DNA of 63,674 nt, counting the filler, from Klebsormidium nitens (lineage: Eukaryota > Plantae > Klebsormidiophyceae): NCBI GenBank assembly GCA_000708835.1. It is 5 parts of 5 records of this genome, joined end to end, with 100 filler letters (N's around TTAATTAATTAA, not from the genome) between each part and the next. Parts side by side here need not be neighbours in the genome. Positions count along the whole stretch, not along the records: positions 1 to 30,009 come from DF237713.1; 4 more parts are not named here. One strand, given 5' to 3'. How positions within the stretch are numbered: position 1 is the stretch's first letter; the number at the start of each line of letters is the position of its first letter. This document shows, piece by piece, positions 1 through 63,674 of this stretch. Under the pieces are notes generated by a model that ran no database searches, was not told the DNA's origin, and saw nothing but the letters and a program-made list of their open reading frames with translations. The position numbers were made by a program, and so were the translations under genes.

Positions 1-1280
1 CTGGGCTTCTCAATGCGCAAGGAAGCGCGCCAAGCAGCAGGCGCCCGGCGCGCCGAAGAAGTGGTGCACGCATTACAACTCCAGTACGCATGATATGGCC
101 GAATGCAAGGCCTTACAGCATGGGGCGCCATCAGCGCCGCCCCTTGCGAACGCTCGTGCCGCGCAGGCCCCGGCCGCTCAGAAGAACGAGCCCAGGGACC
201 CGGCCGAGCCCACACTTGAGGAGCTTCAGGAGCTCTGGGACGCCCACTATGGACGCGTCACAGGATACGGCGCCTGCGTGATGTCAGCGCGCGCCGCAAC
301 CCGAACGGGCAAGCAGCAGCCAGTCACAGTAGGCCAGCCACCTCACGTCAGGCCGCGCCTAAGCTGCGTGCAGTGGCCTTACACGAGAGGCCCCTAAGAA
401 CGAACGACGTCGCGGCCGTCTCGCCGACATGCCGCTGGGCTTTCTGCCCAAGGACTTCATTCGGACTTCCAGTCCGACCAGACCCGAGCCTGCCGAGCCA
501 GCCGAAGCTGAGCAGCGCGCAGAGCCGGATTCCGCCCAGACAGCCGCGCCGGAAGTTACCGCGCTGGCGAAGGGAAAGCAAAAAGCAATTGCACCAGAAG
601 ACGCTGCTAAGAGCGCAGCCCAGGGGACCACCAGAACACGGATTCTGCCTCAGGGCTTTCAAGAGCTGGGCTCCGTCGGACGATCCACGCCGACAGGGAG
701 TCATTTGCGGGCCGACTGCCCCAGTGGACACTGCGCCCGCGCTGCAAGACGCCGACCAGGCACCAGCTGCCGCCGGTCCGCCCCCAGAGCCGGCTGCAGA
801 CAACATTTACGACCCAGAGAACCCCCAAATTGGAGCGCTCCTAGGGAAGCTGCCAGGGGCGTACCGCAGTGACCCGAACGCGGGGTTCCACAGGTCACCT
901 CGGATTGATAACTCCGGCCCGCAGCTTGCCCTCCTAGTGAACGGGCGCGTGGTGCCGAACTTGATTCTGGATTCTGGCGCGGAGGCCGTCATTACAGGCC
1001 CCTCAGGCGCCAAGGCAATGGGGATTACCCTTGACATGCCATTCGCCGCAGAGCGATTGTGATCCGCGATGCAACAGGACAGCTGTTCGGACCGCTTGGA
1101 TCAAACACTTGAGCCGGTCAGCTTCGAGCTGAATCCAGGCACCCCTGACGTAGTCACTGTTATGGCGCACGTGGTGATTGCATCCCACGATCTGCCTGAC
1201 ACACTCAGTCGGGATGAGTGTCATGGGACCGGCCAGCATATGATTCCAAACCCCCGCAAGCAGCGGGTGAAGTATTAGGT
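1..1280 (+). mobile_element. Decayed Ty3/gypsy-type gag C-terminus plus aspartic protease (frameshifted; no RT follows)
   Basis: Zn-knuckle-like WASQC and WCTHYNSSTHDMAEC at 1-110; retropepsin motif LILDSGAEAVITG near 960-1000; a second-half GMSVMG motif near 1210-1230 is reached only by frameshift; stops and frameshifts separate the pieces. Confidence 0.7.
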
Positions 1281-2346
1281 GGATCCGAACACAGACAGCG
1301 AGCGCAGCGCCTACCTTCGGTGTGAATTCCCGATCGAGTACGGCCGCACCATGGATTACGACATTTACTGCATGACTACGACTACATCAGCATGTTAGGA
1401 TTGGTTGCGCGGATTAGCCGCGGTACTATATTCATTTTGAGCACGTTAGATTGCGCATGGTCATAGGACCCGAGACGTTACTGACACGACACGTAGCATC
1501 ACGACAAAGCGGCCCAAGTTTTGCATTGGCTGAGCGATTTTTTGCCCTGTTACTCAGGGGAGTTTGGCCGGGCCAGTGGATCACTCTTTCCCCTCGATAG
1601 TGACCCATATCCATCATTGAACGCGGCTTGAAAACCGACGCCCTCTATAAGCAATTTAACGAGTTCCCTCGAAAAACTGGGTAGGCACTGTCCAAAAACA
1701 CTAAGACTACTGTCACTAGGAGCCACAAGCCGCATGCAGCTTACTACAAATCACTGCGGTGACGAGAGTCCTTCAAAAGGACATGGATCTGAATATCACA
1801 CTGACATATACCGAATGAATGTACAATGCGGTGCATGTACCAAGGGTAGAAGAACGACGATTTGACCATACATAGGGTCATGCCGCAAGACCTTGAACGC
1901 GTTGTGGGCAGGACCTGACATGGTCCGAGCAAGATGTGGTGCAACCGCCTGGCTCTTGCTACCCGACATGCATGTCAGTATATTGAAAGCAGTGGGGTGA
2001 CATGCACGAGGTGGCGTGGCTGTCTTTTGCAGAGACCCCTTCACCAGGTGTTGTAGAACGTATTGAGGATATATGCGGCTCGCAACCAAAACAGAGGGCT
2101 TCCGCGATCTGATCATATGGGCATTAAGAGTACTGTATTATCTCCGACAATGAAAGCCTACTTAAAGGTCTGGCTGGCAACCCGGAGACCTGCGACCTCT
2201 CCCATCTGACCATGATGCACGAAACGCTTATTCAAGCACCGGTGCATGACACCACACGAGAGGATTGAGAGGACCATGATAAAGCACAATGGCAAACTTG
2301 TTTGTGAAAGCCTGCAAATTAAGGCCAAAGTGGACACTGTCATTGC

Positions 2347-4816
<2,470 letters not shown>

Positions 4817-5855
4817 GGTGGACGCGTCGCCAAGCCCCCCTGCCGCAAGTGCAATGGAAAGAGGACGAAGCAAGCAGGTGTCCCTCCCTTTGTATCCCTC
4901 CCGCTAGAACCGGACAGTACGTTAAGCAAAGCCCTGCCGTTACCGTGAAACCGGCGCAAACTTCCGAGAGCAGTGGCTTCAAAAACCTATCTTGAGACCG
5001 GCAAAGTCGCTCGTGAGCCGTTACCGATCAGGCGGCAGCCTACTAAATATCAAGTAAGTACTATCTACTACCGTAGTCCATGATAACATACGGTAGCATC
5101 ATGCTCGTGACATGAACTACCTACCTAGGTATGTATAATACCGGTACCTATACCGTAATTTTGTAATTTTTTGGGCGAACGCGCACCCGCAATATGCAGC
5201 AATGCTGCGTGTGTGTGTGTGCCTGCACAGGCTGCAGTGCCCATGCCCCATGGTTCAATGCTTGGGCCCGGGGCTCCCCATCCTCGCAAGGAGCCGCACC
5301 CTTGATTCCACTTTGATATAGGACAGGTGATGCAGCCTGTTTAGGATAGCACTCGACAAACGCTGCTCCGATGTTCTATGCGCTATGCACCCGGGTATGC
5401 ACGCGTTCATTAATATGAAGCGACCATTTGTGTTCCCCTCGTCGGGAGGCTTCTGACAGCTGGAACAGGCGTGGCAAGCCTGCCAGTCGCAGCACCAACG
5501 AGCGCTTCAATCCGGCTTCCTCCAAGCGTCTGTAGGGACTATGCTTCTGGCGTGATTGTCTGCGAGTCTACTTCGGTTCAATTGTTCCTCTTTGTCTCGG
5601 GCAATCGGTAAGCGGTATGGAAAGTTCGGCTGGTCTGTTAGCTGCTTGGAACATGACAAAATGGCAGTGCGGTGTTGACCTGCTGCTTGTGTCACCAGCT
5701 TAGAAGACTTTGAAATTAGCAGTATGGGACGGTGATACGGCTAGGAGCTCTTGCGCTTTCATCTGATGCTGTCCTCCGTGATGCAGGACGAGTACCTTGG
5801 GGACACCGCCTCAACGGTGCCGTAGAAGAAGACCCCCTGCCTGGGCAATGTGGGC

Positions 5856-8800
5856 ATGGATCATGGGCTCACATCAGAGAAGGCCACCGAGATGAAGCCA
5901 GGTAACATCTGGGTGGGATTGTCCGGAATGGACTGCAGCACTAGTACCTTTTGCAAGTGGATTCTGCCATCATTTTTCTTACCCTGTTTGAAGTGAGCTT
6001 GTGAGCTTGGTGAGGTTCAACTACACCATGTCATTGGAAGGCTGAGCCAGCATGCAGAGTTGGCAGAACAGCCCCTCTTATCTGTGCAGCCCCCTCCCCT
6101 CTTCCCCCTGCCCCCCTGCCGGACGAGGCCCTGCAGTGGTTGCTGCCCCTGGACTTTCTCCCCCGCGCCGCCGGCGCGGCGTGGCGCTGGCAGTGGCCGC
6201 CTGGCGTGGAGTATGCCCTGCGTGCCCTGGCGGCGGGTCCTGCCACCAGCGGGGTGGCGGCGGGGGTGGCCCTTGGGGAGGCCATCCAGGACATGCGCCG
6301 CGAGCTGCGCCTCGGCCGCTGCCATGGCAGCCTGCACACTGGTCTCCACACTTTTTTCCACCAGGTGAGGGCCCCGGTCCATAAAACACCCACTCTCGCT
6401 CATCTTCCCCCCCTACTTTCGTGGATGCTTTCATCACCGTCTACAGGCTCCCTGGCACGCATGGAAGGTGCTCAGGCTGTTGGCTGTCGCAGGTGCTCCC
6501 CCCCGCCGCCGCCGCCTCGTTCTTCCTGTCCACCCTCCCCGGCATGGCGGTGCTGGCGCTGTCCCTTCCTGCGGCCCTGCAAGCGCAGCACGCGGCAGCG
6601 CTGCAGGGCCACCCAGCCGGCCGCCACTCCCCCCTGCGCATTCTGCCGGCGCAGCAGCCAGGCCTCGTCATGCTCACCCAGGTAGGAACAGGGCAAGCAC
6701 TCGCGCAGACAGCAGGTGCCATGCCACTTCAGAGTAGTTGAACATGGTTTGTGGAGATGGGACTGTCCGTTTTGACAATTGGTGTCCTGGGTGGCTGCTG
6801 ACGCTGCGCGGCGCGGTGCAGGAGCTGATTGCGGCGCTGCTGGCGTGCAGCTTCTTGTGCCTCTTCCCTACGGGGCCACGCACGGACGAGATGCTGCCGG
6901 CCATCAACTGCGACCGCCTCTTTGGGTACGCAGCCTCGCACCTGGCCAACACCAGGCTCGGCAGAAGAGACAAAGCCGGGGTTTCGCTCAACATCAAAAG
7001 AGGCTCCTGCATGCTGCCAGATAGCTGCTGTAGGGCTGCGGGACCTCGTTCTGCGCGCCTGCCCTGCTGCTCTTGGCTGCAGTGGTGGTGCCATTTCTCA
7101 GCGCTCGCCTCCCCTGGGGCCCTGCAGGTTGCTGGTGCGGGGCGCCCCCTCGCAGGCGGCCAAGGTGCAGTGCCTGGTGCACTACTTTGGGCGTGTCACA
7201 CAGCAGCCCCCTCGCGGCACGGTCACCTTCGAGCGCAAAGTGCTGCCCCTGCCGGGCAGCCCCGGGGATCCCCCCGCCCCCCTCCCCACCAGCGAGGACT
7301 GGGCCGCCAGCACAGCTGCACTCTGCCCCCTCCAGGTACGCCACAGCAAGGCCACCGCTGCAGGGCCTACCGTGCGTTGCTTGAGGTTGTACGTCCATGT
7401 TTCAGCACGAGCTTCCCCGTGCGCCTTTCCTGAAGGCTGGTGCTGCTGCCTCATCCCTTTGTCCCTGACTGCCGCTCTGTTGACCCTTGTTTGCTTAGGC
7501 GGGTGCAGGTTCTGGACGGCGGCACGATTGAGGATGACGGCGCAGCCTACCTGCAAGTCGACTTTGCCAACGCCTTCCTTGGGGGCGGCGTTCTGGGTGC
7601 CGGCTGCGTGCAGGTGAAGCTTCGGCCCTGCTCTGCCCCCCCCACTGCCAGTGCGCCCCTCCGCTGCCTCAGCTGCGCCTGCTGCCCGTGCACCGCGGGC
7701 ATTGTCAGGCTGGGGCGTGACGTGCGGGGCGTGCGCGGTGCAGGAGGAGATCCGCTTCATGCTGTGCCCCGAGCTGCTGGTGGGCATGCTCTTCCTGCCC
7801 GCCCTCGCGGACAATGAGGCCATCGAGGTGGTCGGCGCGGAGCGCTACAGCGCCTACACCGGGTGAGCTGCCCTTCTCTCCGGACCACTGCCGCTCGCGC
7901 GCGGCTTCTGGCCGTCCTGGGCAGCGCGCAGCTGCGGATGAGGCCTGCTGCATGGCGCCTGACTCGGGCGCTGGGTGCAGGTATGCGGACACCTTCCAGT
8001 TTGCGGGGGACTTCGTGGACGCAACGCCGCGTGATGCGCTGGGGCGGCGCGCTACGCACCTGGTGGCCATTGACGCGCTGGCCAACCCGGGAACAAGGCA
8101 GTGGGCCTCGCAGCACAGGCTCAGGTCAGCACCAGCGCGGGAAGCGGAGGCGGCGTGGCCGTGCGCACTTATGGACGCAGTGGAGCAGAAAGCAGGCTGT
8201 AGTCCAGTCTGCGCCCCACTTGGCTATGAAACGGGCATACTGAAGCATTCTGGTGCCAGGCCAGTTTGTACTCGGCGGTGGTTTTGCAACTGACTTGTGT
8301 GGGGCGGGTTGCAGGGAGGTTAATAAGGCCTTCTGTGGATTCCTGGACCACGCCCCCCGGCGCGGTTGGGTCCATGACCCAGGGGCCCTTGCCAGCCCTG
8401 CCGGCGCGGCCAACGAAGGTGCACCGTCCACCAGCCCCGAAGGTGGGGCCAGCACGTCGGGCGCTGCAGTTGGCATGCTGGAGGGGGCACAAAGCGAGGC
8501 CGTGCCGGCAGCGGGAAGGGGGGTGGCGACTGGCAACTGGGGGTGCGGTGCATTTGGGGGTGACGTGCAGCTGAAGGCGCTGCTGCAGTGGATGGCGGCC
8601 ACGCAGGCGGGGCGACCGCAGCTGCTCTACTGCTCCTTCGGGGACGCCAAGGCCGCACGCCTGGCGCAGGTGACCCCCCGGCACCTCACCGAGCCGCCTC
8701 TATTCAACTGCTTTCAACCTTGCCGGGCTGCCTCGTGAGGGGATAGGCCTCGGGCAAGGACTGCAGGACCGTAGTCAGCAGGGAGACGTGCTGTGACATT

Positions 8801-9003
8801 CCTCTCGAAGGGGCCTCCACTGGCTGGCCTGACTGCGTGCGGGTGGCTGGGCGGTGTGGCAGGTGGGCGCGTGGCTGCGGCGCGAGGGGTGGGCCGTGGG
8901 CGAGCTGTGGGCCATGTTGCACGAGTACGCGCAGCGGCGCACCAACGACGACTGCCCCGACGACCTCTTCCAGTGGCTCCTGCCGCAGCAACCCAGGACG
9001 TGA
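5856..9003 (+). CDS. PARG: Poly(ADP-ribose) glycohydrolase, plant type, 10 exons
   Basis: Exons 5856-5901 (start less certain), 6090-6364, 6493-6681, 6822-6925, 7128-7335, 7509-7613, 7744-7862, 7981-8124, 8315-8669, 8863-9003, spliced in phase; [19 protein letters not shown]|EEIRF catalytic GGG...QEE motif, [32 protein letters not shown]. Confidence 0.93.
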
Positions 9004-10433
9004 CATCAGCGGGCAAGCCTGATCTACAGGGTTGTAGTACGGGGTTCATGACAAAGACAGGGGGCGTCTGTACGAAGCAGTATGATACATTGAGTTGGAC
9101 ACGAACATTTGGATCGGATGATTTGTGTTTTCAAACTCGGTCCTTTCCTTACATGTGAATTGATTACTGCAACCACAAGGTCTTGCAGATCGTGTTCGTA
9201 AATTCATATGGTGTTCTTAAAGGCAGAAAAGTTCCTTTCGAAGCTCCTGTCGAATTCCCTTATTGATTGCCTGCATCATAGCTCCTTGAAGTGGACATCG
9301 TCAATACATCTTTGCAGCTGCGCGCCAAATTTACGTTCCAAATTCGCGGTGAGGCAGTCCAACGGTACTAATGACGTGGGGCAGAACCTTCCTGTTCAAC
9401 CAAATCGAGATTCTTCTATATGCCTGCACCCTGTGACATGCAGTTGCATTGGGTTAAGTGAACAAACACATCTGTATAAGTTCGCCACTTCATAATGTCG
9501 ACTTAAGTACGATGTCACGGTATCAATGCAGTAAAGTCTGCGATTTGGAGTCCCCGATCGCGATCTGCACGCAGACGCTTTTGTGCAATGAAACAACCAT
9601 GCATCGGCGCGCGCTCATGCATGCAAAGTCATGGATCATGCAATCATGCAAAGTGCCATGCACATATGGCGACCTCGACGTATTGTGAGCAAGAAGCACA
9701 TGCATCTTTGATTATTTGGAAGAACACCATCAGTCGAGCTCGAATGTCGCTAATTTTGATCCAAAAAACGGCGAATTGACTTTAGCAATATTGCTGTACA
9801 TTATTCAATAATTCGCCAGGCTAGACATATCTAGCCCATGGACTTATGTTTGCAGTGTTTCACATGTGTCATTTTCAATCTGTGTACTGACATGCTGAAA
9901 TAATTGAGGCCGGATCGTGAATGCAAAGTGTCGCGTGTCGTTATAATGAGCTGGTGTACCTAGCTTGATCCGGGCTGTTGAGGGTAGTGTGCAGCAACCC
10001 CAACCGGTTGCTGGTCAGCCTGTGCGCTGTGCGCAGGCACTGGAAACCTCTTCGGAACTCAAGATATGATTGCTTGTGTGGTTATCCAAGCTCAAGTTTG
10101 CGTCGCGAGTGTAGCATGCATGCAAAGTAGTTGGTCCCGAATGGGCCCGTCTGTCTGCAGCAGGGACTCTTCAACTTCCAGCTGGGATTGATAGCGCCCT
10201 TGTGAGTCCCTTTGAAAAGGGTATCGAACTGACGACAACTCTTGAAAGGCCGACGGCATGGAAGTGAGCCGCTAGACGCACTTGATGTCCCAAGTTTTCC
10301 GAGAATAAAAGCCGCCACATCCAACACCTTCATGCCGCTCGAATGACGTGAATAAAGGCAACGTTTGGCAGCTATCTGAGTCGTTTTATGTGCACAGCGC
10401 AAACACACCGCAATGCAGGACCGACCTCTTTCG

Positions 10434-12779
10434 TCAGTCGTCTCCTTCTGACTCGCTCTCTGATTGACTTTCTCCCAAGCTCCCCGCGCTCCCGCTGTCA
10501 CTATCGTCCAGGCTGGCAGCTGGAGCCTCATCCTGCAGGAACACACGAGGGGGAGGTGGTCACACGTCTTGCCGGGAACCAAGGTTCCGCCGGCAGAGGC
10601 AGACTGCACTTCAGGGTTGCGCCCAAAGGTTGTTCAGAAACAGACGTTCGATCGCCAAGAGCGTGCTGCGGCTTCGCCCCGCCTAGCGTTGCACCGCCCA
10701 GGCTGGTGATCGGAGTGACATCTCACCGCGCCCCGGTCCCAGTCCGCCAGCTTGTGGCGGCCCAGCAAGAAGTCGTCGCGGAGCACGTCCCAGCCCCCAG
10801 CGCTCGGCCCCGCCTCGGTGAGGTCCGCCTGTCATGCACACAAGCACGGTCAACAAGAGCGAGCCACAGGAACGACCGCGCCCCGCCTACGGGGAGGCAC
10901 TGGCGCAGGCACCCTCGCGCAAAGCCGCCATGGTACTGCTGCGAGTCCCCCACGCACAGTAGGTCGGCTTCGCCTTTTGGAGGGCTCCTATCCGCGAGTA
11001 ACAAAAATGTTCTTGGTCAAAAGGAGACAACATGACCACCGCAGACGAGTAACTCAAAAGATCGTGACAGATAAAGGAAGCTGCGCATTCTGGCGGTTAA
11101 GTCGACCTCATGACCTCTTCTAGGAGTGGCCACCAGGTGCCACACATGCAGGTCAGCAGTGCTGCACCACGGCGCACACGAATCTGCTGCAAAGTGGGGC
11201 TCGCTGCCCCCACACGCCTCCAATCTGGCGGCTTCCTCTTCCGAACTTCACCTTTGACACCGTACACACTATCAACTCCAACATCAGGCCCCCAGACATG
11301 GCGTACAACTTCGCCTTGCACTGACATGGATGAAACTGTCGTTCATCAGAGCCACAGGCAGCTGTGAGCGCCCAGCATTCCCAGGCGCTCCTCTCTTGTG
11401 TTACCTGCCGCCCCTCCCTGACATCCCCAGGCTCCCCTCCTTTGGGGCCCCTCTCTGCCCCCGCCGCACCCCCGGCCGGTGCGTCACCTGGCCGCTGCTC
11501 CGGTGCAGGGCTGCCCTCTGCTGCCCCCGCCACTCCGCGCAGCTCCGCCAAAAAGGAGCGCTTGTCCAGCCGGCCTGCTCCTGCACCCACCCATGAGTTG
11601 CCAATCAGTGGAGCAGACACAGCGCTATGGTCATACAATGGCAACATTGAAGCGGCTGATGTCCCGGCAGGATCAGCTCGGCTCATCAGTGCCGTCGATT
11701 GGGATGCGGTGCTGTCCCATCGAAGTGGCCCAGACTAGCCAGGCCCACACCTTTTGTTCTGTGGGGCCCATCTGGAGCCGCTGCCGCTGCCGCCTGCTCC
11801 TTTTGTGCCTTGGCCACCTGCGCAGGAGCCAAGCAGACAGGCATTCAACAGGGGGGATGCTGCGCTCGACATCCAAATGGGGGGTAAAGCTGGACCCTCC
11901 CACTGCTGATTGCTGCACCCAAGGGCCGTGCTAGGCGGGGGGGCACAGAGAAGGCGCGAGCAGCACGACTTCGCAGCGGACCAGGACGGCAGCATCTGTG
12001 AATCTGGTATGAGCGACCACTGCTGCGTGGCCCTCACCGCATTGAAGAGGCGCACCACCCCCCGCGTGGCCACCTGGCGCAGCGCACGCTCCGCGGGGGT
12101 GGGCCCCGCCACAGGCAGCACGTGCGCCAGCTCGACCAGCTGCACGCACACACAGAGAGAGGCGCGCAGTCAGGGACGATGCTGCCAGCCTGAACGGCAA
12201 CCAGCCGGGCCAAGCACGGCTGAGCGTGCAGGCAGCCCAGAGGAGGGTGTGGCCCACTGCTGGGGGCCAAGGGGAGCTCGTCCCCAAGAGGTGGCAATGT
12301 CTGATAATCACTTGACAAGTAAGCAGACACGAGTGACAATCAGTAAAAGGTCCTTGCAAACAAGCTTATCGATGGATCCGCTATCCCAGGTCCCGTCCTG
12401 GCATTTAGCCCCCTACATTGAATCCCAGCGCTAGCCGTTCTCCCCTGCCTGCTGCTGGCCTGCTGGCTTTCATGTGTATGTCTCCCCGCCTCACCTCTTT
12501 GCGCTGCCGCTTGGCCTCCTGCTGCCCTGCCTGCTCTGCACGCTCCGCCTCCGTCGCCGCTGCCACTGCGCGGTGCTGCTTCACCAGGATGGGGGCCGCC
12601 CCGCCAGCCTCCGGCCCCTCCTTGCTCAGGATCTGCAGAAAGGCGCGCGCAAACCCCGTCTCCTCCCCAGCGTCCGCCTCCTTCTCATCTCCATTGTGGC
12701 CAGTCTCTTGCTGTTCCGAGGTAAGGCCATGCTCTAGTGCCAATTCCTCCTCAACACGAGCCTTCCGCTTTGATCCCAT
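10434..12779 (-). CDS. RRP15: RRP15-like 60S biogenesis factor, 6 exons, ~276 aa
   Basis: Exons 12495-12779, 12038-12139, 11751-11817, 11405-11580, 10727-10828, 10434-10532 in phase; ERALRQVATRGVVRLFNAV, LDKRSFLAEL, WDVLRDDFLLGRHKLADWD and an acidic tail. Confidence 0.9.
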
Positions 12780-14094
12780 CCCTATTGCCTTAATCTGCAG
12801 CATCGAATGTGTGCTTTCTGAAGGCAGCTTGTCAAAGGTCGTCAGTGGCGGGGCGCGAGCAGTAGGCATACCACCACCACGGCATCAAGCAGCAGAAAGG
12901 CGCAGGCCCAAGGTGCAGGCCAGGCAAAAGCAAAGCAGCAGTGCAGTGGGGGTGCCTGAGACTCAGTGAGTGAGAGGACGTTTCCACCCGACTACCAGCA
13001 AGCCAAATGAACTTCGGCATTAAAATTGGGCCAGTCAGGGTCCGACACGTCAGCCCCCCAGAATACCTGAAAGTCCGTCGAAAAGCCTCTCCCGGTCACT
13101 ACGTGTGGGCATGGTGTGAACTACAGCCGGGCACTAGCCATTACCGCGCTGGTCTCATCCGAACGGTAACGATGTTGCATCCAGAGCATGCTTGCGGTCC
13201 AAGAGGTCCAAGCGGGTAGCCCATAACAGGACTCGGACGTCAGCAGCGTCTACAATAAACATTTCAGCATTTTACATGGTATGCTCGAGCCGATTCCAGG
13301 CATAAGCTGGGGTTTAACATTCCGGCCTCGAGTCGGCTCTCAATTCATGATGTCGAGAAACAAAATTGAGACGACAGTGCGCACGCGCGTTGAATACGCG
13401 AGCGGAAAGTGGTTGAAGTTTGGGCCTTCCGCGCACGTGTACCCTCCATAGCCTCAGTGCACTTCGAAATGGGAAACTAATCATTGGTAGGCAGCCACAA
13501 CTCTCCGGTCAGCGACCATAGCCAGGCCACTGCGTAGGCTTTTAAAAGCATGGCACAAAGAGCGCGTGCGTATAGAGAAACGCGGCTGGCCTCGATGACT
13601 CGTTGCCTGCACACCACATATGTATTTGATCGGGCTTGCATTTGTGCGTGTGCAAAACGACTAAGCACATGCCAACATCAGACAAGTTGCATGTGTAGTA
13701 ACGGATTAGCTTAGCTAGGTTAGCTTAGCTTAGATAACTAATCAACAGCTTCAAAACTACAAACCCTGTACCTCGAAAATTTGCAATAAGTGATTGCACA
13801 ATGCTGACTAGCTCAATGTGTAGGCAGGAAAGCTCCGAAGGATCAATTGCTCAGTTGCTTCTGCAAGCAGACGATGACATGGCAGCTCATTCTGCTATCC
13901 AAAGTCCAAGTCCAGCTATAAATTGTTTCGAAGCTGCTGGCTGATTTACAAGTAAAGCCAAGACAACTTGTACCATAATCTTTTCTTTTTATCGCAATGG
14001 GGAGTGTTCGCTTGGAAACGTGCCAGTTAGGTCGCACCGCTGTACATTTGCGCTTACCCGATCACTCGGGCACGAGCACTAGTGGCAATGATGC

Positions 14095-17000
14095 TCAACT
14101 ACCTGCAGGAGGAAGCTTCAAACGAACAACCCATTGCTTTATGCTTTTGAGCACGGCAGGGACTTCCTCATCTCTTAGAACTTTCTTGCCCTTGGACCAA
14201 GATTGCCATCCGTACTCATCAAACCTCTCTGTCGGCACCACATGCACTAATCGAACCTTCACTCCGCTTGCGCTGGCGCGCTCCACCAGCAGCCGCATCC
14301 CTTCCGCACTGGTTCGATGCTGGACGTTGCGCGTAAACTGGACAGCGTTGACCCAGCCGTCGCCCGAGCAGACTAGTGAATCCCAAGACTCCTGCACTTT
14401 TACCAACGGCTTTACATACGTCCGCACCAGCTTCGCCAAGTCGATTCCTTCGCTTGATGCGTCGTACTTCTTTTCTTTGCTGCCCCCAAACGCATCCCGG
14501 ATCTCCTTGATCGCTTGCTCCCTCTGCCTCTCCTCCGCTTCTGTCTCCGTTCGTGGCCGACCCACTGTCCCCTTGGACACCTCCTTTACATCCTCGGGAT
14601 CTAGCGCTATGCCCTGCTGACACATGTCATGCCCGTACTGCTCTAGAAGATCCCCGGTCATCTTGCCCAAGGTCGGCTCCTCAGCTGCAGCGCGCAGCAT
14701 CTCCGTCAGGTCCCGCCACCGGCCGAGCTTAGCTTTCTGGTAGACGAGCTCTTTGATCCGTTGCGAACCGAGGGTGTACCCGACCCACTCAAGGTCTTCT
14801 GTCGCCTGCACATGACAAGATTGCAGAGGTGATTCGGCTGCAAGTCCGTGGTATGTGGTCCATGTGCAGATGAGCGCATGCCCTCAAGTCTGCTGCACAC
14901 CTCCGCTTCAACTTGAGAGCACTTCAAAATGAGCTTTATAAGCACAGGACCAACTAGAGAGGAGCCCATTGTGTCACCTGCTTCGTATTGCTCAACCATG
15001 CAATCCAAGCGAACAAGCACCGCAAAGATCAAAGATGAGAGGTCGGCTATCATTTCAGCCATAACTTTTGACCTGTGCTTCAAGCTGACTCACCTCGATG
15101 TGTGCGAAGATGTGCCGCACTTCACTGTCCGAAGACTGGGCGCTCAGATTGTACAGCTCCACGGCCTGGTCAGCATCCAGCGTGCGCGCGATGTCGTCGA
15201 AAGACAGGATAGGGTTCGCCAAGACGTGCCTGACGAGCCCGCCAAACTCCTCCACGCGCTTCTCCATCTGCTCTTGCGACACCTGGTCGTAGAGGTGCTC
15301 CCGGCAGTCCTCCAGCTCCTTCAGCGTCCACACTGGCAGCCACCACAGGAAGCATCTCCTGCACCACCAATCCAGATTGCCCGGGTCACGAAAGCGAAGT
15401 GCCTGCTGCGGCAAAAGGTTGGGGTCAGAAGAAGTGTAAGAGCCACTAGACAACCAGCCTGTCTTTGCCAATGAATGGAAGGAAAATCGCAGGTGTCAAG
15501 CACCAGGAGGTAAAAGATGATCCTAAAAGAAAGAGGGGTTGCAAGAAGGAGCCCGAAGGAGGCGGCCTTGGAGCCAGGTTTGAACAATTTCCAGCAAGGT
15601 GCTGCGGTATCAATGGCTTGCAGCCAGGGTTCAGAGCGTCCATAATATAGCCAAGGTTGCAGAACAACAAGAACAGAGGGACCGAACAACAAGCACCCAT
15701 CTACAGTTGCGCGCTGCAGGCCTAGGCAAGCACCCAGGACCTTGGATACGTCAAGGATCCGATTCTTCTCAACGATGAAGAGGTCAATTTGGAGCAGGTA
15801 TTGTCTTTGTTCCAACGACTTACTCTCCCTTGCGGAACTCCCAGTAGTTGTCTCTGTTGGGCGAGCACAGTACCACGCAGCGACCATAACCCCGGAACTG
15901 CGTGTGAGGGGGTGCTCGTCCATCTATCACTTGCCAGACAGTGGGGCGCGAAGAGAGAGCTGCACAAGAAGAGAGGCCAATCACTTCTGGTGAGAATGCG
16001 CCGAGACCTCCCACATACTACTTCATCCACAGGCCCAGACCCAGAGTGTGCGCTTTCGCAGGGGCTTACACTGTCATCACGAAAGCCCACTTGCAGTCAA
16101 TATCCACCAACATAGGACCTTTGCATTCCTTGAAGCTAGAGCCAACTACCATTTGCTGCGTAAAATGCTTTTCGCGGTTGCAACAACATGAGAAACTGTT
16201 TGCTTACATTCAAGGGATGGGAAGTCAGCAGCGCTTTCAGAAGCCCATTTTACGTTGATGGCGGAAGGATCTGAAAAATCGAAGAAGATGATGGTGTCCT
16301 GTGTAGCCTGATCCTTGTACCTGCAAAGGCAGACTGAGAATGTTGGCAGAAGACGGGGAAGCATGATCTCCCTCATCTGGGAAGGCCTTGTTAGAAGCGA
16401 GGTGCAAAGCATGATGCTCAGCGACACACGCCACAAGTAAAAGCAGGCGACTACAGAGTTGGACGACCAGGACTTGGTGCATGCGTACCTGTATGCCACT
16501 TGTGCCCCCTGCCCTGCTAAGTGGTGCAGGAGGAGGACTGCAAAGGCAGACTTTCCGATGCCCGGGGTGCCACTCAGGACCACCGCAAAGTTGTCCCCAA
16601 GAGCCTCGAGCTTCGTCAGTACCGTGCGGTAGCACTCCCGGATGACAATGCTTTTCCGCAGGCCTGGCGGCAATCTGACCCTAAGCTCGGGCGGGATCTG
16701 TATGACTCCACTGGCAGTGTCCGCTCGCGCAATGAACTCAGCGTACTTCTGGAGCCCCTCTGGAACAAAGAGCAAATCATTCTTGTGGTGGGGGCTGACC
16801 ACCCGGAGATCAGACACTCTTGTGCCGTCACAAGAAACTCTACACCAGCCTCCACCGCAGCAAATCACCTTTGTGGTGGGCACTGACCACCGGCAGACCA
16901 GACACTCCAAAGCAGAAACTCTACACCAGTCACACAGCGCCTGAAACACCAATCAAGCAGACGACTATGCTGACAGGTGCGGCGAGTGCAGGTGGAGATA

Positions 17001-18028
17001 GGCACAAAGACTCACCCAGGACTGCAGGGTCTGGGGCCGCCGCCGCTGCTCACGACAGCAGCTATCTGTCAGCACTCCACATGCAGTCTCTGGATGAGCA
17101 AATTGCCAATGCTAAGCATAAACAGCGACGATGAGGTTGGAAGGAATTGCTCTGCACCGTAAGACCTTTCCGCCTGCAGGCTGACATGACCCATCAAGCA
17201 ACACAGGAACTGCAGGCAAACCCAGATACAAAAACCCTTCTGAAGCAGCAGCAGCTATGTGAACTCTCTGCACTTCAGGTCGTTCATGACCCATCGAGCA
17301 ATACCTGAACTGCAAGCAAAGACAAATAGAGAACCCTCTATGCAGTGTGCCCAACCACCCTCCTTGAGAAACATCGACAAGCAGCAAGGAAAATCCCTGC
17401 AGCACAACATTGGCAGCAGAACGCCACCTATGGTCTTTTCCCATCTGTGATTTGCTGGGCTGCTCCAAGGAGAGAATGTCTGCATAAGATCACTTTCCAT
17501 GCGTTAGACGCCGGCCGACACACCTGGTGTCTGCTGCAGCTTCAGATTTCCCAGCTCTGCCTGCACGAGCGCGGTCAGTCGCTGCTCGAGCGCGGCCTTC
17601 TCCTGCTGCAGCGCGACCTTCTCCTGCTGCAACAACTCTGTGCTCTTGCCATCAGCCGCAGCCGCAGCCGCAGCCGCAGCTACAGCGTCGATCTGGTTCT
17701 CCACACGATCAATCCTCTTCTCCACACGCTCGATACTCAGCTTGAGGGCCTGTGCCTTGAGCACCTGAGGCTTACTGTCATCCCCAGTGGGACTCCCAGC
17801 GGACTCTGCTCTTCCCTGGGGGGTCTCTGCCCTCGGCGAGAGGCGCCTCAGTCCCGACCCCACCCTGTACTCGGGGTGGAACCGGCCCAGCCTCGATCCC
17901 TCAAACAGAGGGCGAGGAAGTGCCCTGAACGCAGATCGCCGGGGCGTTGCAGGGGCATTGCCTGCCTGCCCGCACGAACATAAAGGCTTCGCCCCGGCCG
18001 CCTTGAAGAGCACTGCGCCAGACGCCAT
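14095..18028 (-). CDS. Crinkler/RHS-like CR-NTPase + PD-(D/E)xK REase protein with coiled-coil header and transit-peptide-like leader (spliced)
   Basis: VVLSGTPGIGKS (Walker A), VWQVIDG, VVLCSPNRDNYWEFRK, WLPVWTLKEL, FGGLVRHVL, then YVKPLVKVQESWDSL...AVQFTRNVQH and VRLVHVVP; exons from ~16795 to 14095 splice in phase; the join of exon 1 (17524-18028) to the rest is inferred. Confidence 0.75.
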
Positions 18029-19584
18029 AGAACCTCACCAGTGACGTCCCGCAGAGACCAGTGAATGCGGCGCTTGAGCCCTCCCAACCTGCCACTCAGC
18101 CCTCGCACTCGACCACGATCTTAGATGACGAAGCTGAGGCCCAGAAGGGCGCTAGATTCAGGGGTACCGAGCGTTGATATGCCCGAATCAAAGGGCGAGA
18201 TTTTCTCACGTGGGCGAGCCCTTCTAGGACAGAATCAAGCGACGCTGGAGCGACCGCTTTAAGGACAGAGTTTCCGAGAGTTTTTGTGCTCGTCTTGTCG
18301 GTTATGCCCAGGAAGATCACGATCCTCCTGCTTCAAGCCTTTGCTCATGCGTTGGCACTAAGTATCCCAATCAGTCCGCCTTTCAAAAGGGCTCTGGCAC
18401 TGAATTTTCCTTGACTTCAAGGTCTCTCACATCCCTCGTTGCTGGAGTGACTCTGCATCGTGGACTTGATCAAGTTGATGCCAATCAGGGTAGCCCCCCG
18501 GACCCAAAGAGGTGCAGGTCGGCAGGGGGGTCGAACCGTGGGGTCGAAAACCCCCCGTAACGGACGGTGCGCACCACATTGTGCTGAATTTCCTGAACCG
18601 AGCTCTCGCTTAGGGGTAAGAGCCGATATTCGGTCTTATTTTCCTAAAAGAGTGCTTGACAACGTAAATTGCGATAGATAGCACGTTGTATGGTCTAATA
18701 CTACGTACATATTTGCACCAGAGGGGCGGCAGGAAACAACTCCTACTATTATATTGGTTATACTTTTTGGCGAATGCCCACATTGCGCCGACAGGCGTGG
18801 GCATTTGCCTTGCATTTGGGTTGTTTGTTTCTATCCCGTTTCCGCTCCCACAACCATTGCCGCATGAACACTAAAATTTTGCCGACAGTTCTTATAAAAC
18901 TTCCGGCCAATGGCGATGCAGTATAGTTGTCCGTATCGACAACTAGGTACGGGGGCACTGAGCAGACTGAACTTACCGTCGCAGTACACTGACGGTACGT
19001 ACCGGACCGCGGGCTGGAGTCCAGTCACAGGCTGCAGACTGCCGCCAGGTCAGTACCGTACCACCGTCCAAAAAACCTTCCCGCGGTACGGTACGAATAT
19101 GACCTACTGAATATGACCTACTGCGGTACGTAGCGTATATTAGACCGCACACTGTTGGATTCGATTTAATTAATCATATAGCCCGCATATATGTGCGAAT
19201 ATACGCTATTCTACATTTGCATAGGGCTGTTTGCAGTAGTCTCCTCTATCCAATATATTCAATAAATTTGCCTCTGAAGGCAATAGGGGGACGTCAAGCA
19301 TTCGCCAATTTTTAGCGATTCTCAATCGCAGGCATAACTTGTCTTCCGAAAAATCAATAAGAAGGGATGCAATTTTTTGGGTATGGCCTTACTACATACA
19401 TATTCGCAAAGAGCCCTAGAAAGGAAAGTGTCCCACTGCGTATCGATTATACTTTTCTTCCGGAAAGACAGAAGAAAAGTATAACCTTCTCCCGGTCGGT
19501 CGCGATTCCCGAAGTTCCTGTCCATCGGCCGCCATCCCGGGCTCTTTCTCCCTCCCCCCCTGAGAGCCGCCCAAATAAACACTA

Positions 19585-19985
19585 TTTTCCAGGAAATTGC
19601 CCAGTTTGGTTGGAGATAAGACGAGAGCCGGACACGAGAAACTCATGTCGTACCTGTCTTTCCTGTCTGCGCGCTCTGTTAATTACAAAATCTCGAACAT
19701 TTTTCCTGGGATGGTTGTAGGAGATAAGACGAGAGCCGGACACGAGAAACTCCTGTCTTTCCTGTCTTTCCTGTCTGCTCAAACTGTTAATTACAAAATT
19801 CCAGACATTTTGCCAGGTATGGTTGGAAATAAGACGAGAGCCGGACACGAGAAACTCCTGTCTTTCCTGTCTTTCCTGTCTTTCCTGTCTGCTCGTACTT
19901 TTAACTGCAAAATTCCGGACATTTTGCCCGGTATCGTTGAGGATAAGACGAGAGCCGGACACAAGAAACTCCTGTCGCTCGCTCA
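19585..19985. repeat. Tandem array, ~4 units of 105-114 bp with an internal CCTGTCTTT microsatellite
   Basis: Core (g/a)ATAAGACGAGAGCCGGACAC(G/A)AGAAACTC at 19615, 19723, 19828, 19942 (periods 108, 105, 114). Confidence 0.95.
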
Positions 19986-21104
19986 CAAATGGATGACATA
20001 TTCACCGGAATGGTCAGTGAATACGCCGACCCTCTTGTGCAATGCTTTTGTCTGTCCCGTCTGCTTGTCATCCCACTCAGTATATTACAAAATAAAACAA
20101 TATATGTGCTAGAATGTCTGGAGAATAAGCAGAGGGCACCATTTGGGTCTTCCTTCTCGTCAAGAGGACTGTTGTTCAAACTGTTGTTCAACGCGCTTGC
20201 AGACTTCCATGAAGGATTGAGGGAATGCTGTTATTACAAGCTGCCTCGAGCTGTGAGACCAGCTCCAGGGCCAATTGCAATGGCACAGCACGGCACTTTC
20301 CTGCAAGTGTGGGGCGTCAGGCGCGCTAGCTGCTGGCAGGTGCAGCTGGGTAAGGCGCAGCGTGTTTGGGAGTGCAGCGTTTTGCATCTGCCTTTTGAGG
20401 AGTTGCGGGCGGTGGCAAGCTGCGTCACAGGGCTGGCAAGCTGCGGCACAGCGCCCGGCAAGTTGTGGCATGCTGTGGCCCATTTGATGAGCTGGCAGCG
20501 GCAGGCTGTGGCATGGGGCGGGCAAGGCTGTGGCAGGGTAAGCTGTTGGTGGCAAGGCGGCGGCAAGGCGGCGGCATTGTGTGGCAGCCCTGCATGCATG
20601 CCACCTGTCCAGGGTTCGTACCTAGCTTGGAAACTTTCAAGAAAGAGGCATTTCCAAGACAAAAGAGCTTAGGGCCATAGTCAAGAAGGCATTTCAAGTT
20701 CAGGCTCTCTCAAGAAGATGAGCACGGCGCCAGGTTGCAAGAGCGGGTAAGTATCGCACCCCCTCACCTTTTGCTTTTTACACACTGCCCTAAGATTACC
20801 TTGAGGGTTGCTCTGATGCTTCTTATCAGGTATCAACATGTAAGTTGCAGGAGGGGTAACGTTTCATCTCTCGAATGTTTGCGGCGGGCAAATAGTTTTG
20901 AGATTAGGATTGAGAGGCGTCTTAAGAAAAGGGACTGAGGTATGATTTCACATATGCCATGCATGTCGTCCGTATCTTGATTCATCTTTTGATAGGCTAA
21001 AGCGGCGCTTGCTGTCGGCTGATTGATGGCATCTCTTTGAGCTAATTGGAGGCCTGCTGTTGAGCCGACTTGAGGCTCATTGTACCCTACATAGGGTTGG
21101 TTTC

Positions 21105-21600
21105 AGGCACACTGTTGGGCTGATCGGGGGGGGAGGTGCTGTAGGGCTTTTTTTTGCTTGCTGTGGGGCTGCTCTGACTCCAAGCTGGTGGGCTAATTGG
21201 GCACCCGGCTGTGGAGCTGACTTGGGGCCCATCATAGGGTCGGTTTCACGCCCGCTGTTGGGCTGATTTGGGGGATTGCTGCCGGGCAAAATTCCCTGCT
21301 CGCTGTGGGGCTAATCTGGCGTAATGCAGTTGGGCTGATTTGTCACTTACTATGGGCTGTAGTGGCACCCGCTGATGGCTGATTGGGGGCCCATTGTCGG
21401 GCTGGTCTTGGGGCTTGCTGTGGGGCTGATTCAGGGCCCGCTGTTTTGGCTGGTTTGGAGCCCGCTTTCGAACTAATCAGTTGGCACTGTGTAGCTGATT
21501 TGAAGTTCGCTGTGAGGCAGATTCTGAGGCCTTTGCGGGGCCGTTGGTGGCCTGATTGAAGGCTCGCTGTGGGGCTGGTTTGAGAAACGTCTGGTTGATC
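21105..21600. repeat. Degenerate GCTGTGGGGCTGATT-like repeat tract
   Basis: About a dozen variants of (gct)gtggggctgatt / gttgggctgatt at irregular spacing. Confidence 0.6.
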
Positions 21601-22135
21601 TTGGGCCTGCTATTCCATACTGATGCATTTTCGAAAGCACAGAGCATAGGGTGAAATGTGGACTGACTTTTGAGCCCCGTTCGTGATGGCAGAAGATGGA
21701 TCCGTACGAGCCTCAAGCCCAGTCTACTCTGGCCTGCAATCACCTTAAGAAGGATTGACAAAGCAGCCGGCAAAACGGAGGCGCCGTCGCGGCGTTCAAG
21801 ACACGGCCGCCAGCAGCCTGCCACAAGCTGGAGAGATGCAAGTGAGTATTTTGTTGAATGGAGTCTTTGCCCTTCTCTGAATTGCAAAGCTTGATTACTC
21901 GGACGCGTTCAATGCATGTACACGATTCTGGTGAGCGGCGGTGTTTAGTGTGCCGCGTGTTTGGCATGGCAGCTTGCAGCTTGGCCTCTTGCGCACCTGG
22001 GTATTCAAACACTTCCTATTGTGCACGTGCTTCTGACGCTAAAGGCCATGTACATTGGAGTACGTTGCCCAATTGCTGACGCTCTGAGTGACACCTGCAA
22101 AATGCTCACACCATCTGATGTTTGTCCTTCCCCAG

Positions 22136-25100
22136 ACGGATGAAACCACCCAAGTCGCGGCAGAGCTTGAAGCGGGGCCCAAACCCGTGGCACCCCTGCC
22201 ACAGGATGATGGGAGTGGGGGGGAGATTTTGCACGCCAGCGCACTTGATGCGGTGAGACGACGCCCCGCCTCATTGACGTCTGCAGCCATTCCAGAGCGT
22301 ATGCGTTGTGTTGGATGGCTAACGCTCTTGTCCCAGTGTCCAGATTGTTCTCAAACTTCTTTGGTGCTATGGCGCATGGGGGAAAGCTATTTTTTGTCTC
22401 TGGATTCTGCTGAATCTGAGAATTTTCGAATGGGGTCAGGTCCCGAGGAAGCCCAATGACCCTCAACACAACATCAATTCGTGGAATTTGAAATGATTAA
22501 GGGACTTGTTTTTCAGCCAAAAACCACAACTCCGTGGCTTTTCATTGCAGGTGCACGAGACGGAGGAGCCACGAGCATCCAGTTCGCATGGCCTGCTTGA
22601 CCCCAACCACTTTCACACTTTCCAGCGCAACCTGAAAGAGGAGTTGGCGACAGCGACCAACGATTCTGAGGTTAGTGGATCCCTCTGATCCTTCTGACTA
22701 GGCTCTTCCCCTTCAGCACTCAGCGGACAGCGGGCAAATGACCTGGACCGTTCAACGCAACCCCGGAATGGCTGCTGACGTCATAAAGAATGACCCAAAC
22801 TCAAAACTACAGAGTCTGTACACTTGAGATACTCGGACAGGGAGAGAGAGTTTCTTAGTTGCCAGTTGCCAGTCAAGTTACGCGGGATATATCATAGATG
22901 ACTCTCGACCACAGAATGAAGCCACAAAATTTGGACATTCGGATAGGGGTCTGGTCCGTCAATTCCGTCCGGATGGCTGCTGACGTCATGGAAAGAGGCT
23001 CCAAAGTCAGAATCATGGTAGAAAAGTCGGGCACTTGGAGGGGGGGTTTGGGCCGTCAATCGCTTCGGGGTGGCTGCTGTTATCATTGGTAGAAACTCAG
23101 GCCGGGCTTTGGACGGCCGTCAGTTGTAGCCAAAAATCGTAAGATCAACAGCGCTTGCCGCCCTCTCTCTCAAGTTGCTTTCTTGATTTCTTCTCACGAC
23201 AGACTGCACGCACGCTTGTGCAGGCGAGCTGCGGTCATGATGACCGGCAGCATGCGCGCCTTTTCAGTGAGGAGTTGCAGGGCTCAGAGTCAGAAGGGGT
23301 TGGCGAGACCATTGACGAGGTAGAGTACACCAGAGAGAAGGAGTCGTCCGACGAAGAGAATTCCCAGGATCTCAGCTTCATCAACAACGAACCCAAAACC
23401 GGTCAGAATCCCTTGATCACCTACGGCCAAATGAACGCTGCAATTGAAAGCGACTCGGAGCCAAGCCTCTCTCAGCTTCTGGTGGGGCGCTTCAAGCGGC
23501 GGGCACCTGCTGGAGCAACCGGCTCGCCCCAAAACAGGCGGCGCCCCCGTGTGGTGCACTCGTCGCCCGAGCCCTCTGCTGACCTTTCTCCGGCAAACCA
23601 AAGCCAGCAGCGTGGCTCTGACAAGGGCGGGACTGATCAGCCGATGCTGGACGCCGGCGCCAGCTCTGACGATGCTCCACGGCCCGAAGACGACGGCTCG
23701 TTGGACGAGTTTGACCTGGACCTCTTGGACGAGTTCGCAATATGCGAGATTGTGCCGCGTGCACGATCACGGGCTGGGACCTTGGTGAGCACATCTCCCT
23801 TTCTGCGCTGACTTCCCATTCCGTTCCGAGGATGTCCTTTGCGAATGAATTGGCTCACTGTGTTCTGGTCAGCAGGTTTCAGTGGTTCGTGTACATTTCG
23901 ACGTAATCACCAAGGACAACCAGTCATGTACACAAATTACGTGTTGAAAAGCTCGTTGCGCTTGATCTGAACCCCTTCAGCTTTCAAACTTGGTGCGCTC
24001 AAGTCTGAACTCCTGGATCATCGAAGTCTGGTTAGCGCTTGATTGGTTAAGATTTTTAAACCCGTATCTAGAGCGCAGAAGTCTGCTGAGCGCTTGGATC
24101 AAGTCCTGAAGTGCAAAAGTCCGGTTGGCGCTTTTCTGTGTGCACAAAGTCCAGATTTCCTGGAGCGCTCAAAGCTGAGTAGCGCCAAAGGCCTGTTCAA
24201 ATCATTCACGTACGAATAGCATCCAATCAAAAAGCCCGTCAGAGGCCTTTTGGACTGCCAAGTTTGCAGGCGTTCACTGAACTTATGCGCCTGTATTCAA
24301 CGCATCTTTCTAATCGAGAGTTGCGCTGTCGGTTCTAAGGCAATCCGGTGCCATTTGCTTGGCAGCTTTTCAGCCAGATCGTGTACATCTCGACATAATC
24401 AACTTTAAAACAATTGCTGCTGTACACAGGTCGGAAGTCAAAAAGCGTTTTGCTCCTGGTCATTCGGTCATCAAGAACGTTTGCTGAGCTTTTCTTTTGA
24501 ACTTATCTTGTGACGGTATAGTTTTTTGAGACCTTGACTGATTCCTTTTACTATCTCTTTGCAGCCCTCAGCCGCTGGCGCACTTCTGAGTTTGCTCCAT
24601 GCGACTGGGGTGCCTCCTTCAGAGCTGTCCACGCCAGTCTTGAACGCGCCGCAGCCCGATCCTGTCGATGCTCCCCCTTCTCCCGCCATCCCCTGTCCGC
24701 CCCAAAACTCTCCGGCCGCCCCAGCTGTCCTAGCCATGCCCGCAGCACCCAACGCCGCCCCCCCTGTCGCAAGGGCGGTTCCAAGACCCGCTGGTGACCG
24801 GTGCGCGGCGGCCGCTCGTCATTTGCACGGGCTGGGCGTGGCGTCGCTGACGTTCAACATGAAGGTCTGGTCGAACGACAAAGGGGAAGAAAAGAAGGGC
24901 CCGCTTGGCCTCATGCGGGACTGGGGCAACAAGTGTGACCTTGACAACTGCCTGCGGGAAGGGGTTCGGCCCGGCCGGAGCTGCCTTGCAATCGTGACGG
25001 AGGCCTCGGACATCTATGCCCTCGACGTTGACACGAAGGACGGCGGGGGCGAGGCCTTCGAGCGGATGCTGGCGGAGCACGGTCCCCTGCCGGACGACAC

Positions 25101-28100
25101 CCCCTGGGAGTGGACCGGAAATCGGCCAGGGAGACACTTCTTCTTCTCCCTCTCGCAATCCAAGGCCGCGGGCTTACTGAGCGGAGCCGGAAGGGCTCGT
25201 CTGACCTACAAGGGCGAGAAGGTGGGGCTCGACACGCGCGGTGAGGGGGGTATGCTCTTTGTGGGGCCCAGCAGCTACAAGGGCTTGGACGGCGCTGTCC
25301 GGCGGTACGAGTGGGTGCAAGAGATTGCGCCGGACAGGGCCAACCTCCGGGCCATACCGCTGTGGTTGACCGCAATCATCAACTCGAGCGACGCGCCCGC
25401 AAGCGCACCAAGGTAAGTCCGTCTTTTGTGCTATTCCAAAAGGACTGGAAGAATCTGGCCATCCCCCTCAAAATTCGCTGTGACTGATAGCAGGAAGGTG
25501 TCCGAGTGTCCAGACTTTTACCATGATTTTTGAGCCGGCCTTCTGATGACGTCAACAGCCATCCCCTTAAGTTCCGCTGTGACTGATAGCAGGGACGTGT
25601 CCAAGTGTCCGAGCTTTTGCCAAGACTTTTCGGGCGGCCTTCAGATGAGGTTGGCGGCCAACCCCCTCAAAATTCGCTATGGTTGATAGCGGGAAGGTGT
25701 CCGAGTGTCCAAGCTTTTGCCAAAACTTTTCTGGGGGGCTTTCAAATGAAGTTGGCAGCCATCCCCCTCAAAATTTGCTATGGTTGATAGCAAGAAGGTG
25801 TCCAAGTGTCCAAGCTTTTGCCAAGACTTTTCGGGCGGCCTTCGAAAGATTTCGGCAGCCATACCCCTCAAAAAACGCTGTGATTGGTAGTGGGAGCGTG
25901 TCCGAGTGTCCAAGCTTTTGCCAAGACTTTTCGGGCGGCCTTTGAAAGATTTCGGCAGCCATACCCCTCAAAAAACGTTGGGACTGATAGCAGGAGCGTG
26001 TCCAAGTGTCCGAGCTTTTGCCAAGACTTTTGAGCTGGCCTTTAAAAGATGCCAGCCGCCATCCCCTTTGATATCCGCTGTGATTGATAGTGGGAGCGTG
26101 TCCGAGTGTCCAAGCTTTTGCCAAAACTTTTCTGAGCGGCTTTCCAATGAGGTTGGCAGCCATCCCCCTCAAAAATTCGCTGTGACTGTTAGCAAGAAGG
26201 TGTCCGAGTGTCCAAGCTTTTGCCAAGACTTTTGAGCTGGCCTTTGAAAGATGCCAGCCGCCATCACCCAGATATTCGAGCTGTAACTGATAGCAAGAGC
26301 GTGTCTAAATGTCCAGACTTTTGCCGTCATTTCGGACAGGTTACGATCCTTTTTTTAAAAGTTCTGCTTTTTTGATGAAGTGGCCTCTTTCCATCGTGCA
26401 GTGATCGGGCACCGCTCGTGAGGTTCAACCCAACGGAAGACGAAGAGGCCACAGTACAAGACGCGGCGCTCCCGCCACCGCCGGCGGTCTTGAAGCGTGT
26501 CGAGGAGTGCGTAGCCGCTACCGGCGACTCTCACTCCCGCTTCGAGAAGCTGAAGCGACTCGGTGCCGCCGACATGTACGTGTTCCGTGTGAACGGCCCA
26601 CGGGTGTGTCCGTACGAAGCGCACCACAGCGGGTCGAACAACTTCTTCGTCCTTGTGCGCGGATCAGAGCTCGTGTACCACTGCCACAGCTCTGAATGCA
26701 GCGGCATCCAGCCTAAGCGCGGCATCGGGCAGCTCACGCCGCGCGAGACCCGGCTGGTGGGCGAGACAGCGCCAGTCGCCGCCGAGGACTCAACGGTGTA
26801 CACGCCTCTGACGAAATCCTTCGTCGATTACTGGGCCCACAAAGGCGACATGGGGGGCAGTGAGATCGCCACCAAGATGTACGCACAGTGCAACAGGTAG
26901 GTCGTACAAACAACAAATTGCTGCTTTGACTCGCTGCCGTTTTCAAGCCTTGATCATTGCAGGACCATCCTGAGAGCGGCGTATGCTCTGATCTATCTCG
27001 TCCGTTGAAGTTTTTCAAAAGATTCTAGCCTTGCAGATAGTCGGAAGTTGCAATTGGAAGCAACCAGAGACGTTCATTGCCATTCTGTTTTTCAGCAAGC
27101 GCCGCACACCACCTTTTGCAGGCGACCTGTTAAAGTGTCTTCTTTCAGCTGGAGTTCTTCAAAAGAGAGCACTCCACGGGCAAAGATGACCGCGCTGCAT
27201 GCTTTCACGTTCCTGAAAAAAGGGTTCAGATTAGAAGTTTCTTGTGGGCACCTCTTCTCATCACATCTTCTGCATTCCGTGCAGGTTGTGGTACGATGGA
27301 AAGAGCTGGTGGATGTGGGACGGGCAGCGCTTCCGAGAGACGGGGGACTCTGTCGTGCTCTTCGTCATCATGCATCAACTCAGCACCGTGTACGACCGGC
27401 GCGCAACCGAGCTCGAGGATGAGTTTGAGAAGACCAGCAATGAGGAAGAGAAGAAGGTAATTCGAGGGTTGCTGGGGTCGCTCAAAAACTACAATGGTTC
27501 CAATGCAGTCGCAGGGACGCTAGCGGTGATGAAGGGGCAGATGCAAAAACGCCTAGCTGAGGAGTTTGACGCCGATCCGGACATCCTGAACCTGCACAAT
27601 GGTGTCCTGGACCTGCGCACCGGCCAGCTTGACGTCCACAGGCCCGGCTATCGCTGCACCAAGATGGCCGGGGCAAGCTTCCGAGTGAGCTTTCCCTCTC
27701 TTCGACCAACGTGCGGGCCTGTGAAGCATCAGAATTGCATCTTTAGTACGTCTTGCAAGAGGTGTACATCTGCTCTAGGCGCTCTCTAAGGTTCATAACC
27801 TTCTCTGTAAGTTGTCGGGTATGCAGGGATTTGAAGCATGATTGACTCGTTTGCAACGAAAGTTGATGCACGATCTTCAATTCTCCTGTCTCTTTTTGCA
27901 TTGGTGCGCGCTCGTTCTCACTCCCTTTCGTCTCTCAGGGCCTGGACTTCCCCACACCAACGATCGACAGCTTCCTCTCTGACATCTTCAACGACGACCG
28001 CCCTCTGATCGAGTACATGGAGCGGCTCTGGGGCTATGCCATCAACGGCTCCACATCGGAGGAGCTCATCGCCTTTCTTCTCGGCAGCGGCGGTACGCCT

Positions 28101-29548
28101 TTCTTGCCTTATTTCTTGTTTCTGGATTGCTCTACGAATAGTCGGAAGAAGAGAAATGCACGTGTGTCTGAGTGTCCAGACTTTTGCCATGATTTTTCAA
28201 CCGGCCTTCTGATGACATCAGCCGCCATCACCCCCCCCCAATACTCGTTGTGACTGATAGGAGGAAGGTGTCCGAGTGCCAAGCTTTTGTCATAATTTTC
28301 TGGGCGGCCTTCAGATACGTCAACAGCCATCCCCCTAATGAGTCTGCCGTGGCTGATCAACAGCAGGAAGGTGTCCGAGTGTCTGAGTTTTTGCCATGAT
28401 CTTTGAAAACGGGATTTAGATGACGCTGGCAGCCATTCCCCCCAATACCCGCTGTGATTGATAGCAGACAGGTGTCCGAGTGTCCAGACTTTTGGCCATG
28501 ATTCTTGAGCAGGCCTTTCGATAAAAGTCGGCAGCCATTCCCTTCAGGATCCGCCGTGACTGAGAGCAAGGAAATATCAAAAGTGTTTCCACTAATCTTT
28601 AGAATGATACAGAAACAGCCTGACGTCAATTGCAACTCCTAAAAATATCGAAGCGCTCATTTAATCTCCGGAATCATTGTTCTCACGTGTCCTTTCCCTT
28701 GCTTCCCTCTAGGCAACGGAAAAGGCGTCGTCAAGCAGATGTTGGAGAGCACGCTGGGCGAGTACTTTAGCGTCATGGCGAAGGACGCCGTGGTGAAGGC
28801 CCTGGGACAGCGCCCCCCCTCGAAGGGCGCCGCCACGGGCTATCTCGCAGAGCTCCAGGGGTTTCGGGTGGCCATCACGGACGAGACGAGCCCGGGGGAG
28901 CGCGTGGACTTGGGGCTGGTCCTCGGGATGACCGGCGGCGGCCAAGTCTCCGCTCGGCTGCTCTATCGGAACAACGTCATGTTCCGATTCTCCCACACCC
29001 CGTTCATCCAAACCAACTACGACCCGGAGATCCCCCCCACTCTCGCGAAGCAACCCAACGTCCAGCGCCGCTTGATAGTGGTCCAGTTTCCCAACGAGTA
29101 CGTCTCCCAGGACAAATACGACGAAACCAACCCCCGGCACAGGCGCGTAGATACCGGCCTCAAGGAGCGGATGGAGGCGCCGGCGGTCCGGGAAGAGTTC
29201 CTCACGTTCTTGATCCAGGGCAGCGTCGCGTACTTCGCGAACCCAAAGGTTCTGCGGACGCACCCAGCGGCCATCCAAGCGGCGACCGCGGCATGGCTGG
29301 GCCGCGGTGACAAGCTTCAAACGTTCTTGCGGACCGAACACGTCATCGTGGGCGAGGACAAAGTCGCGTGGGAGGATGAGTTATGGGGTCAGTTCCAGGC
29401 TTTTGCAGGAATCAAGATATCCAAGGAAGAGTTGTGCAGGCAGATGGGGGAGAAGGGATATGCTAGGACGAAGAAAGGGGGACGCTTTGACGGGGACCCG
29501 TCGAAGCGGATGTTGTGCTACCTAGGTCTTTCGTGCGAGTACGAGTAG
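22136..29548 (+). CDS. D5-like primase-helicase: acidic N-terminus, bifunctional Prim-Pol (AEP) domain, Zn module, D5_N, SF3 helicase; at least 8 exons, at least 1,183 aa; 5' end unresolved
   Basis: Exons 22136-22252, 22551-22670, 23203-23784, 24565-25412, 26402-26896, 27285-27684, 27939-28092, 28713-29548, all GT-AG and in phase (the first three are less certain); ALDVD, GRHFFF, LDTRGEGGMLFVGPS, CPYEAHHSGSNN...CHSSEC, DADPDILNLHNGVLDL, GSG|GNGKG, AITDE, IQTNY. Confidence 0.9.
25470..26330. repeat. ~100-bp tandem satellite, 9 units, filling intron 25413-26401
   Basis: GTGTCC(G/A)AGTGTCC(A/G)AGCTTTTGCCA core at about 25498, 25597, 25697, 25798, 25898, 25998, 26098, 26199, 26301. Confidence 0.95.
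28160..28570. repeat. Same ~100-bp satellite, ~4 units, in intron 28093-28712
   Basis: GTGTCCGAGTG-type cores near 28163, 28268, 28371, 28472. Confidence 0.9.
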
Positions 29549-29779
29549 ACCAGATAGCAGTCTTGTTACATGTATATATTGAAGTCGATAGTGATCGATG
29601 ACGAACTCGATAACAAGCATGCTTATTATTGTTTATTGTTAACGCCCTGAAAGGCTGGCGAGCACAATAATCGATGCAATTCCGAACTTCAAGCATCCAC
29701 TATAATCGGTTTTATAGTTGTTTCATGGATTAAGCAGCTCGAATAGAGTTTGACGCTTGCACTGAAACACTATAAATGA

Positions 29780-29962
29780 AGGCCGGCTCAAAAATGTTGG
29801 CAAAAGCTTGGACACTTGGACAGATTCTAAAGTTCGTACAATCAATTACATGGGATAGTTCTAGCATGTTCATTGACGTCATTGATATCTGAGGCCGGCT
29901 CAAAAATGTTGGCAAAAGCTCGGACACTTGGACAGATTCTAAAGTTCGTGCAATCAATTACA
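29780..29962. repeat. Two inverted copies of the same satellite core downstream of the helicase stop
   Basis: GGCCGGCTCAAAAATGTTGGCAAAAGCT(T/C)GGACACTTGGACA occurs twice and is the reverse complement of the intronic unit (TGTCC..GTGTCC..CTTTT.CCA...TTTTTGAGCCGGCC). Confidence 0.9.
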
Positions 29963-30009
29963 GACGAAAATACCTGATATGGCCGGATGAGAGCTGTGAA
30001 AGTCATCGG

Positions 30010-30109
30010 NNNNNNNNNNNNNNNNNNNNNNNNNNNNNNNNNNNNNNNNNNNNTTAATTAATTAANNNNNNNNNNNNNNNNNNNNNNNNNNNNNNNNNNN
30101 NNNNNNNNN
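30010..30109. other. Artificial contig linker
   Basis: 44 N + TTAATTAATTAA (stops in six frames) + 44 N. Confidence 0.97.
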
Positions 30110-30298
30110 CCAACCGTCACATCAACTATCAACAATCTGACCCAAATGTGTGCGCGCGCGACGAATCAGCTGGGTTGTATTGGGGCTGGATTGGGCAGCG
30201 TTCTGAATCCAATTTTCTGAACGAAAGACTGAACGAAATGATGCTCAGATCAGCAAGCAAGCAATTATCGGCGGCACCACCACAAATTAGACGACATC

Positions 30299-31507
30299 AT
30301 GAGTATCGTCAGAGACCAGGTTTTTGCTGGGCCTTGCACCGGTATCGTGCTAGATGCTCTGAATTGGTTGGACGAATTCTGGTCTTGGCAAGGCGCTCGG
30401 CAATCGCCATGGCAGGAGCTTGAAAGACTTGAAAGTAAAGTGAAACGCTTTGTGAATGCGGTCCGGGCTTCTGGCTTTCATGTGGTAGCCGTTGTGGACT
30501 CGGACACCAAGACCGAGGAGGCAGAGAGAAAATGGCATCATCGGCGCAACAGGGAAATGCGAACTGAAGAGAAGAAAATGGTCCTTGCAATCGACTCTTT
30601 CCTATCAGAGGCTCTCCGTAGGAACAGCGTCAGGGTTGTCCGGCCCCTTTCCGCAGATGCGGATGACGTCATTGCCTCACTCTCAGCGGTTGGTGGAGCA
30701 AGCACGTGTGTTTTGAGCAAAGACAGAGACTTCTTCAGGTACAAGCCAGCAGTCAGGGTGTGTGATGGATGGATAATTAAACAGGGGAGGCTGTTTCTGA
30801 GTCCTGCTACATCTCACCGCTCAAAAGCAATACCCAGGGTTGTGGACACATCGTTAGCAGAGACGAGTGTTGACGCTGACAGAGATGGTGAGAATAAGTA
30901 CAACCCTAGCATGCGTGGGGGTTGGATCATCCGCGGCTGTACTAGTTCATCGGACAAGAAGATGGGAAATCTACACAAAATTATCAGGCCCCTGCGAGCA
31001 GCTGTATATGCCAGGTTAGGGGAACAATCTGCCAAAGAGAAAATCCCTGAGTGGAATGAAGAAACGGATAGCGTCCGGTGGGTAGAGACCGTGGTAGCAG
31101 CTGATGCTTCTCTCGACGCTTTGCTCGACGATCCTGAGGCAGCCCTATCATGGATATTAGAACGAGAAGGGCCCGAGTGCGAGGAGCACTGGCGGAGGGT
31201 TGAACGTGCTTTCAACAGATGTGCTTTGGTGGCGGAGCTCTGTGCCACAGCCAGCGGGGGTTCCAAGTCCGCTCTTGATATTCAGAAGCTCTTTTCTGGG
31301 AGCATGCCACCCCTTTCGAAGGCAATGCATCCAACGTCTTCCCTCTTGGAGACGCCGTCGCCAACTCCTCCCCGCCTGCTGGAGACATCTCCTCCGACGT
31401 CATCCTTCTCGGAGAGGGCGCCGCTCTGCACCATGGCATCAGATAGCGCGTACAATGCTCCTACAGATAGGGTTAGGGTTAGGGTTTGTTTCTGTATTAT
31501 TTTGTGA
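30299..31507 (+). CDS. PIN-fold XPG/FEN1/Asteroid-like nuclease, 402 aa
   Basis: Acidic motifs VLDALN, VVDSD, ADADDVIA, VLSKDRDFF. Confidence 0.75.
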   Translation: MSIVRDQVFAGPCTGIVLDALNWLDEFWSWQGARQSPWQELERLESKVKRFVNAVRASGFHVVAVVDSDTKTEEAERKWHHRRNREMRTEEKKMVLAIDSFLSEALRRNSVRVVRPLSADADDVIASLSAVGGASTCVLSKDRDFFRYKPAVRVCDGWIIKQGRLFLSPATSHRSKAIPRVVDTSLAETSVDADRDGENKYNPSMRGGWIIRGCTSSSDKKMGNLHKIIRPLRAAVYARLGEQSAKEKIPEWNEETDSVRWVETVVAADASLDALLDDPEAALSWILEREGPECEEHWRRVERAFNRCALVAELCATASGGSKSALDIQKLFSGSMPPLSKAMHPTSSLLETPSPTPPRLLETSPPTSSFSERAPLCTMASDSAYNAPTDRVRVRVCFCIIL

Positions 31508-31616
31508 CATTCAGGAATTGTTGCCACCGAGCAGTCCGCAGAAGTCATGCGCGGCGTCGCCCACTCTTTGGCACCGGTTGCAGGGGGTGCGCAAACATCC
31601 GTGCCGCGCGTATTGA

Positions 31617-32336
31617 ATGCATGAAACAATATCAGCCCAGTGCAATATGGAACTAGCATGTACGGACTCTGAGTGGGCGCAGATATTGGTCGTTTCAGTA
31701 TCGCCGCGCCCACTCCAAGAATTGCTCACACCACTGTTCCCTGACATGTCCATGGAACGCATCAAACTCATCGACAATGTGTTGCTGGGATGGAGACTGG
31801 ACGATGCCGACGTATATAGGACATGGCGAAACAATGCCGATGAATGCCGTAGGCACGTTCAATCGTTGCACACATGGGGCGACATGTCACCAATAATTCA
31901 GCTCGCCAATCGACTGATCGCGATGTGTCCCAAAACTTCAATGACCCCTTGGATCAAACGTACTAGAAACTGTGGGAAGTACTATGCATGCCGCAACTCA
32001 GCGGGGTCTCTGTTTGCACAGATTCTGGGGCGCGTTTCAAACATCGTCTGTGCATTGTACATCTCGTCTCAGTTTGCAACTCTGCGGAAGAATGCAGTAC
32101 GACAGCAGCAGCTGGGAAACGGCTTTTGCCAATTCGAGGCACCACCTCCCAAACTCTCTCACCAGATGAAGCAAGATGCCATACGATTTGATCTTTCGAT
32201 CCAAGAAACGTTTGCGATGGGTGTAGAGTTTGGGAGCAAAGTGGGGTATTGCGAGACTGCTGCGCAGATGCAATACCTAAACGACCTGTTGAAAACTACT
32301 GAACTCTGGCTCAATGAAGTTGCCTCTACCAATTGA
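31617..32336 (+). CDS. Hypothetical protein, 239 aa
   Basis: Long ATG ORF with ordinary protein composition, co-oriented in a gene-dense segment; no motif recognised. Confidence 0.5.
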   Translation: MHETISAQCNMELACTDSEWAQILVVSVSPRPLQELLTPLFPDMSMERIKLIDNVLLGWRLDDADVYRTWRNNADECRRHVQSLHTWGDMSPIIQLANRLIAMCPKTSMTPWIKRTRNCGKYYACRNSAGSLFAQILGRVSNIVCALYISSQFATLRKNAVRQQQLGNGFCQFEAPPPKLSHQMKQDAIRFDLSIQETFAMGVEFGSKVGYCETAAQMQYLNDLLKTTELWLNEVASTN

Positions 32337-32695
32337 ATTATTTGACAGTCTCGCAATTGAAAACAATTGCTGGATGCTCCATTGCTCTCTAATTTGCCGC
32401 CAGGTGCACTTTGGTCAAGTCCCAAAGGTCCAAATTGCCTCTATACTCTGCGGGAACTCTAAAAATCCAATCGAGTCACAAGGTCCGTCCGATCTAACTA
32501 CTTTCCGGTCAGTCCATATGAACCGTCGATAAGCGGAAAAAACGAGTCACCACATGTAATACATTCACGTGAAACAAATCTAAACACCTTCGTACACACG
32601 TGGTTTCGACCGGCCGTCGCGAGGCATTTAAACGACGAAAACCTATCAAATGCCTCTGTTGGGCGTTCCAACCCACCAGTGTCATGATCTAAAGT

Positions 32696-34155
32696 GTGAG
32701 CAAGATGGCGCCCTTTCGGGTGAAGCATGTCTGGGACATGGTGGAGCTGCGCGGGTTGGCAAAGAGGCTGCCAAAGCCAGAGTGCATGAGCTTTTACGAT
32801 CCAGACGTGGTCAAGCGGCACGTGCCCGGATTGGAGAAGGTTCTGGAGAAGGCGCAGGCATTCAAGAAGCACTATGAGAATGGCAGGACTGAGACCTTCT
32901 TCGTGTATGATACGGAAGAGGGCAAAGTGTATGTGAGGGGGATTTGGGAGGCTAGATTCATGCACTTCCACCACCACATGCCCCGTGTTGCAGAGGATAA
33001 CACCTGCAACTATGAAGACTCTCACACGGCCCGCTTGGAGAGCGCACCCGTGCGCAACAGGGGCAGGAAGAGGAAGAATTCGGTGGTCATCTCGGACTCA
33101 GAGTCAGAGTATGAGGATGCGGTGGAGTTCATGGCGAGGTGTAGCAGGTGCAGCTCCCTGACAGAAGAGAAAACCATGGGGGTTCACGGGGATGTCAAGT
33201 TTTGCAAGGACTGCGTCTTGATCTGCGACCTGTGTCTGGAGAGCGAGCCTCTTCTGACCAACATGAGCGACCAGTGCGGCCATGCTCTGTGCGTCGAATG
33301 TGGGCATGGTCTCGCCAAGGGCATGCAGGAGGTGGGGCAGATTCCAGTCTGCCCTCTGTGCCACCTCGTAGTCCAGGACCGCAGCCTCCTGCCTCAGTTG
33401 GAGTGGAGCGTCCTGAAGGATCTGTGTGGCAAGGATGAGGCCTTGCTCGTGAACATCGACCGTATCATGTGGCGTCAGACGGCTGCAGCCGTGGGAGGGC
33501 GACCCTGTGAGTGCGGTGCGGTCGTCACCGGAGACATCACTGAGGACGACGAGTGCCCCAACTGCGGTGAGCTGCTGCTGGAAACGATGGAGCGGCGCGA
33601 GATGGTGGAGCACGACGCGGCCTTCCAGGAGGGTGCTAAGGCGGCCGGCGTCAGGTTCATCAGGTGCCCGTGTGGTTATGGTAAGCGGTGGACCACATAA
33701 AATCTTAGGTGCAATCAGAGTTGATGAGCTACAATATTGAAGCATCTGTCCAACTGCTACCGAACGGAAAAGTGCGAACGAGACGGCTGTCCTTCTGTGA
33801 GCAAGAGCGCCTTCTATCCAATCTCTTTGGGGATCGCCACCAGGACTTTAGTTGTGGTGGAATTGCCACCTGCTTTTTTGTGTGTGTTAGTTCTGCGACG
33901 AGAAACATAATACGTTTTGCCACTGTAGGTGATTGTTGTTGTTGATCATACGACAGATTTTCCCCCCTCCTTGCAGCGATCGAGAAGAACGGGGGCTGTA
34001 ATCATATTACTTGTACCAGGTGCAACACAGACCTCTGCTACCAGTGTTCCAAAGTTATCAAACACGATGAGGTGTCAGATCACTACAAGTCGGGCATGCC
34101 GTGCAGGCAGTTTGCCACCGCTGCCGCCTGGGACGAGGACGAGGACGAGGATTAG
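32696..34155 (+). CDS. RBR (RING-IBR-RING, Ariadne-like) E3 ubiquitin ligase, 2 exons
   Basis: RING1 CDLC...CGHALCVEC...CPLC; short IBR; intron 33681-33976 (GTAAGC...ttgcAG) gives RCPCGYA-IEKNGGCNHITCTRCNTDLCYQC, an Rcat motif with the catalytic Cys; stop at 34153-34155. Confidence 0.85.
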
Positions 34156-34256
34156 CGTGTAGATACGTAGCTGGCAGTTTGAGTGAGAGGGAGGACGAAC
34201 TGTACATAGGAGAATGGTCCGCTCGATCTGGGCGACCCGATTGTAATGGGGTCTAT

Positions 34257-34643
34257 TCAGTCATCAAAGTGCTCTCTTGGTCGCACCCTCTGCTTCGGTG
34301 GCTTCACTTGATCAATTCCGTGCAGTTCACAATATGGGACGCAGATATCCACCCTGCTGACCACGACGGCTGCTCTCTCGAATGCCCGTTGAACTATTCT
34401 CCAGTCGCATGCTCTGAAAATCTCGTGTTGAATGTGGTAGGCGTCGAGTAGGTGAAACGCAACCCTCTCAGCCATCAATGCATCGACGACGCCGACCAAA
34501 CACTCTATATCGAGAACGAACGCATATCTTCTTTGCACGTACATCCCTGGATTGGTTGAGTTGGTCATCCCCAGTTTCATCACGGTTGAATTAGGGGATT
34601 TTGCGCAATAAAGGAACCCAGATTTGATGGTGTCCGCTTCCAT
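34257..34643 (-). CDS. T5orf172/MUG113 (GIY-YIG-like) domain protein
   Basis: GFLYCAKS...MKLGMT...RY...AERVAFHLL...HEIF pattern. Confidence 0.75.
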   Translation of the reverse strand: MEADTIKSGFLYCAKSPNSTVMKLGMTNSTNPGMYVQRRYAFVLDIECLVGVVDALMAERVAFHLLDAYHIQHEIFRACDWRIVQRAFERAAVVVSRVDICVPYCELHGIDQVKPPKQRVRPREHFDD

Positions 34644-34740
34644 TCCTTTATCTTATGCAGACACATGATGTGTCCGTAAGCTTCAAACGCATTGCATCTT
34701 CTTGGTATCCGAGCATCATACATTTTTCTGAACATACGGA

Positions 34741-35028
34741 ATGAGTAGGTACTACATCGGTCCCTCCACCATACAGGGTCAGGGAATATTTGCTAGGAAA
34801 CCCTTGCCCGCTGGATCTTTCATCGGCGTTGCGATAAGCGGCAAGTCTATCACTCCTGAATTTGGTGCTTACGTAAATCATAGTTATCTTCCCTCTGCTC
34901 ATCTCCGGTCCAGGATGGGTCAGTGGGCGCTATATGCATCTCGCGACTTGGACGAAGACGAAGAAGTGACCGCGGACTACAACCTAGCCCCTCCCTTCAT
35001 CCAGGGGGCGAGAAGCACTTTCGTCTAG
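34741..35028 (+). CDS. Minimal SET-domain methyltransferase (vSET-like), 95 aa
   Basis: STIQGQGIFA, YVNHS, ASRDLDEDEEVTADY. Confidence 0.85.
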   Translation: MSRYYIGPSTIQGQGIFARKPLPAGSFIGVAISGKSITPEFGAYVNHSYLPSAHLRSRMGQWALYASRDLDEDEEVTADYNLAPPFIQGARSTFV

Positions 35029-35561
35029 GCCGCACTGTTCGCTGGAAATGGTATCTCCGAGCTCAGGATGCTGGGATACAGATGAAGCCCCTTGCCCTCT
35101 GGCAACTGTCGCCGCATGGCATCGAGACTCAAACTCATATCGTTTTGCAAACCGTCCATGAAGTATCTCAGCCTCGCTTCTGCGAGCACATCGTTTGGCA
35201 TCCACCTCTGGAGCTGCCAGAGTTTTTTCATGGCCCTGCTCGATTGTTCGAGGGCGTTTACGTACGTTTTTTCGCGCACACGTCTGCTAAAATCGTTCTC
35301 GCATGCCTCGAACTTTTTGATGGCGTCGGTGGCCTTGTCAAAGGATTCTGGCCCTCCAGAGCGCAGGCTAGGCGGGGGCAGTCCGCGGCGTTGGACTTCT
35401 TCCTCAGGAGGTTGCAGGCTGTCTATAAACTTTGGCGCATGATAGAGGAAAATCAGGATGAGAATTGCATGCAGTATAAAGTGCAGCTGAACATTCATCA
35501 GCTTACTTTTTGCTTGCATTTTTTCTGCAAGTATGAGAATGAACGAAACACTACTGGTCAT
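35025..35561 (-). CDS. Hypothetical protein with N-terminal hydrophobic segment
   Basis: 178-aa ORF, FILHAILILIFLY followed by a helical soluble region. Confidence 0.5.
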   Translation of the reverse strand: MTSSVSFILILAEKMQAKSKLMNVQLHFILHAILILIFLYHAPKFIDSLQPPEEEVQRRGLPPPSLRSGGPESFDKATDAIKKFEACENDFSRRVREKTYVNALEQSSRAMKKLWQLQRWMPNDVLAEARLRYFMDGLQNDMSLSLDAMRRQLPEGKGLHLYPSILSSEIPFPANSAA

Positions 35562-35913
35562 AGCTGCAGCGTCGGCAAACTTCTTCTTCCAGTATCAGCT
35601 CTTTGATTACACTAAGAAAGGTACCCCAAGGTATGGAGATTGGCGACGGAAACTGTTTGTTTTGTACTACAGCCTGTCCGCTCTGGTCGCTTCCTACTTT
35701 GCATTCGTATTCTTTCAAACGAACACCCCCCTCTTTCTTCTTTGCGTTCTCGTCGCCGTCTTATCTCTCGTACCTCTGAGTTTTTTTGCAGAGGGACGGG
35801 CCGAATGGGACGCAACGTCGTCACATGATTGGCGCCATAGATTATCCCACGGGGTGGCGTTGTTGAATATGGGGTTGATCATCCTGTCCACGATCATGAA
35901 AGTGAGTGTGTGA
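35533..35913 (+). CDS. Small multi-pass membrane protein, 126 aa
   Basis: About four hydrophobic segments separated by basic residues. Confidence 0.55.
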   Translation: MRMNETLLVIAAASANFFFQYQLFDYTKKGTPRYGDWRRKLFVLYYSLSALVASYFAFVFFQTNTPLFLLCVLVAVLSLVPLSFFAEGRAEWDATSSHDWRHRLSHGVALLNMGLIILSTIMKVSV

Positions 35914-35964
35914 TCGTCATCCTCATCGTCCTAATCGTAGAAAATATATTGGCTTAGTCTAGAC

Positions 35965-37805
35965 ATGCGCCGTTGCAAATGTACTACCGTACGTGGACAG
36001 CGCTGCAAAAATGCAGTGGCAGGAGCGAGGAGTGAATTCTGCCATGTTCACAGACAATGTGCAAATGTCAGCAACGACAAGCAGGGCTGCTTTCAGTGCA
36101 AGTGCATGACGTTGCAGGGGGTTCGATGCCGTAGGTTGGTGCTCTCAGCCGCATCTCTCTGCTACCAACACACGAAACGATGCAGCGTGTTGCTCTCAAA
36201 GATGAGGGCTCCGCGGAAAAAGAGCCCCATCAAACTCCTGGAATGGAAGCCCGTGTCTCCGATTCGACTAGGATGGAAAGAGACGAGAGCATCCCCGATC
36301 AGGCTTCCATGGAAGAAGGAGAGATCTCCATCGCGAATTGGGTGGCGGGAGAATGGATCACGCACGAGTGCAACCAAAGCGGTGAAAGGAAAGAGTCCCC
36401 ATAAACTCCTGGAATGGAAACCCGTGTCTCCGATTAGACTAGGATGGAAAGCGCCGAGAGAATCCCCGATCAGGCTTCCATGGAAGAAGGAGAGATATCC
36501 ATTGCGAATTGGGTGGCGAAGGGATGGATCACCTCCACTCGAATTCGACGACAGGTTCTGGAAGGACCAGATGGCCATACGGAAGGCTCGCATTCTCGAG
36601 GCGTCCAGAGCCAAAGCGGCGTCGGGAGGAAAGAGCCCGCTTAAACTCCTGGAGNNNNNNNNNNNNNNNNNNNNCACTCTTCAAGTGCAAACACGAAAGC
36701 AGTCAACAGTGTGCTAGGTGACTTGGTGGGATCAATCTCGGGGGCTGCAAAAGCGGCAGCAGATAACGCGAAAAGGGCCATCAATCTGGCGTCTACCCCA
36801 ACAGAGTTGAATCATGCGATCTCTGCCAACCGTCATGCCACAGCTGCCCTCGAGGCTGCGACTAACGGACAGAATATGAAGGCGGTCAACCATGTCAAGG
36901 AGACTGAAGCGCATCTGAACGTGGGCAGCCCTCATTCGGATGAGTGCAAACGGCTCCTCACAGAGCTAGGCTTTATGGGGCCCGGCGTGAGCAAAAGGAA
37001 AGGTGCGTCCAGCTTCAGACGCTGGGCTCTGTCTCATCACCCAAAAAGAGGTGGAGATGCGAACCTGTTTGCGAGGGTCAACGCTTGCTATTGGTCCACG
37101 ACCGTGCCTGCGAAGGCGGCGCCGAGATCAAGGAAGAAAGCGTCGGCCGGAATCATAATTCACCATATCAAGGGCTTATACGAGCGCCAGAGAGCCGAGA
37201 ACGAGGCGCGGCACAAGTCCGAGTTGGATGCAAGGGATGCAAAGCTACTGGCAGAGATAGAGCGTCTCAGGCGGGAGAGGCCAGCGCCGGCGCCTCTGGC
37301 AGGAGGTCCTCCGCCGCCGCCTCCTCCTGGTGGTCGAGGAGGTCCTCCACCGCCGCCTCCTCCTGGTGGTCGAGGAGGTCCTCCACCGCCGCCACCACCG
37401 CCTGGTGGTTTTCAGATGGGTGGTGCAGCGGTGGGACCGGTTGCAAAGCTGTTCAAGGACTTGGGGTACTCTGTGCCCGAAGCAAAGAAGCTGGCTGCCG
37501 TGATCAAGGAAAGCGCCCCCTTTAAGGACGTCCCAAGCGAGGAGGAGATCGTGACCGACTATGCACCACAACTCCGCTGGGCGGTAGATTCTCTTGTGTA
37601 CCTGAACAAGGGACTCGTTGCCACGGAGCCCCTCTTTGACAAGAGGTTGGCTGCATACAAGGGGCATTTCTCGAGAGCCAAGGTGACGCAAGCCATTGGG
37701 AACGCTAACGTTGCAAAGGTGCGCGATGGGATGAAGGCATCTTTGCAGAAGGCGCAGCATATGAAAGCACTGCAGGACGCTCTCGCCCGTCGAAGAGTCG
37801 ACTGA
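35965..37805 (+). CDS. Probably one protein across a 20-N gap: two Cys/His Zn modules, basic SP/W repeats, degenerate J-like motif, coiled coil, polyproline-RGG tract
   Basis: C-x-C-x-T-x2-G-x-RC...C-x2-H twice; 171-bp duplication at 36220/36391; the frame of the 36711 ORF is open back to the gap at 36675; RRWALSHHPKRGGD; (GGPPPPPPPGGR) repeats. Confidence 0.7.
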
Positions 37806-37935
37806 AACGCTTTGATCACATCCGGGCGCGCGTACGCCCGCAGTGCGCCGGCGGCCTCCTGCTACAGTCGTCGCACACTGGGCGATGACAGTCGCACAAA
37901 GTCAAGGAAAAACTTTGTCCCATGAGTTGTATCAA

Positions 37936-39054
37936 TCATGCCCGAGCAAAGTTAGGCACCGAGTAGGGTTGAACTAGCTCCACGCTCGACCAGCTGGGTA
38001 TCTGCCCGTACGTACCCTCCGCGCTCGTCCAGTTGGTGTCTGTCCCTATCTCGGGAAGACAGGCTGAGTTCGAATCTTGGACCATTGTAAATGCCTGCAG
38101 TAGTAACTGATCCCGGTCGAACATCATCCCGACAAGGCGGCCTTCCGGAGCCTTCAGCGTGTTTCTCAAACGCACCAACCTATCTCGTAGTCGTTGAGAT
38201 AGCTGCACGGTTGGTCCGTTGTAGACCATAGTGCAAATGCACAGCAGGAGTTGTGAAGCGGCTCCCACGATTAGGTCGTCTTCTTCATTTTCGTCGATAA
38301 TAGCTTGTAAACGCACGATGGTGGTTGCTCTTTGTTCTGTCTGCTCATCGCACCTCATCAGCACGCGCTCTCTGCTTATCTTGCTCACGGCGCGGCTCAC
38401 GGCCAACCAATGAGAAGTCGAACTGATATCCCGCATCTGCGCGACGACGGTGCATATTGTCGTCAATTTGTGCTTGGGATTGTCGCCAACGCAACAGAGC
38501 ACTTCGCCGGCTTGTTGTTCGAAGCGAGGTTGAGACGAACAACGAACGAGAATGCCCACCAGCTGATCTAAATAGGGAGATACGTCGACGGCGGTATGAA
38601 CATTCTTCGGACGTTGCGCACCTGCATCCTTGTCGAGACACTTGGCCAACGTCGCGAGCATCTCAGGGGAGACCGAATGAGTCTCGAGGTGGGCAAGTGC
38701 GATGACGAACGGCCTGATAATTCGTCCCTTGACAAAAGCCTCGTTCGATGACAGGAATGTCGCGGTCGCTCGACTCGAGTTCTCCGCCAAGTATTCCAGA
38801 GCCAACAGAGGTTTTTCGTTTTTCCAAGGGATCCTATGACATAGTTGCAGCACCCTGCGTATCACATCCAGAGAATATCGTCCTTGACGAGTAGGTACGT
38901 CGTGCTGATCAAAGTCTGCATTGAGCTCGATGCTTGCAATATACTGTGTGGTCGCTTTCAGTATTCCACTGGAATGAGCTGCCTCGACCCAAGCTTTGAG
39001 ACACCAAAGCGGCCAGCGTGGTGGCGTACACAGATTCATTTTGTACCATACCAT
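37936..39054 (-). CDS. Hypothetical helical protein, 372 aa
   Basis: Long intronless ATG ORF, Leu/Val-rich helical pattern (possibly ARM-like); no motif confidently recognised. Confidence 0.6.
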   Translation of the reverse strand: MVWYKMNLCTPPRWPLWCLKAWVEAAHSSGILKATTQYIASIELNADFDQHDVPTRQGRYSLDVIRRVLQLCHRIPWKNEKPLLALEYLAENSSRATATFLSSNEAFVKGRIIRPFVIALAHLETHSVSPEMLATLAKCLDKDAGAQRPKNVHTAVDVSPYLDQLVGILVRCSSQPRFEQQAGEVLCCVGDNPKHKLTTICTVVAQMRDISSTSHWLAVSRAVSKISRERVLMRCDEQTEQRATTIVRLQAIIDENEEDDLIVGAASQLLLCICTMVYNGPTVQLSQRLRDRLVRLRNTLKAPEGRLVGMMFDRDQLLLQAFTMVQDSNSACLPEIGTDTNWTSAEGTYGQIPSWSSVELVQPYSVPNFARA

Positions 39055-39172
39055 ATGATTGGCTGAACTCAGTCATGAGATTATCCTACATTATCAGACG
39101 CGCCCCATATCGTGTTGCCGAATGGCGTGCAGAAATCGGGTCAAGAAAAATGGTTGGCATCCTGTAACATGT

Positions 39173-40141
39173 CTACGACTCGCTACTCTCGTCTGCGTAT
39201 TGCCACCCCCAACCGGCTGCAAAGAGCCCGTGGCCTCCTGCTACACTGCCGATGTTGCACGCAGAGATCCCGACGATCTCTGCTGCCTCCGCTATGGTGC
39301 CAAATACGGCCAATTGCTCTCCGGTGATCGGATCCAGCTGGATGACGCTACGATTGGTCGTCTTATTCCTGCCTTGTTCCGTCGGAGTGGCCCAGCGCAG
39401 GTTCTCGACGCGGTTGTCCGCTTTGTCTCCGTTGATGTGGTCCGGAGATGCTTGGAAGATGGAGGGGGGTCGAGGAAGGTCCTCCCGATGACGTCGTGGA
39501 CCCTGAGGTCCCTCAACTTCTTATCGATCGTGGCCCTGAATGCTTTGTAGCCATGCAGGTCTCTGCCGTAGCTCCGTCTCCCCCGCGAGTCTTGGATCCT
39601 ACCGCGGTCGCTCGCCTGGGTCTTTGGAAGCAGGCCCCAGCTGCTGACGGCCTCCAGCCACCTCTCGCCAGGAAGGTCGGCCTGCTCGGCCAGGTGCTCT
39701 GGTGTATATGAAAAACCGTAGTCGCGCCTGATCGTCTCTCCCTTCAGAGACCTTTCGACGAGTCCGTGATTGATTCCGAGCGCTTTGACGGCTGCATTCA
39801 CCGAATCGAACCGGGTCTCGTCTCCGGTGTGTGCATGGCGCGCGATGATGGGAGTTCCGAGGGTGATCCCGCACTTCTTGCCCGAGTCAGGGTTATCCGC
39901 GGCCGTCTTGCGATTGTGATCCGGCCTCGTGAGCTCCTGGAGGTTGGCCCAGTCGTCACCACCACCCTTCTCGATCGGGAGGATGTGGTCGCACTCCATC
40001 GCCTCCCCGATGTCGCGGCCGAGGGAGAGCGACAGGTTGAAGCGGGACCTCTTGACCAACTTCCTGTCAATTTTGATGTAGCTGTAGCCGTCAGGGAGCA
40101 CGGTCCCTTTGAGGACTCTGCCGGACTTGGCACTCCAAACC
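39173..40141 (-). pseudogene. Double HNH-NUMOD homing-type endonuclease, 5'-interrupted by IS607 and frameshifted
   Basis: VWSAKSGRVLKG, ECDHI...DDWANLQEL, RFDSVNAAVKALG; after a frameshift near 39450 the frame reads SPDHINGDKADNRVENLRWAT...VIQLD...FGTIAEAAE...WGWQY and stops at 39173. Confidence 0.85.
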
Positions 40142-40330
40142 GATGGATCATTCACTGAACAGACACGGACATTGATGAATCGCAGGGCGATTCTGTCATT
40201 GTCTGCCAGGCTAAGCATGGCAATATCTACCATGGCTCCATCTTGCAGTCGTCTTTCGACGAATCCGCTTCACGCATAGCGCGAAGGAGGATGTTCCTAG
40301 CACCATTGCAATCCCTGTCCAGGATGGAAG
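40142..40330 (-). ncRNA. Putative omegaRNA scaffold overlapping the Fanzor2 3' end
   Basis: Position between the RuvC-III coding region and the inferred right end; hairpins at 40249-40262 (GAAA loop), 40216-40234 and 40177-40193. Confidence 0.55.
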
Positions 40331-42011
40331 CGCATTGATCACACTGAAGAGTCTTGCTACTGCCCAAGTCCTCCTTCATGTGTCCACACCTTCCACAGGT
40401 CTTGCTTGTGTAGTGCTCAGATACGATTAGTACTATGGCGCCTCGGACAGCGGCTTTGGCTTTCAGCCGCTGCATAAATTTGTAGTGGGATAGAAATGAC
40501 ATCTGACGCACGGTCTTGCTTCCAATCCGCCTGCCGACCCGCTTGACCATCTCGCTGGTCTTGAACTCGGGAAGCAGGATCACCTTGGCCTTCCTTGTCA
40601 AGAAATCGGCTGTCTTGTAATGGAGTTCGTCTCTGAGGTGTGCCAATTTCTTTCTTACCTTGAGGATCCTTAGTCTCACTGCTCTCCTCTTCCGTCTGTG
40701 CTTCTTGATGATCCTCTTCTCAAACGAGATCAGCCTGTCCAGTTGGATGGCCAGTGAGAAGAGACGAGTTGCACAGCCATCTCCAAGCTTGAAGACCTCG
40801 CTAGGACTGTATGCGGTCTGGAAGGTCCGAATACCAGGGTCGAGCGAGATCACGGACTCCTTCACCTCATTAATTAAGGAACGCTCACCTTGTCCAATTG
40901 CTTCCGGGGTAGGCTTCTGATATGGTATGATAAGATAGTACCGCGCTCCATCGAACTGGATCTTGCAATCCTTGTTGATCTCACCTATGGTCCCGACTGT
41001 CTCGAACTCCCAAGGGCAGTAGGTCCCATAGATGATCAGAGTGCGCTTACCTCTCACCTTGATGGCCTTCTTGTCGACACCCAAACACCATCCTCGCCTG
41101 TCCTCCTTCTTCCTGGCTCTGAAACCCATGCGGAAATGAGTGATGTTCCCCTGTTTCAGATTCGTGAAGCAAGCCTTTGCATTCTTGGCAGCTTCAAATA
41201 CTGCAGCTGCCCTGACATTCTTGGGAGTCTTCAGAAGGAACGACGCATGGGAATTGACTTCGACTGGGGTGATGAGATCGCGAAGGTACATCTTGTTGTA
41301 GCTTGCAGTCTCGTTCATCAAGAACACCGCTTTATTGTAGCTATACCGAGCTGCATGCCTCCAGTCATTGAGGATCCGCTTCTGATGCTTCTTCGGTAGC
41401 AGCCTCACCTTGCGCGTCCTTATGAGCTTGGTCTCCCCTTCCTCCTCGTCCTCGCCCTCCTCCTCTGGTGTATCGTCTTCTACCATTCCATCTACAACTG
41501 AACACCTGAATGACTGCAAGCACGTCCTCTGCCATTTCTGCTTCTGGAGACTTATCGTCTTGTTGGAGAACCACGAGCTTGACACCGTGTCTCTCGAAGA
41601 TCCATGCAAGTAGATCGAATCCGAAACGACACAGTCTGTCTTTAGAGGCAACCACAATCTCCTGTACAAGCCCTCTCTCGCTCTGTTCCAGAAGGGATAG
41701 AAGTCCTTTCCTCTTGAAGTTAAGGCCGGATCCAACGTCGCTAACAACTGTGTGTCCGGGATATTGGTCAAGCAGATGCTTCTCCTGGCGGCAAAGGTCA
41801 TTCTTCTGTTTGTGACTGGACACCCTGACGTAGATGTAGGAGGTGCGCTCACAGTTTGGGTCGAGGCTGCTGAGGTCATATATCCGCTTGCCTCCGGGGC
41901 TTCGGTCAACCTTGATCTTGCCGGCGGCCTCCCATCTGATGAGGGTCCTGGTGCAGACGCTGAAATGCTTGGCTGCCTGAGACAATCTGACATAGCCCAT
42001 ACACGTGACAT
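40227..42011 (-). CDS. tnpB: TnpB/Fanzor2 RNA-guided nuclease, up to 594 aa
   Basis: RTRKVRLLP, HAARYSYNKAV, ISLDPGIRTF (RuvC-I D), ILLPEFKTSEM (RuvC-II E), TSKTCGRC...CDQC Zn finger, DRDCNGARNI (RuvC-III D). Confidence 0.93.
   Translation of the reverse strand: MSRVWAMSDCLRQPSISASAPGPSSDGRPPARSRLTEAPEASGYMTSAASTQTVSAPPTSTSGCPVTNRRMTFAARRSICLTNIPDTQLLATLDPALTSRGKDFYPFWNRAREGLYRRLWLPLKTDCVVSDSIYLHGSSRDTVSSSWFSNKTISLQKQKWQRTCLQSFRCSVVDGMVEDDTPEEEGEDEEEGETKLIRTRKVRLLPKKHQKRILNDWRHAARYSYNKAVFLMNETASYNKMYLRDLITPVEVNSHASFLLKTPKNVRAAAVFEAAKNAKACFTNLKQGNITHFRMGFRARKKEDRRGWCLGVDKKAIKVRGKRTLIIYGTYCPWEFETVGTIGEINKDCKIQFDGARYYLIIPYQKPTPEAIGQGERSLINEVKESVISLDPGIRTFQTAYSPSEVFKLGDGCATRLFSLAIQLDRLISFEKRIIKKHRRKRRAVRLRILKVRKKLAHLRDELHYKTADFLTRKAKVILLPEFKTSEMVKRVGRRIGSKTVRQMSFLSHYKFMQRLKAKAAVRGAIVLIVSEHYTSKTCGRCGHMKEDLGSSKTLQCDQCASILDRDCNGARNILLRAMREADSSKDDCKMEPW
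41365..42000 (-). CDS. tnpA: IS607 serine recombinase TnpA, 211 aa
   Basis: N-terminal MerR-like HTH (TRTLIRWEAAGKI...GGKRIY), YVRVSSHKQKNDL, DVGSGLNFKRKGL, DRLCRFGF, DVLAVIQVFSCR. Confidence 0.95.
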   Translation of the reverse strand: MGYVRLSQAAKHFSVCTRTLIRWEAAGKIKVDRSPGGKRIYDLSSLDPNCERTSYIYVRVSSHKQKNDLCRQEKHLLDQYPGHTVVSDVGSGLNFKRKGLLSLLEQSERGLVQEIVVASKDRLCRFGFDLLAWIFERHGVKLVVLQQDDKSPEAEMAEDVLAVIQVFSCRWNGRRRYTRGGGRGRGGRGDQAHKDAQGEAATEEASEADPQ

Positions 42012-42055
42012 TTGCTGAGAAAATAAAGACTGAGATTTGTACGCGCTTGTCCGCG

Positions 42056-42155
42056 NNNNNNNNNNNNNNNNNNNNNNNNNNNNNNNNNNNNNNNNNNNNT
42101 TAATTAATTAANNNNNNNNNNNNNNNNNNNNNNNNNNNNNNNNNNNNNNNNNNNN
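42056..42155. other. Artificial contig linker
   Basis: 44 N + TTAATTAATTAA + 44 N. Confidence 0.97.
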
Positions 42156-44336
42156 AAAGACTCTGCATAATGTAGATACCACTTATTACGTAAGCACTAG
42201 AGACGTTTGGAAGACGTTCGAAGTTGACGACCCAAAACATTCATTCCAAATTGACCAAGTAAGGAAGCTCTTGCCGCACGTCCATCGTTCTTGCGCACTA
42301 TGGCGTCCTAGTAAGCTACTTCATTGTGTTTCGAGCAGCTTTCGAGGACTTGCGTGACCGATTTGCATCATTGAATACTTGTTGTTGAGCCGCAAGGAGA
42401 ATCCGGGCTCGTGTGTACTTTATCCCGGTTCGGGTGTTGTTTTGCGTCACAACTGCACTCCACTGTGAACCCGGGCCCCGAGTGCCGAACGGTACCTACC
42501 GTAGATCCTGTACCGGCCGAGTTACTAAAATGTCAGACTTCGAGTACTATATACCGTCGATTGAATTTCTGCGGGCATCATCGACGGTTTGCGGTAGCTA
42601 CCTAAATGGCAAAGGGCTTCAAAAGGCCCCATTCTAGGCTGAGATGCCCTGACTTCAGACCATGTAATGTGTGCACTTTCCAATTTGCGGGGCCTCGGAG
42701 TCACGAGGATGGACGATCCACGGATTTCCTTCTGCCCTATGGCGCTTCATACCAAGCAAGAGGCCACCATGGCCATGGCTTCCAATACCTCTGGTGATGG
42801 ACGACGGGAAAAAGGGCGATAAAATAGAGAGTTGCAACTTGATATATAGGCCTTGGACCAACTCCAACCAAGTGGACGCCCCTGCCTCCTCTCATATTTG
42901 CATCTTATGTAGCTCTCTACTTGGCTCCATTTGAGAGGCCAAATTCCTTTTTATGGGAGGATTTTCCGAGGTTCCGGGGATATTTCCGAGGTTTTTTTTT
43001 TCGGTGCGACTGTACTCCGACCTCCGAGTAGCTACAAATTTACCTCCGAAAACCGTCGATCGACCGTTGCGCGATCTGCGCAAATTCGGTCCGACCGGGG
43101 TAATTCGTAACTAATCTACGGTCGGACCGAGGTCTGTGAGTCGCGCCGTAGCTGTCCTGTGCCCTAGATTCCAACTCTACCGTCATCGTGCTTGCACATG
43201 AAATCAATTCTGATCCATGATCGACTTGGTTGCCCAAGCACACGGAGCGGGGACGAAAGAGAGATGCAAGGCGGTTTAACCATGGTACACTTATTTCTTA
43301 TAAGCAAATAAGTTCAACAATCAAGTCTTACGTTCTCCCTCTTAATAGAGACTTTAATCGAAAGACAAGCTTAACTTTGATACAACATTATTGTTTAAAT
43401 ATTGTGGATACTTTAGAAAGATCTATGTAGCGGTCTATTTCCGGTGGCGGCGTACACGTAGGACAAAAACCAAGCAGCCTCCGGTATCTGCGTTACAAAC
43501 TAGCGTCAAACACTTCGTTCGCCAGCCTTTATTACGCTTATCACACAACGCATTTTATGCTTAATAGTGGTTACCTTCGTTTTATGACACACTTTATCCA
43601 AATCTTTTCGTGCCAATTGAGGATTTTGCCACCAATCTATATTAGGATTATGACAAGGAGAGCATTCTCTACATGATCGTGGATGCGTTTGCGATCGCGA
43701 CCGTCCAAGACAAGCATCCCGTTGGGCTTTGTATCAAAAACTCGTAAGATAATCCTACCAACTCTAGGGTCCATTGAGTCAGCCTTCTGACGGTTCAGAC
43801 ACACCAAGTCCCCTACTGCAAATCGTCGAAGCTTTGGCTTCAAGCCGCCAGAGCGCTTATGTGCATTTCTCAAGGTATTCCCATGTTGCGCAATCGCTAG
43901 TTGTTGAAGGCGATTGGCATCTCACGCTCAAATAGCTCAGCCCATTCCTTGATAACTCTTGCCCACACCTTAGGGTTGTCCAAGCCCACAATTTCGGTGA
44001 GGATCCCTTTGATAGCAGCCCCAACAATTGGCCATATGCCAAACAGAAGAAAGTAGGGTGAGTATCTTGCAAGAGAGCGCTGTCTGCTTATTGGGTACCA
44101 CATTGCAATCCAATATAGTTGAACGTCCCAGAGGCGACGATTCGACTTTAGCACAAACTCTTGAAGTGCTTCCTTGACTGTCGGAACCATTCTTTTTGCA
44201 AGTCCGTCTGACTGAAGGTGGACCCTAGAAGTAAGCCTGTGATCAATGAGAAGCTTGCGCAGCAAGTTTGCAAACTCTCTTTGAAACTCATCACCATGAT
44301 CAATCAAAATGTCTGCCGGTGCTCCATATTTGCAAA

Positions 44337-44952
44337 TGTTAAGATTCGGTGATTATAGTCAGCCGAATTACTGTGATTAGGGTTCGGCCCGAGTTAGGGT
44401 TTGGACTAGTGAACGACGTGCGTGTACGGTGGTTGGACGGTTAAACCGTTAGACGGTTTGGNNNNNNNNNNNNNNNNNNNNNNNNNNNNNNNNNNNNNNN
44501 NNNNNNNNNNNNNNNNNNNNNNNNNNNNNNNNNNNNNNNNNNNNNNNNNNNNNNNNNNNNNNNNNNNNNNNNNNNNNNNNNNNNNNNNNNNNNNNNNNNN
44601 NNNNNNNNNNNNNNNNNNNNNNNNNNNNNNNNNNNNNNNNNNNNNNNNNNNNNNNNNNNNNNNNNNNNNNNNNNNNNNNNNNNNNNNNNNNNNNNNNNNN
44701 NNNNNNNNNNNNNNNNNNNNNNNNNNNNNNNNNNNNNNNNNNNNNNNNNNNNNNNNNNNNNNNNNNNNNNNNNNNNNNNNNNNNNNNNNNNNNNNNNNNN
44801 NNNNNNNNNNNNNNNNNNNNNNNNNNNNNNNNNNNNNNNNNNNNNNNNNNNNNNNNNNNNNNNNNNNNNNNNNNNNNNNNNNNNNNNNNNNNNNNNNNNN
44901 NNNNNNNNNNNNNNNNNNNNNNNNNNNNNNNNCTCTACCATGAGTTTCGACA
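44337..44952 (+). mobile_element. Solo LTR (mostly in an N gap) inserted in the Ty3 integrase
   Basis: TG...CA ends, TSD GCAAA/GCGAA; first 125 bp match the LTR at 52365; removal restores VL(C/R)KYGAPADILIDHG. Confidence 0.85.
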
Positions 44953-47635
44953 GCGAAGCACCCCTCTTAATGCAGCGGCAGTGTAGTGAGACTTTTTCGT
45001 TGGAATCGAAACCAACTCAATCCACTTTGAAAAGTGCTCAATCATAACAACAACGTATCTATTTCCCAAAGTAGACTTGAAAGTAATCTTGCACAAATTA
45101 ACACCCCATTTGTAAAATAGTCTCATGATAGGCAAAGGCTTTAATGCAGGGTCCTTGACTTCAAAATCTGCCTTGACTCGATCACAAACGGTGCAAGAAG
45201 AGACTTCCTTTCGTACTTGAGTAAACTTCTCAATCCAGAAGTAAGTTGGTTCCAGGAGAGAGTAGATTTTGTAAACTCCAAAGTGCCCAACTTTAACAAG
45301 GAGAGCTTGAATTAGATTCGCTCTATGTTTAGGTGGTGGAACAACTTTATCAATCTATAATGAACTTTGCTTTTTCCGTTTTCGAAGCAACCCATTCAGA
45401 GAGTAATAACCTTTAGCTCGATGCTGAGTTCGATTTCATTCCTAAGCTGGCAGAGCCAAAAGTTTGCTCCTTTAGATACTGCAAAGTGCTCTTGTCAAGC
45501 CAGATATCGCGTGAGGTCCGACTTGAACGTAGGTAAGCAACATCAAGGTCCCCATCTCTGTGAGAACCAGAAAACGGCAAGCTCAAATCTTCAACGGCTG
45601 AAATCGGAGCAAGCGTTTCACTATCCTTTTCAGAGGCGTCTGCAGGCTGTGGGACAACAACTGCAACACATGCTAATAATGCTAAGCCAACAGAAAGGGA
45701 AAGAAGCGCAATCGAAGGTGCATCATGATTCATGATCCATGCGAGCATAAGTTAGATCAGTTTCATCTTTAAGAGGATTTCTGGACAGACCGTGTGCATC
45801 CTCCGACTTTAAGCCTGAACGATGCTTGATTTCGAAATCATACTCTAACAGAACGTGTGCCCATCTAGCATGCAATCCTGTCAGCTTTCGTTGGTCATCA
45901 ACCACTTCAAAGGTTCGTGGTCAGTTAACAAACTGAAGCGCCGTCCATAAAAGTGAACCCGAAGATGAGAGACCCCGCAGACAATAGCTAAGCATTCCCC
46001 AGCATGGTTAGAATAAATTCTTTCGGTTCTGTTATTGCTTCTAGATGCATAAGCAATGACATACTCACGGCCCTCATCATCTCGTTGAACCAGAACAGCT
46101 CCAAGCCCCACACCACTCCACTCTGTATGAAGCTTAAAGTCACGGCTATAGTCAGGCCGCCTCAAAATCGGCGCCTGCGTCAGTCTCTCCTTGATTGTAT
46201 CAAAGGCACGCTGACGATCAGAGGACCAGTACCAAGTCACATCCTCACGGAGCAGATCGTTCAAAGAGCTGCATCGTGTTGTAATGCTTAATAAATTTCC
46301 TATACTAATTCGCAGTCCCTAAGATAGCACGAAATTCTGACACATTGGTTGGAGGCAGCATCTTGACAATCGCCTCAACTTTAACGGCCGTTGGCGCAGT
46401 GCCACGAGGCACAATCTTGTGTTCCGGATACTCCACATCAGCAAAAGCAACCCTCATTTTGAAAGGGTGACACTTCATGTTCTTATCTCGAAGTCGACCA
46501 AAGACCTGCCCCATATGTTGCTTATGCTCACTCAAAGTCTTTGAGAAGATAATCACATCGCCAATTAAGCAACGTGCGTTATGTCTTTCTCGAAGCAAAG
46601 TCTGATCCCTGACTCGTTGAAAGAGTGGCGGCGCATGCTTAAGTCAAAAAGGAACGACTGTCCACTCATGAAGGCCATCAGGACACCGAAAAGCACCCTT
46701 ACAACAATCTTCCTCAGCAAACCGTACCTAATGATAGCCCATTCTCAAATGAAGAGTGGTAAAAACGGCAGATCGTTCAGAGAGAGCGTCGAAAATGTAT
46801 TCTGACGTTGGCAAAGGATAGTAATTTGTGGGCATTTTACTGTTGAGAGCTCTATAATCAACACAAGGCCTTTTCAAGGTCCAATTACCATGTTCGTCCT
46901 TCTTTGGAAGCATTGTTACAGGAGCAGCGCACTCAAAAGTTGAATCTTTGACAAATCCTACCAGTTGCCTTTCTCCTCTCCATTTGCTCTCGCAAAATCT
47001 CTTTTGAGACTGAGACAAACGATGCTGCTGCTTAAAAGTCGGAGTCTCGTTCATAAGCTTGATTCGAAACGTCTCTCCCTCTGTCACACCTAATCCGCTT
47101 GTATCAAAAGCAAACACATCTCGGAATTCATCCAAAATTTCAGTCGAGTCAGAAATCTCCTCAGATAAAAGACTTGAATTGGTTGGCCATCTGAACACTT
47201 TAACAACGGCCTTGCCCTCTGTCCCCTCACTTCTAACTTGCTTGGGCATTTTTCTATTTAAAGCGGACTGGGCAGCCGTCAAGTCAGACGGATTCGTAAT
47301 ATTGAAATTACTAGCAGCTGAAATCTGAATGTCAATAAAAGGTTCAGCCGAGCTTGAAAAATTCATATATCACTTACAAGCTTTCGTTCAACAGGCACAC
47401 CACCCCCCCTCCCAGACTGAACTAACATGGGGTTGCCTGCAACTGGGCTTGCAAACTGCTTGCCAAAATCGGCCAACTCCGATGGCAACAAACTCTGGGG
47501 CAACAGAAACAAACCTGATGGGACCGGAGCATGCCCCCGAGAAACTAGTGACGCATTCACCCCGATCCGGCCCCTAACCCATCAAGAACTTAAAAGTGCC
47601 TTCTGAAAGGCCAAAACAGCACCAAGCAGAAAAGT

Positions 47636-48575
47636 TCATTGGTTCATGTCCATGGAACCACCCAACAATCTTAAGCGACTAGCTTCGCTTAAAGGGTTAT
47701 GAAGGTTGTCTGACGTACCTCTTGGAAAACCCATGGCCCGTTCCTTCTCAAGCAAGGTTGGCGGTTCGACCGTACCAGGGGCTCGCACGCAGCTCTATGC
47801 AACAATCAAGACGAAAAGCATCAGAATCTTTGAATGTCACAAACGTTGCGAGGAGCGCAAGGTTTGCCAACAATATTTACTGGATGCGGTCCCGGAGCAC
47901 GTTCATGCTGAGCGGCCTTGCGCCCACCTGCCTGGTACCAAAACGTCCTCCACGGATTGATCTGGAGAACGAAGTAAGAAGCGATCTTCCATCAACGACT
48001 CAAGTAAAAGTGGTGGGAATCAAGTTCGTCCAGAATCAGCGAAACCTGTGAGCATGAGAACCAATTGCAACAACGTCAAAGGCAAAACCTTCTCCAAGGA
48101 TTCCTTTTACCACTTGACCGAATTCAGCTTGAAGCAGAGAATTCGGTTGATCTGATGCATCTACTTTCTCTATTACCCACCCACACGGGCCGTGCTCAGA
48201 AGCAAACAGATGTATAAATCGGTTCATGTCAAAGAAGACTGCAAAACGTGCATCTCTAGGTATTGAAGCCCGTCTGGGCGGCCTAGAGAAACCTTGACAT
48301 GGAAGCCACAAACAAATCAAGTCCACAGGCCCTAAACTGCAATCATGGTCGCGGGTTATCATTCGAATCTCTTGTGGAAGCAAGCAAAAGCAGCGCTCGA
48401 ATGCATCTAAAGGCAACAAGTTAGAAAATATCTGTGCTACAGAGTTAGGTCGAGCTAAAGCAACACTACGCGCTTGTGAATCAATCTCACAAACGTGAAG
48501 CTGCTTGATCCTTACTCCGGACCTGACAAGGGCTTCAGTAGCAAGCAAAGCTCCACACAACTCAACTACAACCAA
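47636..48575 (-). pseudogene. C5 cytosine DNA methyltransferase domain within Ty3 pol
   Basis: Motif I VVELCG, IV PCQGFS, VI IEKV, VIII AHRFR*FWTN, IX EKERAMGFP, X LLGGSMD; immediately upstream of RT. Confidence 0.88.
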
Positions 48576-48578
48576 GCC

Positions 48579-48725
48579 CGGTGTCGCCTCACTATAGCTC
48601 TTGCCTCCCTCCTGTCGGCAACACACAGCTACACGATGAATTATTATGGTAGATGTTGCGATGCTCATCGTGTAGCTGTGTGTTGCCGACAGGAGGGAGG
48701 CAAGAGCTATTGTGAGGCGACACCG
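48579..48725. repeat. Near-perfect hairpin: 61-bp arms, 25-nt loop
   Basis: 48579-48639 is the reverse complement of 48665-48725 with one mismatch. Confidence 0.95.
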
Positions 48726-51213
48726 TGGCCTCTCTGCTGACCAACTGTGTAGTGACAGCACAATATATACTCCTAAGTGCAATGAGCATATAACAAGCTT
48801 TTAACGGGTTCAACTTTTACCCCCCCAAGTTGTGACACGAGGCTCTCTTTCAGCAAAAGTTTTCAGCCCACAGCATGGTCAGCTCTGTAGACCTTAGTAG
48901 ATCAGATTCATATGCTCAAATCACTTGTCCCTGCTGATTTGAACACTTTCAACCTCCGCTTTTTCAAAAGCCCTCAAAATTGCCTATTTGATCCTAGGCC
49001 ACTTTTCAAAGCAGAAAGCACAGCGCAAAACAGGTCCAGAGCTGAAGATTTCAACATAGGGGTTCCTATTTGAGGTCATACCAGGTTTTTGCACTGCTGA
49101 TATTGAAAAATAATAACAAACGAGCTCGAAGTGAGCTAAGTTCCATGCGCCCCCCCCAATTTTCCGGTATTTCAAGATATTACCGGCATATGCGCGCGAT
49201 CAGCGCAAGACATTGGCAGGGCAGAGCCTCATTCAACCTTCCCTTCAGGATAACAACCTACTGGAACCATGTTGATTCTGAAACAAGTTTTTGCACTGAT
49301 CAAAATTGGCTGTAACCATCAAATTTCAAAAGGGGGCACACCTCGGTGCCATTTTGGGCATTTTGCCACGGGCGATCTTTTGAGATGAAGCCATTCAATC
49401 AGAACTAGCAGAGAAAGTCTTTCAACAATATTAGAATAGACATGACTTACACAGCCTGCTCTCCTTGCAATTGTTCTTTCACCTCCCGCGATACGCCACG
49501 CGCCTTTCGCCATCAGAGGATGGGCTCGTCAAAGGAAATGGGGTGCTCAATTATGTATTGAGAGGCCTGACCTGATTGAGAGCCTTTTGACTGTTCAAAA
49601 TCTTCAAAGAAAGTTATGCTCCTTGAAAGTGGCGTTTGGAGTTGTAATGCAGGCCTCCAGTGACTCGTGACTCCAGCAATGATTCGGGTATCACAGGGTA
49701 CTAGTGCACAGCCTTGTGCACCAGCCTGCACACAATTTTTGTATTGGGTACAAAAAGTGTACCCAAGCGGGCCCAACGGTCGGCCCTCGGCCGAATCCGC
49801 GGGAATTGATGCCGGCAAATCATCTGCCTGACGCGATTTATTCGCTAAATCGTGGATAGATTAGTAACGGCAATTCGCGGAATTTACGAATTGGTCATTG
49901 TCGGGACTTATTCTCTAGTGGTTTCAGGGTGTGAAACCACCAAGAATATGCATATATTATCCCAGCAAAATGGCCTTGCCCCTAGGGTAATGTCAGCACT
50001 TAACCTGAGAATTTGTAGCCCAAGTAGTCACATAAGTGCCCAGGATTGGGACAACAGTCCGTCCAAATCCCCCAGTCAAAAAAAATCACAAACCGTGTGC
50101 TTATGAAAATAAAATCGATTCTGTCAGAAAATAGTAACTTACCTCGAAGGATAATTTTGAAATTATCCGCCAGCAGAGTGTGATCCAAAACGCTCGTACT
50201 CGTTCTCAGATTCTCAAGTCCGGTACTTGAAATTCTCCGAGGCTTCCGAGCGGTTACGCTAGAATTCAAAATTTCTAGGAATCCACCGAGCTCTTTTTAC
50301 GTGTCGAATTCCGGGAGGCGGCGAGCGAATGGATATCGAAAGCTTATACTCGGAATGACTTGTGAAATCGATGGAATATGCAGTGGTCGTGGATGCTTGA
50401 ATATGCGAATGGGAGATGCTCAAATCACTATGGAAGATGTACATAACTTGTACAAGGTAACCTTGGCAGGGCGCCTTGGTTTCGTTGTTGCTTGTATCGC
50501 TTTTTGCTTACATGTGAAAAGAGGACGATTCTAACTTCTGGCATCAATTTATAGTCTACCAAAATCTAGGTGTCGATTAGTCTTGAATTGGACTTTCTCT
50601 GTCAGACTCGTGTCTCGAACCATGTGTATCACGTGGTAGTGTCGAAAGTCACGGAATTGCTCATGAGGTGCCATGTGGCGCTATGAGATCGTCACGCGTT
50701 TGCAGCCTTGACCCTAAAGATTGTGCGCTAGTCGCGATCCGAGTCTTGCTTGCGATTGGTGCGAAAGATCGCAAGATCTTTTGCCGCGTGGCAATTGGCT
50801 ACTCGTATCCTCTGCCAGCTCTGCAAGATAACACCTAACCTAGGTGACGTCGATATATTATCCTACTGCGTACACCGTCGAAATGATTGCATCGTACGGT
50901 GGTCGAAGTTGCGACAGGCTGCGCAAGCCGTCGATTCCGTATCGCATGCTCATCGAGTCGCAACCTTATCATTCATGTCAGCACAATATTCGGTATTGCA
51001 TCCCGTTCGCTAATACGACCGTCGACGTTTGAAGCATTTGAGTGGAAATCGCGATTATGCGCGCGTGAAATGGGCGCCACTATTCGAAGTGCGCGTCGCG
51101 CGTTGTCGCATCCAAAGCGCAGGTTTGGCCGCGGCCGCTCAGCGCGCGCGCCATACTTAGCCTCGTTGTTATCTGGACTCTAGCGAGAAGCGATTACACC
51201 GAGCTCACATCAC

Positions 51214-52820
51214 ATGACAGCGCGAAGGACAAAGAGGTTTGCCGGAGGTGCAAACGGAGTGGCCTTTACGACGTGGGGCGACGACGCCGGGGATGTGCGC
51301 AATGGGGTGTGGATTGTCGACTGGGGCAGCACCCAGCATGTCACGGCCGATCGGAGCCAATTCACGAGCTATAGAGAGCTTGTGCGTGATGAGAAGATCA
51401 TGGAATTTGTGGTGAGCCTCTGATTGCGGTGGGAATCGGAGAAGTGGAGCTTAAGTGTAAGACGTCGAGCGCTGTGAGTACGGTAACCTTGAGGGAGGTT
51501 CGGCACGCTCCGAGGGCACAAGCGGATTTGTTTGCTCTCACGAGGGCGACCGACGCGGGAGCACGAGTGGTGCTGGAGGGGAGAACCGCGCAGATCGAGA
51601 GGACAATGTGGTCCGTATGGAGGCGGTCAAGCGTGGAGGACTGTGGGAGAATGAGACCGTGGAGAAGCAAAGGGCATTCCTTGCGAGGGGTCCGGTCAAG
51701 GAGAACCGGGAGTGCGCCACGGCAAAGAGGTCGGTAAGAGCGGAAAGCGTGGTGCAAAAGACGGTGAAGGTCGTGGAGGTCGACCTAGACGAAGCGGCGG
51801 CGACGAGAATGGGGGCGTCGAAGGAGAGAGGGGAACTTTTGTGGGGGCGGACGAGGGGCCGCGCACAGATTCAAAAATGGTCGAAAAAGGGGCGGAAATT
51901 GAAATGGCGCGAAGGGGACGCGCACGGGCCCGCGACGGATTGCGGCCACGTCGCGCGCACAATTTCAAAGAAAGGCCAAAGTGGGCCGATTGTGGAAACG
52001 ATGCGCGAAATTGCGGAGAAGTCCGAGGAGATTGGAAAGGGCAAGGAGAGCCCAAAGACGGCGGTAGAGAGCAAACCCGCCGGTGTGGAACGGGCAACGG
52101 AGAAGCCTATAGTGAGTCCCAAGAGTTGGAAAGATATCTGGCGAGAGTGCGACTGGAGCCCGTCGAGTGGTATCGGGCAAATGTGGGAGCAGCAACGGAA
52201 GGCGTGGGAGCCGAAGAGCCGGAGCACGGAGTGGAGAAAACGTCGCCGGAAAAGAGCGACGATGGCGAGAGTGGAGGCATGTGGGTGACGCCCAAGGCAA
52301 AGAAGACAGCCCGCAAGAGGAGCATGACGAGTTAGAGGCCTAAAACAATTCGTCTGAGTGGGCGTGTTGGAATTCGGTGATTACAGTCAGCCAAGTTACT
52401 ATGTGATTAGGGTTCGACCCGTGTAGGGTTTGAATTAGTGAACGCTGACGTGCGTGTACGGCGGTTAGGCGGTTAAACCATTAGGCGGTTTGGAGGTGAG
52501 GCGGTTGAGAGCGGCCGTCAGTGTTAGCAGTAGATGCGTATATCGAAGGCTAAGATTGAGTGTGAGTGTGAGCTAGGCTAGTGAGCCTAGTAGTGTGTGA
52601 CTTAGGCTTGTAAGCCTAGTAGGCTAGTGAGCCTAGTGGAACGGGAGAGACCCGTAAGACTCATAGTGGTGGAAATCACAAATGTGATACATCATCCGAA
52701 GAGAAGTTTGTGGAGAGGAAGCCTGTTGAGATTCACCTTGTAGGGGACTAGAATTGTGTGGTTTCACTCGTCATCGGGTCTTATCGTAGTTGCCCGGCAC
52801 TCATGCTCATCACACGTTGA
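51214..52820 (+). mobile_element. Copia remnant: protease region, PPT and 3' LTR
   Basis: WIVDWGSTQHVTADRSQF (Copia WIVDSG-type), GIGEVEL, TLREVRHAP; no integrase or RT; GAGTGGGCG directly before LTR start TGTTGGAATTC at 52365. Confidence 0.8.
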
Positions 52821-52920
52821 NNNNNNNNNNNNNNNNNNNNNNNNNNNNNNNNNNNNNNNNNNNNTTAATTAATTAANNNNNNNNNNNNNNNNNNNNNNNN
52901 NNNNNNNNNNNNNNNNNNNN
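52821..52920. other. Artificial contig linker
   Basis: 44 N + TTAATTAATTAA + 44 N. Confidence 0.97.
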
Positions 52921-55900
52921 GCGATAAGTTGCTGAATAGTCAGGCAGCATTATACTAAGAAAATAAGCGGATTGTCTTTGCTATCAAAGAGAAAGCTTCG
53001 GCAAGTAAGATTCAGACAGTCCACAGTCCAGTGATACTGCGTTGTCTGTGCTCAATCAGATTGTCGATGGCGGTTCAAAGCGAAATGTCGTCTAGTATCT
53101 GATTGTAAGATATGTTTTCGACATTGAGGAGTAATACAGTGATTGAATCCATTGAACGCGCCGTTATGATTCTGGGATTGAAATAAGAGGTTCAAGGTGT
53201 AGGTCCGGACTCAGTTCATGCTCCTTTTGGACCCTTTGAGTTAAGTCGACCGTCCAAACCTGGTGAGTATCCGTACCTTGAAAGGTGATGTTCCAATGCG
53301 GCGGCGGGGCTCCTCTTTTCTGCCCCGAGGGCTGCTCCTCCGCTTCGGCATCTGCCTCCTGGAACATCATGCAAAATGGATTGTCAATATCTGACCATCT
53401 GCCGCTAATTGTTCCAAGATTGTTCAGATCTTCAAAGATGGCGGCCAAATCATAGGTGCCTCAGGACTACGTCACTAATGAGGTCGGGCTGAAATTAAAC
53501 GACTTGCATGAATCGGCCAAACATGTTCTCGCATCAGGTGCTGGGCAAACCGGCAGCAGAGGCGCCAAAAGGCAGTACGTTTGCATGATTCAGTTGTCAA
53601 ACGAGGAGCGATTCTGAAGACCCTCTCGGACGCTGAGGCATTTTTCACGCGCAACATGAAGCGCGCCCGGTCGCTGCACTCTTCAAAGCTTGCAAACTGG
53701 GGCGGGCGTAGAGCGCCGCATGGCGGCGACCGCGGGCCGAGCCGTGACTCGGGCCGCCGCATGCGGTAGCGCCGGGCTGGCGGCCCTGCGCGGCGGCGGC
53801 CCTGGTCTAACCAGATTTATCCAGTGAACTGGGAGCACCTGCTGGCATTGGCCAGCAGGCCGCAAGGAGCCGGCCACTGTTTTCATTACCGTCGAACATT
53901 GAAAGCATAAGGAAGTAGTACCTTTTGGAGCTGTTTGTTGCGGTCCATCTCGATCAGGTCCATGCACTGTAGAAACACATCGTGCACGCCGCTCTGCAAA
54001 CGGGCATAGGAATATCAATCAGATCGAGGCTCCCCACTCCGGTATAGGACTGCTTCGAACTTGGTGGCAAACACTACAGCGGAAGCTTTTCTTTTATGAT
54101 GGAAAAGCCCTCTCGTTTTTTGGAAGTTTCAACGGCCCAAGGGGCATTTTGTGCACATTAAACGTACGTCATTACTGCTAATAAAAGATGGATTCAATCA
54201 AAACCCATGCAAGAGCAGCTAACAAGCTAACTGCGTAGGCCACAACTTTGGCTGCTAATTGTAATCTGAAGCTTCGGGTCGTCGAACTCGAGGTATGCCA
54301 GTGCAACCTACCTTGTTTGCCCCAGATGGAAGAGCCGACAATACCCATAGAATCCCTGGCTGTGAATAAGAAGGTTTGTCCGGAAAAGCCACTCGAACGC
54401 CGTTCGACAAAGCTAACGCTGTTGCTAGTAGTGTAACTAAGAACATCTCCGGCGGCACGGACAATGCTGTGCTGTATGCCTCCACCAGAGTGCGGGTGTG
54501 AGGTAGCAGGATTGATAGATCTAGTCGATGGTTCCAAAGATGATCGGCCACATGTCTAAAGGCTGAAGCTTGGGCTTCTCTATCGGCAAAAAGATTCCCA
54601 GTAGGCACTCCATTTACGGCGTCCACGGTGAAAGCCATGATCCAGAAGAGGAGGAAAGGAACAGAGCAGGACGAAGCCAGCATAAAGGCTCTCCTTAGGA
54701 TCCGTACAGCCGCGCCCATCAAAACGGGGACGCAGTCGCGAGAGAAAACCTGCAAAGGGGGCTCATATTTGACTGAAGGATCGACTTGCAGTTGAAGCTC
54801 CGAGGCTTTTGACTCACTGTTCTTCTTTCACAGAATTCAACTTGTGGCACCGTGACATTTACAGCGGTTCAAAGGTGCCGGATGCTTTTGTCTGCATGTG
54901 CAGCAAGCGGGTGTTCGTTTCTTGAAGACATCTGAAGCTCCTAAACTTTGTGAGTCCGATTACGTTCTCCCGGCTATACGCGCGCCCGTCACAATAGCCT
55001 AGAGACGCTTACCTGGAGATGATGGATGACTGCTTCCATCGTCCATATCAACATTGGGATGCAGCAGACCGGTAGAACGACGAAATCAAGCCTGCGGCAG
55101 GAAGCAAGGACTCAAAATGTTGATAGAACATGTTTGACCATTTGTGCAAGAGCATATATTCGACCTCAAGCTTCCATCAGTAACTTCGTCTCTTTCTTTC
55201 TTGAGGGGGAAGTAAATCGAATTCCGGCAGGTGACAGAGCTGGTGGTTCAAATGCGAACCGAAATCAAAGCATTGATGCTTGCTCATCAGTTGTTCTCAC
55301 AATTTCATATGTGGCTGACCCAAGGACGACCTTACCCAGGAATCCATAGGCAAATATCAGGCCATATGAGGAACCGAGTGACAATCAGGATTGGCGCAAG
55401 GCACATGGTGACCGTGCTCGACATCAGACCCCGGTACTGCCAAAGACGAGTCCCCTCGTAGCGTACAGCCAGAGCCACTTGATTGCGTGCAAAAGTGACA
55501 AGGAACGCCTGTACAAGTAAGCACAAATAGATGGTCAAAGTTTTGATTAGATAGAGCGCAAAGAGAATCCGCATTACGATCCTCAAAGATGTGAGCCTTA
55601 CGAAGGAGTTTGGCGACGATCGAATGAGGCCCTGTTATACACTCATACACTGCAGCCAACTTGCCCTTAGGTGGAATTGCGGATCCCCGGGCCTCACCCG
55701 GTTATATCAGACAGTGCTGACGGACAACTGACGGTATCGGAGAGTGGAAGGCGAAGAGCACCAATTAAATCCAAATTTAAAAGGCATTTGAAACATTTGA
55801 GTACGTTTCTAAAGATGTGCCCGGGGGAACACGTCAAAGTGGCCCTGCCAACACAAGCAACCGCACGGCCTGGAGGCCTGCGGTTTGGGGTGGTCCGACG

Positions 55901-57090
55901 TTGCTGACGTCATTCCGGGACTAGAATCTAAGACGGCAATCAGAATCAAAGTTCAAAGAACATTCCAAAGGAGGGCGGCTTGTTTAAGTCTCCAATGGAA
56001 TGTGCCTCGCGGGAGAAACCGCCAAACTTGAAATGGCCAGCCCTGTCATCCAATGCAGCCGAGCGACCTAGGGCTGCGGACCTGCCACATGTATCGTCCT
56101 CAGATTGTGCTGGATGCCATCCGTGATAAAATGATGAGATGAAAAACTGAAGGAGAATCCGAAAAGATTTCCAGCGGTGTGCTGCATGCTTGAATCTCCG
56201 AAGGATTGACCCCAAGGGCACCCCCAATATATACTAATCAGAGCCCGACTGGAGCTTTGACTAGGAAGACAAGTTGTAAAGATTGATAACGTAGCCGCTA
56301 CCACGTGGCGGGGAGAAAAGAGTCTCATCCTTGGAATAGACTCTACACGGCAGCCCAAGAATGCTTTTAATCCTGACCTAAAACAACATGCATTCTAGCA
56401 AGCTAGACTCGGAGAGACACGTGATTCCGAACCCACCTCCACGCAACGGGTCCAGTGGGTGAGTCCCGTTGCCCACGTTGGCACAAAGTGGTCGGCAAAC
56501 TGCTTGATGACGTAAACCGTGTATAGAGAGTTCCAAAGCACACCAACCCTGCAAAGCTAAGAAAACATTTTAGAACTGTGCAACTTGAAGCCTGGGAGGC
56601 AAAGATTAGGAGTTTTGCATGCGCCCGGTCCAGCTTACAACGAGATTTGCATCTTTCAAGTTCTTGACTCAGTGGAAACGCCAAAGCCTGCTTGACTTGC
56701 TGAATGCGCTAAGAGCGAGTGTACTGTAGCAACAGCAGTGATTCCTGTTTGCCTGCAGTTCGTCTGGTCACATAAGAAATTGTTTGCAAAAGCGCTAGTC
56801 AGACGAGTCACTCTCCGCTAATGCCAATGATAACTAACTCACCAGAGCATTTGGTCCCTTGATCCGGTTGCACATGCTGTTGCCACATCGGGTTCATACC
56901 AGCAAAGGACTCCTGAAGACCAGGTACGGAATGCCATGAAAGGAATATATCCTAGAAGTAGGGCTGTCCTTATGATGTGTCCGGCGAGGCAGACAAACGC
57001 CAGACGCCGGGTGATGAGAGGCGATACGCCGACTTTTACTGGATTGCCGTCTGAGCGTTGTCCGTGAGGTGTCGCCGACCGTTGGGCCAT
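52921..57090 (-). CDS. Spliced gene: multi-pass membrane region, apparently fused to a DUF3987-like P-loop NTPase; 3' end truncated
   Basis: Exon 54312-54749 LSVPPEMFLVTLLATA...ILWVLSALPSGANK splices to 53922-53993 SGVHDVFLQCMDLIE, giving PSGANKS; upstream hydrophobic exons near 55340-55500 and 55013-55090 splice in phase; the 5' exons are only partly resolved. Confidence 0.6.
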
Positions 57091-57462
57091 CTGCACATGG
57101 TTTAGATTGATGATATCAATTAGAGACTACAGCAAAGCGGTTGTTTCTTGAAGTCCAAATCTGTTCGTGTCTCACCTGCCTATCCCTTCTTAAGGGTCGC
57201 TCTAAGCTTCTCTGTGCACCTTCTCGAAGCGGAGCACTATGACTGTCCGGTCGACCGACCTGAATATAGGGCCTGCGCCAACTACGATAGTTCTAAGTAG
57301 AGGAGCATCACTCCGTAAAGGTCGTAAGAGGCCGGAGTACACGGCGTATCGTGATCAGGTCCCGCCCGTCTTGACGTGGAGAAGACCCTTACGAAGGAGC
57401 TTGGCTTCCTGTAAGAAAAAAGAACAGGCATGTGCGAAACATCTTTAGCTAAAGTCGGAAGA

Positions 57463-60400
57463 CTAAGCAAGCTGCTTTGGCGAGAGGCGAAAGAATGTTT
57501 CGTTGGTTTTCTGGGTAAATGCTTCGAGCCTTACCCGTTTCTCGTTTTTTAGTTGAAGCATTCGTAGTAGGAAGAACGTAAACCTCGACTTGTTCATGTT
57601 CCGCACTACATGCTTGTAGTTACGCATCCACGAGAACAACTTCTCGCACACCTGCGCGAGCACAAAACGGCTTTGTTGTGAGCTGGATAAGACTTCCTTG
57701 TCGAAGCTCCACGAATTGGCGATCGGCTGCATGACTTGGAGGACAGAGCAGCTTTACAAGTGGAGATTAGATCGACGCCTGTTTCTTGGATTTCGGAACC
57801 GAGCGAGTAGTTTCCACTGATTGAAAGCAGAATCCGAGAGCTCCGGATCTTGAAGAGGATAGTTGACTCAGGCTCAGAGAGACCCGGCCGTCCGACCTAC
57901 TGTCAACGTTCGGAAACTCTACTGAAACTTACCTGGGTATCGACTCCGTCAAGCGCACTCAGCTTGTACGGATCCATCATGTCCTGGCACCAGTCGCCCA
58001 CGTGATTGGGAAAGTGAAATCTGAAAATGGGATTGCGAAAACAGTCAATCCTCAGTCGAAGGGATTTTTAAGAAGAGACTCTTGATTTCGACAAATGTGA
58101 AAAATCTGTGCGGAGCCGGTGCACCTCATCCTAAAACCCGTCCCTTGGCCGGAATACATTTTGAGTACCTCCGGTTATGCTGCTGCAAACTGGTAAAGCA
58201 TAATTCTAGTCCAACGAGGAGTGACAGTCTAACAGAGAGTGTGGTGCCCTTAGCATGATTCCCTTCAGATGCTTCACATTAGTACCGGAGACAGGTGTAT
58301 TAACTCTTCAAACTTCATGATTCACCTCTAGGATCCTTCCTGAAACTTACTTGTCGACAAACACGCGGCACTCGTTGGCGAAGCGCCACTGAATGGTTGT
58401 CATCTTCTCCTTGATAAAGCGCACTTTGTTCAAAATATAGCGCGCTAGATGGCAGCCATCGTCATATCCAAAAAGACTTGGCACGTTCCCCAAGATGCTC
58501 CACATTATGATCAGGAAGGCGTATACTTGCGAGTTCCTGCTCAGAGAAACGAAATGATGAAGTGAATATAGGGTACGATTGTCTGCTCTTACAACACTCT
58601 GAACGTCTTAACAAGCAAGTTACGTGAGTAGAGCGAAGCTCCAAAGAGCATGGGAGTAAGCCAAGAGCTTGGAGGTTTGAGAACGATGCGATGGAGCCTC
58701 TCCGACTGGAAGGCACCATGAACGTTTTTGTGGCTCCTACGTACCCCTCTGAACCATACAACTCGGTCAAGCCAAAGGCTATTCCACACGTCCAACAGAT
58801 GGCAAAGACGCCGGCGCTCCGCTCCCGTGCCCCAGGCGCGCTTTGGTGCTCATCCTTCAAAGTGTTGCACGATTGGGCGCTTCCAGACGCACGTGAAACC
58901 TTGTCTCCATCCGTATATGCCAGGGAGCCTTCGATGGCTTGCAGATCGTCGAGGTTCACCGAAGCTACACCGGGTTTCTTTGGATGCAACGCTTGCTGCA
59001 AAACGGGAAAATGGGAGGGACATTGAGCGGAGGTCCGTGATAAGATAGGATGGTATTTTGACATCTGACGCCTTCGAGAGAATGGTTCCTACTGAAACGA
59101 AGGTACTACATCTCACCGTTTAAAGGCTTGATTTCGTCAAAGGCCGCCGCCGCAATAAAGTCACGCCCGCAATCGATCAGCGTTAAGTAGCGTTTTCATG
59201 CGAAATCTGTACGACTTTTTCACAAGATCTTCTCATGATCGCCCACAATCTGCTTACTCATTGGAGTCACTAGTTCTGCATTCACGAAGTGAGATCGATC
59301 GTTTCGATCATTTTGGCATGACGGGCAAAGCGCCCGCGCGCGGTCGCCGGTTACCGTGACCGGGTTGAACGCGCGCGCGGCCGCGCCGTGAGCGGCCCCG
59401 CGCGTGCACGCAACCTGCTAGATCGGATGCAAGGACGAATTGTATCTAAACCTATGCAGGCGCCTTTTGTGACTTCAAATGACTTACTCTCTCCGAGAAG
59501 AAGTCTTCCACTAGCGAGGGACGAATGTTGCTCTCGGGCTCCCAGGTATCGTGCTTTGAATGGTTCCACTTGCCGCCCCAGCGGATCCGGAACTCTCGTT
59601 TTTGTAACTCCGGGTTCACCCGAACATCGAGCAGCGCGTTAACTAGGAACTCTCCCTTTTGAAGCGGAGCATATTCGGAATCTGATTCTGCTCCTTCCGT
59701 TGAAGCGTCTGCATCACCTTCGACAACCAAGGAGCTCGAAGTTGCCCGAGTGACGCGAAGAGGTGGCAATGGACCACGTGTCGAATTGGGTGCTTCTGAC
59801 GGCCCCCCACCAGCACAATGGTTTCGGCATTCGTTGCAAAACCGCGACCTCGGAGCAGGAGTCTCCTGACAGCCGACGTGCATAACAGGGTCCCCAAATA
59901 ATCCGGGGCAGGGTATCGTGACCGGCCGCCACTTATTGGCGCAAAGGCTCCGCCGACACTTCATGTGCCCGTCTCCGACTGCGATACTCCGACAACCTGC
60001 AGAACGAAGGGAGTAATATGAGAAAGTTTTCGTAGCCAGCGTCATTCAAGCACAGATAGACAGGCCGCCTCTTCTCATGCCGACTCTATTTTTGAGGCAG
60101 CCTTGTCGATTCCCGTTTTGCCGGCCCGGCCTGATCCGCGTCAAGCGCTCGGCAGCCATCTAAATGGGCTCATGCTAGAGTCACCAGACCACTCGCTGAC
60201 TCGCTTAGGATCCTTTGCGAGAATCCCCCCAGAAAATGATTGCCTACCTTTGACTCTGCAAGAGTGATTCCGGCCCCATCTATCGGTGAATCCCAGCTGC
60301 ATGTGAGGGGTCCAAAAATCTAGAAGGCTGTCAAGATCACCACCTGCAGATAAAAAATAGATTGAGTGTGCTTGCCACCAGTACGGTTATACGGGTCATT

Positions 60401-60866
60401 GACAAGAACCGATCGCGAGCACAGTTTGTGATTTCGGGCGACGATCTTCTTGGCTTTTTTCCGATCCGTGATTGAAGAGCTCAAAAGCGTGGGACAACAG
60501 ATCGGCTCGAAGAATTCATGTGTAAATGCACCTATACCCGACTTCCTCCATACGCATAGTACAGAGGAATACTAAGCAGGCTATTGCGAAAGAGCACCTT
60601 CCAAGCAGACGACAGACAAGTCGAGAATTCCCTAAGATGGTCACCGAGAAATCACCATTGCCAGCTTACCGTACCTAGAGGGATCTGAGATAGGTCGGAG
60701 GTGGGTTCGGATTGGTGCCAGCTGACGAGCGTCCAGCGAAACCAGGCTTCAAGGAGCCGTTTCCTGTGCAGTTTCCGGTTCGGCAATAGCCGTTCACTTG
60801 CCCCGGCAAGATCATCCCACAAATCGGAATAGGATTTAGCCATACCCCTAAAGCTGGAGTGGTTCA
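57463..60866 (-). CDS. KDZ (Kyakuja-Dileera-Zisupton)-type transposase with internal chromodomain; spliced; 5' end beyond the contig
   Basis: VGDGHMKCRRSLC, GCQETP...FCNEC, chromodomain, CNTLK, AGVFAICWTCG...ELYGSEG|NSQVYAFL, GYDDGCHL, VDK|FHFPNHV..WC, DTQ|VCEKLFSW; exons ending 59488, 58745-58995, 58351-58536, 57933-58020, 57463-57651 in phase. Confidence 0.9.
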
Positions 60867-60966
60867 NNNNNNNNNNNNNNNNNNNNNNNNNNNNNNNNNN
60901 NNNNNNNNNNTTAATTAATTAANNNNNNNNNNNNNNNNNNNNNNNNNNNNNNNNNNNNNNNNNNNN
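60867..60966. other. Artificial contig linker
   Basis: 44 N + TTAATTAATTAA + 44 N. Confidence 0.97.
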
Positions 60967-61242
60967 CTGTTGCCATAATTTATGGCTTCACTTCTCAAAG
61001 AGAGGCTATGCGGGTGAGGCGCCTGCAGATTTACAGTCCTTACAAATTGCGTTATGCTGATTGTTCGATTGTGCTCTATATGTTGTCTGAACAACTAGTA
61101 CACTACAGATCAGCGCCGGCGGAGCTCGGCACCAGCATTGAACAGTGTTTTGATGCTTGGCATGCTTAACTAGTGTTTGGTGCGTTTCGTATTGAACTTC
61201 TTCTTCCATTGACTTGAGCTTTCTGCACTTTTCTGGCTCGGC

Positions 61243-62185
61243 AGATCCTGATGGCTCCTTACTATGGCCAGCCCATGACTTCTTCTTTTTTGCAGTTTGA
61301 ACGAGTCTGGCAGTCGCCGCGATCTTACAGCCGCGATGTCCGCCGTGCGGTCTCCGACCTCACGCACCGGCAGCTTTCGGGCGTGGCGGGGAAGCTGCGC
61401 ATCCTCACAATCATGCTGAATCGACCGGAGTGGGCTAGGTGGGTTGTTAGCAAACTCAAGACGTCAAAGGGTCACATGCTAGCAAAACATTCATAACAAC
61501 TTCAATCTGAAGGTCGTTCAATTCTTTGTGTCCAGGAGCGAATTGTGTAATTGTGAATTGAGTCCTGCTTTGGTTCCTCATTGCTTTACCGTTTGTGAAT
61601 CATTCTAGGTTGCAGAATGGGTTCTGACTATCGATGAAGCCGAAACGGGCGAGAAACCGTCCTTTCGTAAGCGGAGACAGCCCTCGTAGGATATGTGAAA
61701 ACAGCGGCGTTCAAAATAATCTCGTCGACTAAAACTCAATTATTCAAGTTGGCTTTCTGACCGAATGCTTTTCTCTTCACTTCGAAATTGGATGGAAGTT
61801 TTATGTTCGCCGAGTCTAGACCCTAGACTCTACCCTAGACTCCGGGCTGGGGACTGTACATGAAGAGGTTGAGAATGAGCATCTAGCATTGGCAACTCAC
61901 CCTCAGATCAAGTAAGCGCACTCAGTTGCATCAAGAAGTCAAGAAGTTGCTTCAACTATCTAAGATTGATTCCGATCCACAACGGGTATTTGCTCCCTGC
62001 TTACGGTCCTATGGAAGCTAGTAGCGATGAAAATGACGTCCCTAATCTGTAGGTTCGTTTTGTGCAGGCGTCCGCTGACGGTGCACTTCTTGAACAAAGA
62101 GCACCAGGCCATGGTCGAAGCGTGCGAGCCAGGGCTGCCCGCAAACGTGATCCAAGTGGTCGGGCCTTGGACTGGGTTTCCATAA
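61243..62185 (+). CDS. Possible unidentified spliced gene
   Basis: Exon-like segments with splice signals: ILMAPYYGQ...NRPEW (~61243-61438), VAEWVLTIDEAETG (~61610-61667), RPLTVHFLNKEHQAMVEAC...GPWTGFP (~62066-62185); phases not fully reconciled. Confidence 0.3.
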
Positions 62186-63674
62186 CGAGGGTTGGTTGAG
62201 AAGTAGGAAAACTAAATCTTCCATTGTAGTAAAGCGGTTCCTTTCTCTGTTCCACACAAGGGTTCTCTGCTAGTCTTGAACAAGGCTCGGTAATCTGGGA
62301 CTATTCAAGTTTCGACCACTGCAATGAAATGGACTACTGAAGATTGTTTATTTTGGGTACTGAAAGCGGAATGATCTTAATTGCTTGTAGCCAGCTGTTT
62401 TGTTTACTGGATTATTAGTAGGATGCAATTCGTAGATGAGGCTTGAGATGTGATGGCGCCGAGGCGCTGCCGCATCGACAAGGTACCGCATGACATGCTT
62501 GCTATATGGGCCGAATTCAGTGCGATAGTGGAAAAGTTATAGCGTCTTGAACGGCTTCAACATGGAACGGTCCCACTCGTGTTGAAGTTTTTGTATGCGT
62601 CGCCGAATGGATCCTACAAGGCCCGATATCATGTTTCACTATCAGAGCTGTACGGTGCAGTCGCCGCAGTCTGTCAATGATGTCAATTGACTGGTGCAAG
62701 AGTTTCTCCGCCACTATACGCGTGCATTGGCCCAGCCACGCGGGGGCCACGCGGTGACATCATGTGCAATACTAGCATATATTCACTGACTTGTTATGTA
62801 CATGCCACAATGCGCGATCGCGACTTGTCTATGATTGAACGTGGATTGAACCTTTCAGTCCGGACACTCCACCGAATTGTGCATACTATTACATACATGT
62901 GTTTATGTGATCGAGCGGTTAGAAATGGCATGCAATAATGCAGCAACTTGCAACACTGGCTTGGGAACCGCGCGCAAGTGGTGAGAGTGCTTCCGGCTCT
63001 GCCATTAATATTGTATGCTGCTGATCAGCTCAAGTACGTATGCTCTTGATCATCATGGCATGCCCCATGGGCCATGACCCGGCATAGTACTAGTACCATG
63101 GTGACCCTGGTCGGGCCATGGTCACGATGTGCCCTGGTGTGCATGTCCGCGCGTGCTAGCGCGCCGAGCTGGCCGGGGCCGGCTGCCGCGCCAGGCTGCC
63201 AGGTCCGGGGCCAGCGCGGCCGCCGTGAGTACCGTCACCATGAAGTTTGACTCTGATTTTCGGAACTTGACGCGGTCGGTAAGGATCGTCGATTGTGAGG
63301 CACTAGATCATCCAACGGACCAGATTGGATTTCGAAACTTGTTTCCAGCGACCAACTTGGCACTAGAGTCACTTTGCTGGTCGCTGGAGGCGGAACTGGA
63401 GTCCCTTTCGCCCTCGCTGGATTTGATGAAGTCGAAATGTTGGTGTCCACAAGATAACGTTTTGAGTCTGCACAATTCAATTGTTCGTGGACAGGTACCT
63501 TAAAGTCGTAAGGTATTTGTGGACATGTACCTTAAATTTACTGCTAAATTGGAGGCCCGGAGGACAGGTACCTAAATTTCATGGCAGAACCGTGGACAGG
63601 TACCTTCAGAGTGGAGGACTTGAACGACTTTTCACGCGCTCAGGCGGCCGTGCACTGAGCTCAGTCTGCTCGTG

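Follow-up and report, generated by a model that had tools for sequence, protein, structure and literature searches.

We analyzed a gene of Klebsormidium nitens (assembly GCA_000708835.1) located in the DF237713.1 part, positions 1–30,009, of a 63,674-nt stretch of DNA (hereafter, the window). The gene lies on the − strand, from an ATG at 18028 to a TGA at 14095, and its seven exons and six introns encode a 676-amino acid protein model consisting, in this order, of a leader, a coiled coil, a P-loop NTPase, a helical linker, and a restriction endonuclease (REase)-like fold (Table 1). Splice joints were read from the contigs of 8 runs, matched to the locus at 95% likeness (4 runs) or at 85% (4 runs), where paralogues contribute. 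None of the runs is recorded as RNA, and their RNA nature was deduced from the joints at GT-AG introns; contig assembly loses minor paths. Joints were detected for 5 of the 6 introns, and the remaining intron was marked by a loose end. The gene is spliced, transcribed, and nuclear.

Table 1. Features of the Klebsormidium nitens gene, with positions along the window.
Feature	Position	Strand	Evidence or remark
5' UTR	18029..18454	−	Transcribed to at least 18454; RNA contig 18032–18454, 0 differences
Upstream ATGs, out of frame, in 5' UTR	18432, 18348	−	ATG list
Transit-peptide-like leader, residues 1–67, end ...RLSPRA↓E	17828..18028	−	Cleavage site (↓) putative
Exon 1 remainder: acidic/unstructured linker (68–88) and coiled-coil header (~89–168)	17524..17827	−	P0002 model, helices 88–169
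Exon 1 splice donor, phase 1	17523	−
Micro-exon, 30 nt, in frame, 10-codon linker	17016..17045	−	Joint 17045/17524 in 2/4 runs at 85% likeness
Alternative 74-nt form of micro-exon, out of frame	17016..17089	−	Acceptor 17090–91 upstream; joint 17089/17524 in 7/8 runs
NTPase exon with Walker A SGTPGIGKS, from residue 241	16489..16759	−	Pfam nSTAND3, E 8.5e-06, below cut-off
NTPase exon	16208..16320	−	Joint 15959/16208 and loose end at 16323, 4/4 runs
NTPase exon: Walker B-like VIDG, CSPN motif	15824..15959	−	RNA contigs, motif alignment
NTPase C-terminal part (LPVW, FGGLVR) and helical linker	15094..15358	−
Helical part and restriction-endonuclease-like domain	14095..14805	−	E495, D582, Q596, T598, H603; GRPR patch at 522
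Stop codon TGA	14095–14097	−
3' UTR	13671..14094	−	RNA contigs 13671/13694–14205, 0 differences

An earlier note on this DNA had joined exon 1 (17524–18028) directly to the NTPase exons. RNA contigs place them in the same transcript, but the direct junction was wrong: it missed the micro-exon, whose joint to the NTPase exon (16759/17016) is present in 8/8 runs and which also occurs commonly in its out-of-frame form. Direct splicing from 17524 to 16759 is in frame (666 aa), yet it was found in 0/8 runs, and the in-frame acceptors 17048, 17030, and 17021 were absent from the joints listed; contigs drop rare forms in both cases. All full-length leader-bearing close paralogues (P0001–P0004) have a 10-residue linker at the position of the micro-exon. 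For the copy studied here, the in-frame joint was detected in 0/4 runs at 95% likeness and in 2/4 at 85%, and it is not proven. Translation of the 74-nt form shifts the frame and results in a 240-aa header-only product (stop at 16616–16618), and the sole difference-free contig spanning the junction in run X15 is of this form. Intron retention gives a header-only product of approximately 174 aa, and first-intron contigs with 0 differences were present in 4/4 runs of one set and in 3/4 of the other (partial in X15). This copy may accordingly be read as decaying or mostly silent as a protein, with its main RNAs leading to header-only products that are degraded or serve as decoys for the full-length paralogues. 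Both the 74-nt joint (7/8 runs) and the frequent difference-free first-intron contigs point in this direction, as do the annotated models of P0001 and P0004, in which the REase core is absent, and P0163, which is header-only. However, the 676-codon frame is unbroken with every family-conserved residue present, minor paths are lost in contig assembly, and the depth balance leaves approximately 1/4 to 1/3 of the flow through the locus for another acceptor in 4 of 5 summable runs and none in X8, contig depth being a poor measure. We consider decay or silence improbable. Frequent out-of-frame splicing at the micro-exon may hold down the dose of a potentially toxic nuclease.

The NTPase contains a Walker A (GTPGIGKS) and a Walker B-like (VIDG) motif, and its Walker A, DG, SP, PxW, and GGxxR columns reach a conservation of 90% or more across 83 profile relatives, which include Crinkler-Ubl (6/83) and RHSP (3/83) proteins. 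Of the named Atlas clusters, the nearest is "Crinkler (CRN) family protein" (score 0.95), and the model of paralogue P0002 matches STAND NTPases. The conserved columns, the Crinkler/RHSP relatives, and the Atlas result identify this domain as a Crinkler-RHS (CR)-type P-loop NTPase. In the P0002 model, a helical region separates it from the nuclease domain, at the place where an HTH would be expected for the CR NTPase + REase class. The nuclease domain is predicted with a pLDDT of 90, and in it the conserved E, D, Q, T, and H residues are kept in 63, 60, 58, 57, and 50 of 64 aligned relatives, respectively. The best 12 of 50 VIA matches listed were all nucleases or nuclease-fold proteins with middling scores (Z 4.5–5.2, rmsd 3.6–5.6), and a Foldseek search with the nuclease exon retrieved no structure at E ≤ 0.001. 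This points to a C-terminal REase fold with the acidic and QxT residues, and the CR-NTPase plus CR-REase architecture proposed in the earlier note is supported.

The protein shares with the CR NTPase + REase class of Zhang et al. 2016, as summarised in PMC5289972, a variable header, a P-loop NTPase, a helical linker, and a C-terminal restriction-endonuclease-like domain, together with header swapping and broken copies among paralogues. It differs from this class in the transit-peptide-like leader ahead of the coiled-coil header and in its host, a free-living alga; the headers reviewed there are Ubl, helical, Myb/HTH, and one hydrophobic, none of them for organelle import (PMC5289972). Oomycete and fungal CRN effectors (PF20147 Ubl header, LxLFLAK) have a related NTPase + REase body, but neither a Ubl/LFLAK header nor any sign of delivery into another organism was found here. 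As the earlier note had stated, a coiled-coil header follows the leader and is not ubiquitin-like: exon 1 produced no PF20147 match at E ≤ 1, and the N-terminus models as coil and long helices (P0002). The P-loop is also related to that of the trypanosome retrotransposon hot spot proteins (PF07999; P0001 versus RHSP, E 0.0022, below cut-off), but RHS_N is replaced here by the leader and the coiled coil. Tribolium Medea1 and the Wolbachia CifB REases, which contain a CR-related NTPase + REase or an REase and are tied to selfish inheritance, belong by their description in the excerpt of PMC11342252 to other subfamilies, with no organelle leader reported there.

Chloroplast transit peptides (cTPs) have a three-part layout with an MA start, an acid-poor centre, and an Arg-rich end near VRA↓AA (PMC2291561). 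The leader follows this layout, with an MA start, an N-terminal part free of D/E over residues 1–40 (first acid, E43), and Arg appearing at residue 30 or later and increasing towards the end, which gives a net charge of +10 with 10 Arg over residues 1–67. The absence of acid from the first ~40 residues, as claimed before, holds for this copy but not for P0001–P0004, which carry D at 23–25. The leader is rich in Ala, Arg, Gly, and Pro; of the Ser/Ala/Arg richness described in the earlier note, Ala and Arg stood but Ser did not (3 in the first 40 residues, 9% over 1–67). Because Ser amounts to 6–10% across 13 leaders and the serine enrichment expected of a cTP is missing, we class the leader as working like a cTP rather than as a proven one. 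As with green plant and algal cTPs (PMC2291561, PMC10363480, PMC9133816), the acid-poor, Arg-rising part runs to an xRA site at approximately residue 67 and is followed by an unstructured stretch; the predicted transit peptide differs from them in the low serine, in 2 Glu in the centre of the leader, and in a putative cleavage site with P at −3 and E at +1, as against [V/I]-x-[A/C/S] followed by A/S/V in Arabidopsis (PMC2291561). Exon 1 has no second in-frame ATG ahead of the coiled coil, so translation must begin at the leader. GC-rich DNA by itself yields Ala/Arg/Gly/Pro peptides, which weighs against the transit-peptide reading.

An unstructured stretch ahead of the helix distinguishes cTPs from mitochondrial presequences (mTPs), which are typically helical from the start (PMC10363480). 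Residues 1–18 have a low hydrophobic moment (0.12) and the best amphipathic windows begin at residue 31 or later, while residues 1–85 of P0002 are unstructured in the model (pLDDT < 50), a low value to which thin alignment cover there contributes; the moment and this model are consistent with unstructured sequence both ahead of the amphipathic helix and beyond the cleavage site. The leader contains 17 FGLK-rule windows. Among shuffles of this DNA that stayed free of stops, 8% showed the lack of D/E in residues 1–40 taken alone; jointly, 4 features (no D/E in 1–40, net charge ≥ +9, [VIP]RA, and an FGLK window) occurred in 0.26% of 20,000 stop-free shuffles and in 0.15% of 2,642 stop-free 90-codon stretches of the window, rates that are optimistic because the features were picked after the sequence was known. 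A mitochondrial or dual-targeting presequence, with mitochondrial DNA or the genomes of both organelles as the target of the nuclease, would agree with the net charge and the 10 Arg in 67 residues, with the recognition of cTP and mTP cleavage sites in both organelles (PMC10363480), and with the Arg-rich, mitochondrial-looking N-termini, as judged by eye, of the chlorophyte relatives P0044 and P0123 and of a further relative, P0130. The lack of Arg before residue 30 and the low N-terminal moment do not fit mTPs that are helical from their start, and we regard mitochondrial or dual targeting as the least probable of the readings considered. Import of the protein into plastids is, in our assessment, slightly more likely than not.

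The earlier note had called for a survey of paralogue headers, and this survey, performed through protein searches only, extended the comparison to 13 leaders, 12 of which are near copies and hence not independent. The frame was open in 12/12 related headers found, yet a stop-free 90-codon stretch arises from this DNA in only 10% of shuffles. In the 13 leaders taken together, the share of D/E is 1.2% in residues 1–20, 5.9% as far as the RA site, and 16.9% in the 25 residues beyond it, with 17.6% R/K in the middle part, and the leaders end in PRA↓E/K (11/13), PKA↓E (1/13), or VRA↓E (1/13). The sole VRA belongs to P0023 (K. nitens KFL_008520010; FSVRA↓E), which has a homologous leader on a distant body: a profile built without P0023 scores it at 25.8 bits, against at most 9.0 in 2,000 shuffles, and P0023 is 34–37% identical to the gene studied here over the leader and coiled coil and 21–26% over the NTPase and REase parts. 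Its leader has 0 FGLK windows. In a quick tree (102 rows; 12 near-duplicate ids and bodies shorter than 290 aa were excluded), the P0023 NTPase falls outside the clade of this gene, and P0154 carries a different header on a body of the same clade. Variable headers have thus been recombined with bodies in this family, and the leader plus coiled coil, which corresponds to exon 1, is a module common to distantly related CR bodies of this alga. The charge zoning over the 13 leaders, the RA↓E end shared with P0023, and the lack of a ubiquitin-like header lend independent support to the predicted transit peptide. With the leader profile, no host donor gene was found among the best 7,993 candidates scored, the 12/12 matches at E ≤ 10 being family headers; an Atlas feature search with residues 1–90 of P0002 returned no usable match, which is neutral as evidence. 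Among the indels listed (12 of 22), those of coding exon 1 in RNA preserve the frame (+6 and one compensating +1/−1 pair), whereas 7 of the 9 that precede the ATG have lengths not divisible by 3. Compared with one expressed paralogue, in whose contig 23 of 28 differences lie in the leader, the leader pN/pS is 0.59 (Fisher p = 0.21), and therefore no significant purifying selection on the leader was detected.

These data also bear on the possibility that the leader is a tolerated disordered extension that targets nothing, on a nuclear or cytosolic CR nuclease that is selfish or defends against invading DNA such as adjoining viral or transposon sequence; the gene would then be an ordinary lineage-specific CR copy. 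The pN/pS inseparable from neutral, the low serine, and the off-consensus cleavage site are compatible with it, and a region of primase-helicase, HNH, and TnpB type begins approximately 6 kb from the gene. No terminal inverted repeats were detected beside the gene, nor any other convincing end of an element. Basic GRPR-type patches sit in the REase insert and are strongest in the paralogues: P0002 and P0003 carry RKRRGRPRK and PKRK, which we take to resemble NLS or AT-hook motifs. The CRNs studied are nuclear, and plant CR proteins are proposed to act against intracellular invasive DNA (PMC5289972). On the other hand, the copy studied here has no K/R cluster as strong as those of its paralogues, and the homologous leader is found on CR bodies only approximately 25% identical, with the RA↓E/K end and the step in charge at matching positions. 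We judge a non-targeting leader unlikely, though a more serious contender than decay of the copy.

We favour, at a probability of roughly 0.45, a CR-type NTPase with a predicted restriction-type nuclease in which the 67-residue leader is a likely chloroplast transit peptide and the enzyme would act on plastid DNA. The protein would be imported through TOC/TIC and cleaved after ...PRA at residue 67, the coiled coil would mediate oligomerisation, and, by analogy with other CR NTPase + REase proteins, ATP would gate DNA cutting. Such an enzyme may cut plastid DNA during nucleoid turnover or to clear away DNA that is damaged or invading, and not as part of mating. The role in uniparental inheritance raised in the earlier note received no support. 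To our knowledge, no sexual cycle has been documented for K. nitens. In the excerpt of PMC11341676, only zoospores are mentioned for the Klebsormidiophyceae.

CR proteins are usually seen as nuclear toxins that are either passed from one organism to another or directed against invasive DNA in the nucleus. If the plastid reading is true, the chloroplast would be added as a new location to a protein class so far known from nuclei. An alga closely related to land plants would then keep a conflict-derived, ATP-gated nuclease in its chloroplast, as a candidate agent of plastid DNA turnover or of defence at the organelle level and as nucleus-organelle conflict machinery made by exon shuffling. In the titles and abstract openings of the literature searched, a scope lying outside Zhang et al. 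2016 and its supplements, no organelle-targeted CR protein and no Klebsormidium CR genes were described.

More speculatively, Crinkler-type NTPase-nucleases derived from transposons may have been redirected to the organelles of their algal hosts several times, in Klebsormidium through a shuffled transit-peptide exon and for P0044, P0123, P0096, P0138, P0130, and P0039 through leaders fitting the respective import routes. The outcome would be an unrecognised group of DNA-cutting organelle enzymes, encoded in the nucleus, by which plastid and mitochondrial genomes are policed or pruned; we hold this wider proposal to be doubtful. A screen for no D/E in residues 1–20 and a net charge of at least +4 in 1–50 was applied to the 56 relatives that start with Met and have a long N-terminal part. 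Ten passed, comprising 4 K. nitens proteins, 3 isoforms from a single Volvox gene, and 3 further relatives, and P0004 was among those that failed. Because P0123, P0096, P0138, and P0039 also failed, the pattern in other algae rests largely on inspection by eye. Judged in this way, P0044 (Volvox), P0123 (Chlamydomonas eustigma), and P0130 have Arg-rich N-termini of mitochondrial appearance, P0096 (from the brown alga Pylaiella) has a signal peptide followed by Phe, and P0138 shows GVAS↓FAP.

The gene runs on the - strand from an ATG at 18028 to a TGA at 14095, and each of its closest named relatives is a protein of Klebsormidium nitens (identity up to 87%). The stretch is present whole or in part in 20 of 24 listed sequencing runs, none recorded as RNA, and splicing was read from 8 runs of seven studies, all compared with the gene as contigs. 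Because contig joints span the introns (see table), exon 17524-18028 is part of the NTPase transcript, as the earlier note had proposed; the refuting case of a separate transcript was checked and not borne out. The first intron is also covered by contigs, and contigs without differences extend upstream as far as 18454 and downstream as far as 13671. Exon 15094-15358 has 9 places (15172-15286) and the last exon 2 (14236 and 14251) at which contigs of 4/4 runs carry other letters and no contig carries the window's; this could reflect paralogue contigs that mask the gene copy, a difference between strains or a mosaic assembly. The first two introns contain two short internal duplications of 49 and 61 nt (16771-16907 and 17185-17345).

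The direct joint from 17524 to 16759 assumed earlier is absent from the listings of all 8 runs, in which an intervening exon ends at 17016. With acceptor 17045 this exon is 30 nt long, the reading frame stays open (676 aa) and the resulting 10-residue linker is present in all 4 full-length leader-bearing close paralogues (P0001-P0004). With acceptor 17089 it is 74 nt long, and the shifted frame stops after 240 aa. The 74-nt joint was observed in 7 of 8 runs, and in run X15 the sole difference-free contig spanning the junction has this form. The 30-nt joint was found in 0/4 runs at 95% likeness and in 2/4 at 85%, with a loose end in X2; at the 85% setting, paralogue transcripts also contribute. 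By a rough balance of depths, some other acceptor would take between about a quarter and a third of the locus flow in X1, X2, X5 and X7 but none of it in X8; contig depth is a poor measure, and contig assembly drops minor paths. We infer that the family normally uses the in-frame 30-nt form, which is probably in the minority at the gene copy studied. Unproductive splicing here would limit the dose of the enzyme.

The P-loop NTPase matches of exon 16489-16759 fall below the family cut-offs (nSTAND3, E 8.5e-06). A four-paralogue profile retrieved 1,365 proteins at E <= 0.001, with the best 150 listed; among the relatives aligned, 6/83 have a Pfam Crinkler header and 3/83 an RHSP match. In the Atlas, P0002 lies next to clusters named Crinkler (0.95) and RHS (0.90). 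Its model (pLDDT 81) begins with disorder (1-85) and two long helices (88-169); the NTPase part, which matches STAND proteins, is followed by a helical region and a C-terminal domain of alpha/beta type. For the last-exon model of the gene studied (pLDDT 90), nucleases or nuclease-fold proteins fill the top 12 of 50 rows of the VIA structure comparison at middling Z (4.5-5.2); Foldseek gave no match at E <= 0.001, with nuclease-type proteins still ranked first. Residues E495 (63/64), D582 (60/64), Q596 (58/64), T598 (57/64) and H603 (50/64), kept among 64 relatives, form by analogy a putative active site. Within the nuclease domain, an inserted loop (14632-14540, model residues ~515-530) carries a GRPR patch, RKRRGRPRK in P0002/P0003, which we take to resemble an AT-hook or nuclear signal. 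Profile relatives, Atlas clusters, models and kept residues together fit the Crinkler-RHS-type (CR) NTPase plus restriction-endonuclease-like architecture that the earlier note recognized and that a review describes (PMC5289972). A ubiquitin-like header, which that note had also discounted, was not found on exon 1 by Pfam domain search, unlike in oomycete and fungal CRN effectors.

The leader (residues 1-67) must be translated, since exon 1 offers no further ATG in frame, and it is an addition before the helical header, since P0022, P0151 and similar relatives begin directly at a comparable coiled coil. The indels listed in coding exon 1 of the run contigs keep the frame; of those listed upstream of the ATG, 7/9 have lengths not divisible by three (tally from 12 of 22 rows). 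A leader profile matched 12 proteins, all headers of the same family, and no donor gene was among these matches. Over 13 leaders, 12 of them near copies, acids make up 1.2% of residues 1-20, 5.9% up to the RA site and 16.9% of the next 25; R/K content is highest in the middle part, and 13/13 end at residue 63-69 in [P/V][R/K]A, with E or K as the next residue. Chloroplast transit peptides have an MA start, an acid-poor centre and an Arg-rich end near VRA followed by AA (PMC2291561), and are also unstructured ahead of an amphipathic helix and beyond the site of cleavage (PMC10363480, PMC9133816). Neither the P at -3 nor the E at +1 fits the Arabidopsis consensus. Contrary to the earlier note, the leader is not Ser-rich (serine is low, 9%), and the reported lack of acids in residues 1-40 holds for the gene copy studied (8% chance by itself) and not as a family trait. 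The combined features have a 0.26% chance but were picked after the fact, and leader pN/pS is 0.59 (p = 0.21, against one expressed paralogue). Because the hydrophobic moment of residues 1-18 is low and Arg first occurs at 30, the sequence points more to the plastid than to the mitochondrion.

Among the new evidence for a transit-peptide-like leader, the strongest is P0023, a distant K. nitens paralogue with a homologous leader (25.8 bits with a profile built without it, while 2,000 shuffles reach 9.0 at most; BLASTP E 2e-05 to exon 1) that ends in VRA followed by E. Identity to the gene studied is only 21-26% in the NTPase and nuclease parts of P0023, against 34-37% in its leader and coiled coil. 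Exon 1 has either shifted between distant CR bodies or long been conserved; each case suggests a function. We put the probability that the leader directs organelle import at 0.6-0.65, and import into the plastid specifically is somewhat better than an even bet.

P0154 (KFL_005680050 of K. nitens), a close CR paralogue, is the reverse case, a body of the same clade in a quick tree with another header. Residues 1-80 open with a piece of splicing factor Cwc15 (PF04889, E 1e-09), which is either a host exon that was captured or a fusion made by the gene model; next comes a basic stretch that ends TVRMQA. The P0001 and P0004 gene models are without the nuclease core and P0163 is a header alone; the family shows birth and death. 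Identity to P0002/P0003 varies from 84% (first NTPase exon) to 49% (nuclease), which points to recombination. An expressed paralogue with the leader residues of P0163 (compared over 17875-18435) differs at 23/144 leader bases and at <=5 letters plus one gap in ~400 bases of 5' UTR, which suggests that the UTR underwent gene conversion.

The precursor would enter the plastid and be cleaved behind residue 67, the coiled coil would mediate oligomerisation, and the NTPase would gate the predicted nuclease on plastid DNA; this whole sequence of import, cleavage and gating is tentative, at slightly under even odds. We know of no sexual cycle in K. nitens, so plastid DNA turnover or defence is a more likely role than uniparental inheritance. 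Passages on reproduction in PMC11341676 mention zoospores only. NTPase gating of the nuclease is the prevailing view for CR proteins according to the review (PMC5289972), where the studied CRNs are nuclear. The protein could instead act in the nucleus, and the basic RKRRGRPRK patches of paralogues could serve as nuclear signals. Organelle import remains our preferred reading. The header kinds that the review lists (Ubl, helical, Myb/HTH, one hydrophobic) do not include a transit peptide, in contrast to the transit-peptide-like leader here, and the listings of the literature searched, outside which lay the survey that defined the class (Zhang et al. 2016), contained no organelle-targeted CR protein. 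CR-like NTPase-REase elements have been tied to Medea and CifB (PMC11342252).

Organelle-signal-like N-termini were seen by eye in P0044 (Volvox reticuliferus), P0123 (Chlamydomonas eustigma), P0138 (GVAS followed by FAP), P0130, P0039 and P0096 (Pylaiella littoralis; a hydrophobic stretch, then Phe), which sit in separate parts of the quick tree. A fixed leader screen passed only 10/56 relatives and missed several of these candidates. Gene models in GC-rich algae can mimic organelle leaders, and such leaders on CR relatives of other algae are a lead, not a result.

Elsewhere in the window, 24538-29548 holds the several pieces of a primase-helicase whose type is viral or that of a mobile element, and 30242-42107 may be an endogenous virus or another element of the alga.

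Introns of the CR gene and neighbouring features in the window
Feature	Position	Strand	Evidence
Intron	14806-15093	-	canonical; joint in 4/4 runs
Intron	15359-15823	-	canonical; joint in 4/4 runs
Intron	15960-16207	-	canonical; joint in 4/4 runs
Intron	16321-16488	-	loose end in 4/4 runs
Intron	16760-17015	-	canonical; joint in 8/8 runs
Intron	17090-17523	-	canonical; joint in 7/8 runs
Poly(ADP-ribose) glycohydrolase, host gene beside CR gene	6738-8293	+	PF20811, PF05028
Rrp15-like host gene beside CR gene	12405-12884	-	
Tandem array upstream of CR gene, units ~108-114 nt	19597-19995		
Second array upstream of CR gene, degenerate 16-50-nt repeats	20992-21583		
Primase-polymerase ORF and D5_N ORF, then helicase-like ORF	24538-29548		PF09250, E 1e-15; PF08706, E 6e-16; helicase by eye
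Long ORFs of viral look, including 5'-3' exonuclease-like	30242-42107		
HNH endonuclease	39295-40269		
TnpB/Fanzor-type protein, at least 608 aa	40230-42053		PF07282, PF12323, PF01385
Retrotransposon-like integrase and reverse-transcriptase remnants	43897-48800 and 58462-60045		by eye
Chromodomain ORF	59455-60045		PF00385

Follow-up and report, generated by a model that had tools for sequence, protein, structure and literature searches.

An IS607-type element with a Fanzor2 gene, probably inserted in the coding sequence of a dual-HNH gene of Klebsormidium nitens

Layout of the locus

The DNA analysed here (the window, 63,674 nt with filler) consists of five parts of the Klebsormidium nitens genome joined end to end. 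One of them, at positions 30110-42055, is one whole scaffold of 11,946 nt (DF238110.1), the sole N gap of which comprises 20 N (36655-36674). The minus strand of this scaffold carries a tnpA gene, a Fanzor2/TnpB gene and an HNH gene in that order, with the HNH gene directly downstream of the Fanzor2/TnpB gene. The features considered below are the following.

42001-42055, minus strand: sequence 5′ of tnpA, 55 nt, as far as the scaffold reaches; the element's left end lies beyond 42055
41365-42000, minus strand: tnpA, IS607-type serine recombinase, 211 aa (Pfam and PDB matches)
40227-41486, minus strand: core ORF of a Fanzor2/TnpB-like nuclease, 420 aa from MVEDD (Pfam, PDB, motifs)
40141-40320, minus strand: predicted omegaRNA/fRNA scaffold (structure signal and cross-frame conservation); its 5′ limit is approximate
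40140-40141, minus strand: GG at the putative right end; G 40141 is the last shared base, in codon 31, and G 40140 the fixed right-flanking nucleotide
40120-40139, minus strand: flank and would-be guide, TTTGGAGTGCCAAGTCCGGC, coding for (V)WSAKSG of the HNH gene; the first non-conserved sequence past the right end
39173-40140, minus strand: remnant of a dual-HNH homing-endonuclease-like gene (Pfam, homologue alignment, tblastn)

The transposase and nuclease genes

The tnpA product has the domain order of an N-terminal MerR-like HTH (Pfam MerR, 4e-6, residues 7-41) and a C-terminal resolvase catalytic domain (Pfam Resolvase, 1.4e-19, residues 55-175), and includes the serine motif YVRVSS..Q. 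Its PDB matches are ISC1904 (1e-27), ISC1926 TnpA and the IS607-family transposase of IS1535. The tnpB-type gene follows on the same minus strand, overlapping tnpA by ~120 nt.

The core ORF of this second gene matches the Pfam families Cas12f1-like_TNB (8.6e-19), OrfB_IS605 and HTH_OrfB, and its best PDB match is 9b0l, the TnpB-like mimivirus Fanzor2 L79 (E 4e-27, residues 21-402). In pairwise comparison L79 scores 98 bits as against at most 36 for ISDra2 TnpB and Cas12f. The motifs are LDPGIRT at residue 215, VSEHYTSKTC at 355 (E357, C364), CDQC at 382 and DRDCNGARN at 390. In an alignment with 13-14 homologues of 54-94% identity, the RuvC-I Asp, the Glu of VSEHYTSKTC, both CxxC pairs and the RuvC-III DRD are invariant, whereas the position of the canonical TnpB Glu (PEF, 306) is variable. 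The catalytic Glu lies six residues ahead of the CxxC of the zinc finger; this spacing of Glu and zinc finger is a published signature of Fanzor proteins (PMC13565253). Because of this signature, together with the IS607 TnpA and the eukaryotic host, the nuclease was classed as a Fanzor2. Proteins of this class are encoded in the genomes of eukaryotes or eukaryotic viruses and are linked to an IS607-type TnpA; here the host is K. nitens and tnpA is adjacent. The domains and catalytic motifs of both TnpA and the Fanzor appear intact, judging by their sequences, and by analogy the Fanzor2 would cut DNA next to a TAM with the aid of an omegaRNA encoded at its 3′ end.

It should be noted that the +1 frame of tnpA is without stops (0 in 211 codons), and for this reason the Fanzor ORF reaches 594 aa: its frame stays open to 42011 and overlaps the whole of tnpA. 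Only 0.075% of codon-order shuffles leave that frame stop-free, and the +1 frames of five ordinary ORFs of the scaffold, of the Fanzor core and of the HNH remnant contain 3-23 stops each. The ATG of the long Fanzor ORF (42011) and that of tnpA (42000) are 11 nt apart, and the same extension of the Fanzor frame is found in the homologues P0001 (548 aa) and P0006 (586 aa). A tentative and, in our opinion, rather doubtful explanation is that the open frame shows how a bacterial two-gene element has been adapted to a eukaryotic host: a single capped mRNA would yield TnpA and an N-terminally extended Fanzor2 by leaky scanning between the adjacent starts. A Fanzor frame open across all of tnpA has not been described for bacterial IS607 elements of the ISXfa1 type; ISXfa1 and the other bacterial IS607 TnpB elements differ from the element described here in being bacterial and in their polycistronic expression. 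A candidate TnpA-binding motif (AATGTC..CGTGT), present both in the 55 nt 5′ of tnpA and at the right end, was dropped, as it was no better than those of 9% of shuffles.

The truncated HNH gene

The HNH remnant contains an HNH domain (PF01844, 2.8e-6), a NUMOD-like module (PF22083), HNH_3 (PF13392, 1.3e-8) and NUMOD1 (PF07453), and terminates at a stop codon (39173-39175) where its relatives also end. A word search returned 23 homologues (E 1e-62 to 1e-129), most of which are 340-430 aa long and have both PF01844 and PF13392. These proteins (P0121-P0143) form a family of ~370 aa with two HNH-type domains, in which PF01844 and the NUMOD-like module are followed by PF13392 and NUMOD1. Contigs of one and the same size are listed for several paralogues (up to five at 28,730 nt), and some members (e.g., P0122, P0124 and P0143) are truncated or frameshifted themselves.

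Alignment with 17 homologues of 62-83% identity revealed that the window matches them from VWSAK onward only, in agreement with the earlier note, which had described an HNH-like sequence that begins abruptly. In 15 of the 17, an additional 34-67 N-terminal residues precede this point and are missing from the window; the remaining two start aberrantly or are truncated there. The consensus of the extension, MVK..SQTKNAIY..KPLIPPPQ..WKQHHAY.AYYGRPDG, leads into the near-invariant WKQHHAY.AYYGRPDG(R/K/Q)(V/I)WSAK. Upstream of VWSAK the window reads instead ..RFINVRVCSVNDPS, which is present in no HNH homologue. A search of all frames of the piece for the missing N-terminal coding sequence gave only noise on low-complexity repeats, and nothing resembling the HNH N-terminus occurs in any frame of the 55 nt upstream of tnpA (42001-42055).

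The remnant also carries a frameshift, reported before and real in the sequence: a deletion of 1 nt near 39447, in a non-homopolymer context. Continuity with the frame of P0121 breaks after ..PPPSSKH (which ends at 39448) and resumes one base out at PDHINGD; correspondingly, P0121 aligns by tblastn in frame -2 as far as 39448 (88% identity) and thereafter in frame -1 (81%). A weaker structured stretch surrounds the frameshift (39331-39480).

The right end of the element

The sequence that replaces the HNH N-terminus is defined by an ORF on the minus strand (39292-40233), which starts with 31 codons (40233-40141) and continues as VWSAKSGRVLKG. Two other ORFs, P0149 and P0150, begin with the same 31 residues; they were found by a word search with residues 1-51 and by a full HMMER scan for which the 40 residues preceding the junction served as query, and are 84-87% identical to the window over the 31 codons at 40141-40233. 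After these residues P0149 (MVNITMLSLADNDRIALRFVNVHVCSVNDPS) continues with DKQKMAVYK.. and P0150 (MVDITMFSLADNDRIALRFVNVHVCSMNDPS) with VCFRGLANG... Thus, the three junctions share ..NDPS and then proceed into unrelated sequences, in which residue 32 is V, D and V. As far as the protein translations of the two ORFs and the DNA of the window tell, codon 32 begins with G in 3/3 junctions; codon 31 in the window is TCG. Since all three junctions have the 31 residues in common and a G-initial codon 32, the element should end in ...CCATCG|G (40141/40140), and the 31 codons ahead of VWSAKSG are assigned, by sequence, to the element.

In IS607 elements the crossover takes place at a GG; the nucleotide flanking the right end does not vary and counts as part of the guide-RNA scaffold (PMC10711439). 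The minus-strand GG at 40141/40140 has the character of this crossover dinucleotide, so that the right end is placed, on sequence comparison, to within one base. This is where the earlier note had put both the right end and a GG at the junction, and the two further copies, P0149 and P0150, bear it out by diverging, as the window does, at residue 32 and not elsewhere. The G that the note had set in brackets before the guide likewise agrees with the fixed right-flanking nucleotide of IS607 as a part of the scaffold (PMC10711439). Within 30110-42055 the element is not flanked by long direct or inverted repeats. To our knowledge, elements of the IS607 family have no terminal inverted repeats and cause no target-site duplication, and their left end has a GG.

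An ATG at 40233 opens an ORF of 313 aa, and one might therefore regard the HNH gene as whole, with a divergent N-terminus (MVDIAMLSLAD...) and a merely coincidental Fanzor adjacency. We assign next to no probability to this explanation. None of the 17 homologues begins with MVDIAMLSLAD, the occurrence of which in intact HNH homologues was the point on which the earlier reading could be checked; moreover, two unrelated ORFs begin with these 31 residues, and the supposed N-terminus overlaps sequence that other Fanzor genes conserve at their ends. This last conservation extends across reading frames. Fanzor homologues of ~60% identity end in ..LQDGAMVDIPCLA, and the window has LQDGAMVDIAMLSLA in the HNH frame, whereas its Fanzor frame ends in ..DCKMEPW. 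Conservation regardless of reading frame implies a constraint on the nucleic acid rather than on the protein.

For P0149 and P0150 the longest metagenome contig listed measures 84,801 nt, the size also of a contig with the Fanzor copy P0146; P0149 and P0150 may both be on one contig. P0146, which is C-terminally truncated, and the two right-end junctions are all listed with a longest JGI/IMG contig of 84,801 nt, a coincidence of size which suggests that this contig may hold two copies of the element. The HNH fragment P0143 (contigs up to 33,603 nt, as for the Fanzor copy P0145) was considered as a second insertion into an HNH gene and rejected, being without the 31-residue signature. Three scans of viral_contigs and the first scan of metagenome_contigs returned no relatives, and the second scan of metagenome_contigs returned only three distant HNH fragments of 34-52% identity.

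Predicted omegaRNA and guide

The 200 nt upstream of the junction (40141-40340) have a predicted folding energy of -72.6 kcal/mol and a z-score of -3.3, and 0 of 200 dinucleotide shuffles were as good. This bears out the earlier description of the 31 upstream codons as hairpin-rich and continuous with the Fanzor 3′ end. In a scan of the minus strand with sliding windows of 120 nt (39211-42000), the strongest signal of the locus was at 40171-40290 (z -4.2). Windows within 40141-40320 gave z of -2.9 to -4.2 and those within 40111-40410 mostly -2.5 to -4.2, and z was ~0 in windows just past the junction. Strong structure (z -3.3) is also predicted for a second stretch, at 40921-41100 on the minus strand, within the Fanzor ORF.

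We predict from these signals that an omegaRNA is encoded at the 3′ end of the element. Its scaffold would span the last ~30 Fanzor codons and the 86 nt after the stop codon. As only these 86 nt separate the stop codon from the right end, the scaffold must overlap the ORF, as it does in bacterial TnpB. In the predicted fold, a longer stem (40162-40209) encloses a perfect 7-bp hairpin, and a closing helix is formed by GAUGGA, inside the cross-frame conserved block, and UCCAUC, just before the terminal G. There are six distinct residue changes in P0149 and P0150: four would fall in predicted loops or bulges, one would turn a G-U into an A-U pair and one would break a terminal pair, which may be read as a slight hint in favour of the model. 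The guide would start at 40139, its length being taken from published TnpB and Fanzor guides. An Rfam search of the piece (E up to 1) returned nothing within the element.

A public gene model joining the two nucleases

The locus is represented in public data by GAQ92833.1 (our P0144), a model of 634 aa annotated as "putative HNH endonuclease [Klebsormidium nitens]". It maps to the window at 100% identity in three blocks (41486-40392, 40134-39562 and 39478-39176), thereby joining Fanzor residues 1-365 to the HNH body via two "introns". The existence of the model and the GT..AG borders of its first predicted intron are what speaks for a single spliced gene, that is, for a natural fusion of an RNA-guided with a protein-guided nuclease, which we nevertheless regard as very improbable. 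With the first "intron" (40135-40391), the zinc finger and the RuvC-III DRD, invariant in the 13-14 homologues, are lost; the second (39479-39561) deletes conserved sequence of the HNH family and merely bypasses the frameshift. Moreover, the 31 codons recur ahead of unrelated sequences, and Fanzor and HNH relatives occur on contigs of different sizes, with the exception of 33,603 nt (P0143, P0145), so that the pairing is not a conserved module. GAQ92833.1 looks like a gene-finder artefact. In other K. nitens models (P0005, P0007 and P0016), TnpA and Fanzor parts are likewise fused.

Origin of the nested arrangement

The reading which we consider very probable is that of an autonomous IS607-type element, composed of tnpA and Fanzor2, which is embedded in the coding region of a free-standing dual-HNH gene and whose guide RNA would run through the right end into HNH sequence. 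An insertion of an IS607/Fanzor2 element into an HNH gene was the central claim of the earlier note, and the TnpA and Fanzor matches, the truncation of the HNH gene and the right end common to three junctions support it. The left flank lies beyond the scaffold, and the insertion event itself would have to be reconstructed from the right side; for the same reason, a simple insertion is not separable from a deletion mediated by the element's end.

In the latter case, the element would have sat near the HNH gene, and recombination between the GG of its right end and a GG of the HNH gene (an end-mediated adjacent deletion) would have removed the DNA between them along with the 5′ part of the gene. 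The scaffold ends 55 nt upstream of tnpA, no HNH N-terminal sequence is present in the piece, and a serine recombinase in cis could yield such an outcome while keeping the right end intact. We think it unlikely all the same: it needs an additional event, and plain insertion suffices for an intact, GG-flanked right end like that of the other two junctions.

Under the favoured reading of insertion into the HNH coding sequence, the GG at the junction would be made up of the final base of an Arg or Lys codon and the initial base of the following Val codon in the motif PDG(R/K)VWSAK. The uninterrupted site in the closest homologue, PDGR|VW, would permit ..GG|G.. if the Arg codon is CGG or AGG. A transcript that begins inside the 3′ end of the Fanzor gene and passes through the right end would, by analogy with IS607 TnpB and Fanzor2, be processed to an omegaRNA. 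The scaffold of this RNA (~40141-40320) might be trimmed to ~150-190 nt, with the fixed G as its last base, and the guide would consist of the adjacent HNH sequence from 40139 downward. The complex of Fanzor2 and RNA could then cut uninterrupted HNH alleles next to a G-rich motif, which would favour re-copying of the element. By analogy with the Fanzor2 proteins studied so far, whose TAMs are G-rich and 3 nt long (PMC13565253, PMC10530073), a TAM of this type may be expected; the transcription and processing of the RNA and the nuclease activity are likewise proposed from such parallels.

Relation to known systems

The closest parallel is ISvMimi of a giant virus, with its nuclease ApmFz2 (ApmFNuc, mimivirus L79). 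Both elements combine a serine-recombinase TnpA with a Fanzor2 and with a 3′-encoded guide RNA, predicted in the present case, that passes through the right end. They also share the rearranged RuvC-II Glu beside the zinc finger, and the target context would be G-rich, as is that of ApmFz2 (PMC10530073). ApmFz2 differs in having a conserved non-coding region of ~200 nt past its ORF, compared with 86 nt from stop to right end in K. nitens. Furthermore, ApmFz2 has been shown to be active, whereas the present nuclease is known from sequence alone, belongs to a streptophyte alga and has only distant similarity to it.

K. nitens is also the source of KnFNuc, an RNA-guided nuclease with a 3′ guide RNA (Jiang et al. 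2023; PMC10530073). The element described here was considered to be KnFNuc itself, and this identity was rejected: KnFNuc is a Fanzor1, has a TTA TAM and does not reside on an IS607 element, whereas the present element is of the Fanzor2/IS607 type. A literature search found no published description of this K. nitens Fanzor2/IS607 element.

The interrupted gene resembles HNH/NUMOD homing endonucleases of the I-HmuI type in its HNH motif, its I-HmuI NUMOD-like and NUMOD1 modules, its HNH_3 domain and its membership of a multi-copy family. It differs from them by the two HNH-type domains in a protein of ~370 aa; the family is known here from its multi-copy distribution.

The known workings of IS607/Fanzor2 elements are unchanged by these findings. 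What the locus adds is a compact Fanzor2 (420 aa) of a streptophyte alga with an intact-looking partner transposase, and a clear case in which one mobile nuclease gene in all probability sits within another. A right end placed to one base, together with three natural guide contexts, should provide a basis for the design of an omegaRNA construct and of a TAM screen. In addition, a public model which fuses two selfish nucleases into one "HNH endonuclease" can be corrected.

Other features of the scaffold

The remainder of the scaffold (30110-39100) consists of dense, uninterrupted ORFs on both strands with few Pfam matches, among them a weak match to the N-domain of 5′-3′ exonucleases (30299-31507) and a small SET-domain ORF (34741-35028). 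In these respects it looks more like a virus-derived island than like ordinary nuclear genes of algae; no viral hallmark gene was found in the scaffold. An Rfam match to ar14 (37302-37414) is considered spurious, being on a proline-codon repeat and scoring 25 bits against a cut-off of 58.8 bits. The ORF at 35965-36717, which is interrupted by the only N gap (36655-36674), contains 171-nt tandem repeats (36219-36532, 90% identical) with units of the KSP.KLLEWKPVSPIRLGWK type. An ORF of 364 aa at 36711-37805 contains three 36-nt repeats (37301-37408) that encode GGPPPPPPPGGR.

Follow-up and report, generated by a model that had tools for sequence, protein, structure and literature searches.

Fanzor2 nucleases and their bacterial relatives are under development as compact genome editors. 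In the mimivirus Fanzor2, ApmFz2, the catalytic triad is D324/E467/D501 and an N-terminal domain (NTD) completes the RuvC fold, touches the omega-RNA pseudoknot and clasps the target DNA (PMC11832414). The paper describing this structure calls the NTD unique to Fanzor2 and mentions neither tnpA nor a gene overlap (PMC11832414). Co-conservation of TnpA and TnpB has been reported with no overlap or extension described (Yoon et al. 2023, PMC10711439), and overlaps between orfA and orfB have been handled as a structural variant to which no function was assigned (PMC9956272). An NTD lying within tnpA is not described in the Fanzor/IS607 literature we searched, which does not prove it unpublished.

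We analysed a stretch of 63,674 nucleotides (the window) from the Klebsormidium nitens assembly GCA_000708835.1, in which positions 30,110 to 42,055 come from DF238110.1. All coordinates count along the window. The genes under study and the canonical nuclease core are as follows:

41365..42000, minus strand: tnpA, encoding an IS607-type serine recombinase of 211 aa (ORF listing, translation and Pfam)
40227..42011, minus strand: the longest Fanzor2 ORF, 594 codons plus stop (ORF listing, translation and Pfam)
40230..41426, minus strand: TnpB core (WED, REC, RuvC and Zn finger), aa 196-594 (phmmer and structure alignment)
40839-40841, minus strand: catalytic codon D391
40416-40418, minus strand: catalytic codon E532
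40311-40313, minus strand: catalytic codon D567

The locus carries an IS607-family element that belongs to the pro-Fanzor/Fanzor2 clade and lies in a giant-virus-like contig. Pfam finds PF00239 (Resolvase, aa 55-175, E=1.4e-19) and PF00376 (MerR HTH, aa 7-41) in the tnpA product, and the gene order is that of IS607, with tnpB (here Fanzor2) 3' of tnpA on the same strand. The Fanzor2 ORF contains PF07282, PF01385 and PF12323 (Cas12f1-like TNB, OrfB_IS605 and HTH_OrfB), with HTH_OrfB at aa 198-229 and the Pfam TnpB models starting at aa ~198. Its core aligns with 9b0l_P residues 131-511 (phmmer), and the alignment with ISDra2 TnpB begins only at model residue 194. The RuvC acidic residues are intact, as the initial annotation had reported: D391 (LDPG), E532 (SEHYTSKTC) and D567 (DRDCNG) align with ApmFz2 D324/E467/D501 and are invariant or >90% conserved in 110 sequences. 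The protein thus has the Fanzor2/pro-Fanzor signature of a DPG-motif RuvC-I Asp, a relocated RuvC-II Glu (Ealt) and a RuvC-III Asp, and it also has the RuvC-R plus thumb NTD upstream of WED.

The overlap between tnpA and Fanzor2 is genuine. The Fanzor2 frame is at a +1 offset to tnpA and its ORF contains all of tnpA, with 11 nt between the Fanzor-frame ATG and the tnpA ATG, so the ORF listing and translations agree with the complete nesting claimed at the outset. Upstream of 42011 the Fanzor frame is still stop-free and runs open to the piece edge at 42055. Synonymous shuffling that preserves TnpA is expected to leave 4-5 Fanzor-frame stops (the third frame of tnpA carries 13), and shuffles with none made up 0.3% when the gene's own codons were used and 0.08% with neighbour-gene codon usage. 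The absence of stops across tnpA, which the initial annotation had noted, therefore has a chance probability of about 0.003-0.0008. The long ORF is kept in the relatives P0001 (91%) and P0002 (70%).

To compare the two frames more widely, we used related loci gathered by alignment-based scans; a single-protein scan of viral contigs gave no relatives. The 3' half of tnpA holds the following features:

41427..41708, minus strand: dual-coding core, the Fanzor2 NTD, aa 102-195 (stop depletion, codon lock, synonymous suppression and homology)
41688-41696, minus strand: PFW motif, within the dual-coding core
41646-41657, minus strand: LWLP motif, within the dual-coding core
41568-41576, minus strand: SWF motif, within the dual-coding core
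Fanzor2 aa ~158-190, minus strand: acidic linker, within the dual-coding core

Across 116 related IS607 loci, tnpA codons 90-219 contain 1 Fanzor-frame stop against ~355 expected, and codons 50-89 contain 15 against 105, while the control frame has no such depletion (1182 observed, 1241 expected). TnpA codon choice also preserves P[FY]W, LWLP.TD and SWFS in the Fanzor frame. For example, TnpA Leu104 is CTG or TTG in 105/112 loci, which gives Fanzor2 Trp108; TnpA codon 102 encodes T, S or A yet is invariably xCC, giving Fanzor2 Pro106; and Val143 and Val144 are GTG and GTT, giving Trp-Phe in the Fanzor frame. In the close clade, synonymous differences are 0.12-0.22 at tnpA codons 96-155, compared with 0.51-0.57 in the non-overlapping Fanzor core. 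(Values for L163 at tnpA codons >=96 were left out because an internal tnpA stop makes its codon mapping unreliable.) This suppression is confined to tnpA codons ~96-155 and 181-211 and is absent from codons 1-50. The 3' half of tnpA (codons ~96-211) is thus shown to encode Fanzor2 residues ~102-215 in its +1 frame, with both frames under purifying selection in the dual-coding part, and amino-acid selection in the Fanzor frame covers only the 3' ~115 codons of the overlap.

This segment has a structural counterpart in ApmFz2, where residues 53-130 (RuvC-R plus thumb) correspond to aa 102-195. With VIA-align, an AlphaFold model of the protein (residues 104..584) aligns to 9B0L (chain 53..518) over 436 residues with Z 27.8, and model residues 104-194 superpose on chain residues 53-130. 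AF2 pLDDT is 65-83 at aa 102-125 and ~68 at aa 139-157. A profile match to 9b0l residues 77-510 places the SWF motif on ApmFz2 N82-S83-W84-Y85. Where TnpB/Fanzor2 genes stand alone, with no tnpA, they retain the motifs, and their ORFs begin 5-35 aa before PFW. The initial annotation had likened the segment FYPFWN...LWLPLKTDC...SWFS to N-terminal extensions of other Fanzor2 proteins, and stop depletion, synonymous suppression, the codon lock and the 9B0L alignments all identify it as the Fanzor2 NTD.

The remainder of the extension behaves differently:

41709..42011, minus strand: 5' leader of the long ORF, Fanzor2 aa 1-101 (pLDDT, stop counts and synonymous rates)

The leader is predicted to be disordered (pLDDT <50). 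Over tnpA codons 0-49, Fanzor-frame stops occur at the chance rate in the 116 loci (145 observed, ~149 expected), and synonymous differences at codons 1-50 in the close clade (0.43-0.56) equal the Fanzor core rate. We therefore rejected a single unit of selection spanning all 175 residues of the extension, because its leader has chance-level stops, a baseline synonymous rate and no predicted structure. The conservation that the initial annotation had proposed looking for across IS607 loci, in the open frame and in suppressed synonymous change, is present in the 3' ~115 codons and missing from the first ~100.

The leader is open in every giant-virus lineage, yet not family-wide. Nine lineages labelled as giant-virus by contig names, neighbouring genes and contig size have zero Fanzor-frame stops in tnpA codons 4-90, with a joint P of ~1e-7 (1e-7.1) for lineages that are not wholly independent of one another. 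We infer that the openness of the leader has been selected and that its amino-acid sequence itself has not. Among close homologues, in which the initial annotation would have taken stops as evidence against nesting, the close copy L166 (93%) has a TGG>TAA change that puts a Fanzor-frame stop at W161 and in L165 a deletion of 8 nt disrupts the frame. The frame is open in the remaining intact relatives. In L163 it is the tnpA gene that has an internal stop; the Fanzor frame is intact and there is no ATG near the canonical start.

Three closely spaced AUGs lie at the start of the overlap, one of which is that of tnpA (AUG2, 42000), and a further Met lies near the start of the canonical core:

42009..42011, minus strand: AUG1, 11 nt 5' of the tnpA AUG and in the Fanzor frame, C at -3 and T at +4
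41991..41993, minus strand: AUG3, Fanzor frame (M7), G at -3, 7 nt downstream of the tnpA AUG
41484..41486, minus strand: M176 (MVEDD), the start expected from prokaryotic-style annotation, which would drop the NTD

AUG2 has T at -3 and G at +4, and these contexts (C at -3 and T at +4 for the first ATG, G at +4 for that of tnpA) are as the initial annotation had read them. AUG1 is common only to the window, L002, L166 and L165, and its weak context (C at -3, T at +4) is found in the window and L002. AUG3 is made by the TnpA Tyr3 TAT and Val4 GTN codons and is found in 7/7 close relatives. Conservation of Tyr-Val in TnpA accounts in part for the ATG at +7. A Fanzor-frame ATG at -26..+7 of the tnpA ATG, with an open frame thereafter, is present in 11/12 giant-virus loci vs 11/32 bacterial loci (Fisher p=0.0015), a pattern that tracks clades.

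An NTD-containing Fanzor2 must start at or upstream of 41804, because there is no AUG between that position and M176. Since the frame in this and other giant-virus lineages is open to the tnpA start and a Fanzor AUG lies near the tnpA AUG, a single transcript with twin AUGs is the most economical reading. One 5' transcript would serve both genes, with ribosomes picking among neighbouring AUGs. Initiation at AUG2 would produce TnpA, and a start at AUG1 or AUG3 would yield Fanzor2 preceded by a disordered, dispensable leader. Leaky scanning that yields both proteins from one mRNA is plausible from the sequence and fits the giant-virus pattern. The picture of a weak first AUG is not general, however, because L001, L164 and L163 have the tnpA AUG in front, its context strong with A at -3 and G at +4, and the Fanzor AUG 7 nt further on. 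This order and context argues against simple leaky scanning in those loci. Taken together, we consider it probable that an old dual-coding NTD is combined here with twin-AUG initiation on one transcript.

Giant-virus genes usually have their own promoter each, and given this habit, an internal promoter may instead drive a Fanzor2 that starts at M70 or M45. Dual coding of the NTD would then be real and the full nesting incidental, with Fanzor2 having a separate transcript and a start codon within tnpA, M70 (41804) or M45 (41879), leaving the open first ~45-70 codons and the ATG at 42011 functionless. We regard this as unlikely, though several observations fit it: stops in tnpA codons 0-49 are at chance level family-wide, the leader is predicted to be disordered and lacks amino-acid constraint, stand-alone homologues begin just 5-35 aa upstream of PFW, and a single locus has a non-negligible chance (0.08 for the window) of an open frame over its first 90 codons. 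It does not account for the open frame in nine of nine giant-virus lineages, nearly all with a Fanzor-frame ATG beside that of tnpA, and L001, L164 and L163 have no M70, their only upstream ATGs being in the first ~17 codons or at +7.

Another reading is that the sequence and codon usage of TnpA alone leave the frame open, and that Fanzor2, like a canonical TnpB of ~420 aa, begins at M176 (41486), with the frame upstream of it non-coding. Gene callers picked such a start in some relatives (the JGI gene call P0004 in L166 begins at M176 and P0011 at the equivalent Met), and the Pfam TnpB models also start only at aa ~198. We nevertheless find this reading highly improbable, as stops are depleted ~350-fold in tnpA codons 90-219 in this frame only, codon choice preserves Fanzor-frame residues even at positions where TnpA varies, the segment matches an experimentally resolved domain in both sequence and structure, and its motifs are kept where tnpA is absent. 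Moreover, the canonical position lacks a Met in several relatives. It is just as hard to credit a TnpA-Fanzor2 fusion, made by programmed +1 frameshift or by splicing in eukaryotic genomes, that joins the TnpA HTH to the NTD and keeps the Fanzor frame open because ribosomes enter from the tnpA frame. The open frame does start past the HTH-coding part in most loci, the Klebsormidium nitens gene models P0005 and P0014 combine pieces of TnpA and Fanzor, and the two are fused in frame in P0022. However, the K. nitens models look like the result of introns mispredicted across two overlapping genes, and stand-alone genes and the expressed mimivirus protein begin at their own Met. The twin-AUG reading thus remains the one we prefer.

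Dual coding is old: it is shared with cyanobacterial pro-Fanzor IS607 elements, whose TnpB frame has no stop along 510-690 nt of tnpA. We rejected the overlap as a eukaryote-specific invention since bacterial loci have it too. The initial annotation had seen in it a possible conversion of a bacterial two-gene operon for eukaryotic translation, which the same long overlap and motifs in the cyanobacterial elements contradict. Because bacterial pro-Fanzor IS607 elements and stand-alone TnpBs carry the same domain, the NTD predates the move to eukaryotes. Its suggested birth by overprinting of tnpA is the likelier direction, given the restricted distribution of the NTD against the universal serine-recombinase fold. 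The full sequence of events, in which the NTD was born de novo in this way and selection lengthened the nuclease frame to the tnpA start once the element had entered eukaryotic viruses, giving twin-AUG expression from a single capped mRNA, we offer as a tentative possibility.

The element's 3' end is marked by one further feature:

40138..40300, minus strand: structured 3' region across the Fanzor2 stop, the putative end of the omega-RNA scaffold and IS right end (alignment and RNAalifold)

We place the right end of the IS at ~40138, where homology among 7 relatives ceases, and the left end is clipped by the contig edge at 42055, the contig stopping at about that end of the element. The ~160-nt 3' region is conserved, with 33 pairs in the structure predicted by RNAalifold (4 with compensatory changes), and it matched no Rfam family. 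The contigs of the nearest relatives carry EsV_1_7_cys, DUF5764 and DUF5901 genes, and the Klebsormidium nitens genome holds copies at 70% identity. Most genes neighbouring the element in the window have no assignment. In the source sample, contig depth is raised over 41508-41751, which fits several element copies.

These results bear on how such genes are annotated. Annotation from the canonical TnpB Met cuts off the domain that, in one solved structure, completes RuvC and grips omega-RNA and DNA. An ORF that reaches into tnpA therefore alters the choice of proteins to clone and test, cyanobacterial pro-Fanzors included. The overlap also physically ties transposase to nuclease, and this may explain their reported co-conservation. 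If the overprinting scenario is true, the writing of a functional ~100-residue domain in a second frame of this ancient recombinase gene would stand as a clear and datable example of gene birth by overprinting. The extension of the frame to a twin-AUG start, specific to giant viruses, offers a testable model of the way in which a prokaryotic operon could adjust to cap-dependent translation, and the twin-AUG mRNA, if real, would be a eukaryotic means of expressing both genes of a bacterial transposon.

For the proposed initiation, a parallel is turnip yellow mosaic virus, where the AUGs of p69 and p206 are 7 nt apart on a bicistronic mRNA and expression from this single mRNA has been demonstrated. 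In both systems two long ORFs overlap, and their AUGs, 7-11 nt apart, lie near the start of the message. Single-mRNA expression was shown there, whereas we infer it here, and our genes belong to a transposon probably borne by a DNA virus. For the overlap itself, a counterpart is that of IS607/IS605 elements with 'partially overlapping' orfA and orfB (e.g., PMC9956272), in which tnpA is also 5' of tnpB on the same strand and the coding regions overlap. In contrast to those, the overlap here spans ~350-640 nt, codes for a defined structural domain and is under measurable dual-frame selection.

Cyanobacterial 'pro-Fanzor' IS607 TnpBs (Yoon et al. 2023, PMC10711439) share the DPG motif and alternative Glu, have an IS607 TnpA upstream in the same relative frame and keep P[FY]W, WLP and SWF. 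They differ in having 30-36% identity and, in most bacterial copies, a stop at +58..60 (or +1..3) of tnpA, after which the first ATG is at +67/+76; in bacteria, a cap-proximal AUG is not needed. ApmFz2 (mimivirus protein L79; PDB 9B0L; PMC11832414) has the same architecture of disordered leader, NTD (RuvC-R plus thumb) and WED/REC/RuvC/Zn-finger core, and the same rearranged catalytic triad (D391/E532/D567 here, D324/E467/D501 there). The two proteins are only ~22% identical, and the leader there is a basic NLS, whereas here it is Ser/Thr/Pro-rich. To the account given in that structure paper, our analysis adds the placement of the NTD inside tnpA and its presence in bacterial relatives.

The ORF listing confirms that the IS607 transposase gene tnpA lies entirely within the ORF of the RNA-guided nuclease Fanzor2, as the initial annotation had claimed, with the Fanzor frame at a +1 offset from tnpA and the two ATGs 11 nt apart:

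40227..42011, minus strand: Fanzor2 long ORF, 594 aa
41365..42000, minus strand: tnpA ORF, 211 aa

By Pfam, the 594-aa ORF belongs to the TnpB/Cas12f family, with the TnpB N-terminal HTH spanning aa 198-229, OrfB_IS605 aa 384-476 and TNB aa 509-574, and the 211-aa ORF carries a MerR-HTH and a resolvase serine recombinase, i.e., it is an IS607 TnpA. The sequence contexts of both ATGs are as previously described, and the three RuvC acidic residues reported as intact are indeed present, forming a catalytic triad of the rearranged type (D391, E532, D567). The Fanzor frame has no stop upstream either, up to the piece edge at 42055, and alignment with relatives places this contig end at about the element's left end. 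All sequencing runs found to contain this DNA are DNA-type or contig-only. In the one that is probably its source, contig depth across 41508-41751, the conserved tnpA core, reaches 2-3 times the flanking level and divergent pieces also occur, a pattern which points to several related copies having broken the assembly at 42055. Synonymous-codon shuffles of tnpA give an expectation of 4-5 stops in the Fanzor frame, and a stop-free frame occurred in 0.3% of shuffles using tnpA's own codons and in 0.08% using neighbour-gene codon usage.

A word-based protein search found a 548-aa protein (91% identity) and a 586-aa protein (70% identity), both of which keep the long frame, along with many 550-620-aa proteins on ~2-kb contigs and K. 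nitens gene models joining TnpA and Fanzor pieces. The public K. nitens proteins P0005, P0007, P0008 and P0014 link TnpA and Fanzor segments via predicted introns, and these models are probably annotation artefacts from an overlapping gene pair. In another protein, the 487-aa ORF P0022, the TnpA frame continues directly into the Fanzor frame. Three sets of loci were compared: six close loci (L001, L002, L163-L166), 160 less closely related loci drawn from metagenomes and IMG/VR, and 80 loci from bacterial genomes, mostly cyanobacteria, which correspond to the "pro-Fanzor" clade of Yoon et al. (PMC10711439). Genes beside the close loci include EsV_1_7_cys, DUF5764 and DUF5901, so their setting is giant-virus-like. 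The presence of ~70%-identity copies in a charophyte genome suggests that they are part of an endogenous viral element or else that they truly reside in a eukaryote.

Of 118 dereplicated loci with a usable tnpA, 117 have the TnpB frame offset by +1 from it, and stops in the TnpB frame are depleted approximately fourfold overall. The third frame has no such depletion (1182 stops observed vs 1241 expected). Depletion varies along tnpA, with the first fifty codons at the expected count.

Stops in the TnpB frame over tnpA, by source of loci and by tnpA position
Bacterial genomes: 32 observed, 149 expected
IMG/VR: 62 observed, 181 expected
Metagenomes: 66 observed, 257 expected
Close relatives: 1 observed, 26 expected
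Codons 0-49: 145 observed, ~149 expected
Codons 50-89: 15 observed, 105 expected
Codons 90-219: 1 observed (L166), ~355 expected

With the non-overlapping TnpB core as the scale, synonymous codon differences stand at ~1.0 for codons 1-65 of tnpA; at codons 101-120 and 131-155 the value is 0.62-0.73, and at codons 181-210 it is 0.46-0.67. Within the window's own clade, the fraction of synonymous differences is 0.12-0.22 at codons 96-155, 0.43-0.56 at codons 1-50 and 0.51-0.57 in the Fanzor core. Conservation of the open frame and suppressed synonymous change, which the initial annotation had put forward as checks, therefore hold for part of tnpA only: the former at codons 90-219 but not 0-49, and the latter at codons 101-120, 131-155 and 181-210 but not 1-65. 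Individual codon choices display selection on the Fanzor frame directly. In 105 of 112 loci, TnpA Leu104 is encoded only by CTG or TTG, giving Trp108 in the Fanzor frame; codon 102 can be Thr, Ser or Ala, yet its CC ending is constant and preserves Pro106; and Val143 (GTG) and Val144 (GTT) give Trp147-Phe148. The resulting motif, P[FY]W ... LWLP.TD ... SWFS, is conserved in both viral and bacterial members.

Three close loci carry lesions in one or other frame. In L166 (93% identity), a TGG>TAA change puts a stop in place of Trp161 in the Fanzor frame, and tnpA runs through its own stop. L165 has an 8-nt deletion that cuts the leader off from the Fanzor frame. L163, a 61% relative (L163:2371-4269), has an in-frame stop within tnpA and an intact Fanzor frame through the same DNA, and seems to be a natural instance in which the nuclease frame has survived the transposase frame. 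To judge from these lesions, all three are decaying copies.

Structure gives the overprinted segment an identity. With phmmer, the window protein aligned from residue 196 onward with PDB 9B0L (mimivirus Fanzor2, protein L79) from residue 131, and a profile of 110 extended sequences carried the match to chain residue 77, placing the SWF motif on N82-S83-W84-Y85. In mimivirus Fanzor2, residues 1-53 are a disordered NLS and 53-130 a structured N-terminal domain (NTD), of which RuvC-R (65-91) completes the RuvC fold, with N82 and S83 touching the omega-RNA pseudoknot, and the thumb (109-130) clasps target DNA (PMC11832414). In the AlphaFold2 model of the 594-aa protein, pLDDT is <50 over residues 1-101; residues 102-157 contain structured elements, 158-187 form an acidic linker of low confidence, and the core is modelled with confidence. 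VIA-align ranked 9b0l_P top (Z 27.8, 436 residues, model 104..584 on chain 53..518), and ISDra2 TnpB aligned only from residue 194. The SWF motif persists in 13 of 23 TnpB/Fanzor2 loci that have no tnpA upstream, most of the 13 also keep P[FY]W, and their ORFs start at a Met 5-35 residues ahead of the motifs. Hence the NTD is a genuine protein domain, and it is not limited to eukaryotic Fanzor2, since the tnpA-less loci include both giant-virus contigs and genomes of Blastocatellia, Dehalococcoidia and Chloroflexota. The earlier idea of an overprinted domain is thus well supported, except that the domain is older than was proposed.

Past the Fanzor stop, seven close copies share homology for ~90 nt, ceasing at about 40138, with a conserved predicted fold and four compensatory pairs. 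Two features lie here:

40138-40300, minus strand: candidate omega-RNA scaffold end, near-invariant even among 60%-identical copies
39292-40233, minus strand: HNH-endonuclease ORF, 313 aa (Pfam HNH at aa 77-111)

In the predicted fold of 40138-40300, a hairpin carries a compensatory UA/CG change, and GAUGG pairs with CCAUC at long range. The conserved fold fits an omega-RNA end together with the IS right end. No Rfam family matches this 3' region. The HNH ORF has its ATG inside the IS right end, with a 7-nt overlap onto the Fanzor stop. The first ~32 HNH codons belong to the element and recur in copies at other sites, so the IS adjoins or enters the 5' end of the HNH gene, whose true start is probably further downstream.

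There are no AUGs between M70 and M176, so a window Fanzor2 containing the NTD must start at M70 (41804), M45, M7 or M1. Between -26 and +7 relative to the tnpA ATG, a Fanzor-frame ATG with the frame open thereafter occurs in 11/11 giant-virus loci (11/12 with L166) vs 11/32 bacterial loci (Fisher p=0.0015). Its position differs among giant-virus loci (-11, -5, +4, +7); in L001 the sole upstream ATG is at +7, and in L163 no ATG was found near the canonical TnpB start. On the TnpB tree, the trait fills clades of giant-virus and low-GC metagenome contigs. Codons 4-90 of tnpA are stop-free in nine giant-virus lineages (single-locus probabilities multiply to 1e-7.1), vs 14/32 bacterial loci (7.1 expected). 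These tests treat lineages as independent and assign hosts from contig labels; their support for a giant-virus association is suggestive rather than formal.

Full nesting with twin AUGs is, on these sequences, a pattern associated with giant viruses; the mechanism behind it is one that we infer. The initial annotation had proposed leaky scanning past a weak first AUG. In L001, L164 and L163, the tnpA AUG comes first and has a strong context, which, if a single mRNA yields both proteins, excludes simple context-driven leaky scanning as the way of choosing between AUGs 7 nt apart there.

Most cyanobacterial copies have a TnpB-frame stop at +58..60 of tnpA and then an ATG at +67 or +76. In nine pro-Fanzor loci with this arrangement (L171, L176, L179, L184, L196, L202, L215, L243, L244), the frame is open from that ATG through the end of tnpB, and the ATG could be where bacterial TnpB begins, ~150 residues before its annotated start.

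The Fanzor/IS607 literature examined (including PMC9956272, PMC11832414 and PMC10711439) does not link the NTD with the tnpA overlap, nor does it mention an NTD in pro-Fanzors, nesting or adjacent AUGs. PMC9956272 already records partially overlapping tnpA and tnpB as a structural type in IS607, and PMC11832414 records the Fanzor2 NTD as a structure.
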